DNA of 64,000 nt from an uncultured Gammaproteobacteria bacterium (lineage in GTDB: Bacteria; Patescibacteriota; Microgenomatia; Daviesbacterales; UBA10151). The notes beneath the pieces are model-generated. The model was not told where the DNA came from. It saw only the letters and a program-made list of their open reading frames with translations, and searched no databases. Shown piece after piece: positions 1-64,000 of the stretch. The stretch covers positions 69,347 to 133,346 of the forward strand of contig CAZCNP010000002.1 in NCBI GenBank assembly GCA_964500725.1, in the 5' to 3' direction. Position 1 is the first letter of the stretch, and every line of letters begins with the position of its first letter. The position numbers and the translations under genes are program-made.

Positions 1-390
1 TTTCTGCGTTTCTCCAAAAACTTTTACCTTTTTACCTTCGTATTGAGAAAGATCAACCACAGAAGAAGTCAAAGCAACAGGCACAGCACCTTCTCTTACA
101 AGCACATGTGTTCCTTCAACATATTCTGAAGGATCAGATGGTTGTGGTTTGGCTTTGAGGGTGCCTTGGGCAAAATCTTTAAAAGTTCTGGTGTCTTGTT
201 GGGCAGATTTTGCAGCTCCTATAGCAAGGGGAGAGGCTTTTGAGCTGCCTTTTGTTGAGAGTATATATCCAGTTAGGGTACCTAAAACTAGGGCAGTAAT
301 AACCACTCCCAGCAGTAAACGTTTAGGATCGTTAACATTTATCAGAGGTTTGGTAATTTTTTCTTCAAACTGCGTTCTTAGAGTTACCAT
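1..390 (-). CDS. Hypothetical small secreted or membrane-anchored protein; partial, the C-terminus runs off the window start.
   Basis: Reverse-strand ORF starting with ATG at 388..390 (MVTLRTQFEEKITKPLINVNDPKRLLLGVVITALVLGTLTGYILS...) with an N-terminal TM/signal-like segment. Co-directional with and immediately downstream of prfB. The + strand ORF 149..412 in the track is its antisense shadow. Confidence 0.4.
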   Translation of the reverse strand, partial: MVTLRTQFEEKITKPLINVNDPKRLLLGVVITALVLGTLTGYILSTKGSSKASPLAIGAAKSAQQDTRTFKDFAQGTLKAKPQPSDPSEYVEGTHVLVREGAVPVALTSSVVDLSQYEGKKVKVFGETQK

Positions 391-432
391 AATACAATAT
401 ATTTTAATATAACCATAAATTGAGTAATTTGT

Positions 433-1500
433 CTACCCCTTCCTAATTTCTGCTTCGATAAAATCATTTAGATCACCATCCAAAACAGCATCTGTATTAG
501 AAGTTTCCACATTCGTTCTTAAGTCTTTGACCATATGATAAGGATGCAGTACATAAGATCTGATTTGTGTTCCCCATGAAGCTTGAGTTGTGCTTCCTTT
601 AAGCTCCTTAGTCAGTTGTTTTTTTTCTGCTTCCTGTTTTTCCCACAGTTTTGCCAAAAGCAGTTTCATAGCATTTTCCCTATTTTGCAGTTGTGATCTT
701 TCTGTTTGGGCTGTAACAGTAATACCGGTTGGAAGATGTTTTACCCTGACAGCAGTTGAGACTTTATTAACATTTTGTCCTCCTGCCCCTCCTGATCTAA
801 AAGCTTCAAATTCAATATCTGCCTCGTTAATCTCGACTTCTTCAGGGTTAATTACTGGTAATGTTTCAACTAAGGCAAATGAGGTTTGTCTTAAATTATC
901 AGCATTAAAAGGGGATTGTCTGACCAGCCTATGAGTCCCAGCCTCGCCTTTTAAATAGCCAAAAGTAAAAGGTTCATGTACAATCATGGAAACTGTTTTA
1001 ATGCCTGCTTCCTCACCCGGGTTTTCATCGGTTATTTCGTATTTCCAATTTTGTCTGTCAAAATATCTTTGGTACATTCTTACAAGCATAGCTGCCCAAT
1101 CCATGGCCTCAACTCCTCCTGCTCCTGAATGAACGGATAAAATAGCTTGTGATCCGTCATGGGGGTTTGATAAAAATAGTTTCAGCTCTAATTTATCCAA
1201 TATTTCCCCTATTTCTTTTACCTCTTTTTTCAGGTCTTCCTGCATAGAAGGTTCTTCTGAAATTTCTAAACAGTTTCCAATCCTGGTTTCTAGTTCTTCC
1301 AATGTTTTTACTGTTTTCTGTTTGTCTGAAAGCTTCCGACTGATGACTGATGACTCCTGAGGATTATTCCAAAAACCCTCTTTCATGGTTTGGGCTTCTA
1401 GTTTTCTGATTTCTTGTCTTAATTCATCCTGGTCAATAGACTCTGAAACTTTCCCAAACCTTTCTTTTAATTCTTTTAACTTATTTTGTATCTCTTCCAT
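433..1500 (-). CDS. prfB: Peptide chain release factor 2.
   Basis: SPF tripeptide (RQSPFNA) diagnostic of RF2, GGQ motif ([13 protein letters not shown]), 355 aa. Continuous ORF with no programmed +1 frameshift site. Confidence 0.92.
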
Positions 1501-1536
1501 AAGGGAAATTATATACTTTTGCTGTATAATTTCCTA
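1501..1536. promoter_or_regulatory. Putative divergent promoter region between prfB and the tsaB-like ORF.
   Basis: 36 bp AT-rich divergent intergenic region containing TATAAT (ctgtataatttcc). No experimental support. Confidence 0.25.
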
Positions 1537-1839
1537 ATGATTCTGTCTATTGATACCAAACATCAGAAAGTGGTTAGGGTAGAGATAAAAGATAAGGCAA
1601 AAGTGATAGGAAGTTTATCTGAGGAAAATGAATATGGATCACAAGTCCTTTTGCCCCTTATTCTGCAATTACTACGAACTACAAACTCCGAACTACGAAC
1701 TCTTAAAGGTATAGAAGTAGAAACTGGACCAGGGTCTTTTACTGGGTTAAGGGTTGGGGCTTCTGTTGCTAATGCTTTGGGGTTTTCTTTAGGAATTCCT
1801 GTTAATGGTAAAAAAATTGAGACAGAGTTGGTATACTAG
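1537..1839 (+). CDS. tsaB: TsaB (YeaZ)-like tRNA t6A biosynthesis protein, N-terminal domain only (about 100 aa).
   Basis: MILSIDT start and GPGSFTGLRVG motif are typical of the TsaB/Kae1 N-terminal domain. Start moved from the track's 1486 to the internal Met at 1537, matching the canonical TsaB N-terminus and removing overlap with prfB. Unusually short. Confidence 0.55.
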   Translation: MILSIDTKHQKVVRVEIKDKAKVIGSLSEENEYGSQVLLPLILQLLRTTNSELRTLKGIEVETGPGSFTGLRVGASVANALGFSLGIPVNGKKIETELVY

Positions 1840-1843
1840 AAGA

Positions 1844-2719
1844 ATGGCCTTGCGTAATTGGTTTTTGCCTCACAAAGATACCCATAAAAAAGCGCATTTA
1901 ATTTCTTGGGAAGGTTTAGTTATTTATATCTTAATTTTTATTCTGCTGCAGGTAAGTTTTTCTATTATAAGTTATACCAAACCAGGGATTTTAGGGATTA
2001 CTTCCAGTGTTAATCAAAAGATTCTTATAGAGCTTACCAATCAGGAAAGGCAAAAAGCAGGCCTCTCTCAAGTTTCAGAAAATGAGGCATTAAACAAAGC
2101 AGCATACCTTAAAGCTCAAAACATGTTTGCTGAAAACTACTGGGCTCACTTTGCTCCTTCTGGGAAATCTCCTTGGGATTTTATCTTAGGAGCAGGTTAT
2201 AAGTTTACTTTTGCTGGGGAAAATTTAGCCAAAAATTTTTATTCTTCTGATGAGGTAGTAAAAGCCTGGATGGCCTCACCTACTCACAGGGATAATTTAT
2301 TAAATTCCAAATATAAAGATATAGGGATAGCTGTGGTGGAGGGGGTATTAGATGGTCAAAAAACTACACTGGTAGTACAGGAATTTGGAACAACACAAAG
2401 TTTGGCTGCAAATCCTGCCGTTGCAGTTCAAGGAAAACAGGTTGTAGTGCCGCCAAAAGTTATAGCCAATCCTCCTCAGCTAATAGAAGGAGCAACGCAG
2501 GCTAAAGTTAGTCCTAAAGTATTGGTAGATCCTTACTCAGTATCTAAGGTAGCTGGATTATCAGTTATAACTTTGATTGTAGTATTGCTTACTATCGATA
2601 TTGTGGTTTTGAAAAGAAGAGGAGTTTTTAGATTATCTTCTCATCATATTGCCCATATGGCTCTTTTATCATTGGCAGCTGGCAGTATGTTTATGTTAGG
2701 TCCAGGTAGTATTTTATGA
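1844..2719 (+). CDS. CAP/SCP (PR-1, YkwD-like) domain protein with a C-terminal transmembrane anchor.
   Basis: N-terminal TM, then CAP-domain motifs (HFAPSGKSPWDF, FAGENLA, WMASPTHRDNLL, GIAVV), then a Pro/Val-rich linker and a C-terminal TM helix. Start chosen at the internal Met (MALRNWF). Confidence 0.65.
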   Translation: MALRNWFLPHKDTHKKAHLISWEGLVIYILIFILLQVSFSIISYTKPGILGITSSVNQKILIELTNQERQKAGLSQVSENEALNKAAYLKAQNMFAENYWAHFAPSGKSPWDFILGAGYKFTFAGENLAKNFYSSDEVVKAWMASPTHRDNLLNSKYKDIGIAVVEGVLDGQKTTLVVQEFGTTQSLAANPAVAVQGKQVVVPPKVIANPPQLIEGATQAKVSPKVLVDPYSVSKVAGLSVITLIVVLLTIDIVVLKRRGVFRLSSHHIAHMALLSLAAGSMFMLGPGSIL

Positions 2720-2871
2720 TCATTAAAGTTTTAATTGCGGGCATTTTAGCTTATCTTTTGTGGGCGCTGTTTCATCATAGGCGCGATAAGAGTTTGACTT
2801 TTTCTGTACTTGTGGAGTATCTTTTAACTGCTGTCTTGGCAACAATATTGATATTTGGAGTAATTTACTAA
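2716..2871 (+). CDS. Small 51-aa two-helix membrane protein; not in the ORF track.
   Basis: ATG overlaps the upstream TGA (TATGA). Translation MIIKVLIAGILAYLLWALFHHRRDKSLTFSVLVEYLLTAVLATILIFGVIY shows two hydrophobic helices. Stop TAA at 2869..2871, two nt before the rmlA start. Confidence 0.35.
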   Translation: MIIKVLIAGILAYLLWALFHHRRDKSLTFSVLVEYLLTAVLATILIFGVIY

Positions 2872-2873
2872 AG

Positions 2874-3956
2874 ATGAAAGCAATTATACCAACAGGTGGG
2901 CGCGGTACCAGAATGCGTCCCTTAACTTTTTCTACTAACAAACATTTTATTCCAGTTGCCAACAAACCCTTAATTTTTTATCCTATTGAAACAATAGCTG
3001 ATGCAGGTATCAAAGAGGTGGCTATAACTTATAACCCAGGAGGTTTGGAAGAAGCAAAAGCATACCTAGGAGATGGCAGTAGGTGGAACTTAAATTTAAC
3101 TTATGTTTTGCAAGAAAAACCAGCTGGACTTGCTAATATTGTCCAAGTTTGTGAGGAGTTTGTTGGTGGAGACTGCTTTGTTTTTCATCTAGGTGACAAT
3201 ATGTTTGTGGATGGAATTGCCGAGCAGGTTGACTATTTTGAGAAGGAAAAACCTAATGGTTTGGTGACAATGATTCATCATAATGAAAATAGGAGGATGG
3301 GAGTGCCTTACTTTAACGATGAAGGCAGGCTTATCAAATATGTAGAAAAACCAGAAAACCCTCCTCATGATTTTGCTGTTCCAGGAGTGTATTTTGGAGA
3401 TAGTAATTTCTTTAAATGTTTTAAAGGCCCGAATGCGCTAAAGCCATCTGCGCGGGGAGAGTATGAAATTCCAGGCGCTTTTCAGTGGTTAATTGATAAT
3501 GGTTTTCGGGTTGATGCTTTGGAATATAAAGGAGTATGGCTGGATCCTGGAAAATTTGATGATTGGATTGATGCAAACCAATACATGTTAAAAAATAAAT
3601 TAAAGGAAAATATTGAATGCAAAGTTGATCCAAGCAGTAAATTACAAGGGACAGTAGCTTTAGGTACAGGATGTAGTGTAGTCAACTCTAAAATCACAGG
3701 TCCAGTCGCAATTGGTGATAATGTGACTATTACCAACTCAGAAATTGGCAGCTATACCTCAATTGCTGGCAATTGTGAAGTAGTAAACAGCAAAGTTTCA
3801 AATAGCGTGCTGATGAATGGGGTAAAGATTTTGGATGTAAGGGAACATCCAGTTGATAATAGTTTAATTGGTACAGATTCTGAAGTTATTGGTAAAGATG
3901 GCAGAGGAGCCACAACATCTCTTTTTGTTGGAGAAAAGTGTAAAATACAAATTTAA
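2874..3956 (+). CDS. rmlA: Glucose-1-phosphate thymidylyltransferase, long form with a C-terminal left-handed beta-helix domain.
   Basis: GGRGTRMRPLT nucleotide-binding signature. C-terminal hexapeptide-repeat region (VAIGDNVTITNSEIGSYTSIAGNCEVVNSKV). Directly precedes rmlB, rmlC and rmlD. Confidence 0.8.
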   Translation: MKAIIPTGGRGTRMRPLTFSTNKHFIPVANKPLIFYPIETIADAGIKEVAITYNPGGLEEAKAYLGDGSRWNLNLTYVLQEKPAGLANIVQVCEEFVGGDCFVFHLGDNMFVDGIAEQVDYFEKEKPNGLVTMIHHNENRRMGVPYFNDEGRLIKYVEKPENPPHDFAVPGVYFGDSNFFKCFKGPNALKPSARGEYEIPGAFQWLIDNGFRVDALEYKGVWLDPGKFDDWIDANQYMLKNKLKENIECKVDPSSKLQGTVALGTGCSVVNSKITGPVAIGDNVTITNSEIGSYTSIAGNCEVVNSKVSNSVLMNGVKILDVREHPVDNSLIGTDSEVIGKDGRGATTSLFVGEKCKIQI

Positions 3957-4960
3957 TGAAACTTCTTGTTACAGGTGGAGCTGGGTTTATCGGATCTAAC
4001 TTTGTGCGTTACTGGATAAAGAATCATCCTGAGGATGAAATAATAATTTTTGATCTCCTAACTTATGCAGGGCATTTAAGTAGTCTGAAAGATGTTGAAA
4101 ATAACCCTAATTATAAATTTATTCAGGGGGATATTACTGATGTAGAAGCTGTTGAGCAGGCTTTGGAAGGTGTTGATATAGTGGTTCATTTTGCAGCTGA
4201 ATCACATGTTGATCGTTCAATTATTGATCCATTGAAGTTTGTAAAAACTAATGTTTTGGGTACTGCAGTTTTATTAAACGCTGCCTTGGATGCAAAAATT
4301 AAAAAGTTTCATCATGTCTCAACAGATGAAGTATACGGAGAGTTGAAACCAAACGATCCTCCATTTGTAGAAAATACACCTTATCAGCCCCGGACACCTT
4401 ATTCAGCGTCTAAGGCAGGATCTGATCATTTAGTGAGAGCCTATTTTGAAACTTATGGTTTGCCGATTACTATTACAAATTGCGCTAATAATTATGGTTT
4501 TTATCATGATCCAGAAAAACTTATCCCTCGGTTTATCACCAATTTTTTAGAAGGGAAGAAGGTTCCGTTGATGGGCAAGGGTGAAAATATTAGGGAATGG
4601 CTACACGCAGAAGATCATGCTGCTGCTATTGATCTTGTTTTGCAAAAAGGTAAAGCAGGAGAGACCTATTTAATTGAAGGGGAAGAGAAAACTAATTTAG
4701 AAATTACTCAAATGTTGCTCAAGATTTTAGGAATGGATGAGTCGATGATTGAATTTGTGGAGCACCGATTAGGGCATGATTTCCGTTATGCCATCAATGG
4801 GGAAAAATTGAAGTCTTTGGGTTGGGAAAGAAAACATAGTTTAGAGGAGGATTTGCCTAAAATAGTTGACTGGTATAAAGAAAACGAGTGGTGGTGGAAG
4901 CCTTTAAAAGAGGGGAGACCTAATATTGATCGGGTTGCCCAAAAATCATATGGAAAATAA
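3956..4960 (+). CDS. rmlB: dTDP-glucose 4,6-dehydratase.
   Basis: TGGAGFIGSNF Rossmann motif, YSASKAGSDHL catalytic YxxxK, ITNCANNYG. Start overlaps the rmlA stop (TAATG). Confidence 0.92.
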   Translation: MKLLVTGGAGFIGSNFVRYWIKNHPEDEIIIFDLLTYAGHLSSLKDVENNPNYKFIQGDITDVEAVEQALEGVDIVVHFAAESHVDRSIIDPLKFVKTNVLGTAVLLNAALDAKIKKFHHVSTDEVYGELKPNDPPFVENTPYQPRTPYSASKAGSDHLVRAYFETYGLPITITNCANNYGFYHDPEKLIPRFITNFLEGKKVPLMGKGENIREWLHAEDHAAAIDLVLQKGKAGETYLIEGEEKTNLEITQMLLKILGMDESMIEFVEHRLGHDFRYAINGEKLKSLGWERKHSLEEDLPKIVDWYKENEWWWKPLKEGRPNIDRVAQKSYGK

Positions 4961-5501
4961 CTACATTAAAAAAACATCTATTCCTGGACTGTTAATTTTA
5001 GAAAGACCAATATTATCAGATGAGCGGGGTTTTTTTAGGGAATTATTCCATAAAGATGAATTAGAAAAAATAAGCGGTATTAAATTTGATGGTGTGCAAA
5101 TGAATCACTCACATTCTGTTTCTGGAGTTATAAGAGGTATTCACGCGGAGCAATGGAATAAAATTATTTATCCAGTTTCCGGAGAGGTTTTTATAGCAAT
5201 AGTTGATATAAGACCAGATTCTCCAACTTTCGGAAAGGTAGAAACCTTTAATGTTGGTGAGAATAACAGAATAGGGCTTTTTATACCAAATGGACTGGCT
5301 AATTCAGTTTGTGTAATAGGAGAAAAGCCGGTGGATTATATTTATTTAGTAGATGCTTACTGGGATGGATCAGATACCAGAGCAATTGCCTGGGATGATC
5401 CTGATTTGCAGATTGACTGGCCTGTTAAAAATCCTGTAATTTCTGAAAGAGACAAAAATAATCCAAAGTTGAGAGAGTTATTTCCGGAGAAGTTTAAATG
5501 A
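4950..5501 (+). CDS. rmlC: dTDP-4-dehydrorhamnose 3,5-epimerase.
   Basis: Cupin-fold RmlC motifs (DERGFFRELF, GIHAEQWNKIIYPVSGEVF, DIRPDSPTFGK). Start moved to the internal Met (MENNYIKK) to limit overlap with rmlB. Confidence 0.88.
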   Translation: MENNYIKKTSIPGLLILERPILSDERGFFRELFHKDELEKISGIKFDGVQMNHSHSVSGVIRGIHAEQWNKIIYPVSGEVFIAIVDIRPDSPTFGKVETFNVGENNRIGLFIPNGLANSVCVIGEKPVDYIYLVDAYWDGSDTRAIAWDDPDLQIDWPVKNPVISERDKNNPKLRELFPEKFK

Positions 5502-6397
5502 AAAAGGTTTTAGTATTTGGTGGCAGTGGTTTAGTTGGTTCTAAATTTATTGATTTATATTCAAACGACTTTGAAATTAAAGCTCCTGATGCATCTTCTG
5601 TAGATATATTAAAAAAAGACCAGGTTGCAAATATAGTAGAGGAATTTAACCCTGATAGCATTATTAATTTTGCAGCTTACACCAATGTTGAAGAAGCTGA
5701 GAAACAAAAAGGGGATAAAGCAGGTATTTGCTATTTAATAAATTCAATTGGAGCAAAGAATGTTGCGGAGATTGCAAAAGAATTTAATAAAAAGTTAATT
5801 CATATCTCAACAGAATATGTTTTTGACGGGACCAAAGATGTAAGTCCGTATACAGAAGAGGACAAACCTAACCCTATTAATTGGTATGGGCAAACAAAAT
5901 ATTTTGGGGAACAGTTTGTTTTAGAAAGCGAATGTTCTGCTGTAATAGTTAGGATATGTATGCCCTATAGCGCATTTTACGAGTTAAAAAAAGATGTTGC
6001 CAGGTTTTTCCTCGAGCAATTAAAGAATGGTAATCAGATAAAAGCAATTGAAGATCAAAGAATCACCCCCACTTTGGTAGATGATATCGCTAATGGTTTG
6101 AGGGTAATAGTTGAATCAAGCGCAAATGGGCTTTATCATGTTAGCAGTATAGATAGTGTAACTCCTTTAGAATTTGCAAAAACCATTGCTGAGACCTTTA
6201 AGCTAAATTATTCACTTATTAGCTCCATTGATTTTGATGAGTATAATAAAGGCAAGCAAGCAAAATTATTGAAATTTTCTTGGTTAAATCCTGCAAAGTT
6301 TGAAGAACAATTTGGGGAAGGAATACTGCATACAGTTGAGCAAGGATTAGTTATTTTTAAAAGAGCTGTTGACGAAAAAGGAAAGAATCAGCTATAG
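5498..6397 (+). CDS. rmlD: dTDP-4-dehydrorhamnose reductase.
   Basis: VLVFGGSGLVGSKF Rossmann motif, INFAAYTNVEEAE, about 300 aa. ATGA overlap with rmlC. The position completes rmlABCD. Confidence 0.8.
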   Translation: MKKVLVFGGSGLVGSKFIDLYSNDFEIKAPDASSVDILKKDQVANIVEEFNPDSIINFAAYTNVEEAEKQKGDKAGICYLINSIGAKNVAEIAKEFNKKLIHISTEYVFDGTKDVSPYTEEDKPNPINWYGQTKYFGEQFVLESECSAVIVRICMPYSAFYELKKDVARFFLEQLKNGNQIKAIEDQRITPTLVDDIANGLRVIVESSANGLYHVSSIDSVTPLEFAKTIAETFKLNYSLISSIDFDEYNKGKQAKLLKFSWLNPAKFEEQFGEGILHTVEQGLVIFKRAVDEKGKNQL

Positions 6398-6407
6398 TAG
6401 ACAAAAT

Positions 6408-7424
6408 ATGGTACAAAGTAAGAGAGCTTTTATAACTGGAGTAAGCGGACAAGATGGATCCTATTTATCAGAGTTCCTTTTAGATAAGGGATATGAAGTG
6501 GCTGGTTTGGTACGCAGAAATGCAGCCTTAGATTTTGGAAACGCTAATGAGATTAAAGATGAGATAAAAATTTATTATGGGGATTTGCATTCTCCGGAAT
6601 CAATTGCCTTAGCATTATTGGATTTCAAGCCGGATGAAATATATAACTTAGCTTCTTTATCATCACCCTTAGGGTCATTTAGTGACAAATTAGGAGCAAT
6701 TATGATTACAGGGGTGGGTGCTTTGCATGTTTTTGAAAGAGCTAAAAGTATTGTTCCAGAGGCAAAAATATATCAAGCATCAACATCTGAAATGTTTGGA
6801 GCCCCTAAGCAAGTTCCTCAGAATGAAGAGACTGTTTTTGCTCCTGCTAATCCTTATGCAGCTGCAAAAGAGTTTGCTCACAGAATGGCAGCTATTGCAA
6901 GGAATGATAAAAATCAACCTCAATTTATTTCCTGTGGAATTTTGTTTAATCATGAAAGCCCAAGACGGGGTTTAAATTTTGTTACTAGAAAAATTACTGC
7001 TGCTGTTGCCATAATTAAGAATGGTCGAAAAGAAGGCATACCACTAAATGAAATAGGCGACCCAATTGTAGAAAACGGCAAAGTGAAATTGGGCGACCTT
7101 AGTGCAAAGCGGGATTGGGGTTTTGCACCTGATTATGTTGAGCTTATGTGGATGATATTACAGCATGAAAAGGCAGATGATTTTGTAGCAGCAACAGGTG
7201 AAATTCATACTGTTGAAGAGTTTGCTAAAGAAGCATTTGCTGTTGTAGGTTTAGACTGGAAAGATCATGTTGAAACTGATTCACATCTTGTGCCACCTGT
7301 ACAAACAGGGCCGCTTTGCGGAGATGCTTCAAAAGCTAAAAAGGTTTTAGGATGGGAACCAAAAACAACTTTTTCCGATTTGGTTAAAATTATGGTTCAT
7401 GCTGATCTGGCAAAATTCTCCTAA
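6408..7424 (+). CDS. gmd: GDP-mannose 4,6-dehydratase.
   Basis: AFITGVSGQDGSYLSEFLL and ILFNHESPRRG are hallmark GMD motifs. Start at the internal Met (MVQSKRAFITG) just after the rmlD stop. Confidence 0.88.
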   Translation: MVQSKRAFITGVSGQDGSYLSEFLLDKGYEVAGLVRRNAALDFGNANEIKDEIKIYYGDLHSPESIALALLDFKPDEIYNLASLSSPLGSFSDKLGAIMITGVGALHVFERAKSIVPEAKIYQASTSEMFGAPKQVPQNEETVFAPANPYAAAKEFAHRMAAIARNDKNQPQFISCGILFNHESPRRGLNFVTRKITAAVAIIKNGRKEGIPLNEIGDPIVENGKVKLGDLSAKRDWGFAPDYVELMWMILQHEKADDFVAATGEIHTVEEFAKEAFAVVGLDWKDHVETDSHLVPPVQTGPLCGDASKAKKVLGWEPKTTFSDLVKIMVHADLAKFS

Positions 7425-7488
7425 TATTTTGGCCTAGTTGCCAACCTCTTATTGTAAAAAAATAACTCATCAAATATCATATTAAACA

Positions 7489-8676
7489 ATGCAAAAGATA
7501 GTTAGCGTAGTTTTACCCACCTTTAACGAGAAAGCAAATATTGTCAGCACTGTTGAGAAAGTCTTTGAGCAGGAGAATAAACTTAAGGACTATAAAATAC
7601 ATATTGTAATTGCAGATGATATTAGATCTTCTGATGGAACAGAGCAAGTCGCCCAACAATTAGCTAAAAAGTACAAAAGAGTTCATTGTTTGAAAGTGAA
7701 CCCAGGGCTTGGTGTAGGTTTGATATCTGGTCATAAATATGCAATTGAAAAATTTCATCCATATGTTTTAGCTCAACTTGATGCTGATGGCCAGGTGGCA
7801 CCAGATATTTTAGTAAGACTTGTTAAAACCATTGAGCAAGGTTATACCCTGGCAATTGGCTCCAGATTTATCAGTGGGGGTAAAAATCAATTATCTTTTA
7901 TGAGAAGGCTTTTTACTTATGGGGCATCGATTGTCTGCAGGTTGTTTATAGGCCCATGGGATATTAAAGAAGTTACTAACTCTGCCAGAGCGTTTACTCC
8001 TGCTCTTTTCCAAAAAATCAATTTAGAAAGATTGCCTTGGCGTGAGCGGACTTTTATTGTGCAACCTGCTTTTTTGCATGAGGCAATTCTAGCAGGCGCT
8101 AAGTATAAAGAGGTGCCATTGGTATTTAAAGACCGTCTAGAAGGTTATTCTAAAAATAAAGTATTTAACTATACCTATGATATTATTGCCTATTGCTTAG
8201 ATGTAAGATTAAACTCTTGGGGAGTAAAAGTTCCTGTCTATAAGTTATCCAGGAAGGCAAAAACTGTAGTTAAGTTTGCTTTAGTTGGATTTGTTGGAAC
8301 AATGATAGACTTTTTATTTTATAAAATATTTATTAATATGTTCGGTGTTCCTCCAGCAACTTCAAAAGGTATCTCTACAGAGATTGCAATATTAAACAAT
8401 TTTATCTTAAATAATTATTGGACATTTAGGTACCGCAAAACAAAAACAAACATCTGGCAGAAATTGGGAATATTTAATTTAGTAAGTTTAGGTGGGCTTA
8501 TTATAGGTGTTTTAATAGTAAAGTTTTTACATCTTACTTTCGGAGATGGATTTGTAGATATACTTGGGCGTCCGATCGCTTACAATAACTTTTATTTTTT
8601 TGCAACTATTCCTCCAGTTATGCTTTGGAATTTTACAGTTAACCACCTTATTACTTGGCGTAACCAAGAAGACTAG
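7489..8676 (+). CDS. GT2 glycosyltransferase (polyprenyl-phosphate sugar synthase-like) fused to a C-terminal GtrA-like 4-TM domain.
   Basis: N-terminus VVLPTFNEKANI...ADDIRSSDGT is a GT2 fold with a DxD-type motif. The C-terminal 130 aa (FALVGFVGTMIDFLFYKIFINMF...NNYWTFR) match the GtrA family signature. Confidence 0.8.
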   Translation: MQKIVSVVLPTFNEKANIVSTVEKVFEQENKLKDYKIHIVIADDIRSSDGTEQVAQQLAKKYKRVHCLKVNPGLGVGLISGHKYAIEKFHPYVLAQLDADGQVAPDILVRLVKTIEQGYTLAIGSRFISGGKNQLSFMRRLFTYGASIVCRLFIGPWDIKEVTNSARAFTPALFQKINLERLPWRERTFIVQPAFLHEAILAGAKYKEVPLVFKDRLEGYSKNKVFNYTYDIIAYCLDVRLNSWGVKVPVYKLSRKAKTVVKFALVGFVGTMIDFLFYKIFINMFGVPPATSKGISTEIAILNNFILNNYWTFRYRKTKTNIWQKLGIFNLVSLGGLIIGVLIVKFLHLTFGDGFVDILGRPIAYNNFYFFATIPPVMLWNFTVNHLITWRNQED

Positions 8677-9827
8677 TTAAATAGTGAGATATTTGGAATT
8701 GGAGCTACATTGGCAATTAGGAAATTTTGGGCATACAGATATGTAGCCAAAAGTATTATAGGAAGTATTATTTTAAATTCTCGGCTGGTTAAAACTTTTT
8801 CAAAAGAAATCAACACAAAAGGGGCAGCAGGTAGTAGGTAACGGCTAATATCTCGATGAGCAACTAAGGAAGAAGCAGCCAAATAGGTTAAAACAAAAAA
8901 TGCCAAAGGGTACAGTTTTTGCTTTAACAGTGTAATTCCACCTAATAGTATTAACATAAAGATATAGACAACATCTTCAAGCCAAATATCTCCTACCCAA
9001 AATTGTTGCTTATTAAATACTTGGAATGGAGGAAAAGTTAAATGAATATTATCACCGCTATGAAAATATGCCCAAAAATCACCATAAGTTTGTCCGTATA
9101 AATAAAATACTCCGAAAAGACTTAATGGGATAAGGAGTAAAGCGGAATATTTTGCTATCGAAGTAAATATTGATACTTGTTGTTTGAGTAATTTCCACAA
9201 AATATACAAAGACAAAGCTATAAATAGTAAAATCCCAGGAGGTCGTGTGATTTGAGCCAGAGCACCAAAGATAGCTGTTAGAAAAATATTTATACTATTA
9301 TGTGACTGTTCAAACTTCATAAAAAAATAGACAGCAGTAATAATAAAGAATATAAAAGTAGGTTCTGATGATCCTACACTATGGACAATTAGCCATCTGG
9401 CAGGTAAGACCAGGAATATAAAAGATAAAAAAAGCGGCTGGTTGGTGAGTTTAAAATCCTTCACTAATAAGTAAAACATCCAAGCGGCGCCAATAGTGGA
9501 TAGCAGAGAAATAAATAACATTGATTTTAAATACCCCAATAGAGGGGCGAGAATATAAATTAAGATTGAATACCCAGGAAAATGAGAGGCAAAATAATTG
9601 GCTGGTAGGGCTTGTCCTAAAGCAGCTATAGAGGCAGGGTTGTAGAAAGTTTTGGCGATAATAATATATTCCAGTCCGTCATAGTTTCGGTAAATGGTGC
9701 TGAAGCCCTCTTTAAAGTTTAATCCCCAAAAATTAGGCATAGCCAGGATATGGGGTAACCAAATTATAAGGGTGATTATAATAGCCAGAGAAGCTAAGAT
9801 AAGGCAGTCTTTTGCAGATTTAACCAT
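8673..9827 (-). CDS. Polytopic membrane protein, putative GT-C glycosyltransferase (PIG-V / GPI mannosyltransferase 2 family-like).
   Basis: About 10 predicted TM helices. First external loop has RNYDGLEYIIIAKTFY, resembling the WDxxHF..IA..GY signature of PIG-V-type mannosyltransferases. Assignment is tentative. Confidence 0.5.
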   Translation of the reverse strand: MVKSAKDCLILASLAIIITLIIWLPHILAMPNFWGLNFKEGFSTIYRNYDGLEYIIIAKTFYNPASIAALGQALPANYFASHFPGYSILIYILAPLLGYLKSMLFISLLSTIGAAWMFYLLVKDFKLTNQPLFLSFIFLVLPARWLIVHSVGSSEPTFIFFIITAVYFFMKFEQSHNSINIFLTAIFGALAQITRPPGILLFIALSLYILWKLLKQQVSIFTSIAKYSALLLIPLSLFGVFYLYGQTYGDFWAYFHSGDNIHLTFPPFQVFNKQQFWVGDIWLEDVVYIFMLILLGGITLLKQKLYPLAFFVLTYLAASSLVAHRDISRYLLPAAPFVLISFEKVLTSREFKIILPIILLATYLYAQNFLIANVAPIPNISLFN

Positions 9828-9876
9828 TGATCAAATCATAGCAGAAAATTGATAAATTATGCTACACTTATGAGCA

Positions 9877-12072
9877 ATGAAGGTTGATTCTTTATCGGTT
9901 TTTTTTCCATGTATTAATGAAGAGGGTAATATTGAAAGCACTGTCTCGCAAGCTGAGACCGTTTTAAAAAAGCTTAAGCTAAAATATGAAATTATTGTTG
10001 TTGATGATGGCTCAACAGACAAGACAGGGGAGATTGCCGATAAATTAGCGAAAGAAAATTCTCATATTAGGGTGATTCATCATCCGAAAAATTTAGGTTA
10101 CGGCGAAGCATTAAAATCGGGTTTCTATAGCGCTAAATACGACGTTATAGTCTATACAGATGGAGATAGACAGTTTGATTTTTCCGAGGTAACTAAATTT
10201 TTAGAAAAAATTAAAGACTCAGATATGGTAATAGGTTATAGAATAAAAAGGCAAGATTCATTTTTGAGAAAACTATTTGGCAGGGGTTGGAGATTGACGC
10301 TATTTACTTTCTTTGGTTTGACGCTGAAGGATGTAGACTGTGGTTTTAAGATGGTGAGAAAAAGTGTGATTGAAAAAATACCTCATCTTGAATCACAAAG
10401 AGGAGCAATGATTAATGCAGAACTGGCAATTAAGGCAAAAAAGTTTGATTTTAGAATAACTCAAGTAGGAGTAAATCATTATCCTAGATTATCAGGTAAG
10501 CCAACAGGAGCAAATATTCAAGTGATAATCAAATCTTATATAGATTTAGTTAAACTTTGGTGGAAACTAAAAGATGAAAAGCTGCTATTTGCTAGTTTAA
10601 TTTTTGTATTGTTTTTAGCAGGTTTTTTCAGGTTTTACAAAATCTCTGAGTACATGACTTTTTTAGGGGATGAGGGACGTGATGCAATTGTTATAAAAAA
10701 AATACTGACAAATTATGACTTACCTTTGATTGGACCTCCAACTTCCGTAGGTAATATTTATTTGGGGCCGCTTTATTACTATCTAATGACGCTTCCGATG
10801 GCAATTTTCTACCTTAACCCTGTAGCTGCTGCTGGCATGAATGCCTTTTTTGGTGTGGCAACTGTGCTGTTTATTTACTATCTTGGTAAAAACTGGTTTG
10901 GCAGGTTTGCAGGCTTAGTAGCAGCTTACTTATATGCTATATCGCCAGTGACAGTAATCTACTCAAGATCCTCCTGGAACCCCAATCCTACTCCTTTTTT
11001 CTCGCTGCTTACTATTTTTGGATTCTATAAAGCTTATGAGTCAAAAAACTTTAAGTGGTTAATTTTAACAGGGATAGGAGCAGCAGCAGCAATACAAATG
11101 CATTATTTAGCGTTGATTTTACTGCCAATTATTGTAGTTGTTTGGATTAAGGCGTTATTAAGTAATTTAGCAGAGAACAAATATAGGGCCTTTTGGGCAG
11201 GGACAATTCTTGCAGTTGCATCTTTTCTATTCTTGATGTCTCCACTTGTAGTTTTCGATATAAAACATAACTTCTTAAATTATCGAGCAATTACTGAGTT
11301 GTTTTCCAATAATGATACGGCGGTAAGTTTTAATCTATTGAATACATTAAGTAAGATTCCCGCAATATTCAGTAATAATTTGATCGGAAGATACATTGCT
11401 GCAGAGAATAGTTTTTTACAGCAGCTAGTTGCGTTACTGGTTCTGATGCCTCTTGCTGGGGCTACTTATCAAGTATATAAAAACCGCTTGATAAATTTTG
11501 GCTTATGGATATTAAATACCTGGTTGTTAATTGGGGTATTAGGGTTGAGTTTTTATAAAGGGAGTATTTACGATCATTACTTAGGGTTTTTAAATCCTGC
11601 TCCTTTCTTGCTTTTGGGGGGAGTTGTATTTTTGATATCTTTAGCGCCAAAAAGGATTAGATGGCTAGGTAACGGAGGAGTGTTTATAATGCTTATTACT
11701 TTGACAATAGTTAATCTTCAAAAATCTCCACTTTTGAAACCTCCAAACAATCAGTTAATAAGAACTCAGCAAGTGGCTAAGTTTGTTATTAATGAGGCAA
11801 AAGGAGAAGACTTCAATTTTGCCTTGCTTGCTGCTAGGAATTATGATTCAGCATACCAGTATTATCTAGATATTTATGGACATAAACCTCAACAAGTACC
11901 GTTTGAAATTACAGATCAATTATTTGTAGTTTGTGAGGATGCTATATGCCAGCCTATTAATAATGCTAAATATGAGATTGCAGGTTTTGGTTGGGCTAAA
12001 GTGGTAAGCGAGCAGAACATATACGGGGTAAAGGTTTTTAAATTAGTGCATAATCCATCTGGTAAACCATGA
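9877..12072 (+). CDS. Bifunctional fusion: N-terminal DPM1-like GT2 and C-terminal ArnT/PMT-like GT-C membrane glycosyltransferase.
   Basis: Residues 1-230 are GT2 (FFPCINEEGNI, VVDDGSTDKTGEIA, DGDRQFD). Residues about 240-731 are polytopic, with LGDEGRDAIVIKKIL and GPLYYY in the first external loop, typical of ArnT/PMT-type GT-C enzymes. Confidence 0.8.
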   Translation: MKVDSLSVFFPCINEEGNIESTVSQAETVLKKLKLKYEIIVVDDGSTDKTGEIADKLAKENSHIRVIHHPKNLGYGEALKSGFYSAKYDVIVYTDGDRQFDFSEVTKFLEKIKDSDMVIGYRIKRQDSFLRKLFGRGWRLTLFTFFGLTLKDVDCGFKMVRKSVIEKIPHLESQRGAMINAELAIKAKKFDFRITQVGVNHYPRLSGKPTGANIQVIIKSYIDLVKLWWKLKDEKLLFASLIFVLFLAGFFRFYKISEYMTFLGDEGRDAIVIKKILTNYDLPLIGPPTSVGNIYLGPLYYYLMTLPMAIFYLNPVAAAGMNAFFGVATVLFIYYLGKNWFGRFAGLVAAYLYAISPVTVIYSRSSWNPNPTPFFSLLTIFGFYKAYESKNFKWLILTGIGAAAAIQMHYLALILLPIIVVVWIKALLSNLAENKYRAFWAGTILAVASFLFLMSPLVVFDIKHNFLNYRAITELFSNNDTAVSFNLLNTLSKIPAIFSNNLIGRYIAAENSFLQQLVALLVLMPLAGATYQVYKNRLINFGLWILNTWLLIGVLGLSFYKGSIYDHYLGFLNPAPFLLLGGVVFLISLAPKRIRWLGNGGVFIMLITLTIVNLQKSPLLKPPNNQLIRTQQVAKFVINEAKGEDFNFALLAARNYDSAYQYYLDIYGHKPQQVPFEITDQLFVVCEDAICQPINNAKYEIAGFGWAKVVSEQNIYGVKVFKLVHNPSGKP

Positions 12073-12806
12073 AAAAGATATCTATTGTTATTCCTGCATA
12101 TAATGAGACAGCTAATTTAAAAAGAGGAGTGTTGTTAGAAGTAGGGAAGTATTTGGACCAACTTAAACTGGATTATGAAGTGATTGTAGTAGATGATGGT
12201 TCTTCGGATCAGAGTGTTGAAATAATTAAAAAATATATATCCAAAAATGAAAATTTCAAACTCCTTCAAAATTCTCATGGAGGAAAAGCCAATGCGGTAA
12301 TGACAGGTATGCTTAGTGCGGCAGGAGAAATTATATTATTTACGGATATGGATCAAGCTACGCCCATTAATCAAATCGAAAAGTTCCTGCCTAAATTTGC
12401 TAATGGTTTTGATATTGTGATTGGATCACGTCAAGGGAGAAAAGGAGCGCCTTTAGTTAGAAAATTATCAGCATGGGGTTTTTCTTTGCTGCGCGCAGTG
12501 ATTTTAGGATTACCTTTTAAAGATACCCAGTGCGGTTTTAAAGCATTTAGTAAAAGTGTGGTTGATAAATTAATACCCAAGATAAAAAGTGAATGGGGAG
12601 TAGTTCATTTTAAGGGTGGGGCAGTTAATGCGGGGTTTGATGTTGAGCTTTTGTACCTAGCTAAAAAGTATGGTTTTAGGATTGCTGAGGTTGAGGTGGA
12701 GTGGAAATATGTTGACACTGAAAGGGTGCAAGTTGTTAAAGATGCAGCAGCAGCAATTTATGATATGTTCAGAATAAGGTTGAATGATTTGAGGAACAAA
12801 TACTGA
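12069..12806 (+). CDS. GT2 glycosyltransferase, DPM1-like (polyprenyl-phosphate hexose synthase-like).
   Basis: ISIVIPAYNETANL, VVDDGSSDQS, FTDMDQATP (DxD). Soluble, 245 aa. ATGA overlap with the upstream gene. Confidence 0.85.
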   Translation: MKKISIVIPAYNETANLKRGVLLEVGKYLDQLKLDYEVIVVDDGSSDQSVEIIKKYISKNENFKLLQNSHGGKANAVMTGMLSAAGEIILFTDMDQATPINQIEKFLPKFANGFDIVIGSRQGRKGAPLVRKLSAWGFSLLRAVILGLPFKDTQCGFKAFSKSVVDKLIPKIKSEWGVVHFKGGAVNAGFDVELLYLAKKYGFRIAEVEVEWKYVDTERVQVVKDAAAAIYDMFRIRLNDLRNKY

Positions 12807-12861
12807 CAATTTCTTCCTATAAAATCTTGCCTTTTATTTTTGCAAAACGTAGAATAGTAGA
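12807..12861. promoter_or_regulatory. Possible internal promoter upstream of the GT-C gene at 12862.
   Basis: One of the few real intergenic gaps (55 bp). Contains a TAGAAT -10-like hexamer. Speculative. Confidence 0.2.
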
Positions 12862-14385
12862 GTGAAGCTCCTGTTGCAACATAAGATTGAAATTTTAATT
12901 CTTTTCTTGCTAGCTGTTTTGTACTTTGCTCTGCGGTTACCAAATTTAACACTGCAGCCTATCTTTGCAGATGAGGCAATCTATATCAGATGGGCGCAGG
13001 TGATGAAAGCAGAGTCTACCTTACGGTTCTTACCTTTATCTGATGGCAAAACCCCTCTTTTTATGTGGGTTTTAATTCCTGTTTTCAAATTTATTAATGA
13101 CCCACTCCTTGCAGGAAGATTTGTATCTGTAGCAGCAGGTTTTTTTACATTGCTAGGAGTATTTTTTCTGTCCAAAAAAGTTTTCAATATAAAAACTGCC
13201 TTGTGGGCATGTTTGTTATATGTAATAACCCCTTATGCTGTTTTTTTTGATCGGATGGCTTTAGTTGATTCGATGCTTTCAGCTTTCACTATTTGGTCAG
13301 TATATCTTGCGATACTTCTTGCTGGTAATTTGAGATTTGATACCTCGATGGTCTTAGGGTATTTGCTTGGTGGCGCTTTACTTACCAAGACTCCTGCTAT
13401 GATTAACCTGTTGCTTCTTCCAATTACCATATTGGGGTTCAGAAATGAAAAGAAAACAAAAAATACTTTTCTTAAATTAGTATTGCTATGGGGGCTAGCG
13501 ATTATCATAGCCTTGGTTATGTATAATACTTTAAGGCTTGGACCTAATTTTCATCTGCTTTCATCAAGAAATGCTGATTATATTTTCTCCCCATTAGAAC
13601 TTTTAGGAAGACCTTTAGATCCTTTTATACCTCATTTTAATGATATCGCTGATTGGTTTCCAAAACTGTTTACCTGGCCGATTTTACTTTCAGGGCTGAT
13701 GGGAATTGCCTATCTGATTTTTGGATTATGGCAACAATCCTTTAGAGGACCACTGCTTAAGGGATTGGTAATATTGCTTTGGGCTTTAATACCGCTTCTG
13801 TTAAACATGACGTTTTTAAAAACTTTTACCTCCCGCTACCTTTTACCCTCAATCCCTACTTTTCTTATTTTAGCTGGTTTTGGGATAACTAAATTATTGC
13901 CAAGGTTGGCTTATATAAAGAGGTTTCCTCTGGCATTAATGTTGATAGTGGTTTTGCCGCTTCCTTTATACTTTAATTATTTATTACTAACCTCACCTGA
14001 TAAAGCTCCTTTACCTAGGGAAACAAGAGAAGGATATTTTGAAGCATGGACAGCAGGATATGGATTTTCTGATATTGCCGAATTTATAAAGGAGAAAAGT
14101 AAAACTCAAAAAGTAGTAGTGGGTACAGAAGGCTTTTTTGGAACTTTGCCAGATGGGTTGTATATTTATTTGGATAAATCAAATGTTTCTTTTGTTGGCT
14201 CTCATGCTACTATCTCTGCTCAAATTAGAGAGGCAGCCAAGGATAATTTAGTATATTTTGTTGGTAATAAAAAGAGGGTTCAAGGCAGTGTTAGTAATGT
14301 AATTTTAATTAAAGAATATCCAAAAGCCAAACCAAAAGATAATTCTCCTCAAGATGCAACAGTTTTATATCAAGTATTGCCGTAG
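12862..14385 (+). CDS. ArnT/PMT-family (GT83/GT39-like) GT-C membrane glycosyltransferase.
   Basis: GTG start. First loop has IFADEAIYIRWAQ (DE catalytic motif). About 11 TM helices followed by a C-terminal soluble domain of about 120 aa. Confidence 0.7.
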   Translation: MKLLLQHKIEILILFLLAVLYFALRLPNLTLQPIFADEAIYIRWAQVMKAESTLRFLPLSDGKTPLFMWVLIPVFKFINDPLLAGRFVSVAAGFFTLLGVFFLSKKVFNIKTALWACLLYVITPYAVFFDRMALVDSMLSAFTIWSVYLAILLAGNLRFDTSMVLGYLLGGALLTKTPAMINLLLLPITILGFRNEKKTKNTFLKLVLLWGLAIIIALVMYNTLRLGPNFHLLSSRNADYIFSPLELLGRPLDPFIPHFNDIADWFPKLFTWPILLSGLMGIAYLIFGLWQQSFRGPLLKGLVILLWALIPLLLNMTFLKTFTSRYLLPSIPTFLILAGFGITKLLPRLAYIKRFPLALMLIVVLPLPLYFNYLLLTSPDKAPLPRETREGYFEAWTAGYGFSDIAEFIKEKSKTQKVVVGTEGFFGTLPDGLYIYLDKSNVSFVGSHATISAQIREAAKDNLVYFVGNKKRVQGSVSNVILIKEYPKAKPKDNSPQDATVLYQVLP

Positions 14386-14391
14386 CTTTTT

Positions 14392-16092
14392 ATGTATAAA
14401 TTTTTAAATAAGGATTTTCTTTTCCCAGTTTTTATTATTGTTTTAACTGTCCCCCTTTTTTCATCGCTTGCCCGTCCTGGTTTTTTTCCGATGCAGGATG
14501 ACTTGCAAGCTTTTAGGGTGCAACAGATGACAAAGTGTCTACAAGATTTTCAAATTCCTTGCAGGTGGATTCCAGACATGGGTTACCAATACGGTTATCC
14601 GCAGTTTAACTTTTACCCTCCCAGTGTATTTTATCTTGGAGGGGTATTAAACCTTCTAGGTATACAAGTGGTAGATAGTGTAAAAATCTTATTCATGTTA
14701 GGGTTTTTGCTTTCAGCTATGACGATGTATATTTTTTTGAAAGCCTTAATAGGGAATTGGTCTGCATTTGTGGGAGCAATCCTTTATAGTTTTGCGCCGT
14801 ATAAAGCAGCGGAAGTTTATGTTAGAGGATCTTTGAGTGAGTTTTGGGCTTTTGTATTTTTTCCACTTATTTTTTGGTCGACCCTGCAGCTTATTAAATT
14901 GGGCAAGTTAAAATACCTTTTATGGCTGTCGGTTTCCATAGGCCTGCTTTTGATTACCCACAATCTAATGTCCTTTATTTTTCTGCCTCTTTTTACTGTT
15001 TGGGCGCTTGCAGTCTCATTCGTTTGGAAAAGATGGGGGGCTCTTCCCAAGGTGGTTGCTGGTTCTTTATTAGGAGCAGGCTTGGCTGGGTTTTTTATTC
15101 TGCCAGTAATATTAGAAGGAAAATACGTACATCTGGAAACTTTAACAGGAGGATATTTTGATTGGCGCCAACATTTTGTCAGCTTACAGCAGCTTTTTTT
15201 ATCTAATCATTTTGGATATGGCTCTTCCTACTTGGGACCAAATGATGATCTGGCGCTTTCAGTTGGAGTTGTGCATTGGATGTTGGGAGCGATAGCTATT
15301 ATTTTTTCTGTATTAACTTTTAAAAAGGAAAGAAAGGTTGCCAGTTTAGTCTTTATATTATCAATTTTGGAACTGATTGTAGTATTTTTAATGCATCAAA
15401 AATCCACCTTTATTTGGGAAAGCATACCTTATTTAAAATGGTTACAATTTCCTTGGAGGTTTTTATCAGATAGTGTTTTTTTGTTATCTATATTGGGCGC
15501 AATTGCCGTCTATTTTATAGGCAAATTTAACACAAAGCTTGAGGTAGTTTTGAGTGTAGTTATAATCTTAAGTTTGATTTTACTGCATGGGTCATTTTTC
15601 CAACCTAAGGAGTGGTTTGATATTTCAGATCAAGAAAAGTTTTCCGGACAGTCTTGGGAAAAGCAATTGACAATTAGCATTTTTGATTATCTGCCAATAT
15701 ATGCCAAACTGCCGCCGAACAAAAAAGCCCCATCCTTACCGGAAGTTCTAGATGGGGAAGCAATATTTATAAATTATAAAAAGGGAAGTAATTATCAGGA
15801 AGGTTTAATTGAAGTAAAAAATAAAGCCACGATTAGGCTGCCACTATTTGATTTTCCTGGCATGGAAGTTACAGTTGATCAAAAAAAGGTAAACCACAGG
15901 CATAATGATTGCAGAAAACAGGAATATTGCTTGGGTCTTATTACCTTTGATGTTGATAAAGGAAAGCATGCTTTAAAAGCTAAGCTTGAGGATACCTTAG
16001 TTAGAACATTAGGTAATATAATTACTTTAGGCAGCTTTTTTATTGTTGCAGGGGGAGTATTTCTCCAAAGCAGAAAAAATGAAAAATCTTAG
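14392..16092 (+). CDS. Tandem paralog 1 of a polytopic membrane protein family with an HDD / Cys-Cys / GYP-FN-Y motif; putative GT-C glycosyltransferase.
   Basis: FFPMQDDLQAFRVQQMTKCLQDFQIPCRWIPDMGYQYGYPQFNFYPP in the first extracytoplasmic loop. Conserved FPWRFL mid-motif. C-terminal soluble domain ending in an LxDTxVRT motif. Confidence 0.7.
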   Translation: MYKFLNKDFLFPVFIIVLTVPLFSSLARPGFFPMQDDLQAFRVQQMTKCLQDFQIPCRWIPDMGYQYGYPQFNFYPPSVFYLGGVLNLLGIQVVDSVKILFMLGFLLSAMTMYIFLKALIGNWSAFVGAILYSFAPYKAAEVYVRGSLSEFWAFVFFPLIFWSTLQLIKLGKLKYLLWLSVSIGLLLITHNLMSFIFLPLFTVWALAVSFVWKRWGALPKVVAGSLLGAGLAGFFILPVILEGKYVHLETLTGGYFDWRQHFVSLQQLFLSNHFGYGSSYLGPNDDLALSVGVVHWMLGAIAIIFSVLTFKKERKVASLVFILSILELIVVFLMHQKSTFIWESIPYLKWLQFPWRFLSDSVFLLSILGAIAVYFIGKFNTKLEVVLSVVIILSLILLHGSFFQPKEWFDISDQEKFSGQSWEKQLTISIFDYLPIYAKLPPNKKAPSLPEVLDGEAIFINYKKGSNYQEGLIEVKNKATIRLPLFDFPGMEVTVDQKKVNHRHNDCRKQEYCLGLITFDVDKGKHALKAKLEDTLVRTLGNIITLGSFFIVAGGVFLQSRKNEKS

Positions 16093-17737
16093 AATTGCTT
16101 ATTGGCCACTATTGGTGATTTTGGTTTTATCAGCGCTAATTGTTTGGCCGCTTTTTTTGCCTGGGTATTTTTCTCACCATGATGATTTGCAGGTAATGAG
16201 AATATTTGAGATGAGAAAATGCTTGCAAGATTTGCAAATTCCCTGCCGTTGGGTACCAGATATGGGATATGGTAATGGTTATCCTCTATTTAATTACTAC
16301 AATCCTTTTCCATATTATTTAGGTGGAGTTTTAAGCTTTTTTCTGGGATTTATAGTATCAGCAAAAATTTTATTTTTTATTCCGCTGGTATTAGGTGGTT
16401 TTTCGATGTATCTTTTTGTTAAAGAAATATTTGGTAAAGAGCCAGCGCTTTTGGCAGCTGTTTTGCATCTTTTTGCTCCATATAGAGCACTGGACTCTTA
16501 TGTTAGGGGAGCAGTGGCAGAAAGTTTTGCTATAGCGCTGATCCCACTAGTTTTATATTTTGCTTTAAAACTTATCAAAGAAAATACAAAAAAATATTTA
16601 ATCTATCTGGCAGTTACTTTGGCAGCATTTTTGACCAGTCACACAATTATGACAATGTTATTTTTACCGGTATTATTAAGTTTAATATCTTACTGGGTAT
16701 GGGTAGAAAAAAGGGGTTTTTATGTAATATTTGGGCTGCTTTTAGGGATTGGATTATCAGCATTTTTTACCCTACCTGCATATTTTGAAAAAAACTTAGT
16801 CCAGATAGATAATTTAGCAAGACTGGATTTAGATTTTAGAGCACATTTTGTCACATTACCTCAGCTTTTTTTAGATAGATCATGGGGGTATGGAGCTTCT
16901 TTTTCCGGCCCTTCAGATACCATATCTTTTCAAGTAGGTTGGCCCCACTGGATTTTAGTTTTTTTATCTATACCTTTGGTATTAATATTAAAAAGAAAAA
17001 ACACTAAACTTCTAGTTTTTTATCTGGGAACCTTAATAGTTTTTATGTTATCAATTTTTATGACCCACAATAAGTCAGCATTTATCTGGGAAAAGATTGG
17101 ACTTTTAAGATTTACTCAATTTCCTTGGAGATTTTTGTCGGTGACAATTTTTACTACATCAATATTGGGGGCATTCTTAATCTATGCTTTAAATCAAAAA
17201 TTAAAAAAAGTGTTAACTATTATTTTAGTTATTATAATAGCTGGTCTTAATTGGAATTATTTCAGGCCTTATCAATTTATCTTTGGTTTGACAGATCAAG
17301 AAAAGCTGTCTGGGAAAGAGTGGGAAACACAGCAAAAAGCTTCTATTTTGGATTACTTGCCTGTTGGAGCCAGAGAGCCGATAGAACCTGCTCCGAATGA
17401 GCCTATTATCAGAAAAGGTCAGGCCAAGACTGACTTTTTTGAGAAAAGATCTAATAGCTGGAAGTTGGGTATAGATGTAAAATCTACCTCAGAAGTAGAA
17501 ATTCCAGTGATAGATTTTCCTAATTGGAAAGTTTTTGAAAACGGAAAAGAGATTAAACATTCAAATGATAATTTTGTAAAAAGGATTAGTGTGAATTTGT
17601 CTCCAGGCAAACACTTACTTTTGGGAAAACTGACAGATACACCGATTAGAACTATTAGTAATGTTATTTCTCTCTTATCTTTACTGGTTGTTTTTTACCT
17701 AATCTTTTATGATGGAAGCAGAAAAATTTTTAAATAA
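16079..17737 (+). CDS. Tandem paralog 2 of the HDD/Cys-Cys family; putative GT-C glycosyltransferase.
   Basis: YFSHHDDLQVMRIFEMRKCLQDLQIPCRWVPDMGYGNGYPLFNYYNP, FPWRFL, LTDTPIRT. Start at the internal Met (MKNLRIAYWP) to minimise overlap. Confidence 0.7.
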   Translation: MKNLRIAYWPLLVILVLSALIVWPLFLPGYFSHHDDLQVMRIFEMRKCLQDLQIPCRWVPDMGYGNGYPLFNYYNPFPYYLGGVLSFFLGFIVSAKILFFIPLVLGGFSMYLFVKEIFGKEPALLAAVLHLFAPYRALDSYVRGAVAESFAIALIPLVLYFALKLIKENTKKYLIYLAVTLAAFLTSHTIMTMLFLPVLLSLISYWVWVEKRGFYVIFGLLLGIGLSAFFTLPAYFEKNLVQIDNLARLDLDFRAHFVTLPQLFLDRSWGYGASFSGPSDTISFQVGWPHWILVFLSIPLVLILKRKNTKLLVFYLGTLIVFMLSIFMTHNKSAFIWEKIGLLRFTQFPWRFLSVTIFTTSILGAFLIYALNQKLKKVLTIILVIIIAGLNWNYFRPYQFIFGLTDQEKLSGKEWETQQKASILDYLPVGAREPIEPAPNEPIIRKGQAKTDFFEKRSNSWKLGIDVKSTSEVEIPVIDFPNWKVFENGKEIKHSNDNFVKRISVNLSPGKHLLLGKLTDTPIRTISNVISLLSLLVVFYLIFYDGSRKIFK

Positions 17738-19388
17738 ATACTCTTTTTTGATAATATTTTTATTATCAATTCCTGCAGCTTGGGCTCTTTTTGTGCCAGG
17801 GTTTTATGGGGCGTCTGATGATATTCATATAGCCTGGTTAAATCAATTTCACAAGACTTTGATGATGGGTCAAATCCCGCCCAGATTTGTTCCTGATTTA
17901 AGTTTTGGGTTCGGTTATCCTTTATTTAATTTTGTCTTTCCTTTACCATTTTATATAGGAGAGAGCTTTCACCTGTTAGGACTGTCGCTGGTTGATAGTA
18001 TAAAAGCAGTATTTTTTATTAGCATCCCCTTGTCAGGAATATTTATGTATTTGCTGCTGAGGCAATTTACTACAGTTAGCTTTAGTTTAGTGGGAGCAAT
18101 ATTGTATATTTACACCCCTTATAGGGCAGTAGATCTTTATATCAGGGGAGCAATAGGGGAGATTGTTAGTTTTGCAATACTGCCTTTGATACTATTATCA
18201 GTTATAAAAATTATTAAATTTCAATCTATAAGGTGGGTTGGAATAGGAGCACTCTCTCTCGCTTCCCTAGTCTTGTCGCATAATATTACTGCTTATATGT
18301 TTTTTCCTTTTGTAGGATTGTTTCTGATTATACAGATTCTGTTTTTACCCACAAAATGGAAAATTATCCAGCAAACCTTTTTGATGATAATTTTGGGACT
18401 TTTGATCAGCATCTATTTTTGGTTGCCTGCAATAGTGGATAGCGGTCTTATGAAATATGATACTGTTTTTAATTTCTCAGATCATTTTCCCACCATTTTA
18501 CAACTTATTAAACCCTATTGGGGTTACGGCGGGTCTGTTCCTGGGCCTTATGACGGGATGTCATTCTTTTTAGGAGGCGCCAATGTTTTGATTTTGATTT
18601 TTGGTATAGTTATCCTTTTGCTGAAGTGGAAAAAGATTGAAATTGAAAAGAAAATATTGCTAAGTTGGGCTTTGACAGTAATTGCTGTTTCTGTTTTTCT
18701 AATGAATCACCGCTCAGCTTTTGTTTGGGCAAGTGTTCCGATGTTGCCATATTTTCAATTTCCCTGGAGATTTTTAATTTTAACCACCTTTTTTATTCCG
18801 CTTTTAGTTATAGTTTTGGAACAGTTTAAATATAAAAAGTACTTACCTTGGGTTTTGTTGGCAGTAATAGTCGTACCAGCAATATCATACTTTTACCCTC
18901 AAGACTTTTTGGGTAGAAAAGATGAATACTTTCTTAATCGTTATGTTCCTTACCCAACCGCCAGTGAGGAATATAAAAAGACCCAAGAAGAATATCTGCG
19001 GCTGCCAAAGAATACACAAATAAGGCCTGATAAGATTTATCCTGTGGTAACTGGAAATAATTTAAATATTCAGCAGTTAAAAATATTAAATCAGTTAAAT
19101 AGTGTTTTCAAGGTAGAATCAGACAGACAGACAACAGTAAACTATAATAAATATTTTTTTCCAGGCTGGGCAGTTACGGTGGATAATAAAAGAGTTGATG
19201 TTAAAGCAGGATCCCCTTTTGGTCAAATTACTTTTACAGTTCCTGCAGGTGCGCATATGGTAAGAGTTAGTTTTGAGGAAACTCAAGCTAAGAGAGTGCT
19301 GGATGCTATATCTTTGGTTAGTTTTTTAGTATCATTAGGTTTGATTAAAAGTTTATGGATTCGATCAAAAAAAGCTGGCCTTTCTTAG
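17709..19388 (+). CDS. Tandem paralog 3 of the same family (most divergent; lacks the Cys pair).
   Basis: FYGASDDIHIAWLNQFHKTLMMGQIPPRFVPDLSFGFGYPLFNFVFP, FQFPWRFL. Same length and predicted topology. Confidence 0.65.
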   Translation: MMEAEKFLNKYSFLIIFLLSIPAAWALFVPGFYGASDDIHIAWLNQFHKTLMMGQIPPRFVPDLSFGFGYPLFNFVFPLPFYIGESFHLLGLSLVDSIKAVFFISIPLSGIFMYLLLRQFTTVSFSLVGAILYIYTPYRAVDLYIRGAIGEIVSFAILPLILLSVIKIIKFQSIRWVGIGALSLASLVLSHNITAYMFFPFVGLFLIIQILFLPTKWKIIQQTFLMIILGLLISIYFWLPAIVDSGLMKYDTVFNFSDHFPTILQLIKPYWGYGGSVPGPYDGMSFFLGGANVLILIFGIVILLLKWKKIEIEKKILLSWALTVIAVSVFLMNHRSAFVWASVPMLPYFQFPWRFLILTTFFIPLLVIVLEQFKYKKYLPWVLLAVIVVPAISYFYPQDFLGRKDEYFLNRYVPYPTASEEYKKTQEEYLRLPKNTQIRPDKIYPVVTGNNLNIQQLKILNQLNSVFKVESDRQTTVNYNKYFFPGWAVTVDNKRVDVKAGSPFGQITFTVPAGAHMVRVSFEETQAKRVLDAISLVSFLVSLGLIKSLWIRSKKAGLS

Positions 19389-21058
19389 TGGGTTTGGTTT
19401 TATCAGTAAGTTTGCTTTGGCCTCTATTTGTTGCTCCTTTGTTTGCCCATCATGATGATGTGCAGGTGATTAGGCTTTATGAGATGGATAAATGTTTTAA
19501 GGATGGCCAGATCCCTTGCAGATGGGTGCCTGATTTAGGTAATTTGTATGGGTATCCTCTATTTAATTATTATGCTCCACTTCCTTATTACTTTGGGGAA
19601 TTGATTCTTAATCTAACGCGGAGCTTGATAATTTCAGTTAAGGTTATGTTTGCCGTGGCTTTTTTAGGTTCCTACATTTTTATGTATCTTTTAACAAAGA
19701 AATTTTGGGGAGTTTTGGGAGGAAGCTTATCTGCAATATTTTATACTCTTATACCCTATCATGCCTTAGATTTCTACGTTAGGGGCGCAATGGGTGAGAT
19801 GTGGGGATTGATGTTTTTTCCAGCTGTGCTTTGGAGCTTATATAGACTTTATGAAAAAGGAAATATTGCCAATACAACACTTTGCGCAGTATTTATAGCA
19901 GGGCTTTTAACTTCACACAACCTTTCATCCATGCTTTTTATACCTATTGCTATTGTTTGGGTATGGTTTCTGTTTTTTCAAAAGCCAGTTAAAAAGTTTT
20001 TGGTGTTTGTTTTAATTTCTGCAGTGTTAGGTATTTCTCTTGCCTCGTTTTATTTGTTTCCTATGTTACTGGAGAAAAATTTAGTGCATGTTAATACCAC
20101 CACTTATGGTTATTTTTCATACACGGAACATTTTAAAGGATTTAAAAAGTTATTTTTAGATAGATCTTGGGGGTGGGGAGCATCAGTCAGGGAAGTTCCA
20201 GGAGGTGAAAAAGACGGTTTATCTTTTCAAATTGGCTGGGTGCATCTTTTAGGGTGGATATTGGCTGTGATTGCAGCCTGTCAATTGTGGAAGAAGCAAA
20301 GATTTTTAAGCCTAGCAATCGTTCTTTCTTCGACAGTTATCCTATTTAGTATTTTTATGGTACATCCTAGGTCAGAATTTATTTGGAAAAGCATTGAACC
20401 TTTAAAGTTTCTTCAATTCCCTTGGAGATTTTTAATGCTAATCTCCTTATTTATTTCTTTTTGCGTAGGTAGCGCATTACTTTTAGTTAAAAGAAAGATT
20501 GTGATGTGGTTGGGACTTGTGATTGCTGTTTTTGTTTTTAATTTTTCTTACTTCCGTCCAGAAAAATTTTTGTTTATTACAGACAAAGATCTTTTACAGG
20601 GTTCCAATTGGGACCGGCAGATCAAAAGATCCATTTTTGATTACCTGCCTATATACGCCAAAGAACCGCCAGCAGAGCTTGCAAGCGCAAGGTATGAAAT
20701 TATCACAGGAGATAGTAAAATTTTTGATTTCAATGAGGGAACCAATTGGTTTAATTTTAAAACTGAGACCAGTTCTCATACTATCATCCGTTTGTCGCAG
20801 TATTATTTTCCTGAGTGGAAAATATATTTAGACGGCAAGGAAGCACAAGTAGAGTATACAAATAACAGCTTAGGGTTGATGACACTAATTTTGGGAAAAG
20901 GAAATCACAAAATTACGGCAAGACTTTATGATACACCAGTAAGATCTGCGTCAAATATAATAACCGCAGTAGGTTTTATAGTAACTATAATATTATTTTT
21001 AACCTCTATTGAAAGGGTCCGCCATTGGATTGCATATTATAAAAAAAGGATGAATTAA
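19355..21058 (+). CDS. Tandem paralog 4 of the HDD/Cys-Cys family; putative GT-C glycosyltransferase.
   Basis: LFAHHDDVQVIRLYEMDKCFKDGQIPCRWVPDLGNLYGYPLFNYYAP, FLQFPWRFL, LYDTPVRS. Confidence 0.7.
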   Translation: MDSIKKSWPFLVGLVLSVSLLWPLFVAPLFAHHDDVQVIRLYEMDKCFKDGQIPCRWVPDLGNLYGYPLFNYYAPLPYYFGELILNLTRSLIISVKVMFAVAFLGSYIFMYLLTKKFWGVLGGSLSAIFYTLIPYHALDFYVRGAMGEMWGLMFFPAVLWSLYRLYEKGNIANTTLCAVFIAGLLTSHNLSSMLFIPIAIVWVWFLFFQKPVKKFLVFVLISAVLGISLASFYLFPMLLEKNLVHVNTTTYGYFSYTEHFKGFKKLFLDRSWGWGASVREVPGGEKDGLSFQIGWVHLLGWILAVIAACQLWKKQRFLSLAIVLSSTVILFSIFMVHPRSEFIWKSIEPLKFLQFPWRFLMLISLFISFCVGSALLLVKRKIVMWLGLVIAVFVFNFSYFRPEKFLFITDKDLLQGSNWDRQIKRSIFDYLPIYAKEPPAELASARYEIITGDSKIFDFNEGTNWFNFKTETSSHTIIRLSQYYFPEWKIYLDGKEAQVEYTNNSLGLMTLILGKGNHKITARLYDTPVRSASNIITAVGFIVTIILFLTSIERVRHWIAYYKKRMN

Positions 21059-21062
21059 GTTT

Positions 21063-22535
21063 ATGGACGAAAGCGTTGAACAGACTGATCCCACAGAAGA
21101 ATTGGCGCCAGATGCTATAAGCAAACAAGTTAAAAAGGGTGTAGCAATATTAACCTTTCGGACAATAATTATTCAAGCAATTTCATTTTTTTCAAATGCC
21201 TTACTAACAGTATTTCTTTTACCAGTGGAATACGGGGTATTTTTTCTTGTATCTGCCGTAATAAACTTTCTTGCCTATTTTAGCGATATTGGATTTGCTG
21301 CCAGCTTGATTCAGAAAAAGAAACTTGAACACGATGATCTAAAGACAGTGTTTACAGCGCAGCAAATTTTGGTATTAGGGCTAATAGTTATAGTTTTATT
21401 GATGACTCCTTTTATAAGTAGTTTTTATAAGTTTGATCAGGCAGCTTTATACCTGCTTTGGGCGCTAGCTTTATCTTTAGTTTTCTCTTCCCTTAAAACA
21501 ATACCTTCAGTTTTGCTGGAAAGAAAATTGGAATTTAACAAATTGGTTATACCTCAAATTATCGAAACTATTGTTTTTAGTATAACTACTGTTTATCTTG
21601 CCTGGAAGGGCTTTGGGGTGACCAGTTTTACAATTGGAGTAATTGCTAGGGGGTTTTTTGGTTTGGTAGCCACATATATAGTTTCTCCTTGGGTGCCTAA
21701 GATTTCCTTTTCTACCGAGTCTTTCAGATCAATAATGAAGTTTGGGATCCCATACCAAGCAAATACATTTTTGGCGATGATAAAAGATGATGGTATGACA
21801 TTGTTTTTAGGTGGCATTTTGGGAGCAGGGGGAATTGGACTTCTGGGATGGGCTCAGAAGTGGGCTTATGCTCCTCTGAGATTTTTTATGGATCAAGTAA
21901 TAAAGGTTACTTTTCCAGCTTTTTCTAGATTACAGGATAATAGAAAGGAATTATCAGATTTGGTAAGTAAATCAATCTTTTTTATCTGTTTTCTAGTTTT
22001 TCCTTCACTTGTTATGCTATTACTTTTAGCGCCAACTTTAGTAACGATTATTCCAAAATACATTAAATGGAGCCCAGCGCTCTTTGCATTATCTGTCTTA
22101 ACAGTTACCTCAGGGTTGGCTGCAATTACTACACCTTTGACTAATACCTTAAACGCTATAGGTAAAATATCCCTGACTTTTAAGTTTATGATTATGTGGA
22201 CAGTACTGACTTGGGTTTTTGTTCCCCTTCTTGCTTATCTTTACGGCTTAAATGGCGCTGCAATTGGATTTACATTAGTAGGTTTTAGTTCTTTTGTAGC
22301 ATTATATCTAGTATCTAAGTATGTAGATATAAACTATCTTCAAAGTGTTGGAAAGCCTTTACTTGCTTCGGCAGTTATGGGAATTTTTGTTTTTATTATA
22401 AAAAATATTTTACTTGTATCATGGCAGCAGATTATCGTTATGGTTGGTGTTGGCGCAGTTGTATATTCATTGATGATGATTATGGTTGAACCAAAGCTTT
22501 TACTACTAATTAAAGATCAATTTAAAAAGAAGTAA
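21063..22535 (+). CDS. Wzx-like oligosaccharide / polysaccharide flippase (MOP superfamily).
   Basis: 490 aa, about 14 TM helices, polysaccharide-biosynthesis-protein architecture (FLAYFSDIGFAASLIQKK, C-terminal hydrophobic repeats). Confidence 0.7.
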   Translation: MDESVEQTDPTEELAPDAISKQVKKGVAILTFRTIIIQAISFFSNALLTVFLLPVEYGVFFLVSAVINFLAYFSDIGFAASLIQKKKLEHDDLKTVFTAQQILVLGLIVIVLLMTPFISSFYKFDQAALYLLWALALSLVFSSLKTIPSVLLERKLEFNKLVIPQIIETIVFSITTVYLAWKGFGVTSFTIGVIARGFFGLVATYIVSPWVPKISFSTESFRSIMKFGIPYQANTFLAMIKDDGMTLFLGGILGAGGIGLLGWAQKWAYAPLRFFMDQVIKVTFPAFSRLQDNRKELSDLVSKSIFFICFLVFPSLVMLLLLAPTLVTIIPKYIKWSPALFALSVLTVTSGLAAITTPLTNTLNAIGKISLTFKFMIMWTVLTWVFVPLLAYLYGLNGAAIGFTLVGFSSFVALYLVSKYVDINYLQSVGKPLLASAVMGIFVFIIKNILLVSWQQIIVMVGVGAVVYSLMMIMVEPKLLLLIKDQFKKK

Positions 22536-25500
22536 TGAAGAAACTAATATTTCTATTATTGTGCTTGCTGTCAACATTTATTGCCCCTGTAGCTTTTGCT
22601 CAAGGCAATTCTTTTGTCTCAATTGTAAACCCTGTCAGGGGTGATGATTTCTGGGACTTAAAAGATCAAAAGATAGAGACTGCAGTATTAGGACAAATAG
22701 AAATTTTAAATAACTTTACCTTGCCTGCTACATGGTTGATAAGATTTGATGCTTTGGATGAGGGTAGGGTTATCAGAGAATTAAAAAATAGATATCAGGA
22801 CGAAAAGGGTTTATTTTTAGAGGTTACTCCAACTTGGGCTGAAGCAGCGGAAGTTAAATACCGTAAATCCAGTAGTTGGCATGCAGCAGGTAGCGCTTTT
22901 TTAACAGGGTATGAAAGAGATGAAAGAGAAAAACTAATAGATAAAAGTTTTGAAAGGTTTGAAAAAGTCTTTGGATATTTCCCAAAATCTGTAGGAGCAT
23001 GGTGGATAGATAGTTACTCCTTAGACTATATGCAGAATAAATATGGAATAACCTCTGGTTTAATAGTTGCAGACCAGTATACAACTGATAATTACCAAAT
23101 TTGGGGTCAATACTTTTCCACTCCTTATTATCCTGATAAGAAGAACGCTCTTCATCCAGCCCAATCAGAGGAGAATAAAATCCCAGTAGTCTTGTCTCAA
23201 TGGGCAGCAAGGGATCCTGTTAATGGGTATGGAAATGGAGTTTTTGAAAGCACGTTTAGTGTACAACCGAATGATTATATTGATTATCACGAGCTGGATA
23301 CTAATTATTTCTCCAAACTTGTTAATTTATACACAAATCAAGGAATTAATCAATTTGGAGCAATTGTAGTAGGACTGGAAAATACTTACGATTGGAATAA
23401 ATACCAAAATGAGTATAAAAATCAGATCAGCTTTTTAAAACAAAGAAATCAGAAAGGTTTGTTAAGCGTTGTAACATTAGGAGATTTTGCTGATTGGTAT
23501 CAAAAAACTTTTCCCCAAGTTTCTCCAGAGCATGTAATTGTTGCAGATGATCCTCTGGGTTTAAATAAAAAAGTAGTCTGGTTTATGAATCCTTATTATA
23601 GAGTTGGGTGGTTTTATAATAATGACGGAAGTGTGATTAGGGATATCAGGCAATATGTAGAAGGTGAAGAAGAGATCTGTTTTCAAAAAAGCTGCAGTGA
23701 AGTTAACTTTGCAACTTTTGCAACAAGAGTTTTGGATGAGGTAACTTACGGACATAAATTGCTAATTGATGAAGGTGAAATTTCTGATTTTAAAGCTTCA
23801 AGAATAGAGGAAAAGATTAGGATTAGTTATCTAAATGAGGCAGGCAAGCACAGAACAGTTGAATTTTTACCAAGAGATATCAGCATTGATGGAAAAATTT
23901 CCTCTATTGATAGAACTATTCTTGATGCAATTAAGCAGGATACTTCGGAGCAAAACAAACAGACTGATTTTAAAGAAGGAAGTTTTAGCTGGAGTATTGC
24001 AGGAGTGCTATCAAAATCAATTAAGTTTTTATTTTTTTTACTGATAGTTTGTTTGGCGCCAGGACTGATTTTTGCTCATAAATTAATTAAGGAAAATGAA
24101 TTTTTAGCATTAAAGATATTTTTAGCGCTAGTTATTGGAATTGTTTTGTTGACAGTAATGTTTTATATAACAAGCGCATTAAATTTAAGACTATTGCTAC
24201 CTTTGTATATTTTGGCAGCTTTATTATTTTTTATCAAAACTAAACAATTTACTCTGTTTCAGATTAAGCCTCCTAAAGCAATAGACAAACTACAAATAGC
24301 AGCTGTAATTGTAGTTATTTTAGGCACAATTTTTCAAAATATCCCCACTTTCAAAAGTGGTTTAACTTTTTCTTTTGGAATGGGTTTTTGGGGACCCAAT
24401 ACACATGATGGAATCTGGCATATCAGTTTAATAAATCAGTTGATTGCAGGTTTCCCAGTTGAAAACCCAATTTATGCAGGCACTGTGTTAAAAAATTATC
24501 ATTTTTTCTATGATTTGTTAGTTGCATCAGTTGCCTTGATTACTAGACTTCCTGTTGTTGATTTGGTTTTTAGGTTCTTTCCTTTACTTTTTTCTTTATT
24601 ATTAGGGCTTGGTACTTATTATCTTGCAATAAAGCTTTTTACAAGTAGAGTTGGAATAGTAAGAGCAAAAATAGCTGCAATTTTTAGTTTATATTTTGTT
24701 TATTTTGCAGGAAGTTTTGGTTGGATTGTAGAATATATAAAGCAAAAAAGTTTTGGCGGGGAGTCTGCATTTTGGGCAAATCAAGCAATTTCATATAATC
24801 TTAATCCTCCGTTTGCGGTTTCGCTTTTAATAATAATCGCTCTTGTTTACTTGTTGATTATGCATCAGAGAAGAAGTCTATATTGGATATTTACAACAGT
24901 TTTATTGACTGGAAGTTTGATAGGCTTTAAAGCATATGGTGCAGTTTTAATACTAGTATCTTTGTTTGCAATATCAATAGTACATATTTTAAAAAAGGAT
25001 TTTTCATATTTTTTTGTTTTTGTTTTTTCTTTAATTATTACTTTAATAATATTTTTATCAAATTTTGAGCAAAGCGAACAGCTGATTGTTTTTTCTCCTT
25101 TTTGGTTTATTCATTCAATGATAGATTCTCCAGATAGAGTCGGTTGGATTAGGTTAACGATGACTAGAATTGTGGGTTTCCAAACACAGAACTATTTAAA
25201 AATATTTTATGCTGAAGGTTTAAGTCTGCTGATTTTTATTGCTGGAAATTTGGGGATGAGAATATTAAGTCTTTTTTTGCTGCTTAAAATAAAAAGCATC
25301 TCTTCCTCTGGAGGACTTATTATATTAATATTTTCCTTAGCCTCATTTTTAATTCCAACACTCTTTATTCAATCAGGTAATCCTTGGAATACAATTCAAT
25401 TTACTTATTACGGTCTTTATATGACAGCAGTCATTAGCGGTTTGGTGCTATCCTCTTTATTTTTTAGTATTCCTAAGCTGTTATCTATTTTACTAATAAT

Positions 25501-25987
25501 ACCAATATTAATACTAACTCCTATAAATTCAATTACCACAGCCTCTTATTATACGGGTTTTTTGCCTCACGGAAGAGTTGATCATAAAGAATTACAAGCT
25601 CTACATTTTTTATCTTACCAGGATGATGGTGTTGTGCTTACAGTTCCATATGATAAAAAATTAAGGAGTAAAGTTTCAGAACCTTGGCCGCTGTTTATAT
25701 ATGATAGTACTGCTTATGTGTCTGCTCTATCTAAAAAAAGTGTTTACCTGGAGGATGAGCCGCAAAACCAAATCCTTTTGACAGATTACACGAAAAGGTT
25801 AGTCACATCAAAAGACTTTTTCTTAAGACCTATATCAGAAAATCTACAATTCTTAAAAGAGAACAGGATAAAATATATTTATATTCCAAAAATATACAAT
25901 CTAAGACTTGATGAAAGTTCTGGGACAATAATGAACCTTTTCGAGAACGAAGAAGTGGTGATTTATAAAGTGGTCAAATTAGTATGA
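22535..25987 (+). CDS. Large 1150-aa protein: signal peptide, extracytoplasmic domain of about 480 aa of unknown (possibly carbohydrate-active) function, then a polytopic HDGIWHI-motif membrane domain.
   Basis: Signal peptide MKKLIFLLLCLLSTFIAPVAFAQG. C-terminal half has about 14 TM helices with FWGPNTHDGIWHISLINQLIAGFPVENPIYAGTVLKNYHFFYDLL, shared with the next ORF. Confidence 0.6.
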   Translation: MKKLIFLLLCLLSTFIAPVAFAQGNSFVSIVNPVRGDDFWDLKDQKIETAVLGQIEILNNFTLPATWLIRFDALDEGRVIRELKNRYQDEKGLFLEVTPTWAEAAEVKYRKSSSWHAAGSAFLTGYERDEREKLIDKSFERFEKVFGYFPKSVGAWWIDSYSLDYMQNKYGITSGLIVADQYTTDNYQIWGQYFSTPYYPDKKNALHPAQSEENKIPVVLSQWAARDPVNGYGNGVFESTFSVQPNDYIDYHELDTNYFSKLVNLYTNQGINQFGAIVVGLENTYDWNKYQNEYKNQISFLKQRNQKGLLSVVTLGDFADWYQKTFPQVSPEHVIVADDPLGLNKKVVWFMNPYYRVGWFYNNDGSVIRDIRQYVEGEEEICFQKSCSEVNFATFATRVLDEVTYGHKLLIDEGEISDFKASRIEEKIRISYLNEAGKHRTVEFLPRDISIDGKISSIDRTILDAIKQDTSEQNKQTDFKEGSFSWSIAGVLSKSIKFLFFLLIVCLAPGLIFAHKLIKENEFLALKIFLALVIGIVLLTVMFYITSALNLRLLLPLYILAALLFFIKTKQFTLFQIKPPKAIDKLQIAAVIVVILGTIFQNIPTFKSGLTFSFGMGFWGPNTHDGIWHISLINQLIAGFPVENPIYAGTVLKNYHFFYDLLVASVALITRLPVVDLVFRFFPLLFSLLLGLGTYYLAIKLFTSRVGIVRAKIAAIFSLYFVYFAGSFGWIVEYIKQKSFGGESAFWANQAISYNLNPPFAVSLLIIIALVYLLIMHQRRSLYWIFTTVLLTGSLIGFKAYGAVLILVSLFAISIVHILKKDFSYFFVFVFSLIITLIIFLSNFEQSEQLIVFSPFWFIHSMIDSPDRVGWIRLTMTRIVGFQTQNYLKIFYAEGLSLLIFIAGNLGMRILSLFLLLKIKSISSSGGLIILIFSLASFLIPTLFIQSGNPWNTIQFTYYGLYMTAVISGLVLSSLFFSIPKLLSILLIIPILILTPINSITTASYYTGFLPHGRVDHKELQALHFLSYQDDGVVLTVPYDKKLRSKVSEPWPLFIYDSTAYVSALSKKSVYLEDEPQNQILLTDYTKRLVTSKDFFLRPISENLQFLKENRIKYIYIPKIYNLRLDESSGTIMNLFENEEVVIYKVVKLV

Positions 25988-27972
25988 ATATATTCCTTCA
26001 AATATTATTAGGCTTAGGATTTTTATTAGTAGTTTTTATTTGTCTTGTTCTGCCCGGCTATGCTATTTTAAGAAAATTTTTATCAGATTTGGATAAACTT
26101 GAACAATTTACAATCTCAAGTATCCTTGGTTTAGTGGTGTTTACTTTAGTTGCATATACTCTAGCGGTTGTTAATTTAAGGTTTTTAATGTGGGTTTTTC
26201 CTATTGCAGGAGTCTGGGTAATTTATAAATTTAGACAAGAAATACTCTCATTTAAATTAAATATCTCTCGTAAGGCAATTTTTCTTACAGTCTTGATTTT
26301 AGGGGTCATAGGGATGGTAGCAGTTAATGCTCCGTCAGGCTTTCCTTATACAAATGGGATATATTTTTATAGCTCACATGGTCACGACGGAATTTGGCAT
26401 ATTGCTTTAATGGAGCATATGAAAAATTCAATATTCCCTTTTCAGAATCCAGAACTAACCGGAGCAAAACTACAAAATTATCATTTTTTTGTTGATCTTT
26501 TAATGTCTGAATTTAGTAGGATGTTTCGTTTTTCTTCCTTGGATATTTATTTTAGATTTATGCCAGTAGTATTTGCAATTTTATTAGGACTTGGCAGTTT
26601 TATATTTGTAAGAGCTTGGAGTAAATCTGAGGCAGCAGGTATTTGGGCAATGATATTTACATATTTTGCAGGTAGTTTTGGGTATTTATTATATGTTCCA
26701 ACACATAAAAGCTTAGGAGGAGAATCAATATTTTGGGTATCTCAAACACAATCGGTTTTGGGTAATCCTCCCCATGCAGCTGCATTTATTATTGCCTCAG
26801 TGTGTTTATTTATATTCTTAAAGTATCTAGCGACTCGAAGGTTAATCTATTTCCTGCTTTGCGCAATTTTGGTAGGTTCGATTATCGAGTTTAAGGTTTA
26901 TGCAGGAGTTCTAATTCTGGGAGGATTTTTACTTGTAGGAATTTATGAATTATTTTTTAAAAAAATATTTAGTACTATTTTATTGTTTTTGACTACATTT
27001 TCTATTTCATTGCTTATATATTTACCTAACAGCCAAAACTCGCAGGATTTTTTGCTTTGGCAACCATGGTGGTATATCAGGACAATGGTTGTTGCATCAG
27101 ATAGGCTCAATTGGTTAGATTTGGAACTTAGAAGGCAGACCTATATTTCAGAGAACAATTGGAAGCGGGTAATACAAGTTGAGGCAACTGCATTTGTTAT
27201 TTTCTTGTTAGGTAATTTGGGGATGAGGTTTTTAGGATTTTGGACTTTTATTAAAAAGATAAAATTAAATTTATTTAAAAGTACTTTTGATATATTTTTT
27301 CTTTCAATTACTTTAGCCTCTTTTTTTATCCCAGTATTTTTTTTGCAAAAGGGTGTTGCGTGGAACTCTATACAATTTAACCAGTATTTTCTGCTATTTT
27401 TTGGCTTTCTGGCAGCAGTTTCAGTAGCTGAAATAATATCTTTTGTTAAAAATAGATTGGCCAAAGTGATTATTTCATTATTAATAATTATTCTTGCTGT
27501 TCCTACCCAAATTGGATTATTGTGGCAGTTTTATTCCAATACTGCGCTTTCGAAAATAACTTATAAAGAGCTTGATGCTTTAAATTTCTTAAAAAATAAA
27601 TCTCCAGAAAAGGCAATCGTATTGACTGCTCCGTTTAATGGTTACGAAAGAGATAAATATACTAATCCTCCAATACCTATATATGCTTGGTATGATACAG
27701 GCTATGTTTCTGCCTTTTCTGGAAAGTCAACTTTAATAGCAGATGAAGAGCAGGTAAACATCATGGGATACGATGTGGAACAATTATTAAAAGAGAGGAA
27801 AGAGGCTTTTGAAAGTGATAATTTTGGGATAATGAATAATTTCTTAAAAAAATATAATATAAATTTTATATACCTTGTTTGGAATCAAAAGATTACAGCC
27901 AATAAAGGGTCCTTAAACGCTGATTTAGTTTTTCAAAATGAAGATGCTAAGGTATTTAAGGTAAGACAATGA
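25984..27972 (+). CDS. Polytopic membrane protein, paralog of the C-terminal domain of the preceding gene (HDGIWHI family); putative glycan polymerase or GT-C transferase.
   Basis: YSSHGHDGIWHIALMEHMKNSIFPFQNPELTGAKLQNYHFFVDLL is the same loop motif. ATGA overlap with the upstream gene. C-terminal soluble domain of about 150 aa. Confidence 0.6.
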   Translation: MNIFLQILLGLGFLLVVFICLVLPGYAILRKFLSDLDKLEQFTISSILGLVVFTLVAYTLAVVNLRFLMWVFPIAGVWVIYKFRQEILSFKLNISRKAIFLTVLILGVIGMVAVNAPSGFPYTNGIYFYSSHGHDGIWHIALMEHMKNSIFPFQNPELTGAKLQNYHFFVDLLMSEFSRMFRFSSLDIYFRFMPVVFAILLGLGSFIFVRAWSKSEAAGIWAMIFTYFAGSFGYLLYVPTHKSLGGESIFWVSQTQSVLGNPPHAAAFIIASVCLFIFLKYLATRRLIYFLLCAILVGSIIEFKVYAGVLILGGFLLVGIYELFFKKIFSTILLFLTTFSISLLIYLPNSQNSQDFLLWQPWWYIRTMVVASDRLNWLDLELRRQTYISENNWKRVIQVEATAFVIFLLGNLGMRFLGFWTFIKKIKLNLFKSTFDIFFLSITLASFFIPVFFLQKGVAWNSIQFNQYFLLFFGFLAAVSVAEIISFVKNRLAKVIISLLIIILAVPTQIGLLWQFYSNTALSKITYKELDALNFLKNKSPEKAIVLTAPFNGYERDKYTNPPIPIYAWYDTGYVSAFSGKSTLIADEEQVNIMGYDVEQLLKERKEAFESDNFGIMNNFLKKYNINFIYLVWNQKITANKGSLNADLVFQNEDAKVFKVRQ

Positions 27973-29594
27973 GAAAAACTATTTTAAGAAAAAAATTGCT
28001 TTTTTTAATTGTGATACTTGGGTTAATACTTCGTATTTTACTCATAGATAGCGCTCCGCCATCATTATACGGAGACGAGCTTACTATTGCTCTAGATGCG
28101 CAATCTTTACTTAAAACAGGGCGTGATCAGTTAGGTAATTTTTTACCGCTTACTTTTTCTATGGGGGCAGGGAGACCAGCGGGGTATGTCTACGGATCCA
28201 TTCCATTTGTAGCATTATTCGGGCCAACCGCCTTAGGAGTCAGAACACTATCAATAATCTCTGGTTTAGCAATTATCATATTACTGTATCTTCTTGGTAG
28301 AAGAGTTCTTGGAGAAAAAACAGGACTTTGTGCAGCTGCCATTGGGGCTATCTCTCCTTGGGATATATCTTTAAGTAGGGGAGGATTTGAAGCCCATCTT
28401 GCCTTATTGTTGGCATTGCTGGGAACTTATCTTTTTTTAAGGGCATCAGAGAAACCTATGTTTTATATATTGTCAGCATTAAGCTTCGGATTGACCCTGC
28501 ACACATATCCTACGTATAAGGTGAGTCTGCTTTTGTTTTTTCCGTTACTGTTTTGGTATCAGGGGGGCAGAAAAATTTTAATGAATGGTAAAAAATATTT
28601 CTTAAGTGGAGTCTTAGTGCTTTTCTTTTTAGGTATTTTATCTTTCAGTCAAACCTTTATTGGCGGGTCAGAAGTCAGATTTTTTAATATAAATATTTTT
28701 TCCCAAAAAGAGTTAAAAAGCTTCATTGAACAAAAAATTAATTTTGAAAGGCAAATATCTAAATTGCCTAAAACTGTTAGAAAATATTTTCATAATAAAC
28801 CGGTCGAATATACAAATGTCTTTATTGACAACTATCTAAAAAACTTTTCACTGGACTTTTTAATATTGCAAGGAGATGGAAATCCCCGCCACAATATGGC
28901 AACTACTGGCCAAATTTATACCGTAGAAATATTTTTGATTATTATTGCAATTTTGACCTTTTGGCAAAAAGAGAAAAGGTTAATATTATTTTTATTGCTT
29001 TGGATTCTTTTAGCGCCAGTTCCCACGGCAATTGTTGATTTGCCACATGCTTTGAGAAGTTCTTTTATGATGCCTCCGTTGATTATACTTTCTGCATTAG
29101 GATTAGTTACAATCCTAAAGTTTCAAAGTAGGATACCACTAGTATTGGTATCTATATTCTTCTTTATTCAGTTTGTATTTTTTATTCAAAAGTTGTATTT
29201 CTTGGCTCCAAACGAATACAGCAACTTTTGGTCGTATCCTGCAAAATTTGCCTCAGAGATTGCACTTGAAAATAGGGAAAAATATGACTTTATAATTCTT
29301 TCTGATAAGATTGAGTCTGTGGAGTTTGCTTACCCTGTTTATTCAAAAACTGATCCAAATTTAATAATTGATCAAAATAAAAATAAGAATATGTTTTTTG
29401 GTTATCGGTTAAAAAAATATGGTAATGTATTTATTGGTAATATTGTAGATACTGGTTTTGAGGAAGCTATTAACAATATTCCAGGTTCTGTTTTATACAT
29501 TGGATCCAAATACGAGGGGAATTCTTTTGTTGATTATGAAATAATTAATGGACTTGATGAACAAGCAGCATTAGTAGTAAAAAAGAAACATTAA
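27969..29594 (+). CDS. ArnT/PMT-family GT-C membrane glycosyltransferase (DE-motif paralog).
   Basis: PPSLYGDELTIALDAQSLLKTGRDQLGNFLP, ISPWDISLSRGGFEAH and LPHALRSSF motifs shared with the genes at 38028, 39695 and 42952. Confidence 0.72.
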   Translation: MRKTILRKKLLFLIVILGLILRILLIDSAPPSLYGDELTIALDAQSLLKTGRDQLGNFLPLTFSMGAGRPAGYVYGSIPFVALFGPTALGVRTLSIISGLAIIILLYLLGRRVLGEKTGLCAAAIGAISPWDISLSRGGFEAHLALLLALLGTYLFLRASEKPMFYILSALSFGLTLHTYPTYKVSLLLFFPLLFWYQGGRKILMNGKKYFLSGVLVLFFLGILSFSQTFIGGSEVRFFNINIFSQKELKSFIEQKINFERQISKLPKTVRKYFHNKPVEYTNVFIDNYLKNFSLDFLILQGDGNPRHNMATTGQIYTVEIFLIIIAILTFWQKEKRLILFLLLWILLAPVPTAIVDLPHALRSSFMMPPLIILSALGLVTILKFQSRIPLVLVSIFFFIQFVFFIQKLYFLAPNEYSNFWSYPAKFASEIALENREKYDFIILSDKIESVEFAYPVYSKTDPNLIIDQNKNKNMFFGYRLKKYGNVFIGNIVDTGFEEAINNIPGSVLYIGSKYEGNSFVDYEIINGLDEQAALVVKKKH

Positions 29595-29597
29595 GAT

Positions 29598-30497
29598 ATG
29601 CAAAACAAAATATCAGTTGTAATAAATGCATTAAATGAAGAGAAAAATATAGCAAAAGCTATAACCTCAGTTGGTTGGGCAAACGAGATTATAGTCTGTG
29701 ATATGCATTCTGGGGATGGTACTGTTGAGACAGCAAAAAAACTTGGAGCAAAAGTCGTCTATCATAAAAAAGAAGAATATGTAGAGCGCGCCCGTAATTT
29801 TGCTATCTCTAAAGCTTCAAATGATTGGGTTTTAATCCTTGACCCTGATGAGCAAATTCCAGAGAGTTTGGCAAAAAGGTTGCAAGAGATTGCTGCAGGC
29901 ATGGAGAGGATAAATTATGTTAGATTGCCTAGAAAGAATATAATTTTTAATTATTATATGCAGTCTGCGATGTGGTGGCCAGATTACAATATAAGATTTT
30001 TTAGAAAAGGTCAGGTAAAGTGGACTAATAAAATTCACAAAGATCCTGAAGTATTTGGGGAAGGGATAGATTTATCGGAAGATGAAAAATGGGCGATTAT
30101 TCATAACCACTATAACTCTTTGATGCAGTTTCTTGAGCGTATGATCAGATACACTAAAATACAGGCAGAGGAACTAGTCCAGGATGGTTATAAGTTTGAC
30201 TGGAAAGACTTAATTAAAAAACCATTAGGGGAATTTTTAAGTAGGTTTTTTGCCAACCGCGGCTTTAGAGATGGTTTGCATGGTTTAGCGCTAAGCTTGC
30301 TTCAATCATTCTCATTTTTAATTGTATATCTCCGAGTTTGGGAAATAGAAAGGTTTCCATCCCAGCAGGTAAATCTTTCAGAGCTTAAGCAAGTAAGTAA
30401 TCAATCTGCGGTTGAAATTAAATATTGGTTTAACTATGCAAATTTATCGAAAAATTCATTCAAGAGGTTTTTTCAAAAAATAAAAAACAAAATCTAA
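29598..30497 (+). CDS. GT2 glycosyltransferase (WaaE/KdtX-like architecture).
   Basis: ISVVINALNEEKNI, EIIVCDMHSGDGT, LDPDEQ (DxD). C-terminal conserved helix GLHGLALSLLQSFSFLIVYLRVWE. Confidence 0.8.
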   Translation: MQNKISVVINALNEEKNIAKAITSVGWANEIIVCDMHSGDGTVETAKKLGAKVVYHKKEEYVERARNFAISKASNDWVLILDPDEQIPESLAKRLQEIAAGMERINYVRLPRKNIIFNYYMQSAMWWPDYNIRFFRKGQVKWTNKIHKDPEVFGEGIDLSEDEKWAIIHNHYNSLMQFLERMIRYTKIQAEELVQDGYKFDWKDLIKKPLGEFLSRFFANRGFRDGLHGLALSLLQSFSFLIVYLRVWEIERFPSQQVNLSELKQVSNQSAVEIKYWFNYANLSKNSFKRFFQKIKNKI

Positions 30498-31298
30498 ATG
30501 CTTAGTGTAATTATTATTAGTAAAAATGAGGAAAGTAGGATTAAAGCCTGTTTGGAATCTGTTAGTTGGGCTGATGAGATTATTGTTGTAGATAATGGGT
30601 CTTTCGATCAAACTTTAGATATTGCAAAAAAATATACCAATAAAATTTTTGAGAGGAGTTTTGATAATTTTGCATCGTGGCGTAATTTCGCTACTGAGAA
30701 GGCGTCGGGTGATTGGTTACTATTTGTAGATCCAGATGAGAGGGTGGTTGATTCTTTGCGAGTTGAGATAGAAGCTATGGTAAGCTTTTCCGATTTTGCC
30801 GCATATGCAATTTCACGAAAAAACATTATTTTTGGGAAGGAAGTTAAATACGGTCCTTTTTGGCCAGATTGGGTAATAAGGTTGATAAAAAAGAGCAGCT
30901 TTGAAGGGTGGGTTGGCAGTGTGCATGAATATCCCAAATTTAATGGCAAGCTGGGGTACAGCAAGAATTCATTGCTTCATCTGACACATCGAAATATTGA
31001 TCAAATTACTCTTAAGAGTTTAGAGTGGTCCAAAATTGATGCAAAGCTTAGATTGGAAATGAACCATCCCAGGATGTCTGGCTGGAGATTTATTAGGATA
31101 TTACTTACTGAAACTTTTAAACAAGGGATTTTAAGGAAGGGTTTTTTTAATGGGGCTATCGGTACGATGGATTCGCTTTTACAGGTTTTCAGCTTGATGA
31201 TAACCTATATTAGGTTATGGGAGATGCAGCAACCGAAGTCATTAAAGGAGAAATATGATCAGTTGGACCAGGATTTAATTAATAATAATTTTAAATAA
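30498..31298 (+). CDS. GT2 glycosyltransferase, paralog of the gene at 29598.
   Basis: LSVIIISKNEESRI, EIIVVDNGSFDQT, VDPDER. C-terminal AIGTMDSLLQVFSLMITYIRLWE. Confidence 0.8.
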   Translation: MLSVIIISKNEESRIKACLESVSWADEIIVVDNGSFDQTLDIAKKYTNKIFERSFDNFASWRNFATEKASGDWLLFVDPDERVVDSLRVEIEAMVSFSDFAAYAISRKNIIFGKEVKYGPFWPDWVIRLIKKSSFEGWVGSVHEYPKFNGKLGYSKNSLLHLTHRNIDQITLKSLEWSKIDAKLRLEMNHPRMSGWRFIRILLTETFKQGILRKGFFNGAIGTMDSLLQVFSLMITYIRLWEMQQPKSLKEKYDQLDQDLINNNFK

Positions 31299-32375
31299 GT
31301 GAAAATTGCAATTTACTCTCCATACCTTGATACCTTCGGCGGCGGGGAAAAATACATGATGACTATTGCTGAGGTGTTATCTTCTGGTAATAGTGTTGAT
31401 GTATTCTTAGATAAGCATCTTGAAGCTGTAGGTGGGGAGAGATTAAAAGATGAATTATCAAAACGGTTTAATTTAAACCTTCAAACGGTAAGGTTTATTA
31501 AAGCTCCTGTTGGAAAGAATTCCTCACATGTTTTGCGAATGATTTATTTAAAAAAATACGGCGCGCTTTTTTATTTAACTGATGGAAGTATTTTCTATCC
31601 AACAGCCAGGAAAAATTTTTTGCATATACAATCTCCTCTTGTGGGTCAGCCAGCAAAAAGTCTGTGGGGAAAGATTAAGCTTACAGGTTGGGATTTGGCT
31701 ATTTATAATTCTTTGTTTACACAACAGTTTTCCAGGGAGAATTGGAAGATTAAATCAAGGGTTATATACCCTCCTGTTGGTACAGATTGCATTAAACCAT
31801 TAATAAAGAAAAAATATATCCTTTCAGTGGGGCGTTTTTTTGGATATTTGAAAGACAAAAAGCACAAAGAATTAATTAATGCCTTCAAAAGTTTGTGTAA
31901 AGATAGAAAAGCACAAGATTGGAGTTTGCATTTAGTAGGGTCTGCTGGGGAAGGTGATCAAGATTATATAACTCATTTAAAGAATCTTGCCAAAGATATA
32001 CCTGTAAACTTTTATCCAAATTTAGGTTATGATGAATTAATTAAACTTTATGGGCAATCTTCAATTTATTGGCATGCAGCGGGATTTGAAGAAGTTGATC
32101 CAACTAAGATGGAGCACTTTGGCATTGCAACAGTCGAAGCTATGGCAGGAGGCTGTGTTCCTGTGGTAATAGGCAAGGGCGGACAGAAAGAAATCGTTGA
32201 GCATGAAAAAACCGGCTTTCTGTGGGATGATCTGGATCAACTGCAAAAGTTTACTATAAAATTAATTACAGATGAGAGTCTTTGGACACGGATGTCAAAT
32301 GAGGCTCTAAGCAGATCAAAGGATTTTAATAGGAAAAGGTTTCAGGAGGAAATTTTAAGTTTAATACAGAAATGA
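31299..32375 (+). CDS. GT4 (GT-B fold) glycosyltransferase.
   Basis: GTG start directly after the upstream TAA. C-terminal EHFGIATVEAMAGGCVPVV...EIVEHEKTGFL (E-x7-E retaining GT4 motif). Confidence 0.8.
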   Translation: MKIAIYSPYLDTFGGGEKYMMTIAEVLSSGNSVDVFLDKHLEAVGGERLKDELSKRFNLNLQTVRFIKAPVGKNSSHVLRMIYLKKYGALFYLTDGSIFYPTARKNFLHIQSPLVGQPAKSLWGKIKLTGWDLAIYNSLFTQQFSRENWKIKSRVIYPPVGTDCIKPLIKKKYILSVGRFFGYLKDKKHKELINAFKSLCKDRKAQDWSLHLVGSAGEGDQDYITHLKNLAKDIPVNFYPNLGYDELIKLYGQSSIYWHAAGFEEVDPTKMEHFGIATVEAMAGGCVPVVIGKGGQKEIVEHEKTGFLWDDLDQLQKFTIKLITDESLWTRMSNEALSRSKDFNRKRFQEEILSLIQK

Positions 32376-33487
32376 AAAAAGTATGGGTTATCTTAATAAT
32401 AGGAGTTTTGATAAGGATTTTATTATCTTATGCTACTTTTCATCCTGATATTGAAGCCATAAGGCAAGGGGGACAGGTTTTTTCAGAGGGACATATTTTA
32501 AATTTATATGACTATAGTTCTGATGCAAATATTCTAAATTATCCCCCTTTAATATACTGGTTTTTTGGAATATTTAATTTAATCTTCGGAAGCACCATAT
32601 GGCTATATAAGTTACCATATTTAGTTTTTGATTTATTATTAGGTTATTTAATCTACAAACTGGTATCTCCAAATAAAGCAATATTTGCCTTTGGGCTTTG
32701 GATATTTAACCCTATTAATTTGTATGCAACTTATATGATGGGTCAGTTTGATATTATTCCTACCTTTTTTTCCTTTCTTTCAATATATTTAGCCTTTAAG
32801 GGCAAACTAAATTGGGCAGCGCTTGCTTTGGGGGGTGGTATTGCTTTTAAGCTATATCCAATATTTTTGATTGTTCCGCTGATGTTGCTGGGGAAAGGGA
32901 TTGGAGCAAAGGTAAAGCTACTAATTCTTTCTGTCTTACCATATATTATTTCAATTCTGCCATATCTTCCCTCGCCAAGCTTTAGGTCAACAGCATTGTT
33001 GGCAAATCAAAGTTCAAAAAGCCTTTATGCTAGTATTCCTGTATCAGGCGGGGAGTCTATAATTTTATTTCCAGCTTTTTTATTACTCTTTTATCTTTTG
33101 ATACATAATTTTAGAATAAAGTTAGAAGCATGGAAATTATATTTAATCCCTCTTCTATTATTTTTTATCTTTACCCATTATCATCCTCAATGGTTAATTT
33201 GGATAACACCATTTTTGGTTTTAGATCTGGCAGTAAATAAATTTAAAAATATCTTGCTAGTTTTAATAATCTTTGGGAGCTGGTTTGGATCGTTGTTTTT
33301 CTTTGATCCATCACTCACGATTGGACTCTTTAGCCCTCTTTTTCCCATATTAAAAGATACTGCAGATATATGGGCATTGCTGCATTTAAATTTAGAATAT
33401 AATTTATCAAGAAGTATATTGCAAACAATTTTTGCTTCTAGTTCAATCTATTTAATCTTCAATTACCTATTTAATAAAGATGCTTAA
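32372..33487 (+). CDS. Polytopic membrane protein, putative GT-C mannosyltransferase-like (DUF2029/GT87- or PIG-M-like).
   Basis: 371 aa, about 10 TM helices. First-loop acidic residues (HPDIEAIRQGG). ATGA overlap with the upstream GT4 gene. Family assignment uncertain. Confidence 0.45.
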   Translation: MKKVWVILIIGVLIRILLSYATFHPDIEAIRQGGQVFSEGHILNLYDYSSDANILNYPPLIYWFFGIFNLIFGSTIWLYKLPYLVFDLLLGYLIYKLVSPNKAIFAFGLWIFNPINLYATYMMGQFDIIPTFFSFLSIYLAFKGKLNWAALALGGGIAFKLYPIFLIVPLMLLGKGIGAKVKLLILSVLPYIISILPYLPSPSFRSTALLANQSSKSLYASIPVSGGESIILFPAFLLLFYLLIHNFRIKLEAWKLYLIPLLLFFIFTHYHPQWLIWITPFLVLDLAVNKFKNILLVLIIFGSWFGSLFFFDPSLTIGLFSPLFPILKDTADIWALLHLNLEYNLSRSILQTIFASSSIYLIFNYLFNKDA

Positions 33488-34949
33488 AAGTGTAAGTTTG
33501 CTTCTAATTTTTAGCTTAATAACATTTTTTTTATTTACTTATAGAATTACAGATGTTCCACCAGGAATTAATGGTGATGAAGCAGCAATTGGCACAAGCG
33601 CGGCATTAATTTCAAAAACGGGATACGACGCACAGCAACAGTTTTTACCTTTATTTACAAATACGATAAATTCTCCGGATTGGAAACAGCCGGTTACTGT
33701 ATATGCTACAGCTTTAGTTTTTAAAATATTTGGAGTTTCATATTTTGCATTGCGGGCCACCAGTGTAATTTTTGTTGTTCTAAGTTTGTTGTTTATCTAT
33801 TTGCTAGTTAAGGAGATAGCAGATACAAAGGTAGCAATAGCAGCTGCTTTCCTTTTTTTAACAACGCCTATTGTAATGATCCAATCACATTTAGCTATAG
33901 AAAATATTGCCCCAGTGCCATTTGTATCTGCTTGGTTATTAATGCTTATCAAATTTACCAAGAAGCAAAATTACAAATTATTAATGCTAGCTGGAGCATT
34001 TTTGGGAATAAGTTTATTTTCTTATTTAGGAATGAGAGTGATTGCTCCAGTGTTTTTTGTGCTTACACTTGTATATGTTTATTATTTAAATAGGGTAACA
34101 AAAGGTCAATATTTAAACACTATTAAATGGTTTTTAGTGGGGTTTGTGCCTTTCATTCTAGTATTATTGCTTTCCAAGTTTAATTATACGGGAGTTTTAT
34201 TAGGGCAATATAGACTATATAAAATTGAAGATTATCAAACATTAATTTTGCCATATTTATCAACTTTTGACCCATCTTTCCTATTCTTAAGGGGTGATTC
34301 AACTCCTTATCACTCAACTGGTAAACAAGGTATGTTTTTGCTTGCAAGTTTACCTATGTTTATTCTGGGGCTGGTAAATATAATAAAAACTAAGAAACCT
34401 ATTCTAATTTTAATACTGATGTCCTTCTTTTTAGCCCCTTTGCTTTTTGGACTAGGTTCTACTATTTATAGAGCAAGCAGACTGCTAGCGATGATTCCAT
34501 TTTATATTGTGATTGCAAGTGTAGGTATACAGCAGATACTTGCAGTTAGGCAGCAACAGGTGCGTAAAGGAATATTGGTAATAGTTACATTACTAATAAG
34601 CTTAAATTTTGTTGATTTTTTGAATGATTATTGGTATCAATATCCTCAAAGGGTAAAAGCAGACTTTGCAAAACCAATACACGATGTTTATAAGGGGTTA
34701 GCAACTACTGCAAAGGAAAAAAACTTAACTCCCTATGCAGAGTATTACCTTTTTAAACAATATCCAGATGCTGAAACTTTCTTTAAATGGATATATTTCC
34801 CCCAGGGCTTATCTGAGTGGTATAGAGAAAAAGAGATCCCTCCACAAAGTATAATTTTGACGGATTTAAGTAATTTTAAGTCCAAAGAAAAAATTAGCAC
34901 TATTAAGGTAGAAGAACTGGATTATTATTTCATAATTCGAACAAAGTGA
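33480..34949 (+). CDS. ArnT/PMT-family GT-C membrane glycosyltransferase (DE-motif paralog).
   Basis: PPGINGDEAAIGTSAALISKTGYDAQQQFLP in the first external loop. 489 aa with about 11 TM helices. Confidence 0.7.
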   Translation: MLKSVSLLLIFSLITFFLFTYRITDVPPGINGDEAAIGTSAALISKTGYDAQQQFLPLFTNTINSPDWKQPVTVYATALVFKIFGVSYFALRATSVIFVVLSLLFIYLLVKEIADTKVAIAAAFLFLTTPIVMIQSHLAIENIAPVPFVSAWLLMLIKFTKKQNYKLLMLAGAFLGISLFSYLGMRVIAPVFFVLTLVYVYYLNRVTKGQYLNTIKWFLVGFVPFILVLLLSKFNYTGVLLGQYRLYKIEDYQTLILPYLSTFDPSFLFLRGDSTPYHSTGKQGMFLLASLPMFILGLVNIIKTKKPILILILMSFFLAPLLFGLGSTIYRASRLLAMIPFYIVIASVGIQQILAVRQQQVRKGILVIVTLLISLNFVDFLNDYWYQYPQRVKADFAKPIHDVYKGLATTAKEKNLTPYAEYYLFKQYPDAETFFKWIYFPQGLSEWYREKEIPPQSIILTDLSNFKSKEKISTIKVEELDYYFIIRTK

Positions 34950-34962
34950 GAATTATAATTTT

Positions 34963-36588
34963 TTAAAATATTTGTTTACATGTCGGTTTAGGATTTGTGC
35001 TATAACCCCGTAATACTACTTTATTATCTGGGCCCTTAACTTCAAATAATAAAGTTAAGTTATGATCTTTACTTTGCTTTTCAGAGATTGATAAAGCATC
35101 TCCTACCAGAATTGTATTTTTGGAGCATAAATCCACTTCCCATATAAAAGGTCTGACAGTTATATTATCCATTTTATAAATTTCTTGGACTGCAACTTCT
35201 GAGCTGTAGTAATTTGTTGTTAGCTGAGGACGCAGGGTTTTTGCTAATTTATTGGCATCAAACCTTCTTAAATAAGCAATTCGAAGTCCTATACCTGAAT
35301 CACGTTGCGAGTCTACAACAATTTTTTTGTCCTTATAGGGTTTTAGATAATTGTTAAGGTCAGTATAGGTTTTTCCAAAGTACTCATTAGATTCATATTT
35401 AAAAAGGACAGCATGAGATACATAAAAAGCAATTATAGAATATACTATTAAGAAGCCCAAGAGAGTGAAGCCGATTAACCTATTATTGATAGAAGTAAAA
35501 ATAACATAAATCCCTAAAGCGACAATAACAGATATAAGCCATAAAAATTCTAAGATTCTCAAAGGATAAAAAAGGTCTCCGGTTAAAGAAGTAGAAACTA
35601 AGGATAGAGGGACAAGAAGAATTATTATTTTAGAAGAATAATTTCTGATATCTTTTAAAAGATAAACTAGACCTACCAAAAATGGTATAAATAACCAGCT
35701 GTAAAATACTCCTAAATCTGGAGATGTTCTCCCTAAAGCGCTTCCCATATCGGCAAAAAGATTTCGGGGGGAAATATAATCTAAAAAATGCTTAATAAAT
35801 TCTGTGGTTAAATAAATAATTCTAGGTAAATCTCCTGGATCATTGTTAAAATAGCTCACTTGAGCAAACCTTCTGGCATAGGCTCCAGTTGTTAATATCC
35901 ATAAATGAGGAATTTGTGTTATTCCAAAAACTATAAAACCCAGTAATATAGCTAATTTATGTTTTAAATAAACCTTCCAAAATAAAAATAAAAATAAAGG
36001 AATAAAAAGTATAATGAGTATTCTTTCGCTATAGTAAGCTTGTGTAGCAAGGCCTAGCACAAGTAATGAGATAGGAAAGAGTCTAGGGTGCTTTAGCGAT
36101 CGTACAATTAAATACAATCCCCCTAAAAAAGTGGCTAGTCCTAAATTACTTTCTACCACTCGCCGGCTAAATTGTATAGCCCAAGGAGAGATGCTAACCA
36201 CTAAAGCAGCAATTATCCCTAGGGTATATCTGAACTTTTTTTCTATCAACTCTACTACAATAAGATAAGTAAGTATTACTATTACAACTCCAGAAAAAGC
36301 TGAAAGAAATCTTGCAGAATAAACAGTATTACCCAGAATTATAACAGGTATGATAGAAAGATAGGTGTAAATTGGTGGCTGATAGGAGCCAAAGGCCCGA
36401 AATAATATTGGAAAATATTCCCCATATCTGTCGTGTCCAGTTGTACCTAAAGAGAAAGCATTATATGCTTGCGAAACTTCATCTTGATGAAAACCCATTG
36501 GGATACTATCTAATCTATAGAACCTTAGTAAAATAGCTAAAACTATTACTAAGAATAAAGGTAGATATATTTTTTTAAACTTTGACAT
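34963..36588 (-). CDS. ArnT/PMT-family GT-C membrane glycosyltransferase (DE-motif paralog).
   Basis: IPMGFHQDEVSQAYNAFSLGTTGHDRYGEYFP, ISPWAIQFSRR. Convergent with the upstream + gene, separated by only 13 bp. Confidence 0.72.
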   Translation of the reverse strand: MSKFKKIYLPLFLVIVLAILLRFYRLDSIPMGFHQDEVSQAYNAFSLGTTGHDRYGEYFPILFRAFGSYQPPIYTYLSIIPVIILGNTVYSARFLSAFSGVVIVILTYLIVVELIEKKFRYTLGIIAALVVSISPWAIQFSRRVVESNLGLATFLGGLYLIVRSLKHPRLFPISLLVLGLATQAYYSERILIILFIPLFLFLFWKVYLKHKLAILLGFIVFGITQIPHLWILTTGAYARRFAQVSYFNNDPGDLPRIIYLTTEFIKHFLDYISPRNLFADMGSALGRTSPDLGVFYSWLFIPFLVGLVYLLKDIRNYSSKIIILLVPLSLVSTSLTGDLFYPLRILEFLWLISVIVALGIYVIFTSINNRLIGFTLLGFLIVYSIIAFYVSHAVLFKYESNEYFGKTYTDLNNYLKPYKDKKIVVDSQRDSGIGLRIAYLRRFDANKLAKTLRPQLTTNYYSSEVAVQEIYKMDNITVRPFIWEVDLCSKNTILVGDALSISEKQSKDHNLTLLFEVKGPDNKVVLRGYSTNPKPTCKQIF

Positions 36589-37990
36589 ATTTTAGTGCCC
36601 TTAAAATTTGTATCAACCCTAGATAAATAGCTAGATTAACAAAGGGAACGTATAATAAATATCCATACGTTCCTGTTGCGGATAAGAATCCTCCTGCTAT
36701 AAACACAGACAATAGATAAATAACTAATAATTTAGTAATTTTTTTTGATAGATTATATAGTCCTAATATAAATAGTGGAAGGAAAAATAGAGAAATTACA
36801 TTTCTGGTATTAAAAAACAAATTAAAATCCAAATGGGAAAATAGATTATAATTATATTTTATAATAATAGGTCGAAAGAAGCTTGCATATCCAATACCTA
36901 TTTTATTTTTATAAAATCTTCCGAACTCACTGGCAAAATATTCATGTCTTGAAGCTAATTTGTCTGCTTCGAAAGTAGTTAAATGAAATAGATCACGATC
37001 AAAACTATTTAGCAAGGAGATCAGTAGTAAGGCGCTTAATAGAGTGAAGAAGAGCAGTTTGGTAATAATATTATTTCTAATATAACTAAAATAAAGTAGG
37101 ATACTTACCGCAAAAAGAACAAACGTGAAGATTAAGTTAGACTGGAACATTTTATGCAAACTTATATTTATTAACGAGATGGTTGAAATAGCTAGAAGAT
37201 GGTATTTTATTTTAGATACGCTTTGGTCTGTATTAATAAATTGATCATCCTTTATAATGCCAAGATTGTGAAGATATAGTTTTATTATTACCCAAAAGCC
37301 ATCCAAGATAAATTTGGTGCCTTTTAGGAATTTAATGGAAGAAGCCTTTTGATGATACCTTGTGGGAATTGCAATCTCTCCAACAGAAAATCCATGATTT
37401 AACGCAGAGATAGTCATTTCTTGATCAAAAACAAAGTCATTTGAAAATTGATCAAACGGAATTGTTTTAAGAAGAGTACTAGAATATGCACGAAATCCAG
37501 AAAAATGTTCTGTAAAATTTACTCCCAGTAGAACGTTTTGGATTAAGCATACAATTCGATTTACATAATACTTGAGTGGAGGCATGCCGCCTGCTAAAGC
37601 CCCATTTTTGTTAGCAATACGGCTCCCAAACATAAAATCATACCTACCTCTTGCAATTGGATTTATTAAATCCTCTATCATTGATGCATCATATTGATAA
37701 TCGGGATGAAGCATGACAACAATGTCCGGTTTTAATTTTAAAGCTTCCTTATAACATGTTTTTTGATTTGCCCCATAACCTAAATTATTGATATGTTCAA
37801 ATACTTTAATGCCGAGTTTTCTTGCAACTTTAATGGTCTGGTCGCTGCTGCCGTCATCAACCAAAATAATATATTTTTTAAGGTGTTTAGGGATTTCATG
37901 ATAGGTATCGTAAACAGTTTTTGCTGCATTAAAAGCAGGCATTACTATTACAATTTTAGGGGTTTTCCTATGTAAAATAGCGCTTGGCAT
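36575..37990 (-). CDS. GT2 DPM1-like glycosyltransferase with a C-terminal polytopic membrane extension of about 230 aa.
   Basis: IVIVMPAFNAAKTV, ILVDDGSSDQT, MLHPDYQYD (DxD-like). Residues about 240-471 are hydrophobic TM segments. Confidence 0.78.
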   Translation of the reverse strand: MPSAILHRKTPKIVIVMPAFNAAKTVYDTYHEIPKHLKKYIILVDDGSSDQTIKVARKLGIKVFEHINNLGYGANQKTCYKEALKLKPDIVVMLHPDYQYDASMIEDLINPIARGRYDFMFGSRIANKNGALAGGMPPLKYYVNRIVCLIQNVLLGVNFTEHFSGFRAYSSTLLKTIPFDQFSNDFVFDQEMTISALNHGFSVGEIAIPTRYHQKASSIKFLKGTKFILDGFWVIIKLYLHNLGIIKDDQFINTDQSVSKIKYHLLAISTISLINISLHKMFQSNLIFTFVLFAVSILLYFSYIRNNIITKLLFFTLLSALLLISLLNSFDRDLFHLTTFEADKLASRHEYFASEFGRFYKNKIGIGYASFFRPIIIKYNYNLFSHLDFNLFFNTRNVISLFFLPLFILGLYNLSKKITKLLVIYLLSVFIAGGFLSATGTYGYLLYVPFVNLAIYLGLIQILRALKYVKV

Positions 37991-38027
37991 ACGATATATA
38001 TTTGTAGGATAATTGATTTAGAATAAT
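37991..38027. promoter_or_regulatory. Putative divergent promoter region (37 bp) between the GT2 gene on - and the GT-C gene on +.
   Basis: Contains TAGGATAAT / TAGAATAAT -10-like elements. Very compact. Confidence 0.25.
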
Positions 38028-39698
38028 ATGACAACACTTAATCCAATGGATAGAAAATCTTTACTCTCTCTTGCAATTATCATCCTTCTATCATTCATGT
38101 TAAGGTTTTATCAAGTTACCAATAACCCTCCTGCTTTAAATTGGGATGAGGTGTCTATTGGCTATAATGCCTTCTCGATCCTAAAAACAGGTAAAGACGA
38201 ATGGAATAAACCGTTTCCGATACATTTTAAAGCCTATGGTGAATATAAGCTGCCTATGCAAATTTATGCCAGTATCCCAGGGATATACGTTTTTGGTCTT
38301 AATGAATTAGGGGTAAGAGTTACTCCGGTTATTTATGGAACGCTAACAGTATTGGTTATGTTCTTTTTAGGAAGAGCGCTTTTTGTAAGCCAATTGGCTG
38401 GTTTGGCTGCCGCATTTTTATTGGGGGTTTCTCCGTGGCATATTCAGCTTACTAGAGGTTCTTTTGAGGCCTCTTTTGCAACTTTTTGGGTAGTTTTGGG
38501 AGTTTGGTTTTTAGTTAAAGGTTTTAGAGATCAAAAGTGGTTGGTTTTTTCAATGATTCCTTTTGCCTTATCTGTTTTTACCTATAATTCAGCAAGAATT
38601 TTTTCACCGTTATTTTTATTTACAATTTTAATTATATATAGAAAAACACTATCTAAATTTAAAAAAGCTATTTCTGCTGCAATTTTGCTTTTTACAATTC
38701 TACTTATTCCACTTGTACCTTTTTTATTTAGTGGAGATAGAAGCGCAAGGTATAAATTAGTCAGCATTACAGATGACCCAGGGTTGATTCCGCGCATCAA
38801 TGAAAACAGAGGGCTCTCAAAATTGTCTTCACCACTTCCTAAATTAATTCATAACAAAGTAACATACGTAACATTTTATTTTACTAGAAATTATTTGGCT
38901 CACTTTAGTCCACAGTTTCTTTTTATCTCAGGGGCGCCTCATAAACAACATCATGTTCAGAATATGGGACAACTTTATTTGTTTCAAGCACCGTTTCTTT
39001 TGCTAGGTTTGTATGCTCTTATTGCCTTTAAAAATAAGTATAAAGGATTACTGTTTACTTGGGTGTTGTTAGCATTTGTACCTGTATCTGTAACCAATGA
39101 TAGTATCCCGCACGCTTTAAGGACATTAATAGCAGCTCCTTTTTATCAATTAGTTTCTGGGTATGGCTTTTTAGTATCTTTAAATTGGTTAAAGAAATAC
39201 TCAAAAAATATTAAAATATCTTTTGGTGCAATAGTGCTCACTATTATAGTGATTAGTTTAGGTTATTATCTAAATCAATATTACAAAATTTATCCAAATA
39301 AATACTCTAGAGATTGGCAATATGGGTATAAGCAAGTAGTAGATTATATAAATGAGCATAAGGATGAATACGATATGATAGTTTTTTCCCGACATTATGG
39401 TGAGCCTCATATGTTTACCTTATTTTTCTTAAACTATGATCCTGCGAAGTATCAAGCTGATCCAAACTTAAATAGAGTAGAAACAAATAATTGGGTATGG
39501 GTGCTACAGTTTAATAAGTTTTATTTTCCAGACTTGGGTGATAAAGGAACGAAGCAAAGAGATATACTGGAGCAATATAAAGGTAAACGCATATTATTTA
39601 TAGGAAAAAATGGGGATTTCCCATATGGCGGCAGAAAACTAAAAGAGATTTACTTTCTTGATGGTAGTTCAGCCTTTCTAATAGTTGATAACAAATGA
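38028..39698 (+). CDS. ArnT/PMT-family GT-C membrane glycosyltransferase (WDE-motif close paralog A).
   Basis: LNWDEVSIGYNAFSILKTGKDEWNKPFPIHFKAYGEYKLP, VSPWHIQLTRGSFEAS, IPHALRTL. C-terminal soluble domain with RDWQYGYKQVVDY. Confidence 0.75.
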   Translation: MTTLNPMDRKSLLSLAIIILLSFMLRFYQVTNNPPALNWDEVSIGYNAFSILKTGKDEWNKPFPIHFKAYGEYKLPMQIYASIPGIYVFGLNELGVRVTPVIYGTLTVLVMFFLGRALFVSQLAGLAAAFLLGVSPWHIQLTRGSFEASFATFWVVLGVWFLVKGFRDQKWLVFSMIPFALSVFTYNSARIFSPLFLFTILIIYRKTLSKFKKAISAAILLFTILLIPLVPFLFSGDRSARYKLVSITDDPGLIPRINENRGLSKLSSPLPKLIHNKVTYVTFYFTRNYLAHFSPQFLFISGAPHKQHHVQNMGQLYLFQAPFLLLGLYALIAFKNKYKGLLFTWVLLAFVPVSVTNDSIPHALRTLIAAPFYQLVSGYGFLVSLNWLKKYSKNIKISFGAIVLTIIVISLGYYLNQYYKIYPNKYSRDWQYGYKQVVDYINEHKDEYDMIVFSRHYGEPHMFTLFFLNYDPAKYQADPNLNRVETNNWVWVLQFNKFYFPDLGDKGTKQRDILEQYKGKRILFIGKNGDFPYGGRKLKEIYFLDGSSAFLIVDNK

Positions 39699-41251
39699 GC
39701 TCTAGACAAAGTTTGTTTATTTTGCTGCTAATATTGCTTCTTTTTGTTTTTACCCGTTTATATAAAATTACAGAAATTCCCCCATCAGTTTATTGGGATG
39801 AGGCTTCTATTGGCTATAATGCTTATTCTATTTTAAAGACAGGACAAGATGAGTGGGGAAGGAATTTTCCTTTAGGTTTTGAAGCATTTGGAGAGTATAA
39901 GCTTCCCGTTTATATATACACCACAGCATTTTTTATAAAGCTTTTTGGTTTAAATGAATTTGCTGTAAGAATTTCTGCAGTCCTATTTTCTTTAGGAGTA
40001 GTGATAGTAAGTTTTCTACTTGCAAAAAGGATAACTAAAGATAGCAAAGTAGGGATGCTGACAGCTTTTTTTGTAACAATTTCCCAATGGTTTTTTATCA
40101 TTAGCAGAACAGGATTTGAAGCGACTACAGGATTATTCTTCTTTATATCTGGAATTTATTTTTTCATCTCAGCTATGGAAGAGCAAAAAAGGCTTTTAAT
40201 ACTATCTGTTATTAGCTTTATTTTAACCCTATATAGCTATAACAGTTTTTTGATAATTACTCCGGTGACCTTACTGATTTTAATAGTTGTATACTTTAAG
40301 CAGTTTAGCTTTTATATTCAAAAGAACGTAATATTCTCATTTATTTGCTTTATTATCCTAATTATAGGTGGGGTTGGAGTTGTGCATTCTATTACTTCAG
40401 GTAGGATTGCAAGACTTGATGAAGTGGGAATTTCTGGTGCTTATAATCATCGAAAATATCAGACGCTTGTTACAGTTGCTGCCAATTACCTCGCTCATTT
40501 TAATCCTAAGTTCCTCTTTTTGACAGGAGATGGAAATGGAAGAAGCCAACAGCCTAAGTTTGGTCAGGTAAGTTTAGCTCATTTACCTCTTTTATTTCTC
40601 GGAATTATCTATAGCCTTCAGCAAAAAAGAAAAGAATACAAGCTTATCTTATTATTACTTTTGATAGCACCAATTCCGGCAAGTATAACTAGAGAATCCC
40701 CTCATGCCCTGCGTTCTATATCAGCAGTGCCTTTTATCGCCTTCATTTCATCCTTGGGTGTATTAAAGTTAACATCATTTATTAATAAGAATTTTTATAC
40801 AAAAATTATTATTGGGGTAACGCTGATAGCTTTTTTAGGTTACTACCAGGCCTTTATTTCCAATTATGCTAAAGAAACAGCAAATGACTGGCAATATGGT
40901 TATAAGGCATTTTATAGCAAATATAAATCAAAATTTCCCCAATTTGATAATATATTAATATCAGACAGGTTTAATCAACCGTATATATTTACTCTCTTTT
41001 ATCTACAATATGATCCTGTTAAGTTTAGATCTGAAGTTGTTTATAATACTTCTAACCGCCGTAAAACCTCACTGGTTAAATCATTTGATAAATTTATTTT
41101 TAGGGATATTGATTACTACCAGATACCTTCTGGAAAAAATTTAATTTTTACTCATATTACTGATAAGATGGATGAAATTAAATGGAAAGAAACAATTTTA
41201 AATCCTGATGGGAGCATAGGAGGGTATGTGTATGAATATGAAAAGCGGTAG
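39695..41251 (+). CDS. ArnT/PMT-family GT-C membrane glycosyltransferase (WDE-motif close paralog B).
   Basis: VYWDEASIGYNAYSILKTGQDEWGRNFPLGFEAFGEYKLP, SPHALRSIS, NDWQYGYKAFYSKY. ATGA overlap with the upstream paralog. Confidence 0.75.
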   Translation: MSSRQSLFILLLILLLFVFTRLYKITEIPPSVYWDEASIGYNAYSILKTGQDEWGRNFPLGFEAFGEYKLPVYIYTTAFFIKLFGLNEFAVRISAVLFSLGVVIVSFLLAKRITKDSKVGMLTAFFVTISQWFFIISRTGFEATTGLFFFISGIYFFISAMEEQKRLLILSVISFILTLYSYNSFLIITPVTLLILIVVYFKQFSFYIQKNVIFSFICFIILIIGGVGVVHSITSGRIARLDEVGISGAYNHRKYQTLVTVAANYLAHFNPKFLFLTGDGNGRSQQPKFGQVSLAHLPLLFLGIIYSLQQKRKEYKLILLLLLIAPIPASITRESPHALRSISAVPFIAFISSLGVLKLTSFINKNFYTKIIIGVTLIAFLGYYQAFISNYAKETANDWQYGYKAFYSKYKSKFPQFDNILISDRFNQPYIFTLFYLQYDPVKFRSEVVYNTSNRRKTSLVKSFDKFIFRDIDYYQIPSGKNLIFTHITDKMDEIKWKETILNPDGSIGGYVYEYEKR

Positions 41252-41260
41252 AGGTTTATA

Positions 41261-42880
41261 CTAAAAGTTAGGGAGGCTTGGAATGGGTAGATTTCCCCAA
41301 TGTGATACTAAGTAAGGTATAAATAAGTGGTTAAAAGTAATAATTTTTTGAATAATTATTATCCAAAAGGCAAGCCATATAATTTTAGTTAAATAGTGTT
41401 TATGAAATACTAGCCTTAAGATAAGTAGAGTGCAGAATATAAGAAAAGAATATCTATAATGGGTGATGCTGGGTTGCAGATTTAATGCGACTCTGCCCCA
41501 ATAATAGCTACTAGAAAAAGGAATAAAGAAGAATGCCAGAGCCGTAGCTATGTTAGGATCTTTATATATTTGCCAAATTACTATTGCGCTGCAACATGCA
41601 AAAAAAGGAATCATTGATATGAAATACCATGGATAATTAGGACTTCCTAAGAAAAGCACCAATAGAAAGTGGAATAACAACGGGATTGTTAAAAATTGTA
41701 AGTTTTCTTGTTTTTTGAGGGATACTATTAAAAAGCTAAGGAGTCCCCAAACCCACCAACCATCCGTGGGGAAATCTTTAAATTTCAGAGCCTCTAACAT
41801 CGAAACTAGTTTTAAGGCGCCAAAGTAACTCCTTTCGGTGTTAGCCCTCAGGATATCTAAGAATAAATCCATTTGTAACCAAAAACCCCAAAGAAAATAA
41901 GAGACAATTGGGATCAGCATGGCAAGAAAGAAAGTTATTAAGTACCTTTTAGGAATTTTATTTATAAATAGTAAAATTGTAGATCCAACCAGGAATCCTA
42001 ATGTAGGCTCTTTTACTAATAGTCCTAATCCACCAATGAACCCTGATAAAGTTAAAGCAATAAAAGTTATTTTTGAGGAAAGATCTTTTTTATATGCCTG
42101 TATAGCTCCAAATAAAATTATTAAATGGAGTAAGATAAATGGTGGTACTGCATTTTCCAGAAAAGCAGTCCTAGTTGCTAATAAATAAGTAGGTACGGTT
42201 GAATAAATGATTAAAGAGAGCGATGCGATCCAAGGGTTTTGTGTAATTAAATAAGTAAATAAGAATAATAAAATTGCTGTTATTACGGCTAAAACTAAAG
42301 TGGGCTTTCTAAACTCAGCTGGTTTTACCTGGTTAAACTCCTTGATGTTACTTCCTTCTCCCAGGCTATAAATTAATCCTCCGAGTGGAGGGTGGTCAAA
42401 AAAGGGTGCAACAAAAAACATATGCTCTAAGCCCTTGTTGTAATTTATTTGCTCTATGGCTATGAACGGATTTTTATTTTTATGGAATTCTTCTAAAGTA
42501 ATAATTTTGCCTTCGGATACAAGCTTAAACCCTATTAAATTAGCTCCCTTGGATTGATATTGAGGTTTATCATAGATATGCCTAAAGGTAACCCAACCGA
42601 TTGGTAAGCCGGTTGATCTTAAACTTAAACCTTGCCAAACATAATTATATTCATCAGTAATCGTCGGCGAAGGAACGGTTTCATATCCAAACCATCTATA
42701 AAATAAGCTTTGGTATAAAATTATAGCTGACACAATTAAAGCGACCAAGAGGCTAACTATTTTTAAATAAGGTAATGTTGACTTCTGGAAGGGTAATAAA
42801 GATTTAATTTTTTTGTACAAAAATAATAATCGATTATTTGCTAAACTAAGCCCGATTTGGTGTATTTTCTTAAATGGCAT
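41261..42880 (-). CDS. Polytopic membrane protein, putative GT-C glycosyltransferase (DE-motif).
   Basis: First external loop TITDEYNYVWQGLSLRSTG. 539 aa with at least 10 TM helices. Convergent with the upstream gene, 9 bp apart. Confidence 0.55.
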   Translation of the reverse strand: MPFKKIHQIGLSLANNRLLFLYKKIKSLLPFQKSTLPYLKIVSLLVALIVSAIILYQSLFYRWFGYETVPSPTITDEYNYVWQGLSLRSTGLPIGWVTFRHIYDKPQYQSKGANLIGFKLVSEGKIITLEEFHKNKNPFIAIEQINYNKGLEHMFFVAPFFDHPPLGGLIYSLGEGSNIKEFNQVKPAEFRKPTLVLAVITAILLFLFTYLITQNPWIASLSLIIYSTVPTYLLATRTAFLENAVPPFILLHLIILFGAIQAYKKDLSSKITFIALTLSGFIGGLGLLVKEPTLGFLVGSTILLFINKIPKRYLITFFLAMLIPIVSYFLWGFWLQMDLFLDILRANTERSYFGALKLVSMLEALKFKDFPTDGWWVWGLLSFLIVSLKKQENLQFLTIPLLFHFLLVLFLGSPNYPWYFISMIPFFACCSAIVIWQIYKDPNIATALAFFFIPFSSSYYWGRVALNLQPSITHYRYSFLIFCTLLILRLVFHKHYLTKIIWLAFWIIIIQKIITFNHLFIPYLVSHWGNLPIPSLPNF

Positions 42881-42951
42881 ATCTATAATAATGTAGCCAA
42901 AATATGGAGAGTTAGCAAGTACAAATGATAAATGATATGCTTATTTAATAA
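42881..42951. promoter_or_regulatory. Putative divergent promoter region (71 bp).
   Basis: AT-rich with a TATAAT hexamer (ctataataatg). Flanked by divergent GT-C genes. Confidence 0.25.
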
Positions 42952-44550
42952 GTGAATAACTGGTTGTACAAATCAATATTAATACTTATATTAATTATAT
43001 CGTTTGCTTTGAGGGTATATAAATTGGATTCAGTTCCTCCTGCTTTATCGTGGGATGAAGCAGCAAATGGTTATAACGCCTATACTATTGCAAACTGGGG
43101 GAGAGATGAATATGGAAAATTTTTGCCTGCATATTTTAGATCGTTTGCAGATGATAAGCATCCGGTGCATATTTATGCAACAGCAGTTAGTGTTAAGTTA
43201 TTAGGCCTATCAGAATTTAGTACTAGGTTACCTGCTGCTGTTTTTGGGACTCTTAGTATACTATTAATTTTCTTTCTGGCTAGAATGTTATTTAATAATA
43301 ATTTAGTCGGTCTAATTGCCTCTTTTTTCCTTGCTGTATCTCCTTATCATTTTCACTTTTCAAGAACTAATCACGAAGCTGTGCCAACCTTATTTTTCTT
43401 TTTGCTGGGATTAGTGTTATTTTTTAAGTCTTTAAAAAAAGGGGGATTCTATTTGCCAGGATCAGTTTTAAGTTTTGTAATTGCCTTTCTTGGTTATCAT
43501 ACATCAAAGGTAGTTTTGCCAATGATATTAGTGCTATTGTTTTTTCTTTGGAGAAAAACTCTTCTAAAAAATCAACAAGGTTTGCTAATTTCTTTTATAA
43601 TTATTGTATTACTTGCTTTGCATTTGTTTCTTAATCCACAACTTTTAGGTCTTGCCAGAATTAATCAGACCTCATTAAACAAACAGACAATCGAGTCAAC
43701 TCAGCTTTTCAAATTAACAAATAATGAATTTTTAGGGAGAGTAAATATTACTTTGGAGCAGTACTCTTGGCATTTTTATCCGCAATATTTGTTTGTCTCT
43801 GGGGACAAGAATGCCCGTTTATCAGCTCAAGGTGCAGGAGAATTTTATTGGATTGATGCTATATTTTTTATCTTTGGTCTTGCTTATTTGCTGTATAAGA
43901 GGTCAAAGGAAGGGGTGCTCCTCATATCATGGGCTTTAATTGCTCCTCTTCCATCAAGCTTAGTAGGAGAAGCGCCGCATGCTGCAAGGGCAATGTTTAT
44001 GATGGGAAGCTTTCATCTAATTTCTGCTTTGGGGTTGTATTTTATCATTAAATTACTTAAGAGCAAGATATTTCAAGTATCGTTTTTGGTACTTACAGTT
44101 GCGACTTTAATAATTTTATTTCAAGGATTTTTAAAATATTATTTTGGTGAATATGCCAGCAGGTACGCAATAGAATGGCAATATGGTATGAAACAGATTG
44201 TTGAGTATGTTAAAGATCATAAAGAATATGATCAAGTTTTCATGACTGATGCCAGATCTCAGCCTTACATATTTTTTCTATATTACTTAAAGCCAGATTG
44301 GGGGAATTATTTAAGTTCTGTTATATATAACAATGCAGAGAGTAACAGAAGCTATAATACTGTTTCTGCCTATGATAGGTATTATTTTGGAGGTTGGGAT
44401 CCTCTGGCAAGCTTTCCTAGTCCAGGCGTACTTTATATATTGACGCCTAGCCAATACGACGGATTAATGCATAAATCCACTTTTGATGTAAAAAAGGTTA
44501 TATACTATCCTAATGGAGTGACTGCATATTTCTTAGTCAGTGTTAAATAA
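42952..44550 (+). CDS. ArnT/PMT-family GT-C membrane glycosyltransferase (WDE-motif close paralog C).
   Basis: GTG start. LSWDEAANGYNAYTIANWGRDEYGKFLPAYFRSFADDKHPVHIY, VSPYHFHFSRTNHEAV, APHAARAM, IEWQYGMKQIVEYV. Confidence 0.72.
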   Translation: MNNWLYKSILILILIISFALRVYKLDSVPPALSWDEAANGYNAYTIANWGRDEYGKFLPAYFRSFADDKHPVHIYATAVSVKLLGLSEFSTRLPAAVFGTLSILLIFFLARMLFNNNLVGLIASFFLAVSPYHFHFSRTNHEAVPTLFFFLLGLVLFFKSLKKGGFYLPGSVLSFVIAFLGYHTSKVVLPMILVLLFFLWRKTLLKNQQGLLISFIIIVLLALHLFLNPQLLGLARINQTSLNKQTIESTQLFKLTNNEFLGRVNITLEQYSWHFYPQYLFVSGDKNARLSAQGAGEFYWIDAIFFIFGLAYLLYKRSKEGVLLISWALIAPLPSSLVGEAPHAARAMFMMGSFHLISALGLYFIIKLLKSKIFQVSFLVLTVATLIILFQGFLKYYFGEYASRYAIEWQYGMKQIVEYVKDHKEYDQVFMTDARSQPYIFFLYYLKPDWGNYLSSVIYNNAESNRSYNTVSAYDRYYFGGWDPLASFPSPGVLYILTPSQYDGLMHKSTFDVKKVIYYPNGVTAYFLVSVK

Positions 44551-45328
44551 TATGAGTGATCAAAAAATATCTATTGTTTTAGCTACTTTTAATGAAGAGC
44601 AAAATTTAAGAAATTGTTTAGAATCGGTTAAAGATATAGCCTGGGAAATTGTAATTGTTGACGGAGGGTCTAGAGACAAAACTATAGAAGTAGCAAAAGA
44701 ATTTGGAGCTAAGATTATTCAAACTAATAATCCACCTGTTTTTCATATCAATAAAAATAAGGCAATTGATGCAAGCCATGGAGATTGGATTTTACAACTA
44801 GATGCTGACGAGCTACTAACTCATGAGCTGGTTGCCGAGATCAAGAAGGTGGTAAACTCTAATTCTGATATTAATGGTTATTGGTTTCCAAGAAGAAATT
44901 TTTTCCTTGGGAGGTATTTGACAAAAGGGGGCCAATATCCGGATTATACTTTAAGGTTGTATCGGAAAGGTAAAGGAAGACTTCCTGCAAAAGATGTTCA
45001 TGAGCAGGCAGAAGTTTTAGGGAGGGTAGGTTATTTAAAAAATGACCTTTTGCATCTAAGAGACAAAAAGTTTTCAGATTATATAAAAAGATTTAACAGG
45101 TATACAGATTTATTGGCATCTCAGCTGCAAGATAAAGGGATAAAGATAAGTATATTTTCATTTATCAGTTATATATTTATAAAATCAATTTACTGGTTTT
45201 TTAAAGTTTATATAAGGCATAAAGGGTTTGTAGATGGATTCCCAGGATTTGTTTTTGCCTTTTTTTCATCGCTTCGTTTCCCAGTTGCTTATTTTAAATT
45301 ATGGAGGTTGTATGCAGGTAGGAATTAA
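44540..45328 (+). CDS. GT2 glycosyltransferase, third paralog of the genes at 29598 and 30498.
   Basis: ISIVLATFNEEQNL, EIVIVDGGSRDKT, LDADE. The C-terminal hydrophobic helix is conserved with the other two. Confidence 0.8.
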   Translation: MLNNMSDQKISIVLATFNEEQNLRNCLESVKDIAWEIVIVDGGSRDKTIEVAKEFGAKIIQTNNPPVFHINKNKAIDASHGDWILQLDADELLTHELVAEIKKVVNSNSDINGYWFPRRNFFLGRYLTKGGQYPDYTLRLYRKGKGRLPAKDVHEQAEVLGRVGYLKNDLLHLRDKKFSDYIKRFNRYTDLLASQLQDKGIKISIFSFISYIFIKSIYWFFKVYIRHKGFVDGFPGFVFAFFSSLRFPVAYFKLWRLYAGRN

Positions 45329-46382
45329 CATTACACCTTTACATTCAGGACATAAGGTAAGAGGTATAGGGTACTATACTAAGAATCTTCTAAACTCCTT
45401 AAAAAAAGAAGAAGATATTCAAGTAGTTGAACTTACTAAAATATTAGAAACAAAAAATATTGAAGTTGTTCATTATCCTTGGTTTGATTTATACTATCAT
45501 ACCCTCCCTATTGTAAAATCTATCCCCACTGTTGTAACAATACATGATGTAATCCCCCTTATTTTCCCAAAACAATACCCAGTTGGTATTAAAGGCAGGC
45601 TAAGCTTTTTTCTGCAAAGACTTGCTCTAAACAGTTGTAAATTTATCATTACTGATTCTTTATCTTCGAAGAAAGATATTATTAAATATCTTAAAATTAA
45701 TGAAGAAAAAATTATAGCTATTCCATTGGCAGCAGATCCACAATTTAAAGTACTGGAAGATCCTCAGTTGCTTAAAGTCCAGAGAAAATATAATTTACCT
45801 AAAACTTTTTTAATGTATGTAGGTGATGCTAATTGGAGCAAAAATCTCCCTTTTTTGATTGAGGGATATAGAAAACTGATTCAAGATCCTCAATTTAATC
45901 AAGTTAAATTAGTATTAGTAGGGGGAGTGTTTTTAAAGAATGTGGAAAATATTGATCATCCAGAATTGGAAAGCTTAAAAAAGGTTAATAGAATGATTAA
46001 AGAATTACATTTAGAAAATCAGATAATTAGGCCTGGAAATATTGAGAGTAGTGAGTTAGTAGCTTTTTACAATCTTGCTACCCTATATATACAACCTTCA
46101 TTGTATGAAGGATTTGGGCTACCGGTTTTGCAGGCTTTTGCTTGTGGCACTCCGGTAATTTCTTCTAACGCAGGAAGTTTACCAGAAATAGGTGGTAAAG
46201 CCACAATTTACTTTGATCCAACTAATATAGATCAGTTTATTTCGCTTCTGAAGGGGGTAATACAAGATAAATCATTAAGATACAAACTTTCAAGGTTAGG
46301 ACTTGAAAGAGCTGCTAAATTTTCTTGGGAGAAGGTAATGCAGCAGACAAAAGAGGTATACAAAAAGGCAATAGCAAGTTAA
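45312..46382 (+). CDS. GT4 (GT-B) glycosyltransferase.
   Basis: Start at MQVGINITPL, preceded by a GGAGG Shine-Dalgarno 4 nt upstream (the track's start at 45234 is probably too early). YEGFGLPVLQAFACGTPVISSNAGSLPEIGG motif. Confidence 0.8.
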   Translation: MQVGINITPLHSGHKVRGIGYYTKNLLNSLKKEEDIQVVELTKILETKNIEVVHYPWFDLYYHTLPIVKSIPTVVTIHDVIPLIFPKQYPVGIKGRLSFFLQRLALNSCKFIITDSLSSKKDIIKYLKINEEKIIAIPLAADPQFKVLEDPQLLKVQRKYNLPKTFLMYVGDANWSKNLPFLIEGYRKLIQDPQFNQVKLVLVGGVFLKNVENIDHPELESLKKVNRMIKELHLENQIIRPGNIESSELVAFYNLATLYIQPSLYEGFGLPVLQAFACGTPVISSNAGSLPEIGGKATIYFDPTNIDQFISLLKGVIQDKSLRYKLSRLGLERAAKFSWEKVMQQTKEVYKKAIAS

Positions 46383-47554
46383 TGTTTAGCAAAATACTAG
46401 GGATATTTTTTTTATGGAGAATAAGTTTGTTTACAGTAGCATTATTGGCAACTATTGCTTTACCAGTATTTGGTAATCGTTTTCCTTATTTCAATCAGGT
46501 GCTTGCTGTAACCGGATTTCCTTCATTTATATGGGGATTTGGCAACTTTGATGGGGTTCATTATTTAAGAATTGCCCAAAATGGTTATGATGCGCAGTAT
46601 TCCCAAGCTTTTTTTCCACTATACCCGTTACTTATACGTTTCGTTAACATGTTACCTAAAAATCCGACATTAGATACCAGAATCTTTGTGGACCCAAGCT
46701 ATTTTATTGTGGGACTTATCTTATCAAATATACTTTTTTTAATATCTTTATATTATTTTTATAAATTAATAAGAATAGATTTTGATCATAAAATCGCTTT
46801 AGGAGCAGTAGTTTTACTAGTTTCTTTTCCTACCTCTTTTTATTTTGGCTCCGTATACACAGAATCACTATTTTTATTATTAGTACTGGCTACACTTTAT
46901 TTTACTAGGAAAGGAAATTTTCTAGCAGCAGGCATTTTTAGCTTATTTGCATCTGTAACAAGGATTTTTGGATTACTACTAATTCCAGTCTTACTAGTTG
47001 AGCTATATTTAAAGATAAAAAGCGGAGAGATTAAATTAAATAGTTGGGAAACAACTAAAGGAATGATTGGAATTTTACTTGCTCCTTTTGGCACGTTGCT
47101 TTATATGTTGTATCTTAGATTGAATTTTGAAAATCCTTTGTATTTTTTGACCTCGCAACCTCTTTTTGGAGCAGAAAGGACACCAAATAGTTTAATTTTG
47201 CTGCCTCAGGTACTTTACAGGTATATAAAAATATTTACAACTGTTCCTCTAAATTCTCTATTATTTTTTAATGCCTTCCTAGAATTTATTTTTACAGTGA
47301 TACCTTTAGCAGTTTTAGTAATATTTTATAAAAAAATGAGGATAAGTTATTTTATATTTACTTTAGGATGTTTAATTTTACCAACCCTAACAGGAACATT
47401 GTCTTCGATGCCCAGATATTCTTTGATGGGTTTTTTAATTTTACCATTTGTTATGCAAAAAATTCATAAAAATTATAAATTATTAATAGGAATTTTTGTA
47501 TCAATTGGGATAATATTGGTAAGTTTTTTTACAAGAGGATATTGGGTAGCATGA
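46382..47554 (+). CDS. Polytopic membrane protein, PIG-V / GPI-mannosyltransferase-2-like GT-C glycosyltransferase.
   Basis: Start at MFSKILG (TAATG overlap). First external loop GFGNFDGVHYLRIAQNGYDAQYSQAFFPLYP resembles the PIG-V family signature. About 10 TM helices. Confidence 0.55.
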   Translation: MFSKILGIFFLWRISLFTVALLATIALPVFGNRFPYFNQVLAVTGFPSFIWGFGNFDGVHYLRIAQNGYDAQYSQAFFPLYPLLIRFVNMLPKNPTLDTRIFVDPSYFIVGLILSNILFLISLYYFYKLIRIDFDHKIALGAVVLLVSFPTSFYFGSVYTESLFLLLVLATLYFTRKGNFLAAGIFSLFASVTRIFGLLLIPVLLVELYLKIKSGEIKLNSWETTKGMIGILLAPFGTLLYMLYLRLNFENPLYFLTSQPLFGAERTPNSLILLPQVLYRYIKIFTTVPLNSLLFFNAFLEFIFTVIPLAVLVIFYKKMRISYFIFTLGCLILPTLTGTLSSMPRYSLMGFLILPFVMQKIHKNYKLLIGIFVSIGIILVSFFTRGYWVA

Positions 47555-48828
47555 AAATTATCTTCAATTTATTAAAAAATCCTCTCTTTTCAGGTAGTAT
47601 TATTATGATAATAGGTAGTAATGCATATAACGCTTTAAATTATTTGTTCCACTTGATTGTTGGTAGACTGCTAGGACCTCCAAGTTACGGAGAATTGGCT
47701 TCACTAATATCATTAGGAGGTCTTTTGGGAGTTATACCGGCAACTGCAAGTTTAGTGATAATAAAATATATTTCCGCTGCCAGGTCTGAGGATGAGATAG
47801 CGATACTGATTAGTTGGTTTAGAAGAAAGACTTTGCAGTTATCAGTTTTAGTCTTTATTCTTTTAATAATATTATCTCCTGTAATTAGATCGTTTCTAAA
47901 TATAAGTAATATATTTTATGTAAGCGGGCTTGCTATCAGTTTTTTGTTTTACTTACCTGCATTACTCAATAGAGCAATATTGCAGGGTTTACTGAAATTT
48001 AAGGAGCTGGTTGTAAGTATATTAATTGAGAATTGCATTAAATTAGTCGGTAGTATTTTTCTTATTTATTTAGGTTATCGTATTGGTGGAGTAATGATAG
48101 CAATTATTGTTTCTGCAGTTTTTAGTTTATATATTACATCTTATTATCTAAAAGTTAATAGCAAGAATAAATTAGGGGTACCTTCTGATATTAAGGCAAT
48201 GATGAAATATACATTTCCGGTTATTGTTCAGTCAATTGCTTTAACTTCTATTTATTCTTCTGACTTAATTTTAGTAAAGCATTTTTTTTCTCCGCATGAT
48301 GCTGGAATTTATGCCTCCTTATCCACTTTAGGAAAAATCATTTTTTTTGGTGCCGGTCCAATCGGAGCAGTTATGTTTCCTTTAGTCTCACAGAAACGGT
48401 CTAAAGGTGCCAGGTGCAATAAGGAAATATTTTATAGCTTTTTATCAACTTTAATTTTAGCAATATTTGTATTGTTAATTTATTGGTTATTCCCTCAGTT
48501 TGCTATAAATCTTCTTTACGGACAATCATTTCTAGAAGCTGTTCCTTTGCTAGTTTGGTTTGGAATATTTATGACATTTTTTACCCTAGCATCGCTTTTA
48601 GTAAGTTTTCATCTTTCTTTAGGCAATACAAAGGTAGTATTACTACCTGCAGTTGCGGCTATTGCCCAAGTTACCCTCATTTGGTTTTACCATGAAAGTC
48701 TATTTAGCGTAATTCAAATTTCACTTATGGTGAGTGCTTTACTACTTGCCTTTCTGCTTATATACTCTAGCTATGCAAAAAAGACTTCAGGAGATCAGAT
48801 TAATTTCAGTAATAGTTCCAGCATATAA
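47551..48828 (+). CDS. Second Wzx-like oligosaccharide flippase (MOP superfamily).
   Basis: ATGA overlap with the upstream gene. About 12-14 TM helices. LLGPPSYGELASLISLGGLLGVIPATASLVIIKYIS is typical of polysaccharide-biosynthesis (Wzx) family proteins. Confidence 0.7.
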   Translation: MKIIFNLLKNPLFSGSIIMIIGSNAYNALNYLFHLIVGRLLGPPSYGELASLISLGGLLGVIPATASLVIIKYISAARSEDEIAILISWFRRKTLQLSVLVFILLIILSPVIRSFLNISNIFYVSGLAISFLFYLPALLNRAILQGLLKFKELVVSILIENCIKLVGSIFLIYLGYRIGGVMIAIIVSAVFSLYITSYYLKVNSKNKLGVPSDIKAMMKYTFPVIVQSIALTSIYSSDLILVKHFFSPHDAGIYASLSTLGKIIFFGAGPIGAVMFPLVSQKRSKGARCNKEIFYSFLSTLILAIFVLLIYWLFPQFAINLLYGQSFLEAVPLLVWFGIFMTFFTLASLLVSFHLSLGNTKVVLLPAVAAIAQVTLIWFYHESLFSVIQISLMVSALLLAFLLIYSSYAKKTSGDQINFSNSSSI

Positions 48829-49594
48829 ACAAGAAAAAACAATAGCAGCAGATTTAAACAGAATAAGTAAAGTATTGAGTAAATTGCGTTTCCCCGCTGA
48901 ACTTATATGTGTAGTTGATGGTAAAGAAGATAAAACTTTTGATAATGCTCTGAAGCTTACTAAGAAGATTCCTAATATTAAAATAGTTGGGTATGAATCA
49001 AATAAAGGCAAGGGATATGCAATAAGATATGGAATGGCTGAAAGTAAAGGAGAGTTAATAGGATTTATCGATTCGGGAATGGATGTAAACCCTAATGGTT
49101 TGGCGATGCTTCTGGAACATTTTGAATGGTATGATGCAGATATTATTGTTGGCTCAAAGAGGCATCCAGTTTCAAAGGTGGTATATCCATGGCAGAGAAA
49201 GATTTTATCGTTTGGATACCAACTCTTAACTTTTCTTTTATTTGGCTTAAAGGTCAAAGATACTCAAGCGGGAATAAAATTTTTCAAAAGAGAGGTATTA
49301 GAAAAAGTTTTGCCAAGGGTGTTAGTAAAAAAGTTTGCTTTTGATGTAGAAATATTAGCTGTTTCAAATTATTTGGGATATAAAAGAATATATGAAGCCC
49401 CTGTTGATATTAAATTAAAATTTGGTGGCTCATCTACAATAACAAGTAAAAAATTTATAAAAGAGGTACTAGCTATGTTAATAGATACGTTTGCAGTTTT
49501 TTACCGATTAAAAATATTAAATTATTACTCAATAAACAACAGGCGTAAATGGAGGTTTGATCCCGAGTTAAATTTTAGGGTAAATATCGGATGA
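48773..49594 (+). CDS. GT2 DPM1-like glycosyltransferase.
   Basis: ISVIVPAYKQEKTI, ICVVDGKEDKT, FIDSGMDVNP (DxD region). Start at the internal Met (MQKRLQEIRL). Overlaps the flippase 3' end. Confidence 0.8.
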   Translation: MQKRLQEIRLISVIVPAYKQEKTIAADLNRISKVLSKLRFPAELICVVDGKEDKTFDNALKLTKKIPNIKIVGYESNKGKGYAIRYGMAESKGELIGFIDSGMDVNPNGLAMLLEHFEWYDADIIVGSKRHPVSKVVYPWQRKILSFGYQLLTFLLFGLKVKDTQAGIKFFKREVLEKVLPRVLVKKFAFDVEILAVSNYLGYKRIYEAPVDIKLKFGGSSTITSKKFIKEVLAMLIDTFAVFYRLKILNYYSINNRRKWRFDPELNFRVNIG

Positions 49595-50721
49595 ATATTT
49601 TGATTCTTTCTTGGCGAGGACCTAAGCACCCTAATGCTGGTGGAGCAGAAATTTCTACACATGAACATGCAAAAGGCTGGGTAAAGGTAGGTCATCAAGT
49701 AACTTTGTTTACCTCTGCTTTTGTAAACTGTAAAATGGAAGAAGTAATAGATGGTGTAAAAATAATAAGGCGAGGAAGGCAAATACTTGGGGTTCAATGG
49801 GAGGCTTTTAAATGGTATATATTCGGTAAACACCCTGAATTTGATTTAGTAATTGACCAATTTCATGGTATTCCTTTTTTTGCTCCGTTATATATAAAGG
49901 TTAAGAAGTTAGCATTTATTCATGAAGTAACTAAAGAAGTTTGGTGGTTAAATCCTTGGCCTTGGCCACTGAATAGGATGGTAGCCTTTATTGGAATTGT
50001 ATTTGAACCAGTAATATTTTGGTTATATAGACATATTCCATTTATGACGGTATCAAAGTCTACGCGAGATGATTTAGTTGCTTGGGGAATCCGAAAAGAT
50101 AAAATTACTATAGTCAATAATGGGGTAAAGTTTCCAAAAGTAATGAGTTTTCCCGAGAAAGAAGGCAAAAAAACTCTTATTTTTTTTGGAGCGTTAAGTA
50201 AGGATAAAGGTATAGAGGATGCGCTTATAACTTTTAGATTAGTTAGTCAGACGGAAAAGCAACTACAATTTTGGGTGATAGGTGAAGCTGACCCCAGGTA
50301 TTTACAAAGATTAAAATTGGAAAGTAAAAAGCTAGGAATTGATCAGCTAGTAAAATTTTGGGGGTTTGTTAATGAGAAGAAAAAGTTTGAATTATTGACA
50401 AAAGCCTATTTAGCAATAAACCCTTCTGTTAGGGAGGGTTGGGGTTTAGTTGTGATCGAAGCTGCTGCAATGGGAACTCCTACTATTGGTTATAATGTCC
50501 CTGGATTAAGAGACTCGATAATAGATGGAAAAACAGGTTTACTATCTAAGCCAACTCCCGAGTCTTTAGCAGAAAGAGTATTATATCTTTTGAGGAAAGA
50601 TGCATTATATAAAAAGCTGCAAACTAAATGTATTAAATGGAGTAAACAGTTTAATTGGAGCAAGTCGGTATTAAAGAGTGTAAAATTAGTAAAAGAGGTA
50701 CAATCTGAATTAGTTAATTGA
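49591..50721 (+). CDS. GT4 (GT-B) glycosyltransferase.
   Basis: ATGA overlap with the upstream gene. REGWGLVVIEAAAMGTPTIGYNVPGLRDSIIDGKTGLL (E-x7-E). Confidence 0.82.
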   Translation: MNILILSWRGPKHPNAGGAEISTHEHAKGWVKVGHQVTLFTSAFVNCKMEEVIDGVKIIRRGRQILGVQWEAFKWYIFGKHPEFDLVIDQFHGIPFFAPLYIKVKKLAFIHEVTKEVWWLNPWPWPLNRMVAFIGIVFEPVIFWLYRHIPFMTVSKSTRDDLVAWGIRKDKITIVNNGVKFPKVMSFPEKEGKKTLIFFGALSKDKGIEDALITFRLVSQTEKQLQFWVIGEADPRYLQRLKLESKKLGIDQLVKFWGFVNEKKKFELLTKAYLAINPSVREGWGLVVIEAAAMGTPTIGYNVPGLRDSIIDGKTGLLSKPTPESLAERVLYLLRKDALYKKLQTKCIKWSKQFNWSKSVLKSVKLVKEVQSELVN

Positions 50722-52521
50722 CTTTAGATCTTTCTTAACTTGATCGGTAATATCTAATACCTTTTTATCTATTAATCTCAGGGCAAAGAAATTATTTGAA
50801 TTGTAAAATATATCTTCAAAAATAAAGCCCTTGATGCCATCTCTGGTTACCATTAAGGATTTAAGTTTGTTAAAATCTGTAATTATTGGAGGAACCAGCT
50901 CTCTTCTAAAATTTATCTGCGGCCACCAGCCTGCCCAGCCAGCATTGCCATCTCCACGATATCCAGCGATAATATTTTTTTCGTAATAGTTCTTATTATT
51001 TAAGTCAGTATCCTTATCGATATATATCAAACGAGGATTTTCAATAGAAAGATTCTGATAATACGGTAGTAATTGTCCTCGCATGTAATTTTGATCCTCG
51101 AAATTACCAACAAACAGATAAGGGGAATCAAAAAGTTGTTTTATTTCCTGAACACTGATTACAAAATAAACCAGTATTAATAGGAAAGAAAAATACGCTA
51201 TTCTTTTGAAGAAGGTATTACGCAGTTTTTTATAAAGAACAACTGTAAATGTGCCAAGGAAAAAGTTTATGAATACCGTGGATAGCGTTAAGTAACGATG
51301 CTCGTTAAAAAAAAGAAGATTTCTTTCGTGGGTGCCTACCCACATACCAAAAATCATAATAAAAGAAAAAATAGGACCTAAGAAGAAGCCTACATATAGT
51401 GAGTTCCTATGTTCTAACCAATCTAAGAAAAAAGCTAGGGATAACCCTAAGATGTAAAAACCAATTGGGGATTTGTTTTCAAGATCAATTGAATAATTAG
51501 CGCCACCGGTTAATATAGAAGCTAGTAGTATACCAATAACCCATATTATAAAAGTGATCATAATGAATCTAGATGGATGCTTAGATAGAAGAAGCGCTAG
51601 TGCTGGCGTTAAGAAAAAAAATAGTAAATATATATAAGAGGGCCATATATAGGTTGGTAAGATAGTTGACGCAAATGCGGTAAAAGGTATTAACAGATAG
51701 CCGTTATCATTTCCAGATAAGTTATATTGTATTGTAAGGGCGAGAACAGTAGATATCCTTTCTGTAATATTGGCAGAGGTGATTAATGTTAGGATAATTG
51801 CTAGCAGTAGCGGTAATAAAAAAAAGACAAATCTCCTGATGTTTAAATTTAACTTATTACAAGATCTATTTCTAAATAAAACAAATAGTTCTGATAGTAA
51901 TATGATGATTACAAGAGGATAGGTTCTGGCGGTTGAAATAACAAAAGTTAAGAAAAGGAATATTAAGGCAAGGGGGTATAAGGGAAAGATTCTAGATTCC
52001 TTGCTTTTAATCAAATGGAAATATATCGTTAAAAATATTGACATAGTAGATATAGCTAAATAGTTTCCTGCAGTGACAACATTTAGTAAATCTCCTGTTG
52101 TGGCATAAGAAATGGCAAAAAAGATTGAAGAAACGAAAGCAACTAGGATACTCCCTGATAATACAAAAAATAGGGGATAAGTAGATAATGCAGCTAAAGC
52201 TTTAAAGAAATGTGCTGTTTGATGATAAGCAACAAAATTATCCCCCAAAAAGAAATTTAAAATACCGATATAATAATATTGGTGTAAATATAAGGTTGGC
52301 CATTCTTGGAGACTTTTCATAATGAATTGAACAGGATTTGGATATTGTCTTTTAAGTGTTATGAAAAAGGCAACAGACCCATCATCGATATCTCCAAAAC
52401 CATATTTTAATTGTGGTTGAAGAAGATAAATTTGACTTGCAAAAATAAGTGGAATAAGGATAAAGAAGAGGAAATGAGTTCTAAGCAATTTTTTAACACA
52501 ATTAACCAACTTAGCCTTCAT
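50710..52521 (-). CDS. Polytopic membrane protein (603 aa), putative GT-C glycosyltransferase or polymerase.
   Basis: First loop YGFGDIDDGSVAFFITLKRQY (acidic DD motif). At least 12 TM helices. The 3' end overlaps the convergent GT4 gene by 12 nt. Confidence 0.5.
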   Translation of the reverse strand: MKAKLVNCVKKLLRTHFLFFILIPLIFASQIYLLQPQLKYGFGDIDDGSVAFFITLKRQYPNPVQFIMKSLQEWPTLYLHQYYYIGILNFFLGDNFVAYHQTAHFFKALAALSTYPLFFVLSGSILVAFVSSIFFAISYATTGDLLNVVTAGNYLAISTMSIFLTIYFHLIKSKESRIFPLYPLALIFLFLTFVISTARTYPLVIIILLSELFVLFRNRSCNKLNLNIRRFVFFLLPLLLAIILTLITSANITERISTVLALTIQYNLSGNDNGYLLIPFTAFASTILPTYIWPSYIYLLFFFLTPALALLLSKHPSRFIMITFIIWVIGILLASILTGGANYSIDLENKSPIGFYILGLSLAFFLDWLEHRNSLYVGFFLGPIFSFIMIFGMWVGTHERNLLFFNEHRYLTLSTVFINFFLGTFTVVLYKKLRNTFFKRIAYFSFLLILVYFVISVQEIKQLFDSPYLFVGNFEDQNYMRGQLLPYYQNLSIENPRLIYIDKDTDLNNKNYYEKNIIAGYRGDGNAGWAGWWPQINFRRELVPPIITDFNKLKSLMVTRDGIKGFIFEDIFYNSNNFFALRLIDKKVLDITDQVKKDLKSIN

Positions 52522-52536
52522 TGTTACAATTATATA

Positions 52537-54249
52537 TTAAAACTCTTTCGGGTATTCAAGTGGATACTTAGAAATAATATATTCTCCTAGGATTAAATAA
52601 TCCATATTAGTTCTAAAAAAAGCGGATATAGCATCTTGAGGAGTACAAACGATTGGCTCTCCGGCAAGGTTGAAACTAGTATTTAATAGTGCAGGGATGC
52701 CTGTGAGTTTATAAAACTCATTTATAAGATTCCAATATCTTGGATTAGTTTTTTTAGATACGGTTTGAGGTCTAACTGTTTTATCAATATGCATTGCTGC
52801 AGTTATATCTTTTTGTTTTTCTAGGCATACTCTAGATGAAAGAATCATGAAGGGTGAATTAGGAGTATCAACTAAATAATCTTTTGCATATTCCTGGAGG
52901 ATTGATGGAGCAAACGGTCTCCAATTTTCTCGGCCTTTGACTTTAAGATTAACTAAGTCTTTCATCTTTGGTATCGAAGGGTCTGCCAAAATTGAACGGT
53001 TTCCTAAAGCTCTTGGTCCTACTTCCATTCTTCCTTGAAACCAACCGATTATTTTTCCTTCTGATATTAATTTTGCTACCCTTTTTTCAATATTTTCTTC
53101 TTTTTTATAAAATGGTAGGTCGGCTTTCTTGATGACTTTTAAAATTTGATCATTTGAGAAGGATGGTCCCCAATATGCATGGTTTAATTTAAAATCAGGC
53201 CTTTTTCCTAATACATCTGTATGAATTGCCAATGCAGCTCCCAGGGCGGTTCCGGCATCATTACTAGCAGGTTGAATATAAATATTTTTGACGAAAGATT
53301 GCTTTAAGACTTGAGTATTTGCTAGACAATTCAGCGAAACTCCTCCTGTTAAACAGAAGTTACTAATTCCAGACTTTTCATATAAATATTTCGCCATATA
53401 GATATATGCTTGTTCTATGGTTTTTTGTAGCGACCCAGCGATGTTTCTATTAGGCTTGTCTAATGGATTATTGGATAATTTCTTACTCATTTGATTTAAG
53501 TAAGTTATCATTTTATTTTTATCAACTCTCAAAAACCCATCTTTAAAGCTTACGAAAGGAAAAATATCTACATTTTTATCTGCATATGAAGATAACCCCA
53601 TAACCTTACCAGGCCCATCATAACCGTCAAAACCCAAAAACTCGGTAAAGAATCCATATAAAAAACCAAGGCTGTCATTAATAGGAATCCTTTTTAAAAT
53701 ATTAATCTTTTCCCCATTTCCTATTGCCAATATTCCAGCTTCCTGCCCCCCGCTTCCGTCCATAGATATAATACAAGCATTTTTCATACCGGAACAAAAA
53801 TAAGTACTGGTAATATGAGCAAGATGGTGTCTAATAAATTGCACTCTTTTCTCTCGCCAATTAAAGGGAAGATTTAGAAGACCTTGATAACAAACTAGAA
53901 ATGGTTGGATAATTCCATAAGCTGTACCTGTTATCCATTTAGATTCTATATTTAATTTTGTCCTATTAGTAGAAAGCGTATTTTTCAGTAGGGAAAAGGT
54001 TTTAGTAACTAAATTACTCGTCAAGATTGTCAGATAATTATTGGATCCAATCCCAATATAATCGAGATCATCAATGGTAATATTGCCTTCCTTCAGACAG
54101 TAGTTAATAGAGTGGTAAGCAGGCTGATTAATGGAATGTTTAACTCGGTTAAACCGCTCTTCTTCAGCGAACGCGATAAGTTTACCATCAATTATTAGAG
54201 CGGCGGCCGGATTTAATGAGATAGGATGCGAAATTCCTAATATTTTCAT
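52537..54249 (-). CDS. Carbamoyltransferase of the NodU/CmcH family (O-carbamoyltransferase).
   Basis: N-terminus MKILGISHPISLNPAAALIIDGKLIAFAEEERFNRVKH is the characteristic carbamoyltransferase N-domain signature. 570 aa, the typical size. Confidence 0.8.
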   Translation of the reverse strand: MKILGISHPISLNPAAALIIDGKLIAFAEEERFNRVKHSINQPAYHSINYCLKEGNITIDDLDYIGIGSNNYLTILTSNLVTKTFSLLKNTLSTNRTKLNIESKWITGTAYGIIQPFLVCYQGLLNLPFNWREKRVQFIRHHLAHITSTYFCSGMKNACIISMDGSGGQEAGILAIGNGEKINILKRIPINDSLGFLYGFFTEFLGFDGYDGPGKVMGLSSYADKNVDIFPFVSFKDGFLRVDKNKMITYLNQMSKKLSNNPLDKPNRNIAGSLQKTIEQAYIYMAKYLYEKSGISNFCLTGGVSLNCLANTQVLKQSFVKNIYIQPASNDAGTALGAALAIHTDVLGKRPDFKLNHAYWGPSFSNDQILKVIKKADLPFYKKEENIEKRVAKLISEGKIIGWFQGRMEVGPRALGNRSILADPSIPKMKDLVNLKVKGRENWRPFAPSILQEYAKDYLVDTPNSPFMILSSRVCLEKQKDITAAMHIDKTVRPQTVSKKTNPRYWNLINEFYKLTGIPALLNTSFNLAGEPIVCTPQDAISAFFRTNMDYLILGEYIISKYPLEYPKEF

Positions 54250-54368
54250 GAATGAAATTAGAGCTATTATAGAGTTTAACTATTTTTTAATCAATAGAAA
54301 CTGAAATTAGCTGTATTACTGAGTTTTACCATCTTGTATTATAGTTTTTAAATTTGGATAATCCTGTT
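54250..54368. promoter_or_regulatory. Putative divergent promoter region between the carbamoyltransferase gene (-) and the GT2 gene (+).
   Basis: 119 bp AT-rich non-coding gap, the largest in the locus. Candidate -10 elements (TATTATAG). Confidence 0.25.
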
Positions 54369-55196
54369 ATGCAAAGTGCTTTAGTTTCTATTGTCATAAC
54401 AACAAAGAATGAGGTAGATGTTATAGGCAGATTATTAAAAAGTATTAGAAAGCAGTCATATAGAAAAGTTGAAATTATTGTAGTTGATAATAAATCAACT
54501 GATAGAACAAAGGCAATTGCAAAAAAATTTACAAAAAAAATCTATGATAAAGGTTCAGAAAGATCATCACAAAGAAATTTTGGTGCCCAAAAAGCAAAGG
54601 GTAATTATTTACTTTTTATGGATGCTGATATGGAGTTGTCTGAAAGAGTTGTCGAGGCATGTGTCGTTAAGACAGAAGGAAGTGATAAGATTGTGGCGTT
54701 AATAGTTCCGGAAATATCTAAAGGAAAAGGGTATTGGGAAAAAGTGAAGGCATTTGAAAGATCCTTTTATAATATAGCAGGTGATGACATTACAGATGCA
54801 GCTAGATTTTTTAGAAGAGAAGTATTTGAAAAGGCTGGGGGTTATGATAAAGAATTAACTGGTACGGAGGATTGGGAATTAACAGATAGATTAAGAACAA
54901 AAGGATTTTTAATTGATAGAATTGATGCTTCAATTTATCATTATGAAAGGATTCCTAATTTGTATTCGCTTCTTAAGAAAAAATATTATTATGGCTTAAA
55001 AAGCTATATTTATATCAAAAAACATAGTTTACAAATAATGAATCCAAAAATAATATATTTCTTAAGGCCAGTATTTTATAAACAATGGCAAAGAATGATA
55101 AAGCACCCAGTTCTTACTCTGTCTATGTTTTTTATGTTTGTATTAGAGATGATAGCTGGGGGATTAGGGTATCTAAGAGGTAGATATTATGAGTAA
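54369..55196 (+). CDS. GT2 glycosyltransferase.
   Basis: Start at ATG 54369 (MQSALVSIVITTKNE). The track's start at 54354 is a TTG. KQSYRKVEIIVVDNKSTDRT, FMDADME (DxD). Confidence 0.8.
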   Translation: MQSALVSIVITTKNEVDVIGRLLKSIRKQSYRKVEIIVVDNKSTDRTKAIAKKFTKKIYDKGSERSSQRNFGAQKAKGNYLLFMDADMELSERVVEACVVKTEGSDKIVALIVPEISKGKGYWEKVKAFERSFYNIAGDDITDAARFFRREVFEKAGGYDKELTGTEDWELTDRLRTKGFLIDRIDASIYHYERIPNLYSLLKKKYYYGLKSYIYIKKHSLQIMNPKIIYFLRPVFYKQWQRMIKHPVLTLSMFFMFVLEMIAGGLGYLRGRYYE

Positions 55197-57189
55197 GCTC
55201 TCAGTTTTACAAATCTCACCATTCTTTTCACCTAATACAGGAGGGGTAGAAACCCATTTGGATGATTTGATAAAACTTGCAGGAAAAAGAAAGATTAAAA
55301 ATACTGTTATTGCGTATCAGCCCCTAGTGGGAAGCCAAAGAGATAAAGGTTTTGAAAGGAGGGGTAATAGCAAGATCTATAGAGTCAATTGGTTGAGGAA
55401 TATCTTTTATAAGACTGAAAAATATCCCATCCTTCATTTTATTTACCTAACTCCTTATTTAGCTTTAAGGAGTTTAATTATAATGAAAAAGGAAAGTAAG
55501 AAAATAGATATTGTGCATTCTCACGGCATAAATGCTGCAGTTATCGGAGTTTTAATAAAAAAGCTATTTAAGAAACCTTTAGTTGTAAGTCTCCATGTTG
55601 AATTAAATTTACTTAGAACGACATTTTCTACCAGGTTTATTTTGTTTTGTTTAAAAAAGGCAGACTGTATTTTAGTACTGACAAAAAAAACTAAAAAAAA
55701 GCTTATCAAATTAGGAATCGATGAAAGAAAAATTAAGCTTTTTTCGTATTGGGTTGACCAGCAAATTTTTAGTCCGCAAAATAAACAGCAAATAAGAAAA
55801 CAGCTGAAATGGGATATGCATTTTAATGTGCTTTTTGTTGGTCGTTTGGTTATTGAAAAGGGGGTTAAGGTTTTATTAGATGTTGCTAAGAAAATGCCGG
55901 ATATTCAATTTATTTTTGCAGGTACAGGCCAATTGGATAATGAAGTTAGGCAAAGAAGTAGGGAATATAATAATATTATTTACTTAGGAAAGATCTCTAA
56001 TACTAAGTTAACCACTTATTATAATGCTGCCGATGTGTTGGTGGTTCCTTCTCTAATAGAAAATGTAAAAAAAGAATACGAAGAAGGAGTTCCCAGGGTA
56101 ATAATAGAAGCATTATCTTGCGGTTTACCTATTATAGGAACTGATAACGGTGGAATGAAAGAGATAATTTCAGAGAGTATGGTAGGAAAAGTTTGCGAAG
56201 GCAGTTTGGAGGCCATAATTTTTGCTATAAGAGAGATATCAAATTCCAATCAAATGTATCAATACAAAAATAGGGCTAGGCAATATGCTTTAGAACGTTT
56301 TAATGAACGCAACGGTTTAATAATTATAGATACTTATGAAGAATTAAGGTTCCAGGCTTTAATTGAATCTAAATTAAAAGTCCTTTTAGAAAAAGTAGGA
56401 GATATGGCGTTAAAAAGGCGGGCTCACAGTGTAATTGAATCTTTGGACCTACAAAAGGGTAAGAAAATTTTGGATGTTGGTTGCGGGGATGGATTTTACC
56501 TTTATTTGTTATCAAATCTGGGAGTAAAGCTTAAGTTAGTAGGAATAGATTTAGAGGTAAGAGGTTTAAGAAGTGCCAAAAGGAATTTAAGAAAGAAAAG
56601 TATTACTTTTATCCAAGCTGATTTAATGAAGCGGTTACCGTTTGCTTCCAGCAGTTTTGATAATATAATCATGAGTGAAGTTGCAGAACACCTGTTAGAT
56701 GATGTTAAAGGCCTAAAAGAAGTTTATCGAATTTTAAAGCAAGGAGGTAAGCTTTTATTAACAGTGCCTTGTCAAAGTTATCCATTGTTATGGGATCCAG
56801 TAAATTGGATATTGGAACATTTATTTAAGACCCATATTAAAAGTGGTTTTTGGGCAGGTATTTGGAACCAGCATGTGAGGCTTTATTCTTTGAGAGGCAT
56901 TAATACGGTTCTAGAATCATCCGGTTTTAGTATAGAAAAATCCGAGATACAAACTTTCTGGTGCATTCCTTTTAATCACCATATTCTTAATTTAGGAGCA
57001 AGACTTCTAACAAGTAAGCGTTTGCCTAGCTCACTTGAGAATTCTGTTAATAAATTTTCGGAAAGCCCGAATAAAAATATTAATCCAATAAGCCTTTTTT
57101 TTGCAATTATTAATCTTATTGATAAACTGAATAATGTTTTATCAATTAATTCATCAGGAGTTTCAATTTTTGTTAAAGCAAGGAAATAG
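55189..57189 (+). CDS. Fusion protein: N-terminal GT4 glycosyltransferase and C-terminal class I SAM-dependent methyltransferase.
   Basis: Residues 1-390 are GT4 (GVPRVIIEALSCGLPIIGTDNGGMKEII). Residues about 400-600 carry the SAM-binding motif I ILDVGCGDGFY, acidic motif II (GIDLE), and LKQGGKLLLTVP (post-II/III). Confidence 0.8.
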   Translation: MSKLSVLQISPFFSPNTGGVETHLDDLIKLAGKRKIKNTVIAYQPLVGSQRDKGFERRGNSKIYRVNWLRNIFYKTEKYPILHFIYLTPYLALRSLIIMKKESKKIDIVHSHGINAAVIGVLIKKLFKKPLVVSLHVELNLLRTTFSTRFILFCLKKADCILVLTKKTKKKLIKLGIDERKIKLFSYWVDQQIFSPQNKQQIRKQLKWDMHFNVLFVGRLVIEKGVKVLLDVAKKMPDIQFIFAGTGQLDNEVRQRSREYNNIIYLGKISNTKLTTYYNAADVLVVPSLIENVKKEYEEGVPRVIIEALSCGLPIIGTDNGGMKEIISESMVGKVCEGSLEAIIFAIREISNSNQMYQYKNRARQYALERFNERNGLIIIDTYEELRFQALIESKLKVLLEKVGDMALKRRAHSVIESLDLQKGKKILDVGCGDGFYLYLLSNLGVKLKLVGIDLEVRGLRSAKRNLRKKSITFIQADLMKRLPFASSSFDNIIMSEVAEHLLDDVKGLKEVYRILKQGGKLLLTVPCQSYPLLWDPVNWILEHLFKTHIKSGFWAGIWNQHVRLYSLRGINTVLESSGFSIEKSEIQTFWCIPFNHHILNLGARLLTSKRLPSSLENSVNKFSESPNKNINPISLFFAIINLIDKLNNVLSINSSGVSIFVKARK

Positions 57190-57204
57190 ATTAATTATTT
57201 ATTA

Positions 57205-58260
57205 TTAACCTCCGTAATTTTTAATTGGTGGAGCTACTTTTAACAGTTTTAGAGTTTCATAATAGATGATCATTATAATTGTGTAGTAGCATAAAGGTAT
57301 GTGAATACAATAGATGATTTTTTTACGGGTTAAAAGAAAATATATCGAATCTTTCAAAGGGAATATAAAGCTGAGGGTGTAGGGGATAAATAGATATTTT
57401 TTTAACTTAAACCATAAAGATTGGAATTGGTTACGACCCGAATATCCTGCTTTGCCCATGTCGGTATTGAAGATATTATTCTTAATTCGAGAATTAATTT
57501 TCTTTAAATATTTATTAAGTGAAGCAGATGAATAGTGAACGGTACTATCATTTTTTGTTATAGCAATAAAATCTCCCTTTTTGTTTAATAAATAAAATAA
57601 TAAAGCGATTAAATGAGGATTTCTTTTTAAGTTAGGGAATACCTTCTTTGCATACTTAAGATCGAACATGCATCCTCCAGCCCACAATTCTATCTGTGGG
57701 AGTAATTTAATACTGGATAAATCCAATATGACGAAGTTATTAGTGTTAGAGACAACAGGGTATTTTTCAGACCATTCTCTTACCATAAAGTATTCATTTT
57801 TGGATTCATGATAGATAAAAAAAGAAAAAGGATCTCCAAAATCATTAATATAATAATTTATTGAGGGATAATTTAAGGGTGTTTTATAACCGCCTAATAA
57901 TACTGCCTTAACTTGAGGATTTTTTCTAAAAGCAGAATATTTGATCTTTAAACTATCGCGATTATCGAGAACCTCATCGCTGTCTAAATAGATAATATAT
58001 TTTCCGGTTGCCTTTAGAAAACCGAGATACTTAGCGTAGATTAATTCTACTTTCGAGTTAGTGATAATTTTGCAACGATATTTTTTTGCTATATTAATTG
58101 TTTGATCATTAGATCTACCATCTACTACTAAAATTTCAATTTTATCCTGAGGGTATGACTGCTTCTTTATAGATTCTAAAGTCATTTTGACTGTTTTCTC
58201 TGAGTTAAATGTAGCTACTACGATACTAATAATAGGATATGTATCAAGTTTTTTTATCAT
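57205..58260 (-). CDS. GT2 glycosyltransferase, paralog of the gene at 54369.
   Basis: ISIVVATFNSEKTV, KKQSYPQDKIEILVVDGRSNDQT, YLDSDE (DxD). 351 aa. Confidence 0.8.
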   Translation of the reverse strand: MIKKLDTYPIISIVVATFNSEKTVKMTLESIKKQSYPQDKIEILVVDGRSNDQTINIAKKYRCKIITNSKVELIYAKYLGFLKATGKYIIYLDSDEVLDNRDSLKIKYSAFRKNPQVKAVLLGGYKTPLNYPSINYYINDFGDPFSFFIYHESKNEYFMVREWSEKYPVVSNTNNFVILDLSSIKLLPQIELWAGGCMFDLKYAKKVFPNLKRNPHLIALLFYLLNKKGDFIAITKNDSTVHYSSASLNKYLKKINSRIKNNIFNTDMGKAGYSGRNQFQSLWFKLKKYLFIPYTLSFIFPLKDSIYFLLTRKKIIYCIHIPLCYYTIIMIIYYETLKLLKVAPPIKNYGG

Positions 58261-59345
58261 TTCATTAGGAAATCTACAATAATTTTAGATGGTTGCACTT
58301 TGGTGGTTATAGGGGGATTGATGTATTTGGTATATTCTTGCAGAAAAGACAAAGTAGTTTCTCTGTTGTTTTTACTTATAACTACATTTTTATTAATTCC
58401 TTCTATACGTTCTGTGTTATTTCGTAAAGAGAGCATCGGTAAACCCATATAATAAGCTTCTTCTTGGTTGATGCCGCCATCCGTGGCGATAAATTCGGCA
58501 TTTTTCATAAAATGGACGAATTGGACATAGGGTAAACGTGGAATAACAGTTATACCTTTGGCATTTATCCATGATTTAAATACTTTGGGTTTCATCAATC
58601 TTTTTGTTAAGGTATACATCATCAAGGCGCAGGTTAAGTTTTTATCAGCGTGATCAATTATAAAGTTTAGTATTCGTTGAGTCTGTTTCTTTTGAAAATA
58701 GATATGCTCTTGCCTATGCATAATTAAAACATAGTATTTAGCAATTTTTTTCCGGCGGTCTAATGAACTCTCTTTCTGTAGTGCCCAAAGGTAAGATTCG
58801 AGAAGCGTATTTTGATGAGTATTAACTCTGGTTCCTCTGATATTCTTTAAGTTGTCAAAGGCCCACTTTGTAGGACTAAACAAGATATCGGAGAGATGGA
58901 TGATTATAAACCTGCATATCTCTTCCGGAAAAGGCTCAAAAAAATTAAAAGATCTTAATCCAGACTCTATATGTACTAGTTTCAACCTATATCGGATAGC
59001 AATAATAGCTCCTATTAAAGCAGAGATTGTATCGCCGTGTATTATGAAATAACTATTGCTTTTATTTAAACCTTTGAATTCTTTATTCAAAATGATACAA
59101 GATATGAACAATGTTTTAATAGCCCAGAGAAAGAAATGTATCATTGAAGATCGTTGGGATTTTTCAGCGAGCGCTATATCGGCTCTTAAGATTCCGCAGT
59201 ATTCCGCTAAATCCTCGAAATTTATTCTGTTTTGGCCAGATGTAATAATCTTAAAATGAATACCCCTTGATTTAAGCTCTTTTATTACAGGAGCTAGTTT
59301 AATAAATTCAGCAGTAGTCCCCAGAAAAAAATAGATTTTTTTCAT
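58257..59345 (-). CDS. UDP-N-acetylglucosamine 2-epimerase (WecB/MnaA)-like protein; the middle region is divergent.
   Basis: N-terminus MKKIYFFLGTTAEFIKLAPVIKEL (compare the GTRPExIKxAPV signature). C-terminus ATDGGINQEEAYYMGLPMLSLRNNTERIEG (compare TDSGGxQEEA...LRxxTERPE). Confidence 0.6.
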   Translation of the reverse strand: MKKIYFFLGTTAEFIKLAPVIKELKSRGIHFKIITSGQNRINFEDLAEYCGILRADIALAEKSQRSSMIHFFLWAIKTLFISCIILNKEFKGLNKSNSYFIIHGDTISALIGAIIAIRYRLKLVHIESGLRSFNFFEPFPEEICRFIIIHLSDILFSPTKWAFDNLKNIRGTRVNTHQNTLLESYLWALQKESSLDRRKKIAKYYVLIMHRQEHIYFQKKQTQRILNFIIDHADKNLTCALMMYTLTKRLMKPKVFKSWINAKGITVIPRLPYVQFVHFMKNAEFIATDGGINQEEAYYMGLPMLSLRNNTERIEGINKNVVISKNNRETTLSFLQEYTKYINPPITTKVQPSKIIVDFLMK

Positions 59346-59427
59346 TTTTATACCGTCCGATGTTATTATAATCTATTATTTTTATAAATCCCTAGCTTTT
59401 TCAAAAAAAAGAATAGATAATGTTAAT
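59346..59427. promoter_or_regulatory. Putative divergent promoter region (82 bp).
   Basis: AT-rich gap between the wecB-like gene (-) and the 903-aa membrane protein gene (+, GTG start). Contains TTATAAT. Confidence 0.25.
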
Positions 59428-62139
59428 GTGTTTTTAAAGAACAAAGTTTGGTTTCGGGATTTAGTATTTATCAGCATTATCTCACTTGTTATTACAACTA
59501 TATGGTTTCGTCATGGTGTTTTGTACGGAGGAGGAGAATCAGGGTTATATTTCAACGATTTAAATTTAACTTTGAAGAATTCTTTCTCAGTTTGGCTTGA
59601 TAGTTATGTCGGCGTTCCATCACTTTATCAAATTATTAATATACCATTTTATTTTTTTTCTTATCTACTTTTTATTCTCAAAATTCCAGGTTGGTTAATT
59701 CAAGCATTTATAAATTTCATTTTACTTAGTACAGGAATGATTTCGATGTATTTCCTTCTTCAAAAAACGCTTTCGAAAAATAATTGTTATAGTGGAGGTG
59801 CGCTTTTTGGAGCCCTTTTTTATTTATTCAATCTTTATTCAATGAGCCAAATCTGGAGCAGAGGGCTTTATCAGCAGTTTATTCCGTTTGCTTCTTTTCC
59901 GTTAATGTTTTTGCTGGCATATCTGGCATTAGAAAAGCTGCAGACTGTTTATATTTTAATTTTACTTATAGCATCATTTATTTTTTCTGCTGGATATACT
60001 CCAGCAAATGTACTGTCTTTTTGGATAATGATAGGGATAGAGTTTTTATATTTTTTTTGGTTTTATAGAAAGAAGTTTAATTATCTTTTGAAGAGTGCTA
60101 TTTTATTTTTTGTTCTTGTATTTGGATGGATAGGGATTCATTCCTCCTGGATTGTTGGATATTTTCTATTTGCAAATAATCTATATTTATCAAACCCATC
60201 TGTTAGAAACGAAGGATTAGGTACGCTTTTGACGATAAGTAGATACTCGCCTTTAACCTCTGTTCTTCGTCTTGTTCAGGATTATTACTTTAATAGTAAT
60301 TTACTTTATGGAGACTTTTATCCCTCTTCATTCTTCAAGATAACTAGTTGGATTACTCCGATATTGTTTTTATTCAGTCTCTCAGCAGTGAAACGAGCCG
60401 AAAAGATGTATTTGTGGATGATTTTATTATTTGTCGCTTTATTTATTTGTTTAGGTGCAAGTTTGCCATTAGGATTTATATTTGTGTGGTTTTTTCAAAT
60501 TTTCCCAATTTTAGAATTATTTAGAAATCCTTATGAAAAATTTGGAATTGTTTTATTAATATCTTATACACCTTTTATTGCTCTTGGGTACTTAAAATTA
60601 TCAGAATTTTTGAAGCTTAGGTTTAGAATGTTTCAATCTTTCTTCAAAACTATTATCATTTTCATAATTTTTTTTCTGCTGGTTTGGCCAATGTGGACAG
60701 GACTTGTTATAACTACAAAGGATAATCGTAATTTTGTCAATATTCCATCCTACTATCAAGAGTTAAAGGATTGGATGGAGAAGCATAATAAAATTAATAA
60801 TCGGATTGCCATGTTGCCCTTTTTGCCTGGTGAAGGAGTAACTTTGGAATGGAATGGAAGAATTTATTCTGGTATTGATCCAAGTATAAATATCTTGGAT
60901 TATTCTATTATTTCTTGGGTGCAGAATTACCCTTATATAGAACCGCTACTAAAGGAGGTTTATAAAGATATAAATAAAATAGATATAACTTCAATATTTG
61001 GATTGCTTAGAGCAAAATACTTAGTTATTAGGGATGATGTTTTAGAGGTAAATAAAAGAGATTTGCAACAGGAAGAAAGTTTGTTGCATGCTGTTTATGC
61101 GCCTCAAGCCATCAATGAACAGATGCCTGTCATCTGTCCGAACCAAGCATCGACTTTATATACAGAAAACCATTTAATTTTTATTTGTCAGATTCCTGTC
61201 AACCTTTCTGATTGGAGGAGATATCATTATCTGCATTTACTTGTTAAAACAGATAAACCTGCAGCTTTAGATATAGCTCTAAGAGATCAAAATAATGAAA
61301 GACCTAGGTGGGATGGGACTACTAATCCTGATTTTAGAACATATTCTTCTAACTTAACTAATTTATTTTTGGATTTGGATCTATATATATACTCAGATGA
61401 GAAATTTAATCCATCCGTAGTTAAATCATTGGAAATTTATGGTTATTCGAATCCTGAGATTAAAGATTCATTGTTGCCTACAAAAGTGGAAGTAATAGCG
61501 GGACATCTTGACTCTGGCAAAAAGACAGATGTAGATAATTATAATTTCATTAAGCAGTTCGGAAGATTAAGATTATACCAATTGAAAAAATACCAAGATT
61601 TTCCCGATATAACTACTTTAGCAGACCTTTTTATGGTAGATAATTTTTCGCAAATGTTCAAAGTAGCAGCTAATCTATCCGTGATAGATGGATCTAGAGG
61701 TTATATGCTTAGATCGCAAAATGACAAGTTTACTCCATTGACAAGCTTTTCTAGGTATGCGTCAAAGTCTGTAACCGAGCTTTCCTCAACAAAATATTTA
61801 GTTAATCTGGAAAGTAAGGAAAATTATTATTTGGCTTTGCACAAAACTTTTAATACTTTATGGAAAGTTATACCAAATGTTTCAGAGGGTGATTTAAAAG
61901 GTGGCTTTATTAATAATATACGCCTTATACAAAAACAAACTCTATCAGAAAAAAACCATTTTATAGTAAATGGTTATGCCAATGGCTGGAAGCTTGACCA
62001 GCAAAGCAATGAATATGCTGTAGTATTTATTCCTCAAATTATTACAGAGATATTGATTTACGTTTCCGTGGTATTTCTTTTATTCATATTATTTCTCCTA
62101 TTTTGTCTGTTAAAAATTAACAAAGTTAAATCTAAGTAA
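59428..62139 (+). CDS. Large 903-aa membrane protein: N-terminal polytopic domain (about 430 aa), large extracytoplasmic domain and a C-terminal TM anchor; YfhO- or AftD-like GT-C glycosyltransferase candidate.
   Basis: GTG start. About 12 N-terminal TM helices with an acidic loop (GGGESGLYFNDLN), a soluble region of about 430 aa, and a final hydrophobic helix (ILIYVSVVFLLFILFLLFCLL). This architecture resembles YfhO-type LTA/WTA glycosyltransferases. Confidence 0.5.
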   Translation: MFLKNKVWFRDLVFISIISLVITTIWFRHGVLYGGGESGLYFNDLNLTLKNSFSVWLDSYVGVPSLYQIINIPFYFFSYLLFILKIPGWLIQAFINFILLSTGMISMYFLLQKTLSKNNCYSGGALFGALFYLFNLYSMSQIWSRGLYQQFIPFASFPLMFLLAYLALEKLQTVYILILLIASFIFSAGYTPANVLSFWIMIGIEFLYFFWFYRKKFNYLLKSAILFFVLVFGWIGIHSSWIVGYFLFANNLYLSNPSVRNEGLGTLLTISRYSPLTSVLRLVQDYYFNSNLLYGDFYPSSFFKITSWITPILFLFSLSAVKRAEKMYLWMILLFVALFICLGASLPLGFIFVWFFQIFPILELFRNPYEKFGIVLLISYTPFIALGYLKLSEFLKLRFRMFQSFFKTIIIFIIFFLLVWPMWTGLVITTKDNRNFVNIPSYYQELKDWMEKHNKINNRIAMLPFLPGEGVTLEWNGRIYSGIDPSINILDYSIISWVQNYPYIEPLLKEVYKDINKIDITSIFGLLRAKYLVIRDDVLEVNKRDLQQEESLLHAVYAPQAINEQMPVICPNQASTLYTENHLIFICQIPVNLSDWRRYHYLHLLVKTDKPAALDIALRDQNNERPRWDGTTNPDFRTYSSNLTNLFLDLDLYIYSDEKFNPSVVKSLEIYGYSNPEIKDSLLPTKVEVIAGHLDSGKKTDVDNYNFIKQFGRLRLYQLKKYQDFPDITTLADLFMVDNFSQMFKVAANLSVIDGSRGYMLRSQNDKFTPLTSFSRYASKSVTELSSTKYLVNLESKENYYLALHKTFNTLWKVIPNVSEGDLKGGFINNIRLIQKQTLSEKNHFIVNGYANGWKLDQQSNEYAVVFIPQIITEILIYVSVVFLLFILFLLFCLLKINKVKSK

Positions 62140-62171
62140 ATATTTATTTTCTAAGCTGATAGAATATACTT

Positions 62172-63380
62172 ATGAAAGATTCTAAGCTTCATTTTTATTT
62201 CTTAGCTCTTGCAGCCAGGGGTAAGGGTTTGTCAGGGAGTGACCGAATTTTTATTGAGCTTTCTAAACGATGGTCGAAAGAAAACCCTGTTGAAATATTT
62301 GTTTGGCAAGAAGGGTTCCAGATGTGCCATAGGCAAGGGTTGGATAAGAGTAGGGTAAAGTTTAATATTGTTTCTTTAAGCAGCTGGGAGAAACATAACT
62401 TTGTTATAAACTACGTCTCGCTTATTATAAAAGGTATTTGGTTGGCATTTAAATTAGATCTAAAAAATGATAAATTTACTATTATTTATTCAGCATCTGA
62501 TTTCTGGATGGATTGTATACCTGGCTGGATATTAAAATGTAGATTTCCTAAAATAAATTGGATTGGAAGCTGGTATTTAACTGCCTCCAATCCAAGGAAG
62601 GGTTTTATAGAGGATCATACGCTAATCAAGAATCCTCAAATTAGTCCTTTTCTCTATTGGTTATCACAAAAACTTGCTTATAATTTAGTCAAAAGAAAGT
62701 CAGATTTTGTCTTTGTTACTAGTGAACCAGATAAATTAAAATTTCCTAATCAACTTAAAGATAAAAGAGCTTTAGCAATAAAGGGAGGTGTGGATTTAGA
62801 AGCCATTAACTTTTGGCAAAAGGAGTTTAAAGGATTACCTAAGATTTATGATGCTGTTTTTCAAGGTAGGTTTCACCCCCAGAAAGGCGTAGTGAAACTT
62901 GTTGATATCTGGAAGATAGTTGTTAATAAGAAACATGATGCTAAATTAATAATGATAGGAGATGGACCTTTAATGCAGAAGGTGCAAAATAAAATCAGTA
63001 AGCTTAAATTGGAAAATAACGTTACTTTAGTGGGATATAAATATGATGGAGAGAAAAAATATAAGATTTTCCATCAAACTAAAATAGTTGTTCATCCGGC
63101 AATTTATGATTCCGGCGGTATGGCTGCAGCGGAAGCAATGGCTTGGGGTTTGCCAGGGGTTAGTTTTAATCTGGAAGCGTTAAAAACATATTATCCAAAG
63201 GGTGTACTTAAGGCTTCTCTGGGAGATGAAAAGGAATTTGCAAAGTTAGTAATTGAGTTGTTGGATAATCCGAAACTTTATCAAAAAATAGCTACAGAAG
63301 CAAAAGATTTAATATTGGGGAACTGGGATTGGAATAAAAGGGCAAGGGAAATTGTTGCATTAATCAAAAATAATCTCTAG
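62172..63380 (+). CDS. GT4 (GT-B) glycosyltransferase.
   Basis: C-terminal IYDSGGMAAAEAMAWGLPGVSFNLEALKTYYP (E-x7-E-like GT4 motif). 402 aa. Confidence 0.8.
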   Translation: MKDSKLHFYFLALAARGKGLSGSDRIFIELSKRWSKENPVEIFVWQEGFQMCHRQGLDKSRVKFNIVSLSSWEKHNFVINYVSLIIKGIWLAFKLDLKNDKFTIIYSASDFWMDCIPGWILKCRFPKINWIGSWYLTASNPRKGFIEDHTLIKNPQISPFLYWLSQKLAYNLVKRKSDFVFVTSEPDKLKFPNQLKDKRALAIKGGVDLEAINFWQKEFKGLPKIYDAVFQGRFHPQKGVVKLVDIWKIVVNKKHDAKLIMIGDGPLMQKVQNKISKLKLENNVTLVGYKYDGEKKYKIFHQTKIVVHPAIYDSGGMAAAEAMAWGLPGVSFNLEALKTYYPKGVLKASLGDEKEFAKLVIELLDNPKLYQKIATEAKDLILGNWDWNKRAREIVALIKNNL

Positions 63381-63391
63381 AATAGGCAACT

Positions 63392-64000
63392 ATGTTAGAA
63401 GAAAAGGGAGCAATGATTCCTAATCTAAGCCTTCCAACAATAGAGGATGTAATAGCTGAAGCGTATAGTGATAGGCAGAACAAAGGGGATTTACTTGATC
63501 GGATAGGTGAAGAGGAGGCAAGAAAGTTTATTGGGAAGTGTATATCAATGATTGGAAACTTCGAAGAGGTTAGTGACTATTCTGCTCAAGAGAGATTGTT
63601 GCCTAAAGATGCAGAAGAGGCAAATAAGATAAAAATTATTTGGGTATTATCTGGCCCAGGGTATTACGGTCAGCCGTTTAAAGATGATCGGTATAAAGAT
63701 AAACCGTGGGCTAGATGGATGGATAGAAATAGGGCGCATAGAGGAGTCTGGTTAGCTCGTCGTCTAACTGAACTAAAGATTGGTCAAAAGTTACCAAATG
63801 ATCCTGGTGTAATAAAACAGGCTATATTACAAGATGGCCCCTATATTATTTACAATGGAAGAAATGATGAAAATCGGGAAATGCGTAGAGCTTTAACTGA
63901 TGAAAAAGCTCTCATCCCGCCTGAGAAGGTATTTATTATGGATGAAGGCATCGATAATACAGTTGATCAAGTGACAGGATTTCGATTACCGCTAGGAACC
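63392..64000 (+). CDS. Hypothetical protein; partial, continues past the window end.
   Basis: ATG at 63392 with an open frame to the end of the window (MLEEKGAMIPNLSLPTIEDV...GPGYYGQPFKDDRYKDKPWARWMDRNRAHRGVWLARRL...). No family recognised. Absent from the ORF track because it has no stop. Confidence 0.45.
   Translation, partial: MLEEKGAMIPNLSLPTIEDVIAEAYSDRQNKGDLLDRIGEEEARKFIGKCISMIGNFEEVSDYSAQERLLPKDAEEANKIKIIWVLSGPGYYGQPFKDDRYKDKPWARWMDRNRAHRGVWLARRLTELKIGQKLPNDPGVIKQAILQDGPYIIYNGRNDENREMRRALTDEKALIPPEKVFIMDEGIDNTVDQVTGFRLPLGT

Follow-up and report, generated by a model that had tools for sequence, protein, structure and literature searches.

Does the long open reading frame at nucleotides 55189-57189 of the 64-kb stretch of Candidatus Daviesbacteria (CPR/Patescibacteria) DNA analysed here (the window) encode a genuine two-domain enzyme and, if so, what might such an enzyme do? 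An initial annotation had read it as a GT4 glycosyltransferase fused in frame to a class I SAM-dependent methyltransferase (MTase), with a possible artefact at the point where both halves meet.

One reading frame with two complete domains

The ORF starts with ATG on the plus strand, shares its first 8 nt with the end of the upstream GT2 gene, and its 666 codons read through the GT4/MTase junction without a stop; given the base composition of the region, a run of 666 codons without a stop has a probability of ca. 2e-25. Both halves match Pfam models above the gathering thresholds and there is no stop at the junction, so the in-frame fusion was read correctly. No transmembrane segments are predicted in the fusion protein.

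The GT4 domain (GT-B, retaining-type; aa 1-385, nt 55189-56343, plus strand), assigned from Pfam and fold matches, contains Glyco_transf_4 (PF13439; aa 18-190, 2e-16, 60.8 bits against a cutoff of 28.5) and Glycos_transf_1 (PF00534; aa 199-365, 1e-26, 93.6 bits against a cutoff of 26.4). It carries the GT4 Gly-rich loop PNTGGVETH (aa 15-23), the segment VGRLVIEKG (aa 217-225) and the GT4 signature EX7E, as EGVPRVIIE (aa 299-307; nt 56083-56109, plus strand). Residues G18, G19, R219 and K224, as well as E299 and E307 of the EX7E motif, are invariant among 16 aligned sequences (alignment A2); the conserved Arg/Lys pair of GT4 enzymes (GR...EKG) binds the phosphates of the nucleotide sugar. In the AF2 model, the fold of this half matches MshA (3c4q; E 2.7e-24, TMt 0.77), BshA, PimB' and PimA, with ManT (7qsg) in rank 26. 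Deducing the donor sugar from the similarity to BshA, MshA or TuaC was rejected, with all NCBIfam scores far below their cutoffs; because identity to characterised enzymes is ca. 20%, we left donor and acceptor of the GT4 half unassigned.

The class I SAM-dependent MTase domain (aa 405-666; nt 56401-57186, plus strand), likewise assigned from Pfam and fold matches, contains Methyltransf_11 (aa 428-523, 1e-20, 74.7 bits against a cutoff of 21.2) and Methyltransf_23 (aa 420-583, 3e-15), and also scores above cutoff with Methyltransf_31, _25 and _12. It aligns end to end, at 54-55% identity, with free-standing MTases of 283-285 aa, further free-standing relatives reach 67% identity, and those of L026 and L027 68-69%. 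The two motifs quoted in the initial annotation were found at aa 427-437 (ILDVGCGDGFY) and aa 516-527 (LKQGGKLLLTVP). The first is SAM motif I (nt 56467-56499), which together with the strand-2 acidic residue D454 (VGIDL) spans nt 56467-56553 on the plus strand; LDVGCGDG (aa 428-435) aligns to motif I of solved MTases, and the acidic residue that ends strand 2 of class I MTases binds the ribose of SAM. The G, C, G, D and G of motif I plus D454 are invariant in 73 family members, and a check for missing SAM-binding residues was negative: all are intact, and they vary little or not at all among relatives. Seven strands are predicted in the AF2 model (aa 426-430, 449-454, 473-476, 490-496, 516-528, 581-588 and 659-665), and a domain-only model of this half likewise gives seven.

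Three family-specific, aromatic-rich motifs, WDPVNW (aa 535-540), GFWAGIWNQHVRLY (aa 553-566) and FWCIPFNH (aa 590-597), lie within nt 56791-56979 (plus strand) and are invariant or near-invariant in alignments A2 and A4; no Pfam or NCBIfam model specific to them matched. We infer that they may form a substrate-binding lid. The top Foldseek matches of the MTase half are RebM and AtmM (E 1e-15 to 3e-15), and PMT, TleD, SpnF and MTases that lack annotation follow less than one order of magnitude behind; since the margin of RebM and AtmM over generic small-molecule MTases is slight (TM 0.56-0.65), the fold does not set sugar O-methylation apart from other chemistries.

Both halves are joined by the linker LRFQALIESKLKVLLEKVG (aa 386-404; nt 56344-56400, plus strand), which takes the place of the GT4 stop codon and of the first residues of the free MTase and lies within a long, continuous predicted helix (aa 374-400); the junction, suspected at about 56350-56400, had thus been placed correctly. 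The AF2 model of the whole protein (pLDDT 94.7, pTM 0.92) shows a GT-B fold and a seven-stranded MTase fold connected by this one helix.

Fused and split forms of a conserved cassette

Of the nine related loci inspected, eight (L004, L005, L007, L008, L026, L027, L029 and L030; Candidatus Daviesbacteria and other uncultured bacteria) encode GT4 and MTase in two separate genes that overlap. The MTase gene of these loci lies in the +1 frame and has its own Shine-Dalgarno sequence (AGGAG) and ATG inside the 3' end of the GT4 gene. Several of these overlaps contain A6-A7 runs, which are prone to indels. Such an arrangement speaks for reading the ORF in the window as an artefact, or as a decaying pseudo-fusion with a single functional half, in which two genes were joined through an indel of assembly or sequencing or through a frameshift that took place very recently. 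Against this, independent assemblies of at least three sequencing runs (SRR12113430, SRR12113384 and SRR12113383; NCBI and Logan) gave an identical 666-aa product, and a 277,668-bp contig on record also encodes it. Additionally, 14 full-length fused relatives, of 41-61% identity, keep the catalytic residues of both halves; the window junction has lost the AGGAG plus +1-frame ATG of the split loci and bears no A6-A7 run, and the predicted helix passes through it confidently. We therefore rejected the junction artefact, which retains only a negligible probability, and these results show that the GT4-MTase fusion is genuine and evolutionarily retained.

A candidate internal start at M406 (AGGAGatATG, nt 56394-56405) was also discarded, because the spacing is only 2 nt and because the GDM codons are set by a conserved protein motif that is found inside free-standing MTases too, whose real starts lie ca. 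18 codons upstream of it. A scan for promoters and terminators from 54100 to 57400 gave counts equal to the shuffled expectation.

The search for orthologous versions retrieved both fused and split forms; in this widespread and conserved cassette the fused state is in the minority. Fusion probably arose, and more than once, through a small indel in the short overlap of two genes offset by +1. The MTases of the split loci are 48-69% identical, and their GT4s 37-48% identical, to the corresponding halves in the window, with the family-specific motifs in common. GT4 and MTase are adjacent or fused in all ten loci inspected, and the order GT2, GT4, MTase is kept in L004-L008, L026, L027, L029 and L030. 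The GT2 glycosyltransferase of the window (280 aa, nt 54354-55196, plus strand), identified with Pfam and with a C-terminal hydrophobic helix in hydropathy analysis, is the conserved upstream partner: BLASTP comparisons place it directly upstream of the GT4-MTase pair in seven loci, at 53-63% identity, and gene calls in L029 and L030 likewise put a GT2 immediately before the GT4. Both domains are complete, with intact catalytic motifs, and their functions are genetically coupled in every related locus inspected. It is reasonable to propose, from sequence, that one protein may both transfer and methylate a sugar, a proposal strengthened by the conservation of adjacency or fusion in all ten loci.

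Among the 102 closest clusters at 50% identity, the MTase family is fused to GT4 in seven; fusions to GT4 occur in both orders, and there are also fusions to Wzx, Wzy_C and DUF218, which ties the family to surface-glycan assembly. The rarity of this architecture outside natural-product and mycobacterial pathways, proposed in the initial annotation, is not sustained by these fusions, nor by the S-layer and viral cases already characterised. Protein P0118 was rejected as a fused orthologue; it bears an unrelated MTase at its N-terminus (MTase-GT4 order), and it consequently represents an independent architecture. Automated annotation already labels P0118 as an analogous fusion.

The trees of the two halves are incongruent. 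The GT4s form two clades, each with 100% bootstrap, and fused forms occur in both, interleaved with split forms, which led us to reject a single ancestral fusion; the grouping of GT4 clade B is recovered in 0 of 100 MTase bootstraps. Likewise, the MTases of L026 and L027 are 68-69% identical to that of the window, while their GT4s are only 38-39% identical. Together, the incongruent trees and the presence of fusions in both GT4 clades indicate that fusion and partner swapping are recurrent. The incongruence also means that the MTase does not strictly co-evolve with one type of GT4, and it may act on the sugar of another enzyme, such as the GT2, which is present in every case.

This opens an alternative in which both domains are active but the MTase targets a sugar placed by another cassette enzyme (e.g., the GT2), or a group other than a hydroxyl (amine, carboxyl or phosphate), with the fusion serving only for co-expression or co-localisation. 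Besides the incongruent trees, it is favoured by the GT2 being the most constant member of the cassette, by the fusions of the MTase family to Wzx, Wzy_C or DUF218 in place of GT4, and by the presence of the N-methyltransferases PMT and MitM among sequence and fold matches. However, the MTase always comes directly after the GT4 in gene order, GT4 is by far the commonest fusion partner of the family, and the MTase domain of A064R acts on the sugar added by its adjacent GT domain (PMC9614988). We consider this alternative unlikely.

A cell-envelope glycan island

The window is a glycan island of more than 60 kb, with rml/gmd genes, Wzx flippases and about 15 GT-C paralogs. The setting is a cell-envelope glycan locus and not a tailoring cluster; the initial annotation had called the fusion tailoring-type. 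Wzx-type flippases are encoded at 21063-22535 and 47542-48828. The cassette often has a WecB-like epimerase and an AftD-like GT-C nearby, and both are found here. The homologue of WecB-like UDP-GlcNAc 2-epimerases (58257-59345, minus strand; Pfam/NCBIfam), a frequent neighbour, immediately follows the MTase gene in L029 and L030, with a 48%-identical copy in L007. The polytopic membrane protein of 903 aa (59428-62139, plus strand), with many transmembrane segments and a weak Pfam match to AftD-like GT-C enzymes, is 30% identical to the AftD-like protein of L006, and AftD-like genes are present in L029 and L030 too; it is likely an extracytoplasmic transferase of the same pathway. A second GT4-type glycosyltransferase (402 aa; 62172-63380, plus strand), also conserved with the cassette, is 46-51% identical to proteins encoded after the MTase in L004, L005 and L006.

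On the other side, and divergently transcribed, there is a NodU/CmcH-type carbamoyltransferase (52537-54249, minus strand; Pfam/NCBIfam) with a 33%-identical copy in L007, which suggests a second glycan decoration, O-carbamoylation. A polytopic membrane protein of 603 aa without Pfam match (50710-52521, minus strand) is loosely conserved beside the cassette, showing 23% identity over 647 columns (E 7e-29) with a 629-aa protein of L007.

In this context, the ORF probably encodes a bifunctional enzyme, cytoplasmic and either soluble or peripheral, that takes part in a cell-envelope glycan pathway; its GT4 would add a sugar that its MTase would O-methylate. In the mechanism that we propose, the GT4 domain would use a nucleotide-sugar donor and, at the cytoplasmic face, add the sugar to an oligosaccharide bound to the membrane, probably through a polyprenyl link, and the C-terminal MTase would use SAM to O-methylate this sugar, or a neighbouring one, before export; the product would then be exported through the Wzx-type flippases and processed by the many GT-C enzymes of the island. 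Here we infer acceptor, donor sugar and methylated position alike. The similarity to BshA and MshA and the associated WecB-like epimerase weakly suggest a HexNAc as the sugar, and the lipid acceptor is only a candidate, because no priming phosphoglycosyltransferase of the WbaP/WecA type was found in the window.

Alternatively, the methyl group could be a non-reducing-end cap that ends chain growth and licenses export, as with WbdD from Escherichia coli O8/O9a and WsaE from Geobacillus, and the fusion would then regulate or terminate chain length. GT-associated MTases are known to serve for methyl capping. WsaE, itself an MTase-GT-GT fusion, caps the S-layer glycan by methylation (PMC2943079). 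Nevertheless, cap-dependent termination is a feature of ABC-transporter (Wzm/Wzt) pathways, and the 64-kb window holds Wzx-type flippases instead: there were no kinase, coiled-coil or ABC-transporter Pfam matches among its ORFs of at least 150 aa, and such genes are also absent from the related loci inspected. This makes a role in termination quite improbable, and the transfer and O-methylation of a sugar within a flippase-type pathway is the reading that we favour.

As a 'Rosetta stone', the fusion connects an anonymous MTase family with the GT4/GT2 cassette and, hence, with methylation of cell-surface glycans in CPR bacteria, whose envelopes are almost unstudied; a search of the literature on CPR glycosylation retrieved nothing relevant to the GT2-GT4-MTase cassette. 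Tentatively, and as a possibility that we hold with less than even confidence, the MTase domain might belong to an uncharacterised, CPR-enriched family that has an aromatic-rich substrate lid of its own (WDPxNW, GFWAGIWNQHxRxY and WCxPFNH), a dedicated and portable glycan-methylating module of the Daviesbacteria envelope pathway that recombines freely between two GT4 lineages and fuses repeatedly to GT4, Wzx or Wzy. If so, the fused protein would mark an undescribed methylated surface glycan of ultrasmall episymbiotic bacteria, and would offer, in a single chain, a ready-made means of producing a specific methylated sugar epitope. Its practical value is modest, the fused form being a handy single-protein target for assigning donor, acceptor and methylation position.

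Comparison with known systems

The fusion is a genuine but unremarkable variant, because the same enzymes are usually encoded by overlapping neighbour genes and have been fused several times. Its true orthologous systems are the split GT4 and MTase pairs of the eight loci listed above, which differ in having two genes instead of one ORF. Neither is it a new kind of system, since GT-MTase fusions have already been characterised.

Separate GT4 enzymes and SAM methyltransferases build O-methylated glycans in the mycobacterial MMP (ManT/MeT1) and MGLP (Rv3032/Rv3030) systems, whose products are cytoplasmic polymethylated polysaccharides. The likeness to them is generic to GT4, and the rest of the locus bears no resemblance to those clusters. 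RebM and AtmM, to which the MTase half is structurally most similar, are also class I MTases, and 4'-O-methylate the sugar of a glycoside after its attachment; however, they are natural-product tailoring enzymes of 17-21% identity (TM 0.56-0.65), lack the WDPxNW, GFWAGIWNQH and WCxPFNH motifs, and are not fused to a GT. Terminators of the WbdD type have kinase/coiled-coil modules and operate with Wzm/Wzt, neither of which was found in the window.

A characterised parallel is A064R from chlorovirus PBCV-1, in which GT domains are followed by a C-terminal class I SAM MTase in one polypeptide. Biochemical work showed that this MTase methylates O-2 of the terminal sugar that the neighbouring GT domain has just added (PMC9614988). 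Unlike the single GT-B GT4 of the window, A064R contains two GT domains (D1, with a GT-A fold, and D2, of a novel family), and it acts on a rhamnose-containing N-glycan of the viral capsid (PMC9614988). Similarly, WsaE from Geobacillus stearothermophilus NRS 2004/3a is a soluble, multifunctional enzyme with MTase and GT domains that methylates the type of sugar that it polymerises, and it is encoded in a surface-glycan (S-layer) cluster with overlapping genes (PMC2943079). Its domain order is, however, MTase-GT-GT, with rhamnosyltransferases (PMC2943079), as opposed to GT4-MTase in the window, and it belongs to an ABC-transporter pathway where the methyl group is a chain-terminating cap, whereas the window is devoid of Wzm/Wzt genes. 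Because domain types and order differ, the fusion is best regarded as a functional analogue of A064R and WsaE, and not as a member of their families.

Structure and authenticity of the GT4-methyltransferase fusion

The initial annotation had read 55189-57189 as one ORF joining a GT4 glycosyltransferase to a SAM-dependent methyltransferase (MTase), and had called for a check for a sequencing frameshift at the junction, around 56350-56400. We found neither a stop nor a change of frame there: the ORF (55189..57189, +) starts with ATG and runs as a single frame through 666 codons. With a local probability of 0.082 that any one codon is a stop, a frame this long would stay open by chance with a probability of ca. 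2e-25. Independent assemblies of three sequencing runs yielded contigs coding for the identical 666-aa product, and a 277,668-bp contig on record (from NCBI and Logan) carries it as well. Full-length fused proteins of 644–667 aa, with 41–61% identity to the window protein, occur in 14 other 90%-identity clusters. The single frame, the independent assemblies and the fused relatives thus bear out the annotation, and the GT4-MTase fusion is no artefact.

Pfam matches above the gathering thresholds were obtained for Glyco_transf_4 (aa 18-190) and Glycos_transf_1 (aa 199-365), as well as for the class I MTase models Methyltransf_11, _23, _25, _31 and _12 (aa ca. 420–583). NCBIfam matches were all sub-threshold, to TuaC, BshA and MshA for the N-terminal half and to the DVU_1556-type and UbiE/UbiG families for the C-terminal half, so that no equivalog-level function can be assigned to either. 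When the window protein was aligned with 14 fused relatives and one protein of other architecture, the GT4 signature residues were invariant in all 16 sequences: G18 and G19 in the Gly-rich loop, R219 and K224 in VGRLVIEKG, and the two glutamates (E299, E307) of the EX7E motif EGVPRVIIE. The SAM-binding residues also stood up to comparison: motif I LDVGCGDG (aa 428-435), D454 ending strand 2, and SEVxEH are invariant or nearly so both in the same alignment and in 73 free-standing members of the MTase family, and the MTase motifs of the window protein align to the matching motifs of solved methyltransferases.

The AlphaFold2 model (142-sequence alignment; mean pLDDT 94.7, pTM 0.92) comprises a GT-B fold and then a seven-stranded MTase core, with one long helix (aa 374-400) crossing the junction. 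The last strand of the MTase is the extreme C-terminus, and therefore the tail past aa 583 is part of the MTase and not an added domain; aa 387-666 align end to end with free-standing homologues of 283–285 aa, at 54–55% identity. None of the structure matches was a solved structure spanning both domains. The N-terminal half matched MshA, BshA, PimB', PimA, PglA and ManT, and the best matches of the C-terminal half, which modelled alone reached a pLDDT of 92.4, were the glycoside sugar O-methyltransferases RebM and AtmM, with generic class I enzymes close behind. No transmembrane segment is predicted in the fusion protein. Together, our results show that both catalytic modules are intact in one soluble polypeptide.

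Split gene pairs and evolution of the fusion

GT4 (372–394 aa) and MTase (276–294 aa) are separate, overlapping genes in eight related loci (L004, L005, L007, from a Candidatus Daviesbacteria MAG, L008, L026, L027, L029 and L030), and this two-gene state is their usual arrangement. The MTase is in the +1 frame relative to the GT4 in all six translated split loci (the eight less L029 and L030), and in four of these (L007, L008, L026 and L027) its Shine-Dalgarno AGGAG and ATG lie within the GT4 codons for a conserved AERRYSE. The window has ALERFNERNG at this position, and both signals are gone. Loss of one base or gain of two within the overlap suffices to fuse the genes. Runs of A6-A7 occur in or beside the overlap of four split loci (L026, 2054-2060; L005, 6184-6190; L007, 11038-11044 and 11100-11105; L008, 11085-11091), and none at the window's own junction. 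These runs are plausible indel hotspots, which could make the pair switch repeatedly between two genes and one, or could give rise to frameshifts at the level of sequencing.

Free-standing MTases dominate the family: the best 120 matches of the C-terminal half are all free-standing (261–294 aa, 49–67% identity), and when 1.84 billion representatives were searched exhaustively, 102 clusters were retrieved at E<1e-30, mostly of 270–300 aa. Fused proteins appear at at least six places among the free-standing ones in a neighbour-joining tree of MTase halves. In bootstrapped trees of loci with both halves known, the GT4s form two clades with 100% support each, a split that the MTase halves recovered in none of 100 replicates. 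The MTases closest of all to that of the window (68–69% identity) come from the split loci L026 and L027, whose GT4s are only 38–39% identical to the window GT4 and belong to a different, 100%-supported clade. Likewise, the fused protein P0014 has a clade B GT4, yet its MTase groups with those of the clade A relatives P0007 and P0012 (100% support). These mixed groupings, with fusions found in both GT4 clades, mark the junction as a point of recombination and of repeated fusion or fission, and the evolution of the pair as mosaic.

MTases of the same family are fused to a GT4 in the window's order (P0156, P0166, P0175, P0188, P0214 and P0229) or in reverse order (P0149), and also to a Wzy_C O-antigen ligase/polymerase-type protein (P0202), a Wzx-type flippase (P0024, at 765-2753 of locus L028, where the gene adjoins those for a sulfotransferase, a GT4 and a DegT aminotransferase), DUF218 (P0146) and a second methyltransferase (P0138). 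Every informative fusion partner is a surface-polysaccharide assembly protein. In all, the window fusion exemplifies an event that comes about easily and has happened independently several times: the joining of two overlapping genes that are a common pair in the surface-glycan loci of CPR bacteria. The remaining novelty is the uncharacterised MTase family, which has motifs of its own (WDPxNW, GFWAGIWNQHxRxY and WCxPFNH) and is covered by no dedicated model in either Pfam or NCBIfam.

The glycan island and a possible role

The entire 64-kb window, with a GC content of about 31–37%, is a glycan-assembly island. Its release factor 2 gene (433-1500, -) is 88% identical to a Candidatus Daviesbacteria counterpart, and the named top matches are all Daviesbacteria or Patescibacteria. 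Many bacteria have a prfB with a programmed +1 frameshift, which appears to be absent here because the gene is one unbroken 355-aa ORF that aligns full length to its homologues.

Homologues of rmlB, rmlC, rmlD and GDP-mannose dehydratase, with an RmlA-like nucleotidyltransferase, occupy 2874-7424, directly followed by a DPMS/GtrB-like GT2 with a GtrA/DPMS transmembrane domain (7489-8676, +), likely a polyprenyl-phosphate-sugar synthase supplying donors to many GT-C enzymes. A 731-aa fusion (9877-12072, +), with a GT2 at its N-terminus (aa 7-168) and a C-terminal GT-C membrane domain of PMT_2 type (aa ca. 298-456), may join such a synthase to a GT-C using its product. The window encodes ca. 15 GT-C-type membrane proteins (PMT_2, YfhO/PTPS_related, PIG-V-like and AftD-like), among them about ten of PMT_2 type, four tandem YfhO/PTPS_related genes of ca. 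560 aa each (14392-21058) and a PIG-V-like gene (46325-47554); paralogy is extreme at 12862-21058 and 27969-44550. Further genes of the window encode several GT2 and GT4 enzymes, two flippases of Wzx type, and five large polytopic proteins without a Pfam match at the thresholds used, of 384 aa (8673-9827, -), 1150 aa (22535-25987), 662 aa (25984-27972), 539 aa (41261-42880, -) and 603 aa (50710-52521, -). No WbaP/WecA-type primer was found in the 64 kb.

The upstream GT2 (54354-55196) overlaps the start of the fusion gene by 8 nt. A GT2 lies immediately 5' of the GT4 in all seven loci compared by BLASTP (53–63% identity to the window GT2), and a GT2 gene is called at the same place in L029 and L030. 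Subsets of the related loci also share the ca. 600-aa membrane protein (50710-52521, -; with remote homologues next to the L007 and L004 cassettes), the WecB-like epimerase (58257-59345), the AftD-like GT-C (59428-62139), the second GT4 (62172-63380) and a NodU/CmcH-type carbamoyltransferase (52537-54249, -), divergent from the GT2-GT4-MTase operon. The L007 locus has a copy of the carbamoyltransferase near its cassette, at 33% identity, and carbamoylation may therefore be a second modification of the glycan besides methylation. Thus, the GT4 and MTase modules are genetically linked to each other and to a GT2 in every related locus inspected, and the pair sits in a Wzx/GT-C-rich envelope glycan island.

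In the scheme that we propose, the GT2 would act together with the GT4 domain at the cytoplasmic face to lengthen a lipid-linked oligosaccharide. The MTase domain would next use SAM to O-methylate the sugar just attached (or its neighbour), and the methylated product would be flipped for use by GT-C enzymes on the extracytoplasmic side. There are hints of a HexNAc donor in the weak similarity to BshA and MshA, which use UDP-GlcNAc, and in the WecB-like epimerase that recurs among the loci; a deoxyhexose is equally possible, given the rml and gmd genes of the island. The main alternative is that the MTase targets a residue which a different enzyme has added, or a group other than a hydroxyl; it finds some support in the incongruent GT4 and MTase phylogenies. 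A chain-terminating cap like those of WbdD and WsaE is unlikely, because no ABC transporter was found in the 64-kb window.

Comparison with known enzymes

An analogous fusion, P0118, with an unrelated MTase preceding the GT4, carries the JGI automated annotation 'glycosyltransferase.../SAM-dependent methyltransferase'. Enzymes combining glycosyltransferase and methyltransferase domains in one polypeptide have already been characterised experimentally. In chlorovirus PBCV-1 A064R, two rhamnosyltransferase domains are followed at the C-terminus by a class I methyltransferase, which methylates the terminal rhamnose at O-2 (PMC9614988), and Geobacillus WsaE has an N-terminal methyltransferase followed by two rhamnosyltransferase domains (PMC2943079). 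Both are functional analogues of the window protein, which shares their logic in an architecture that is not homologous to theirs.
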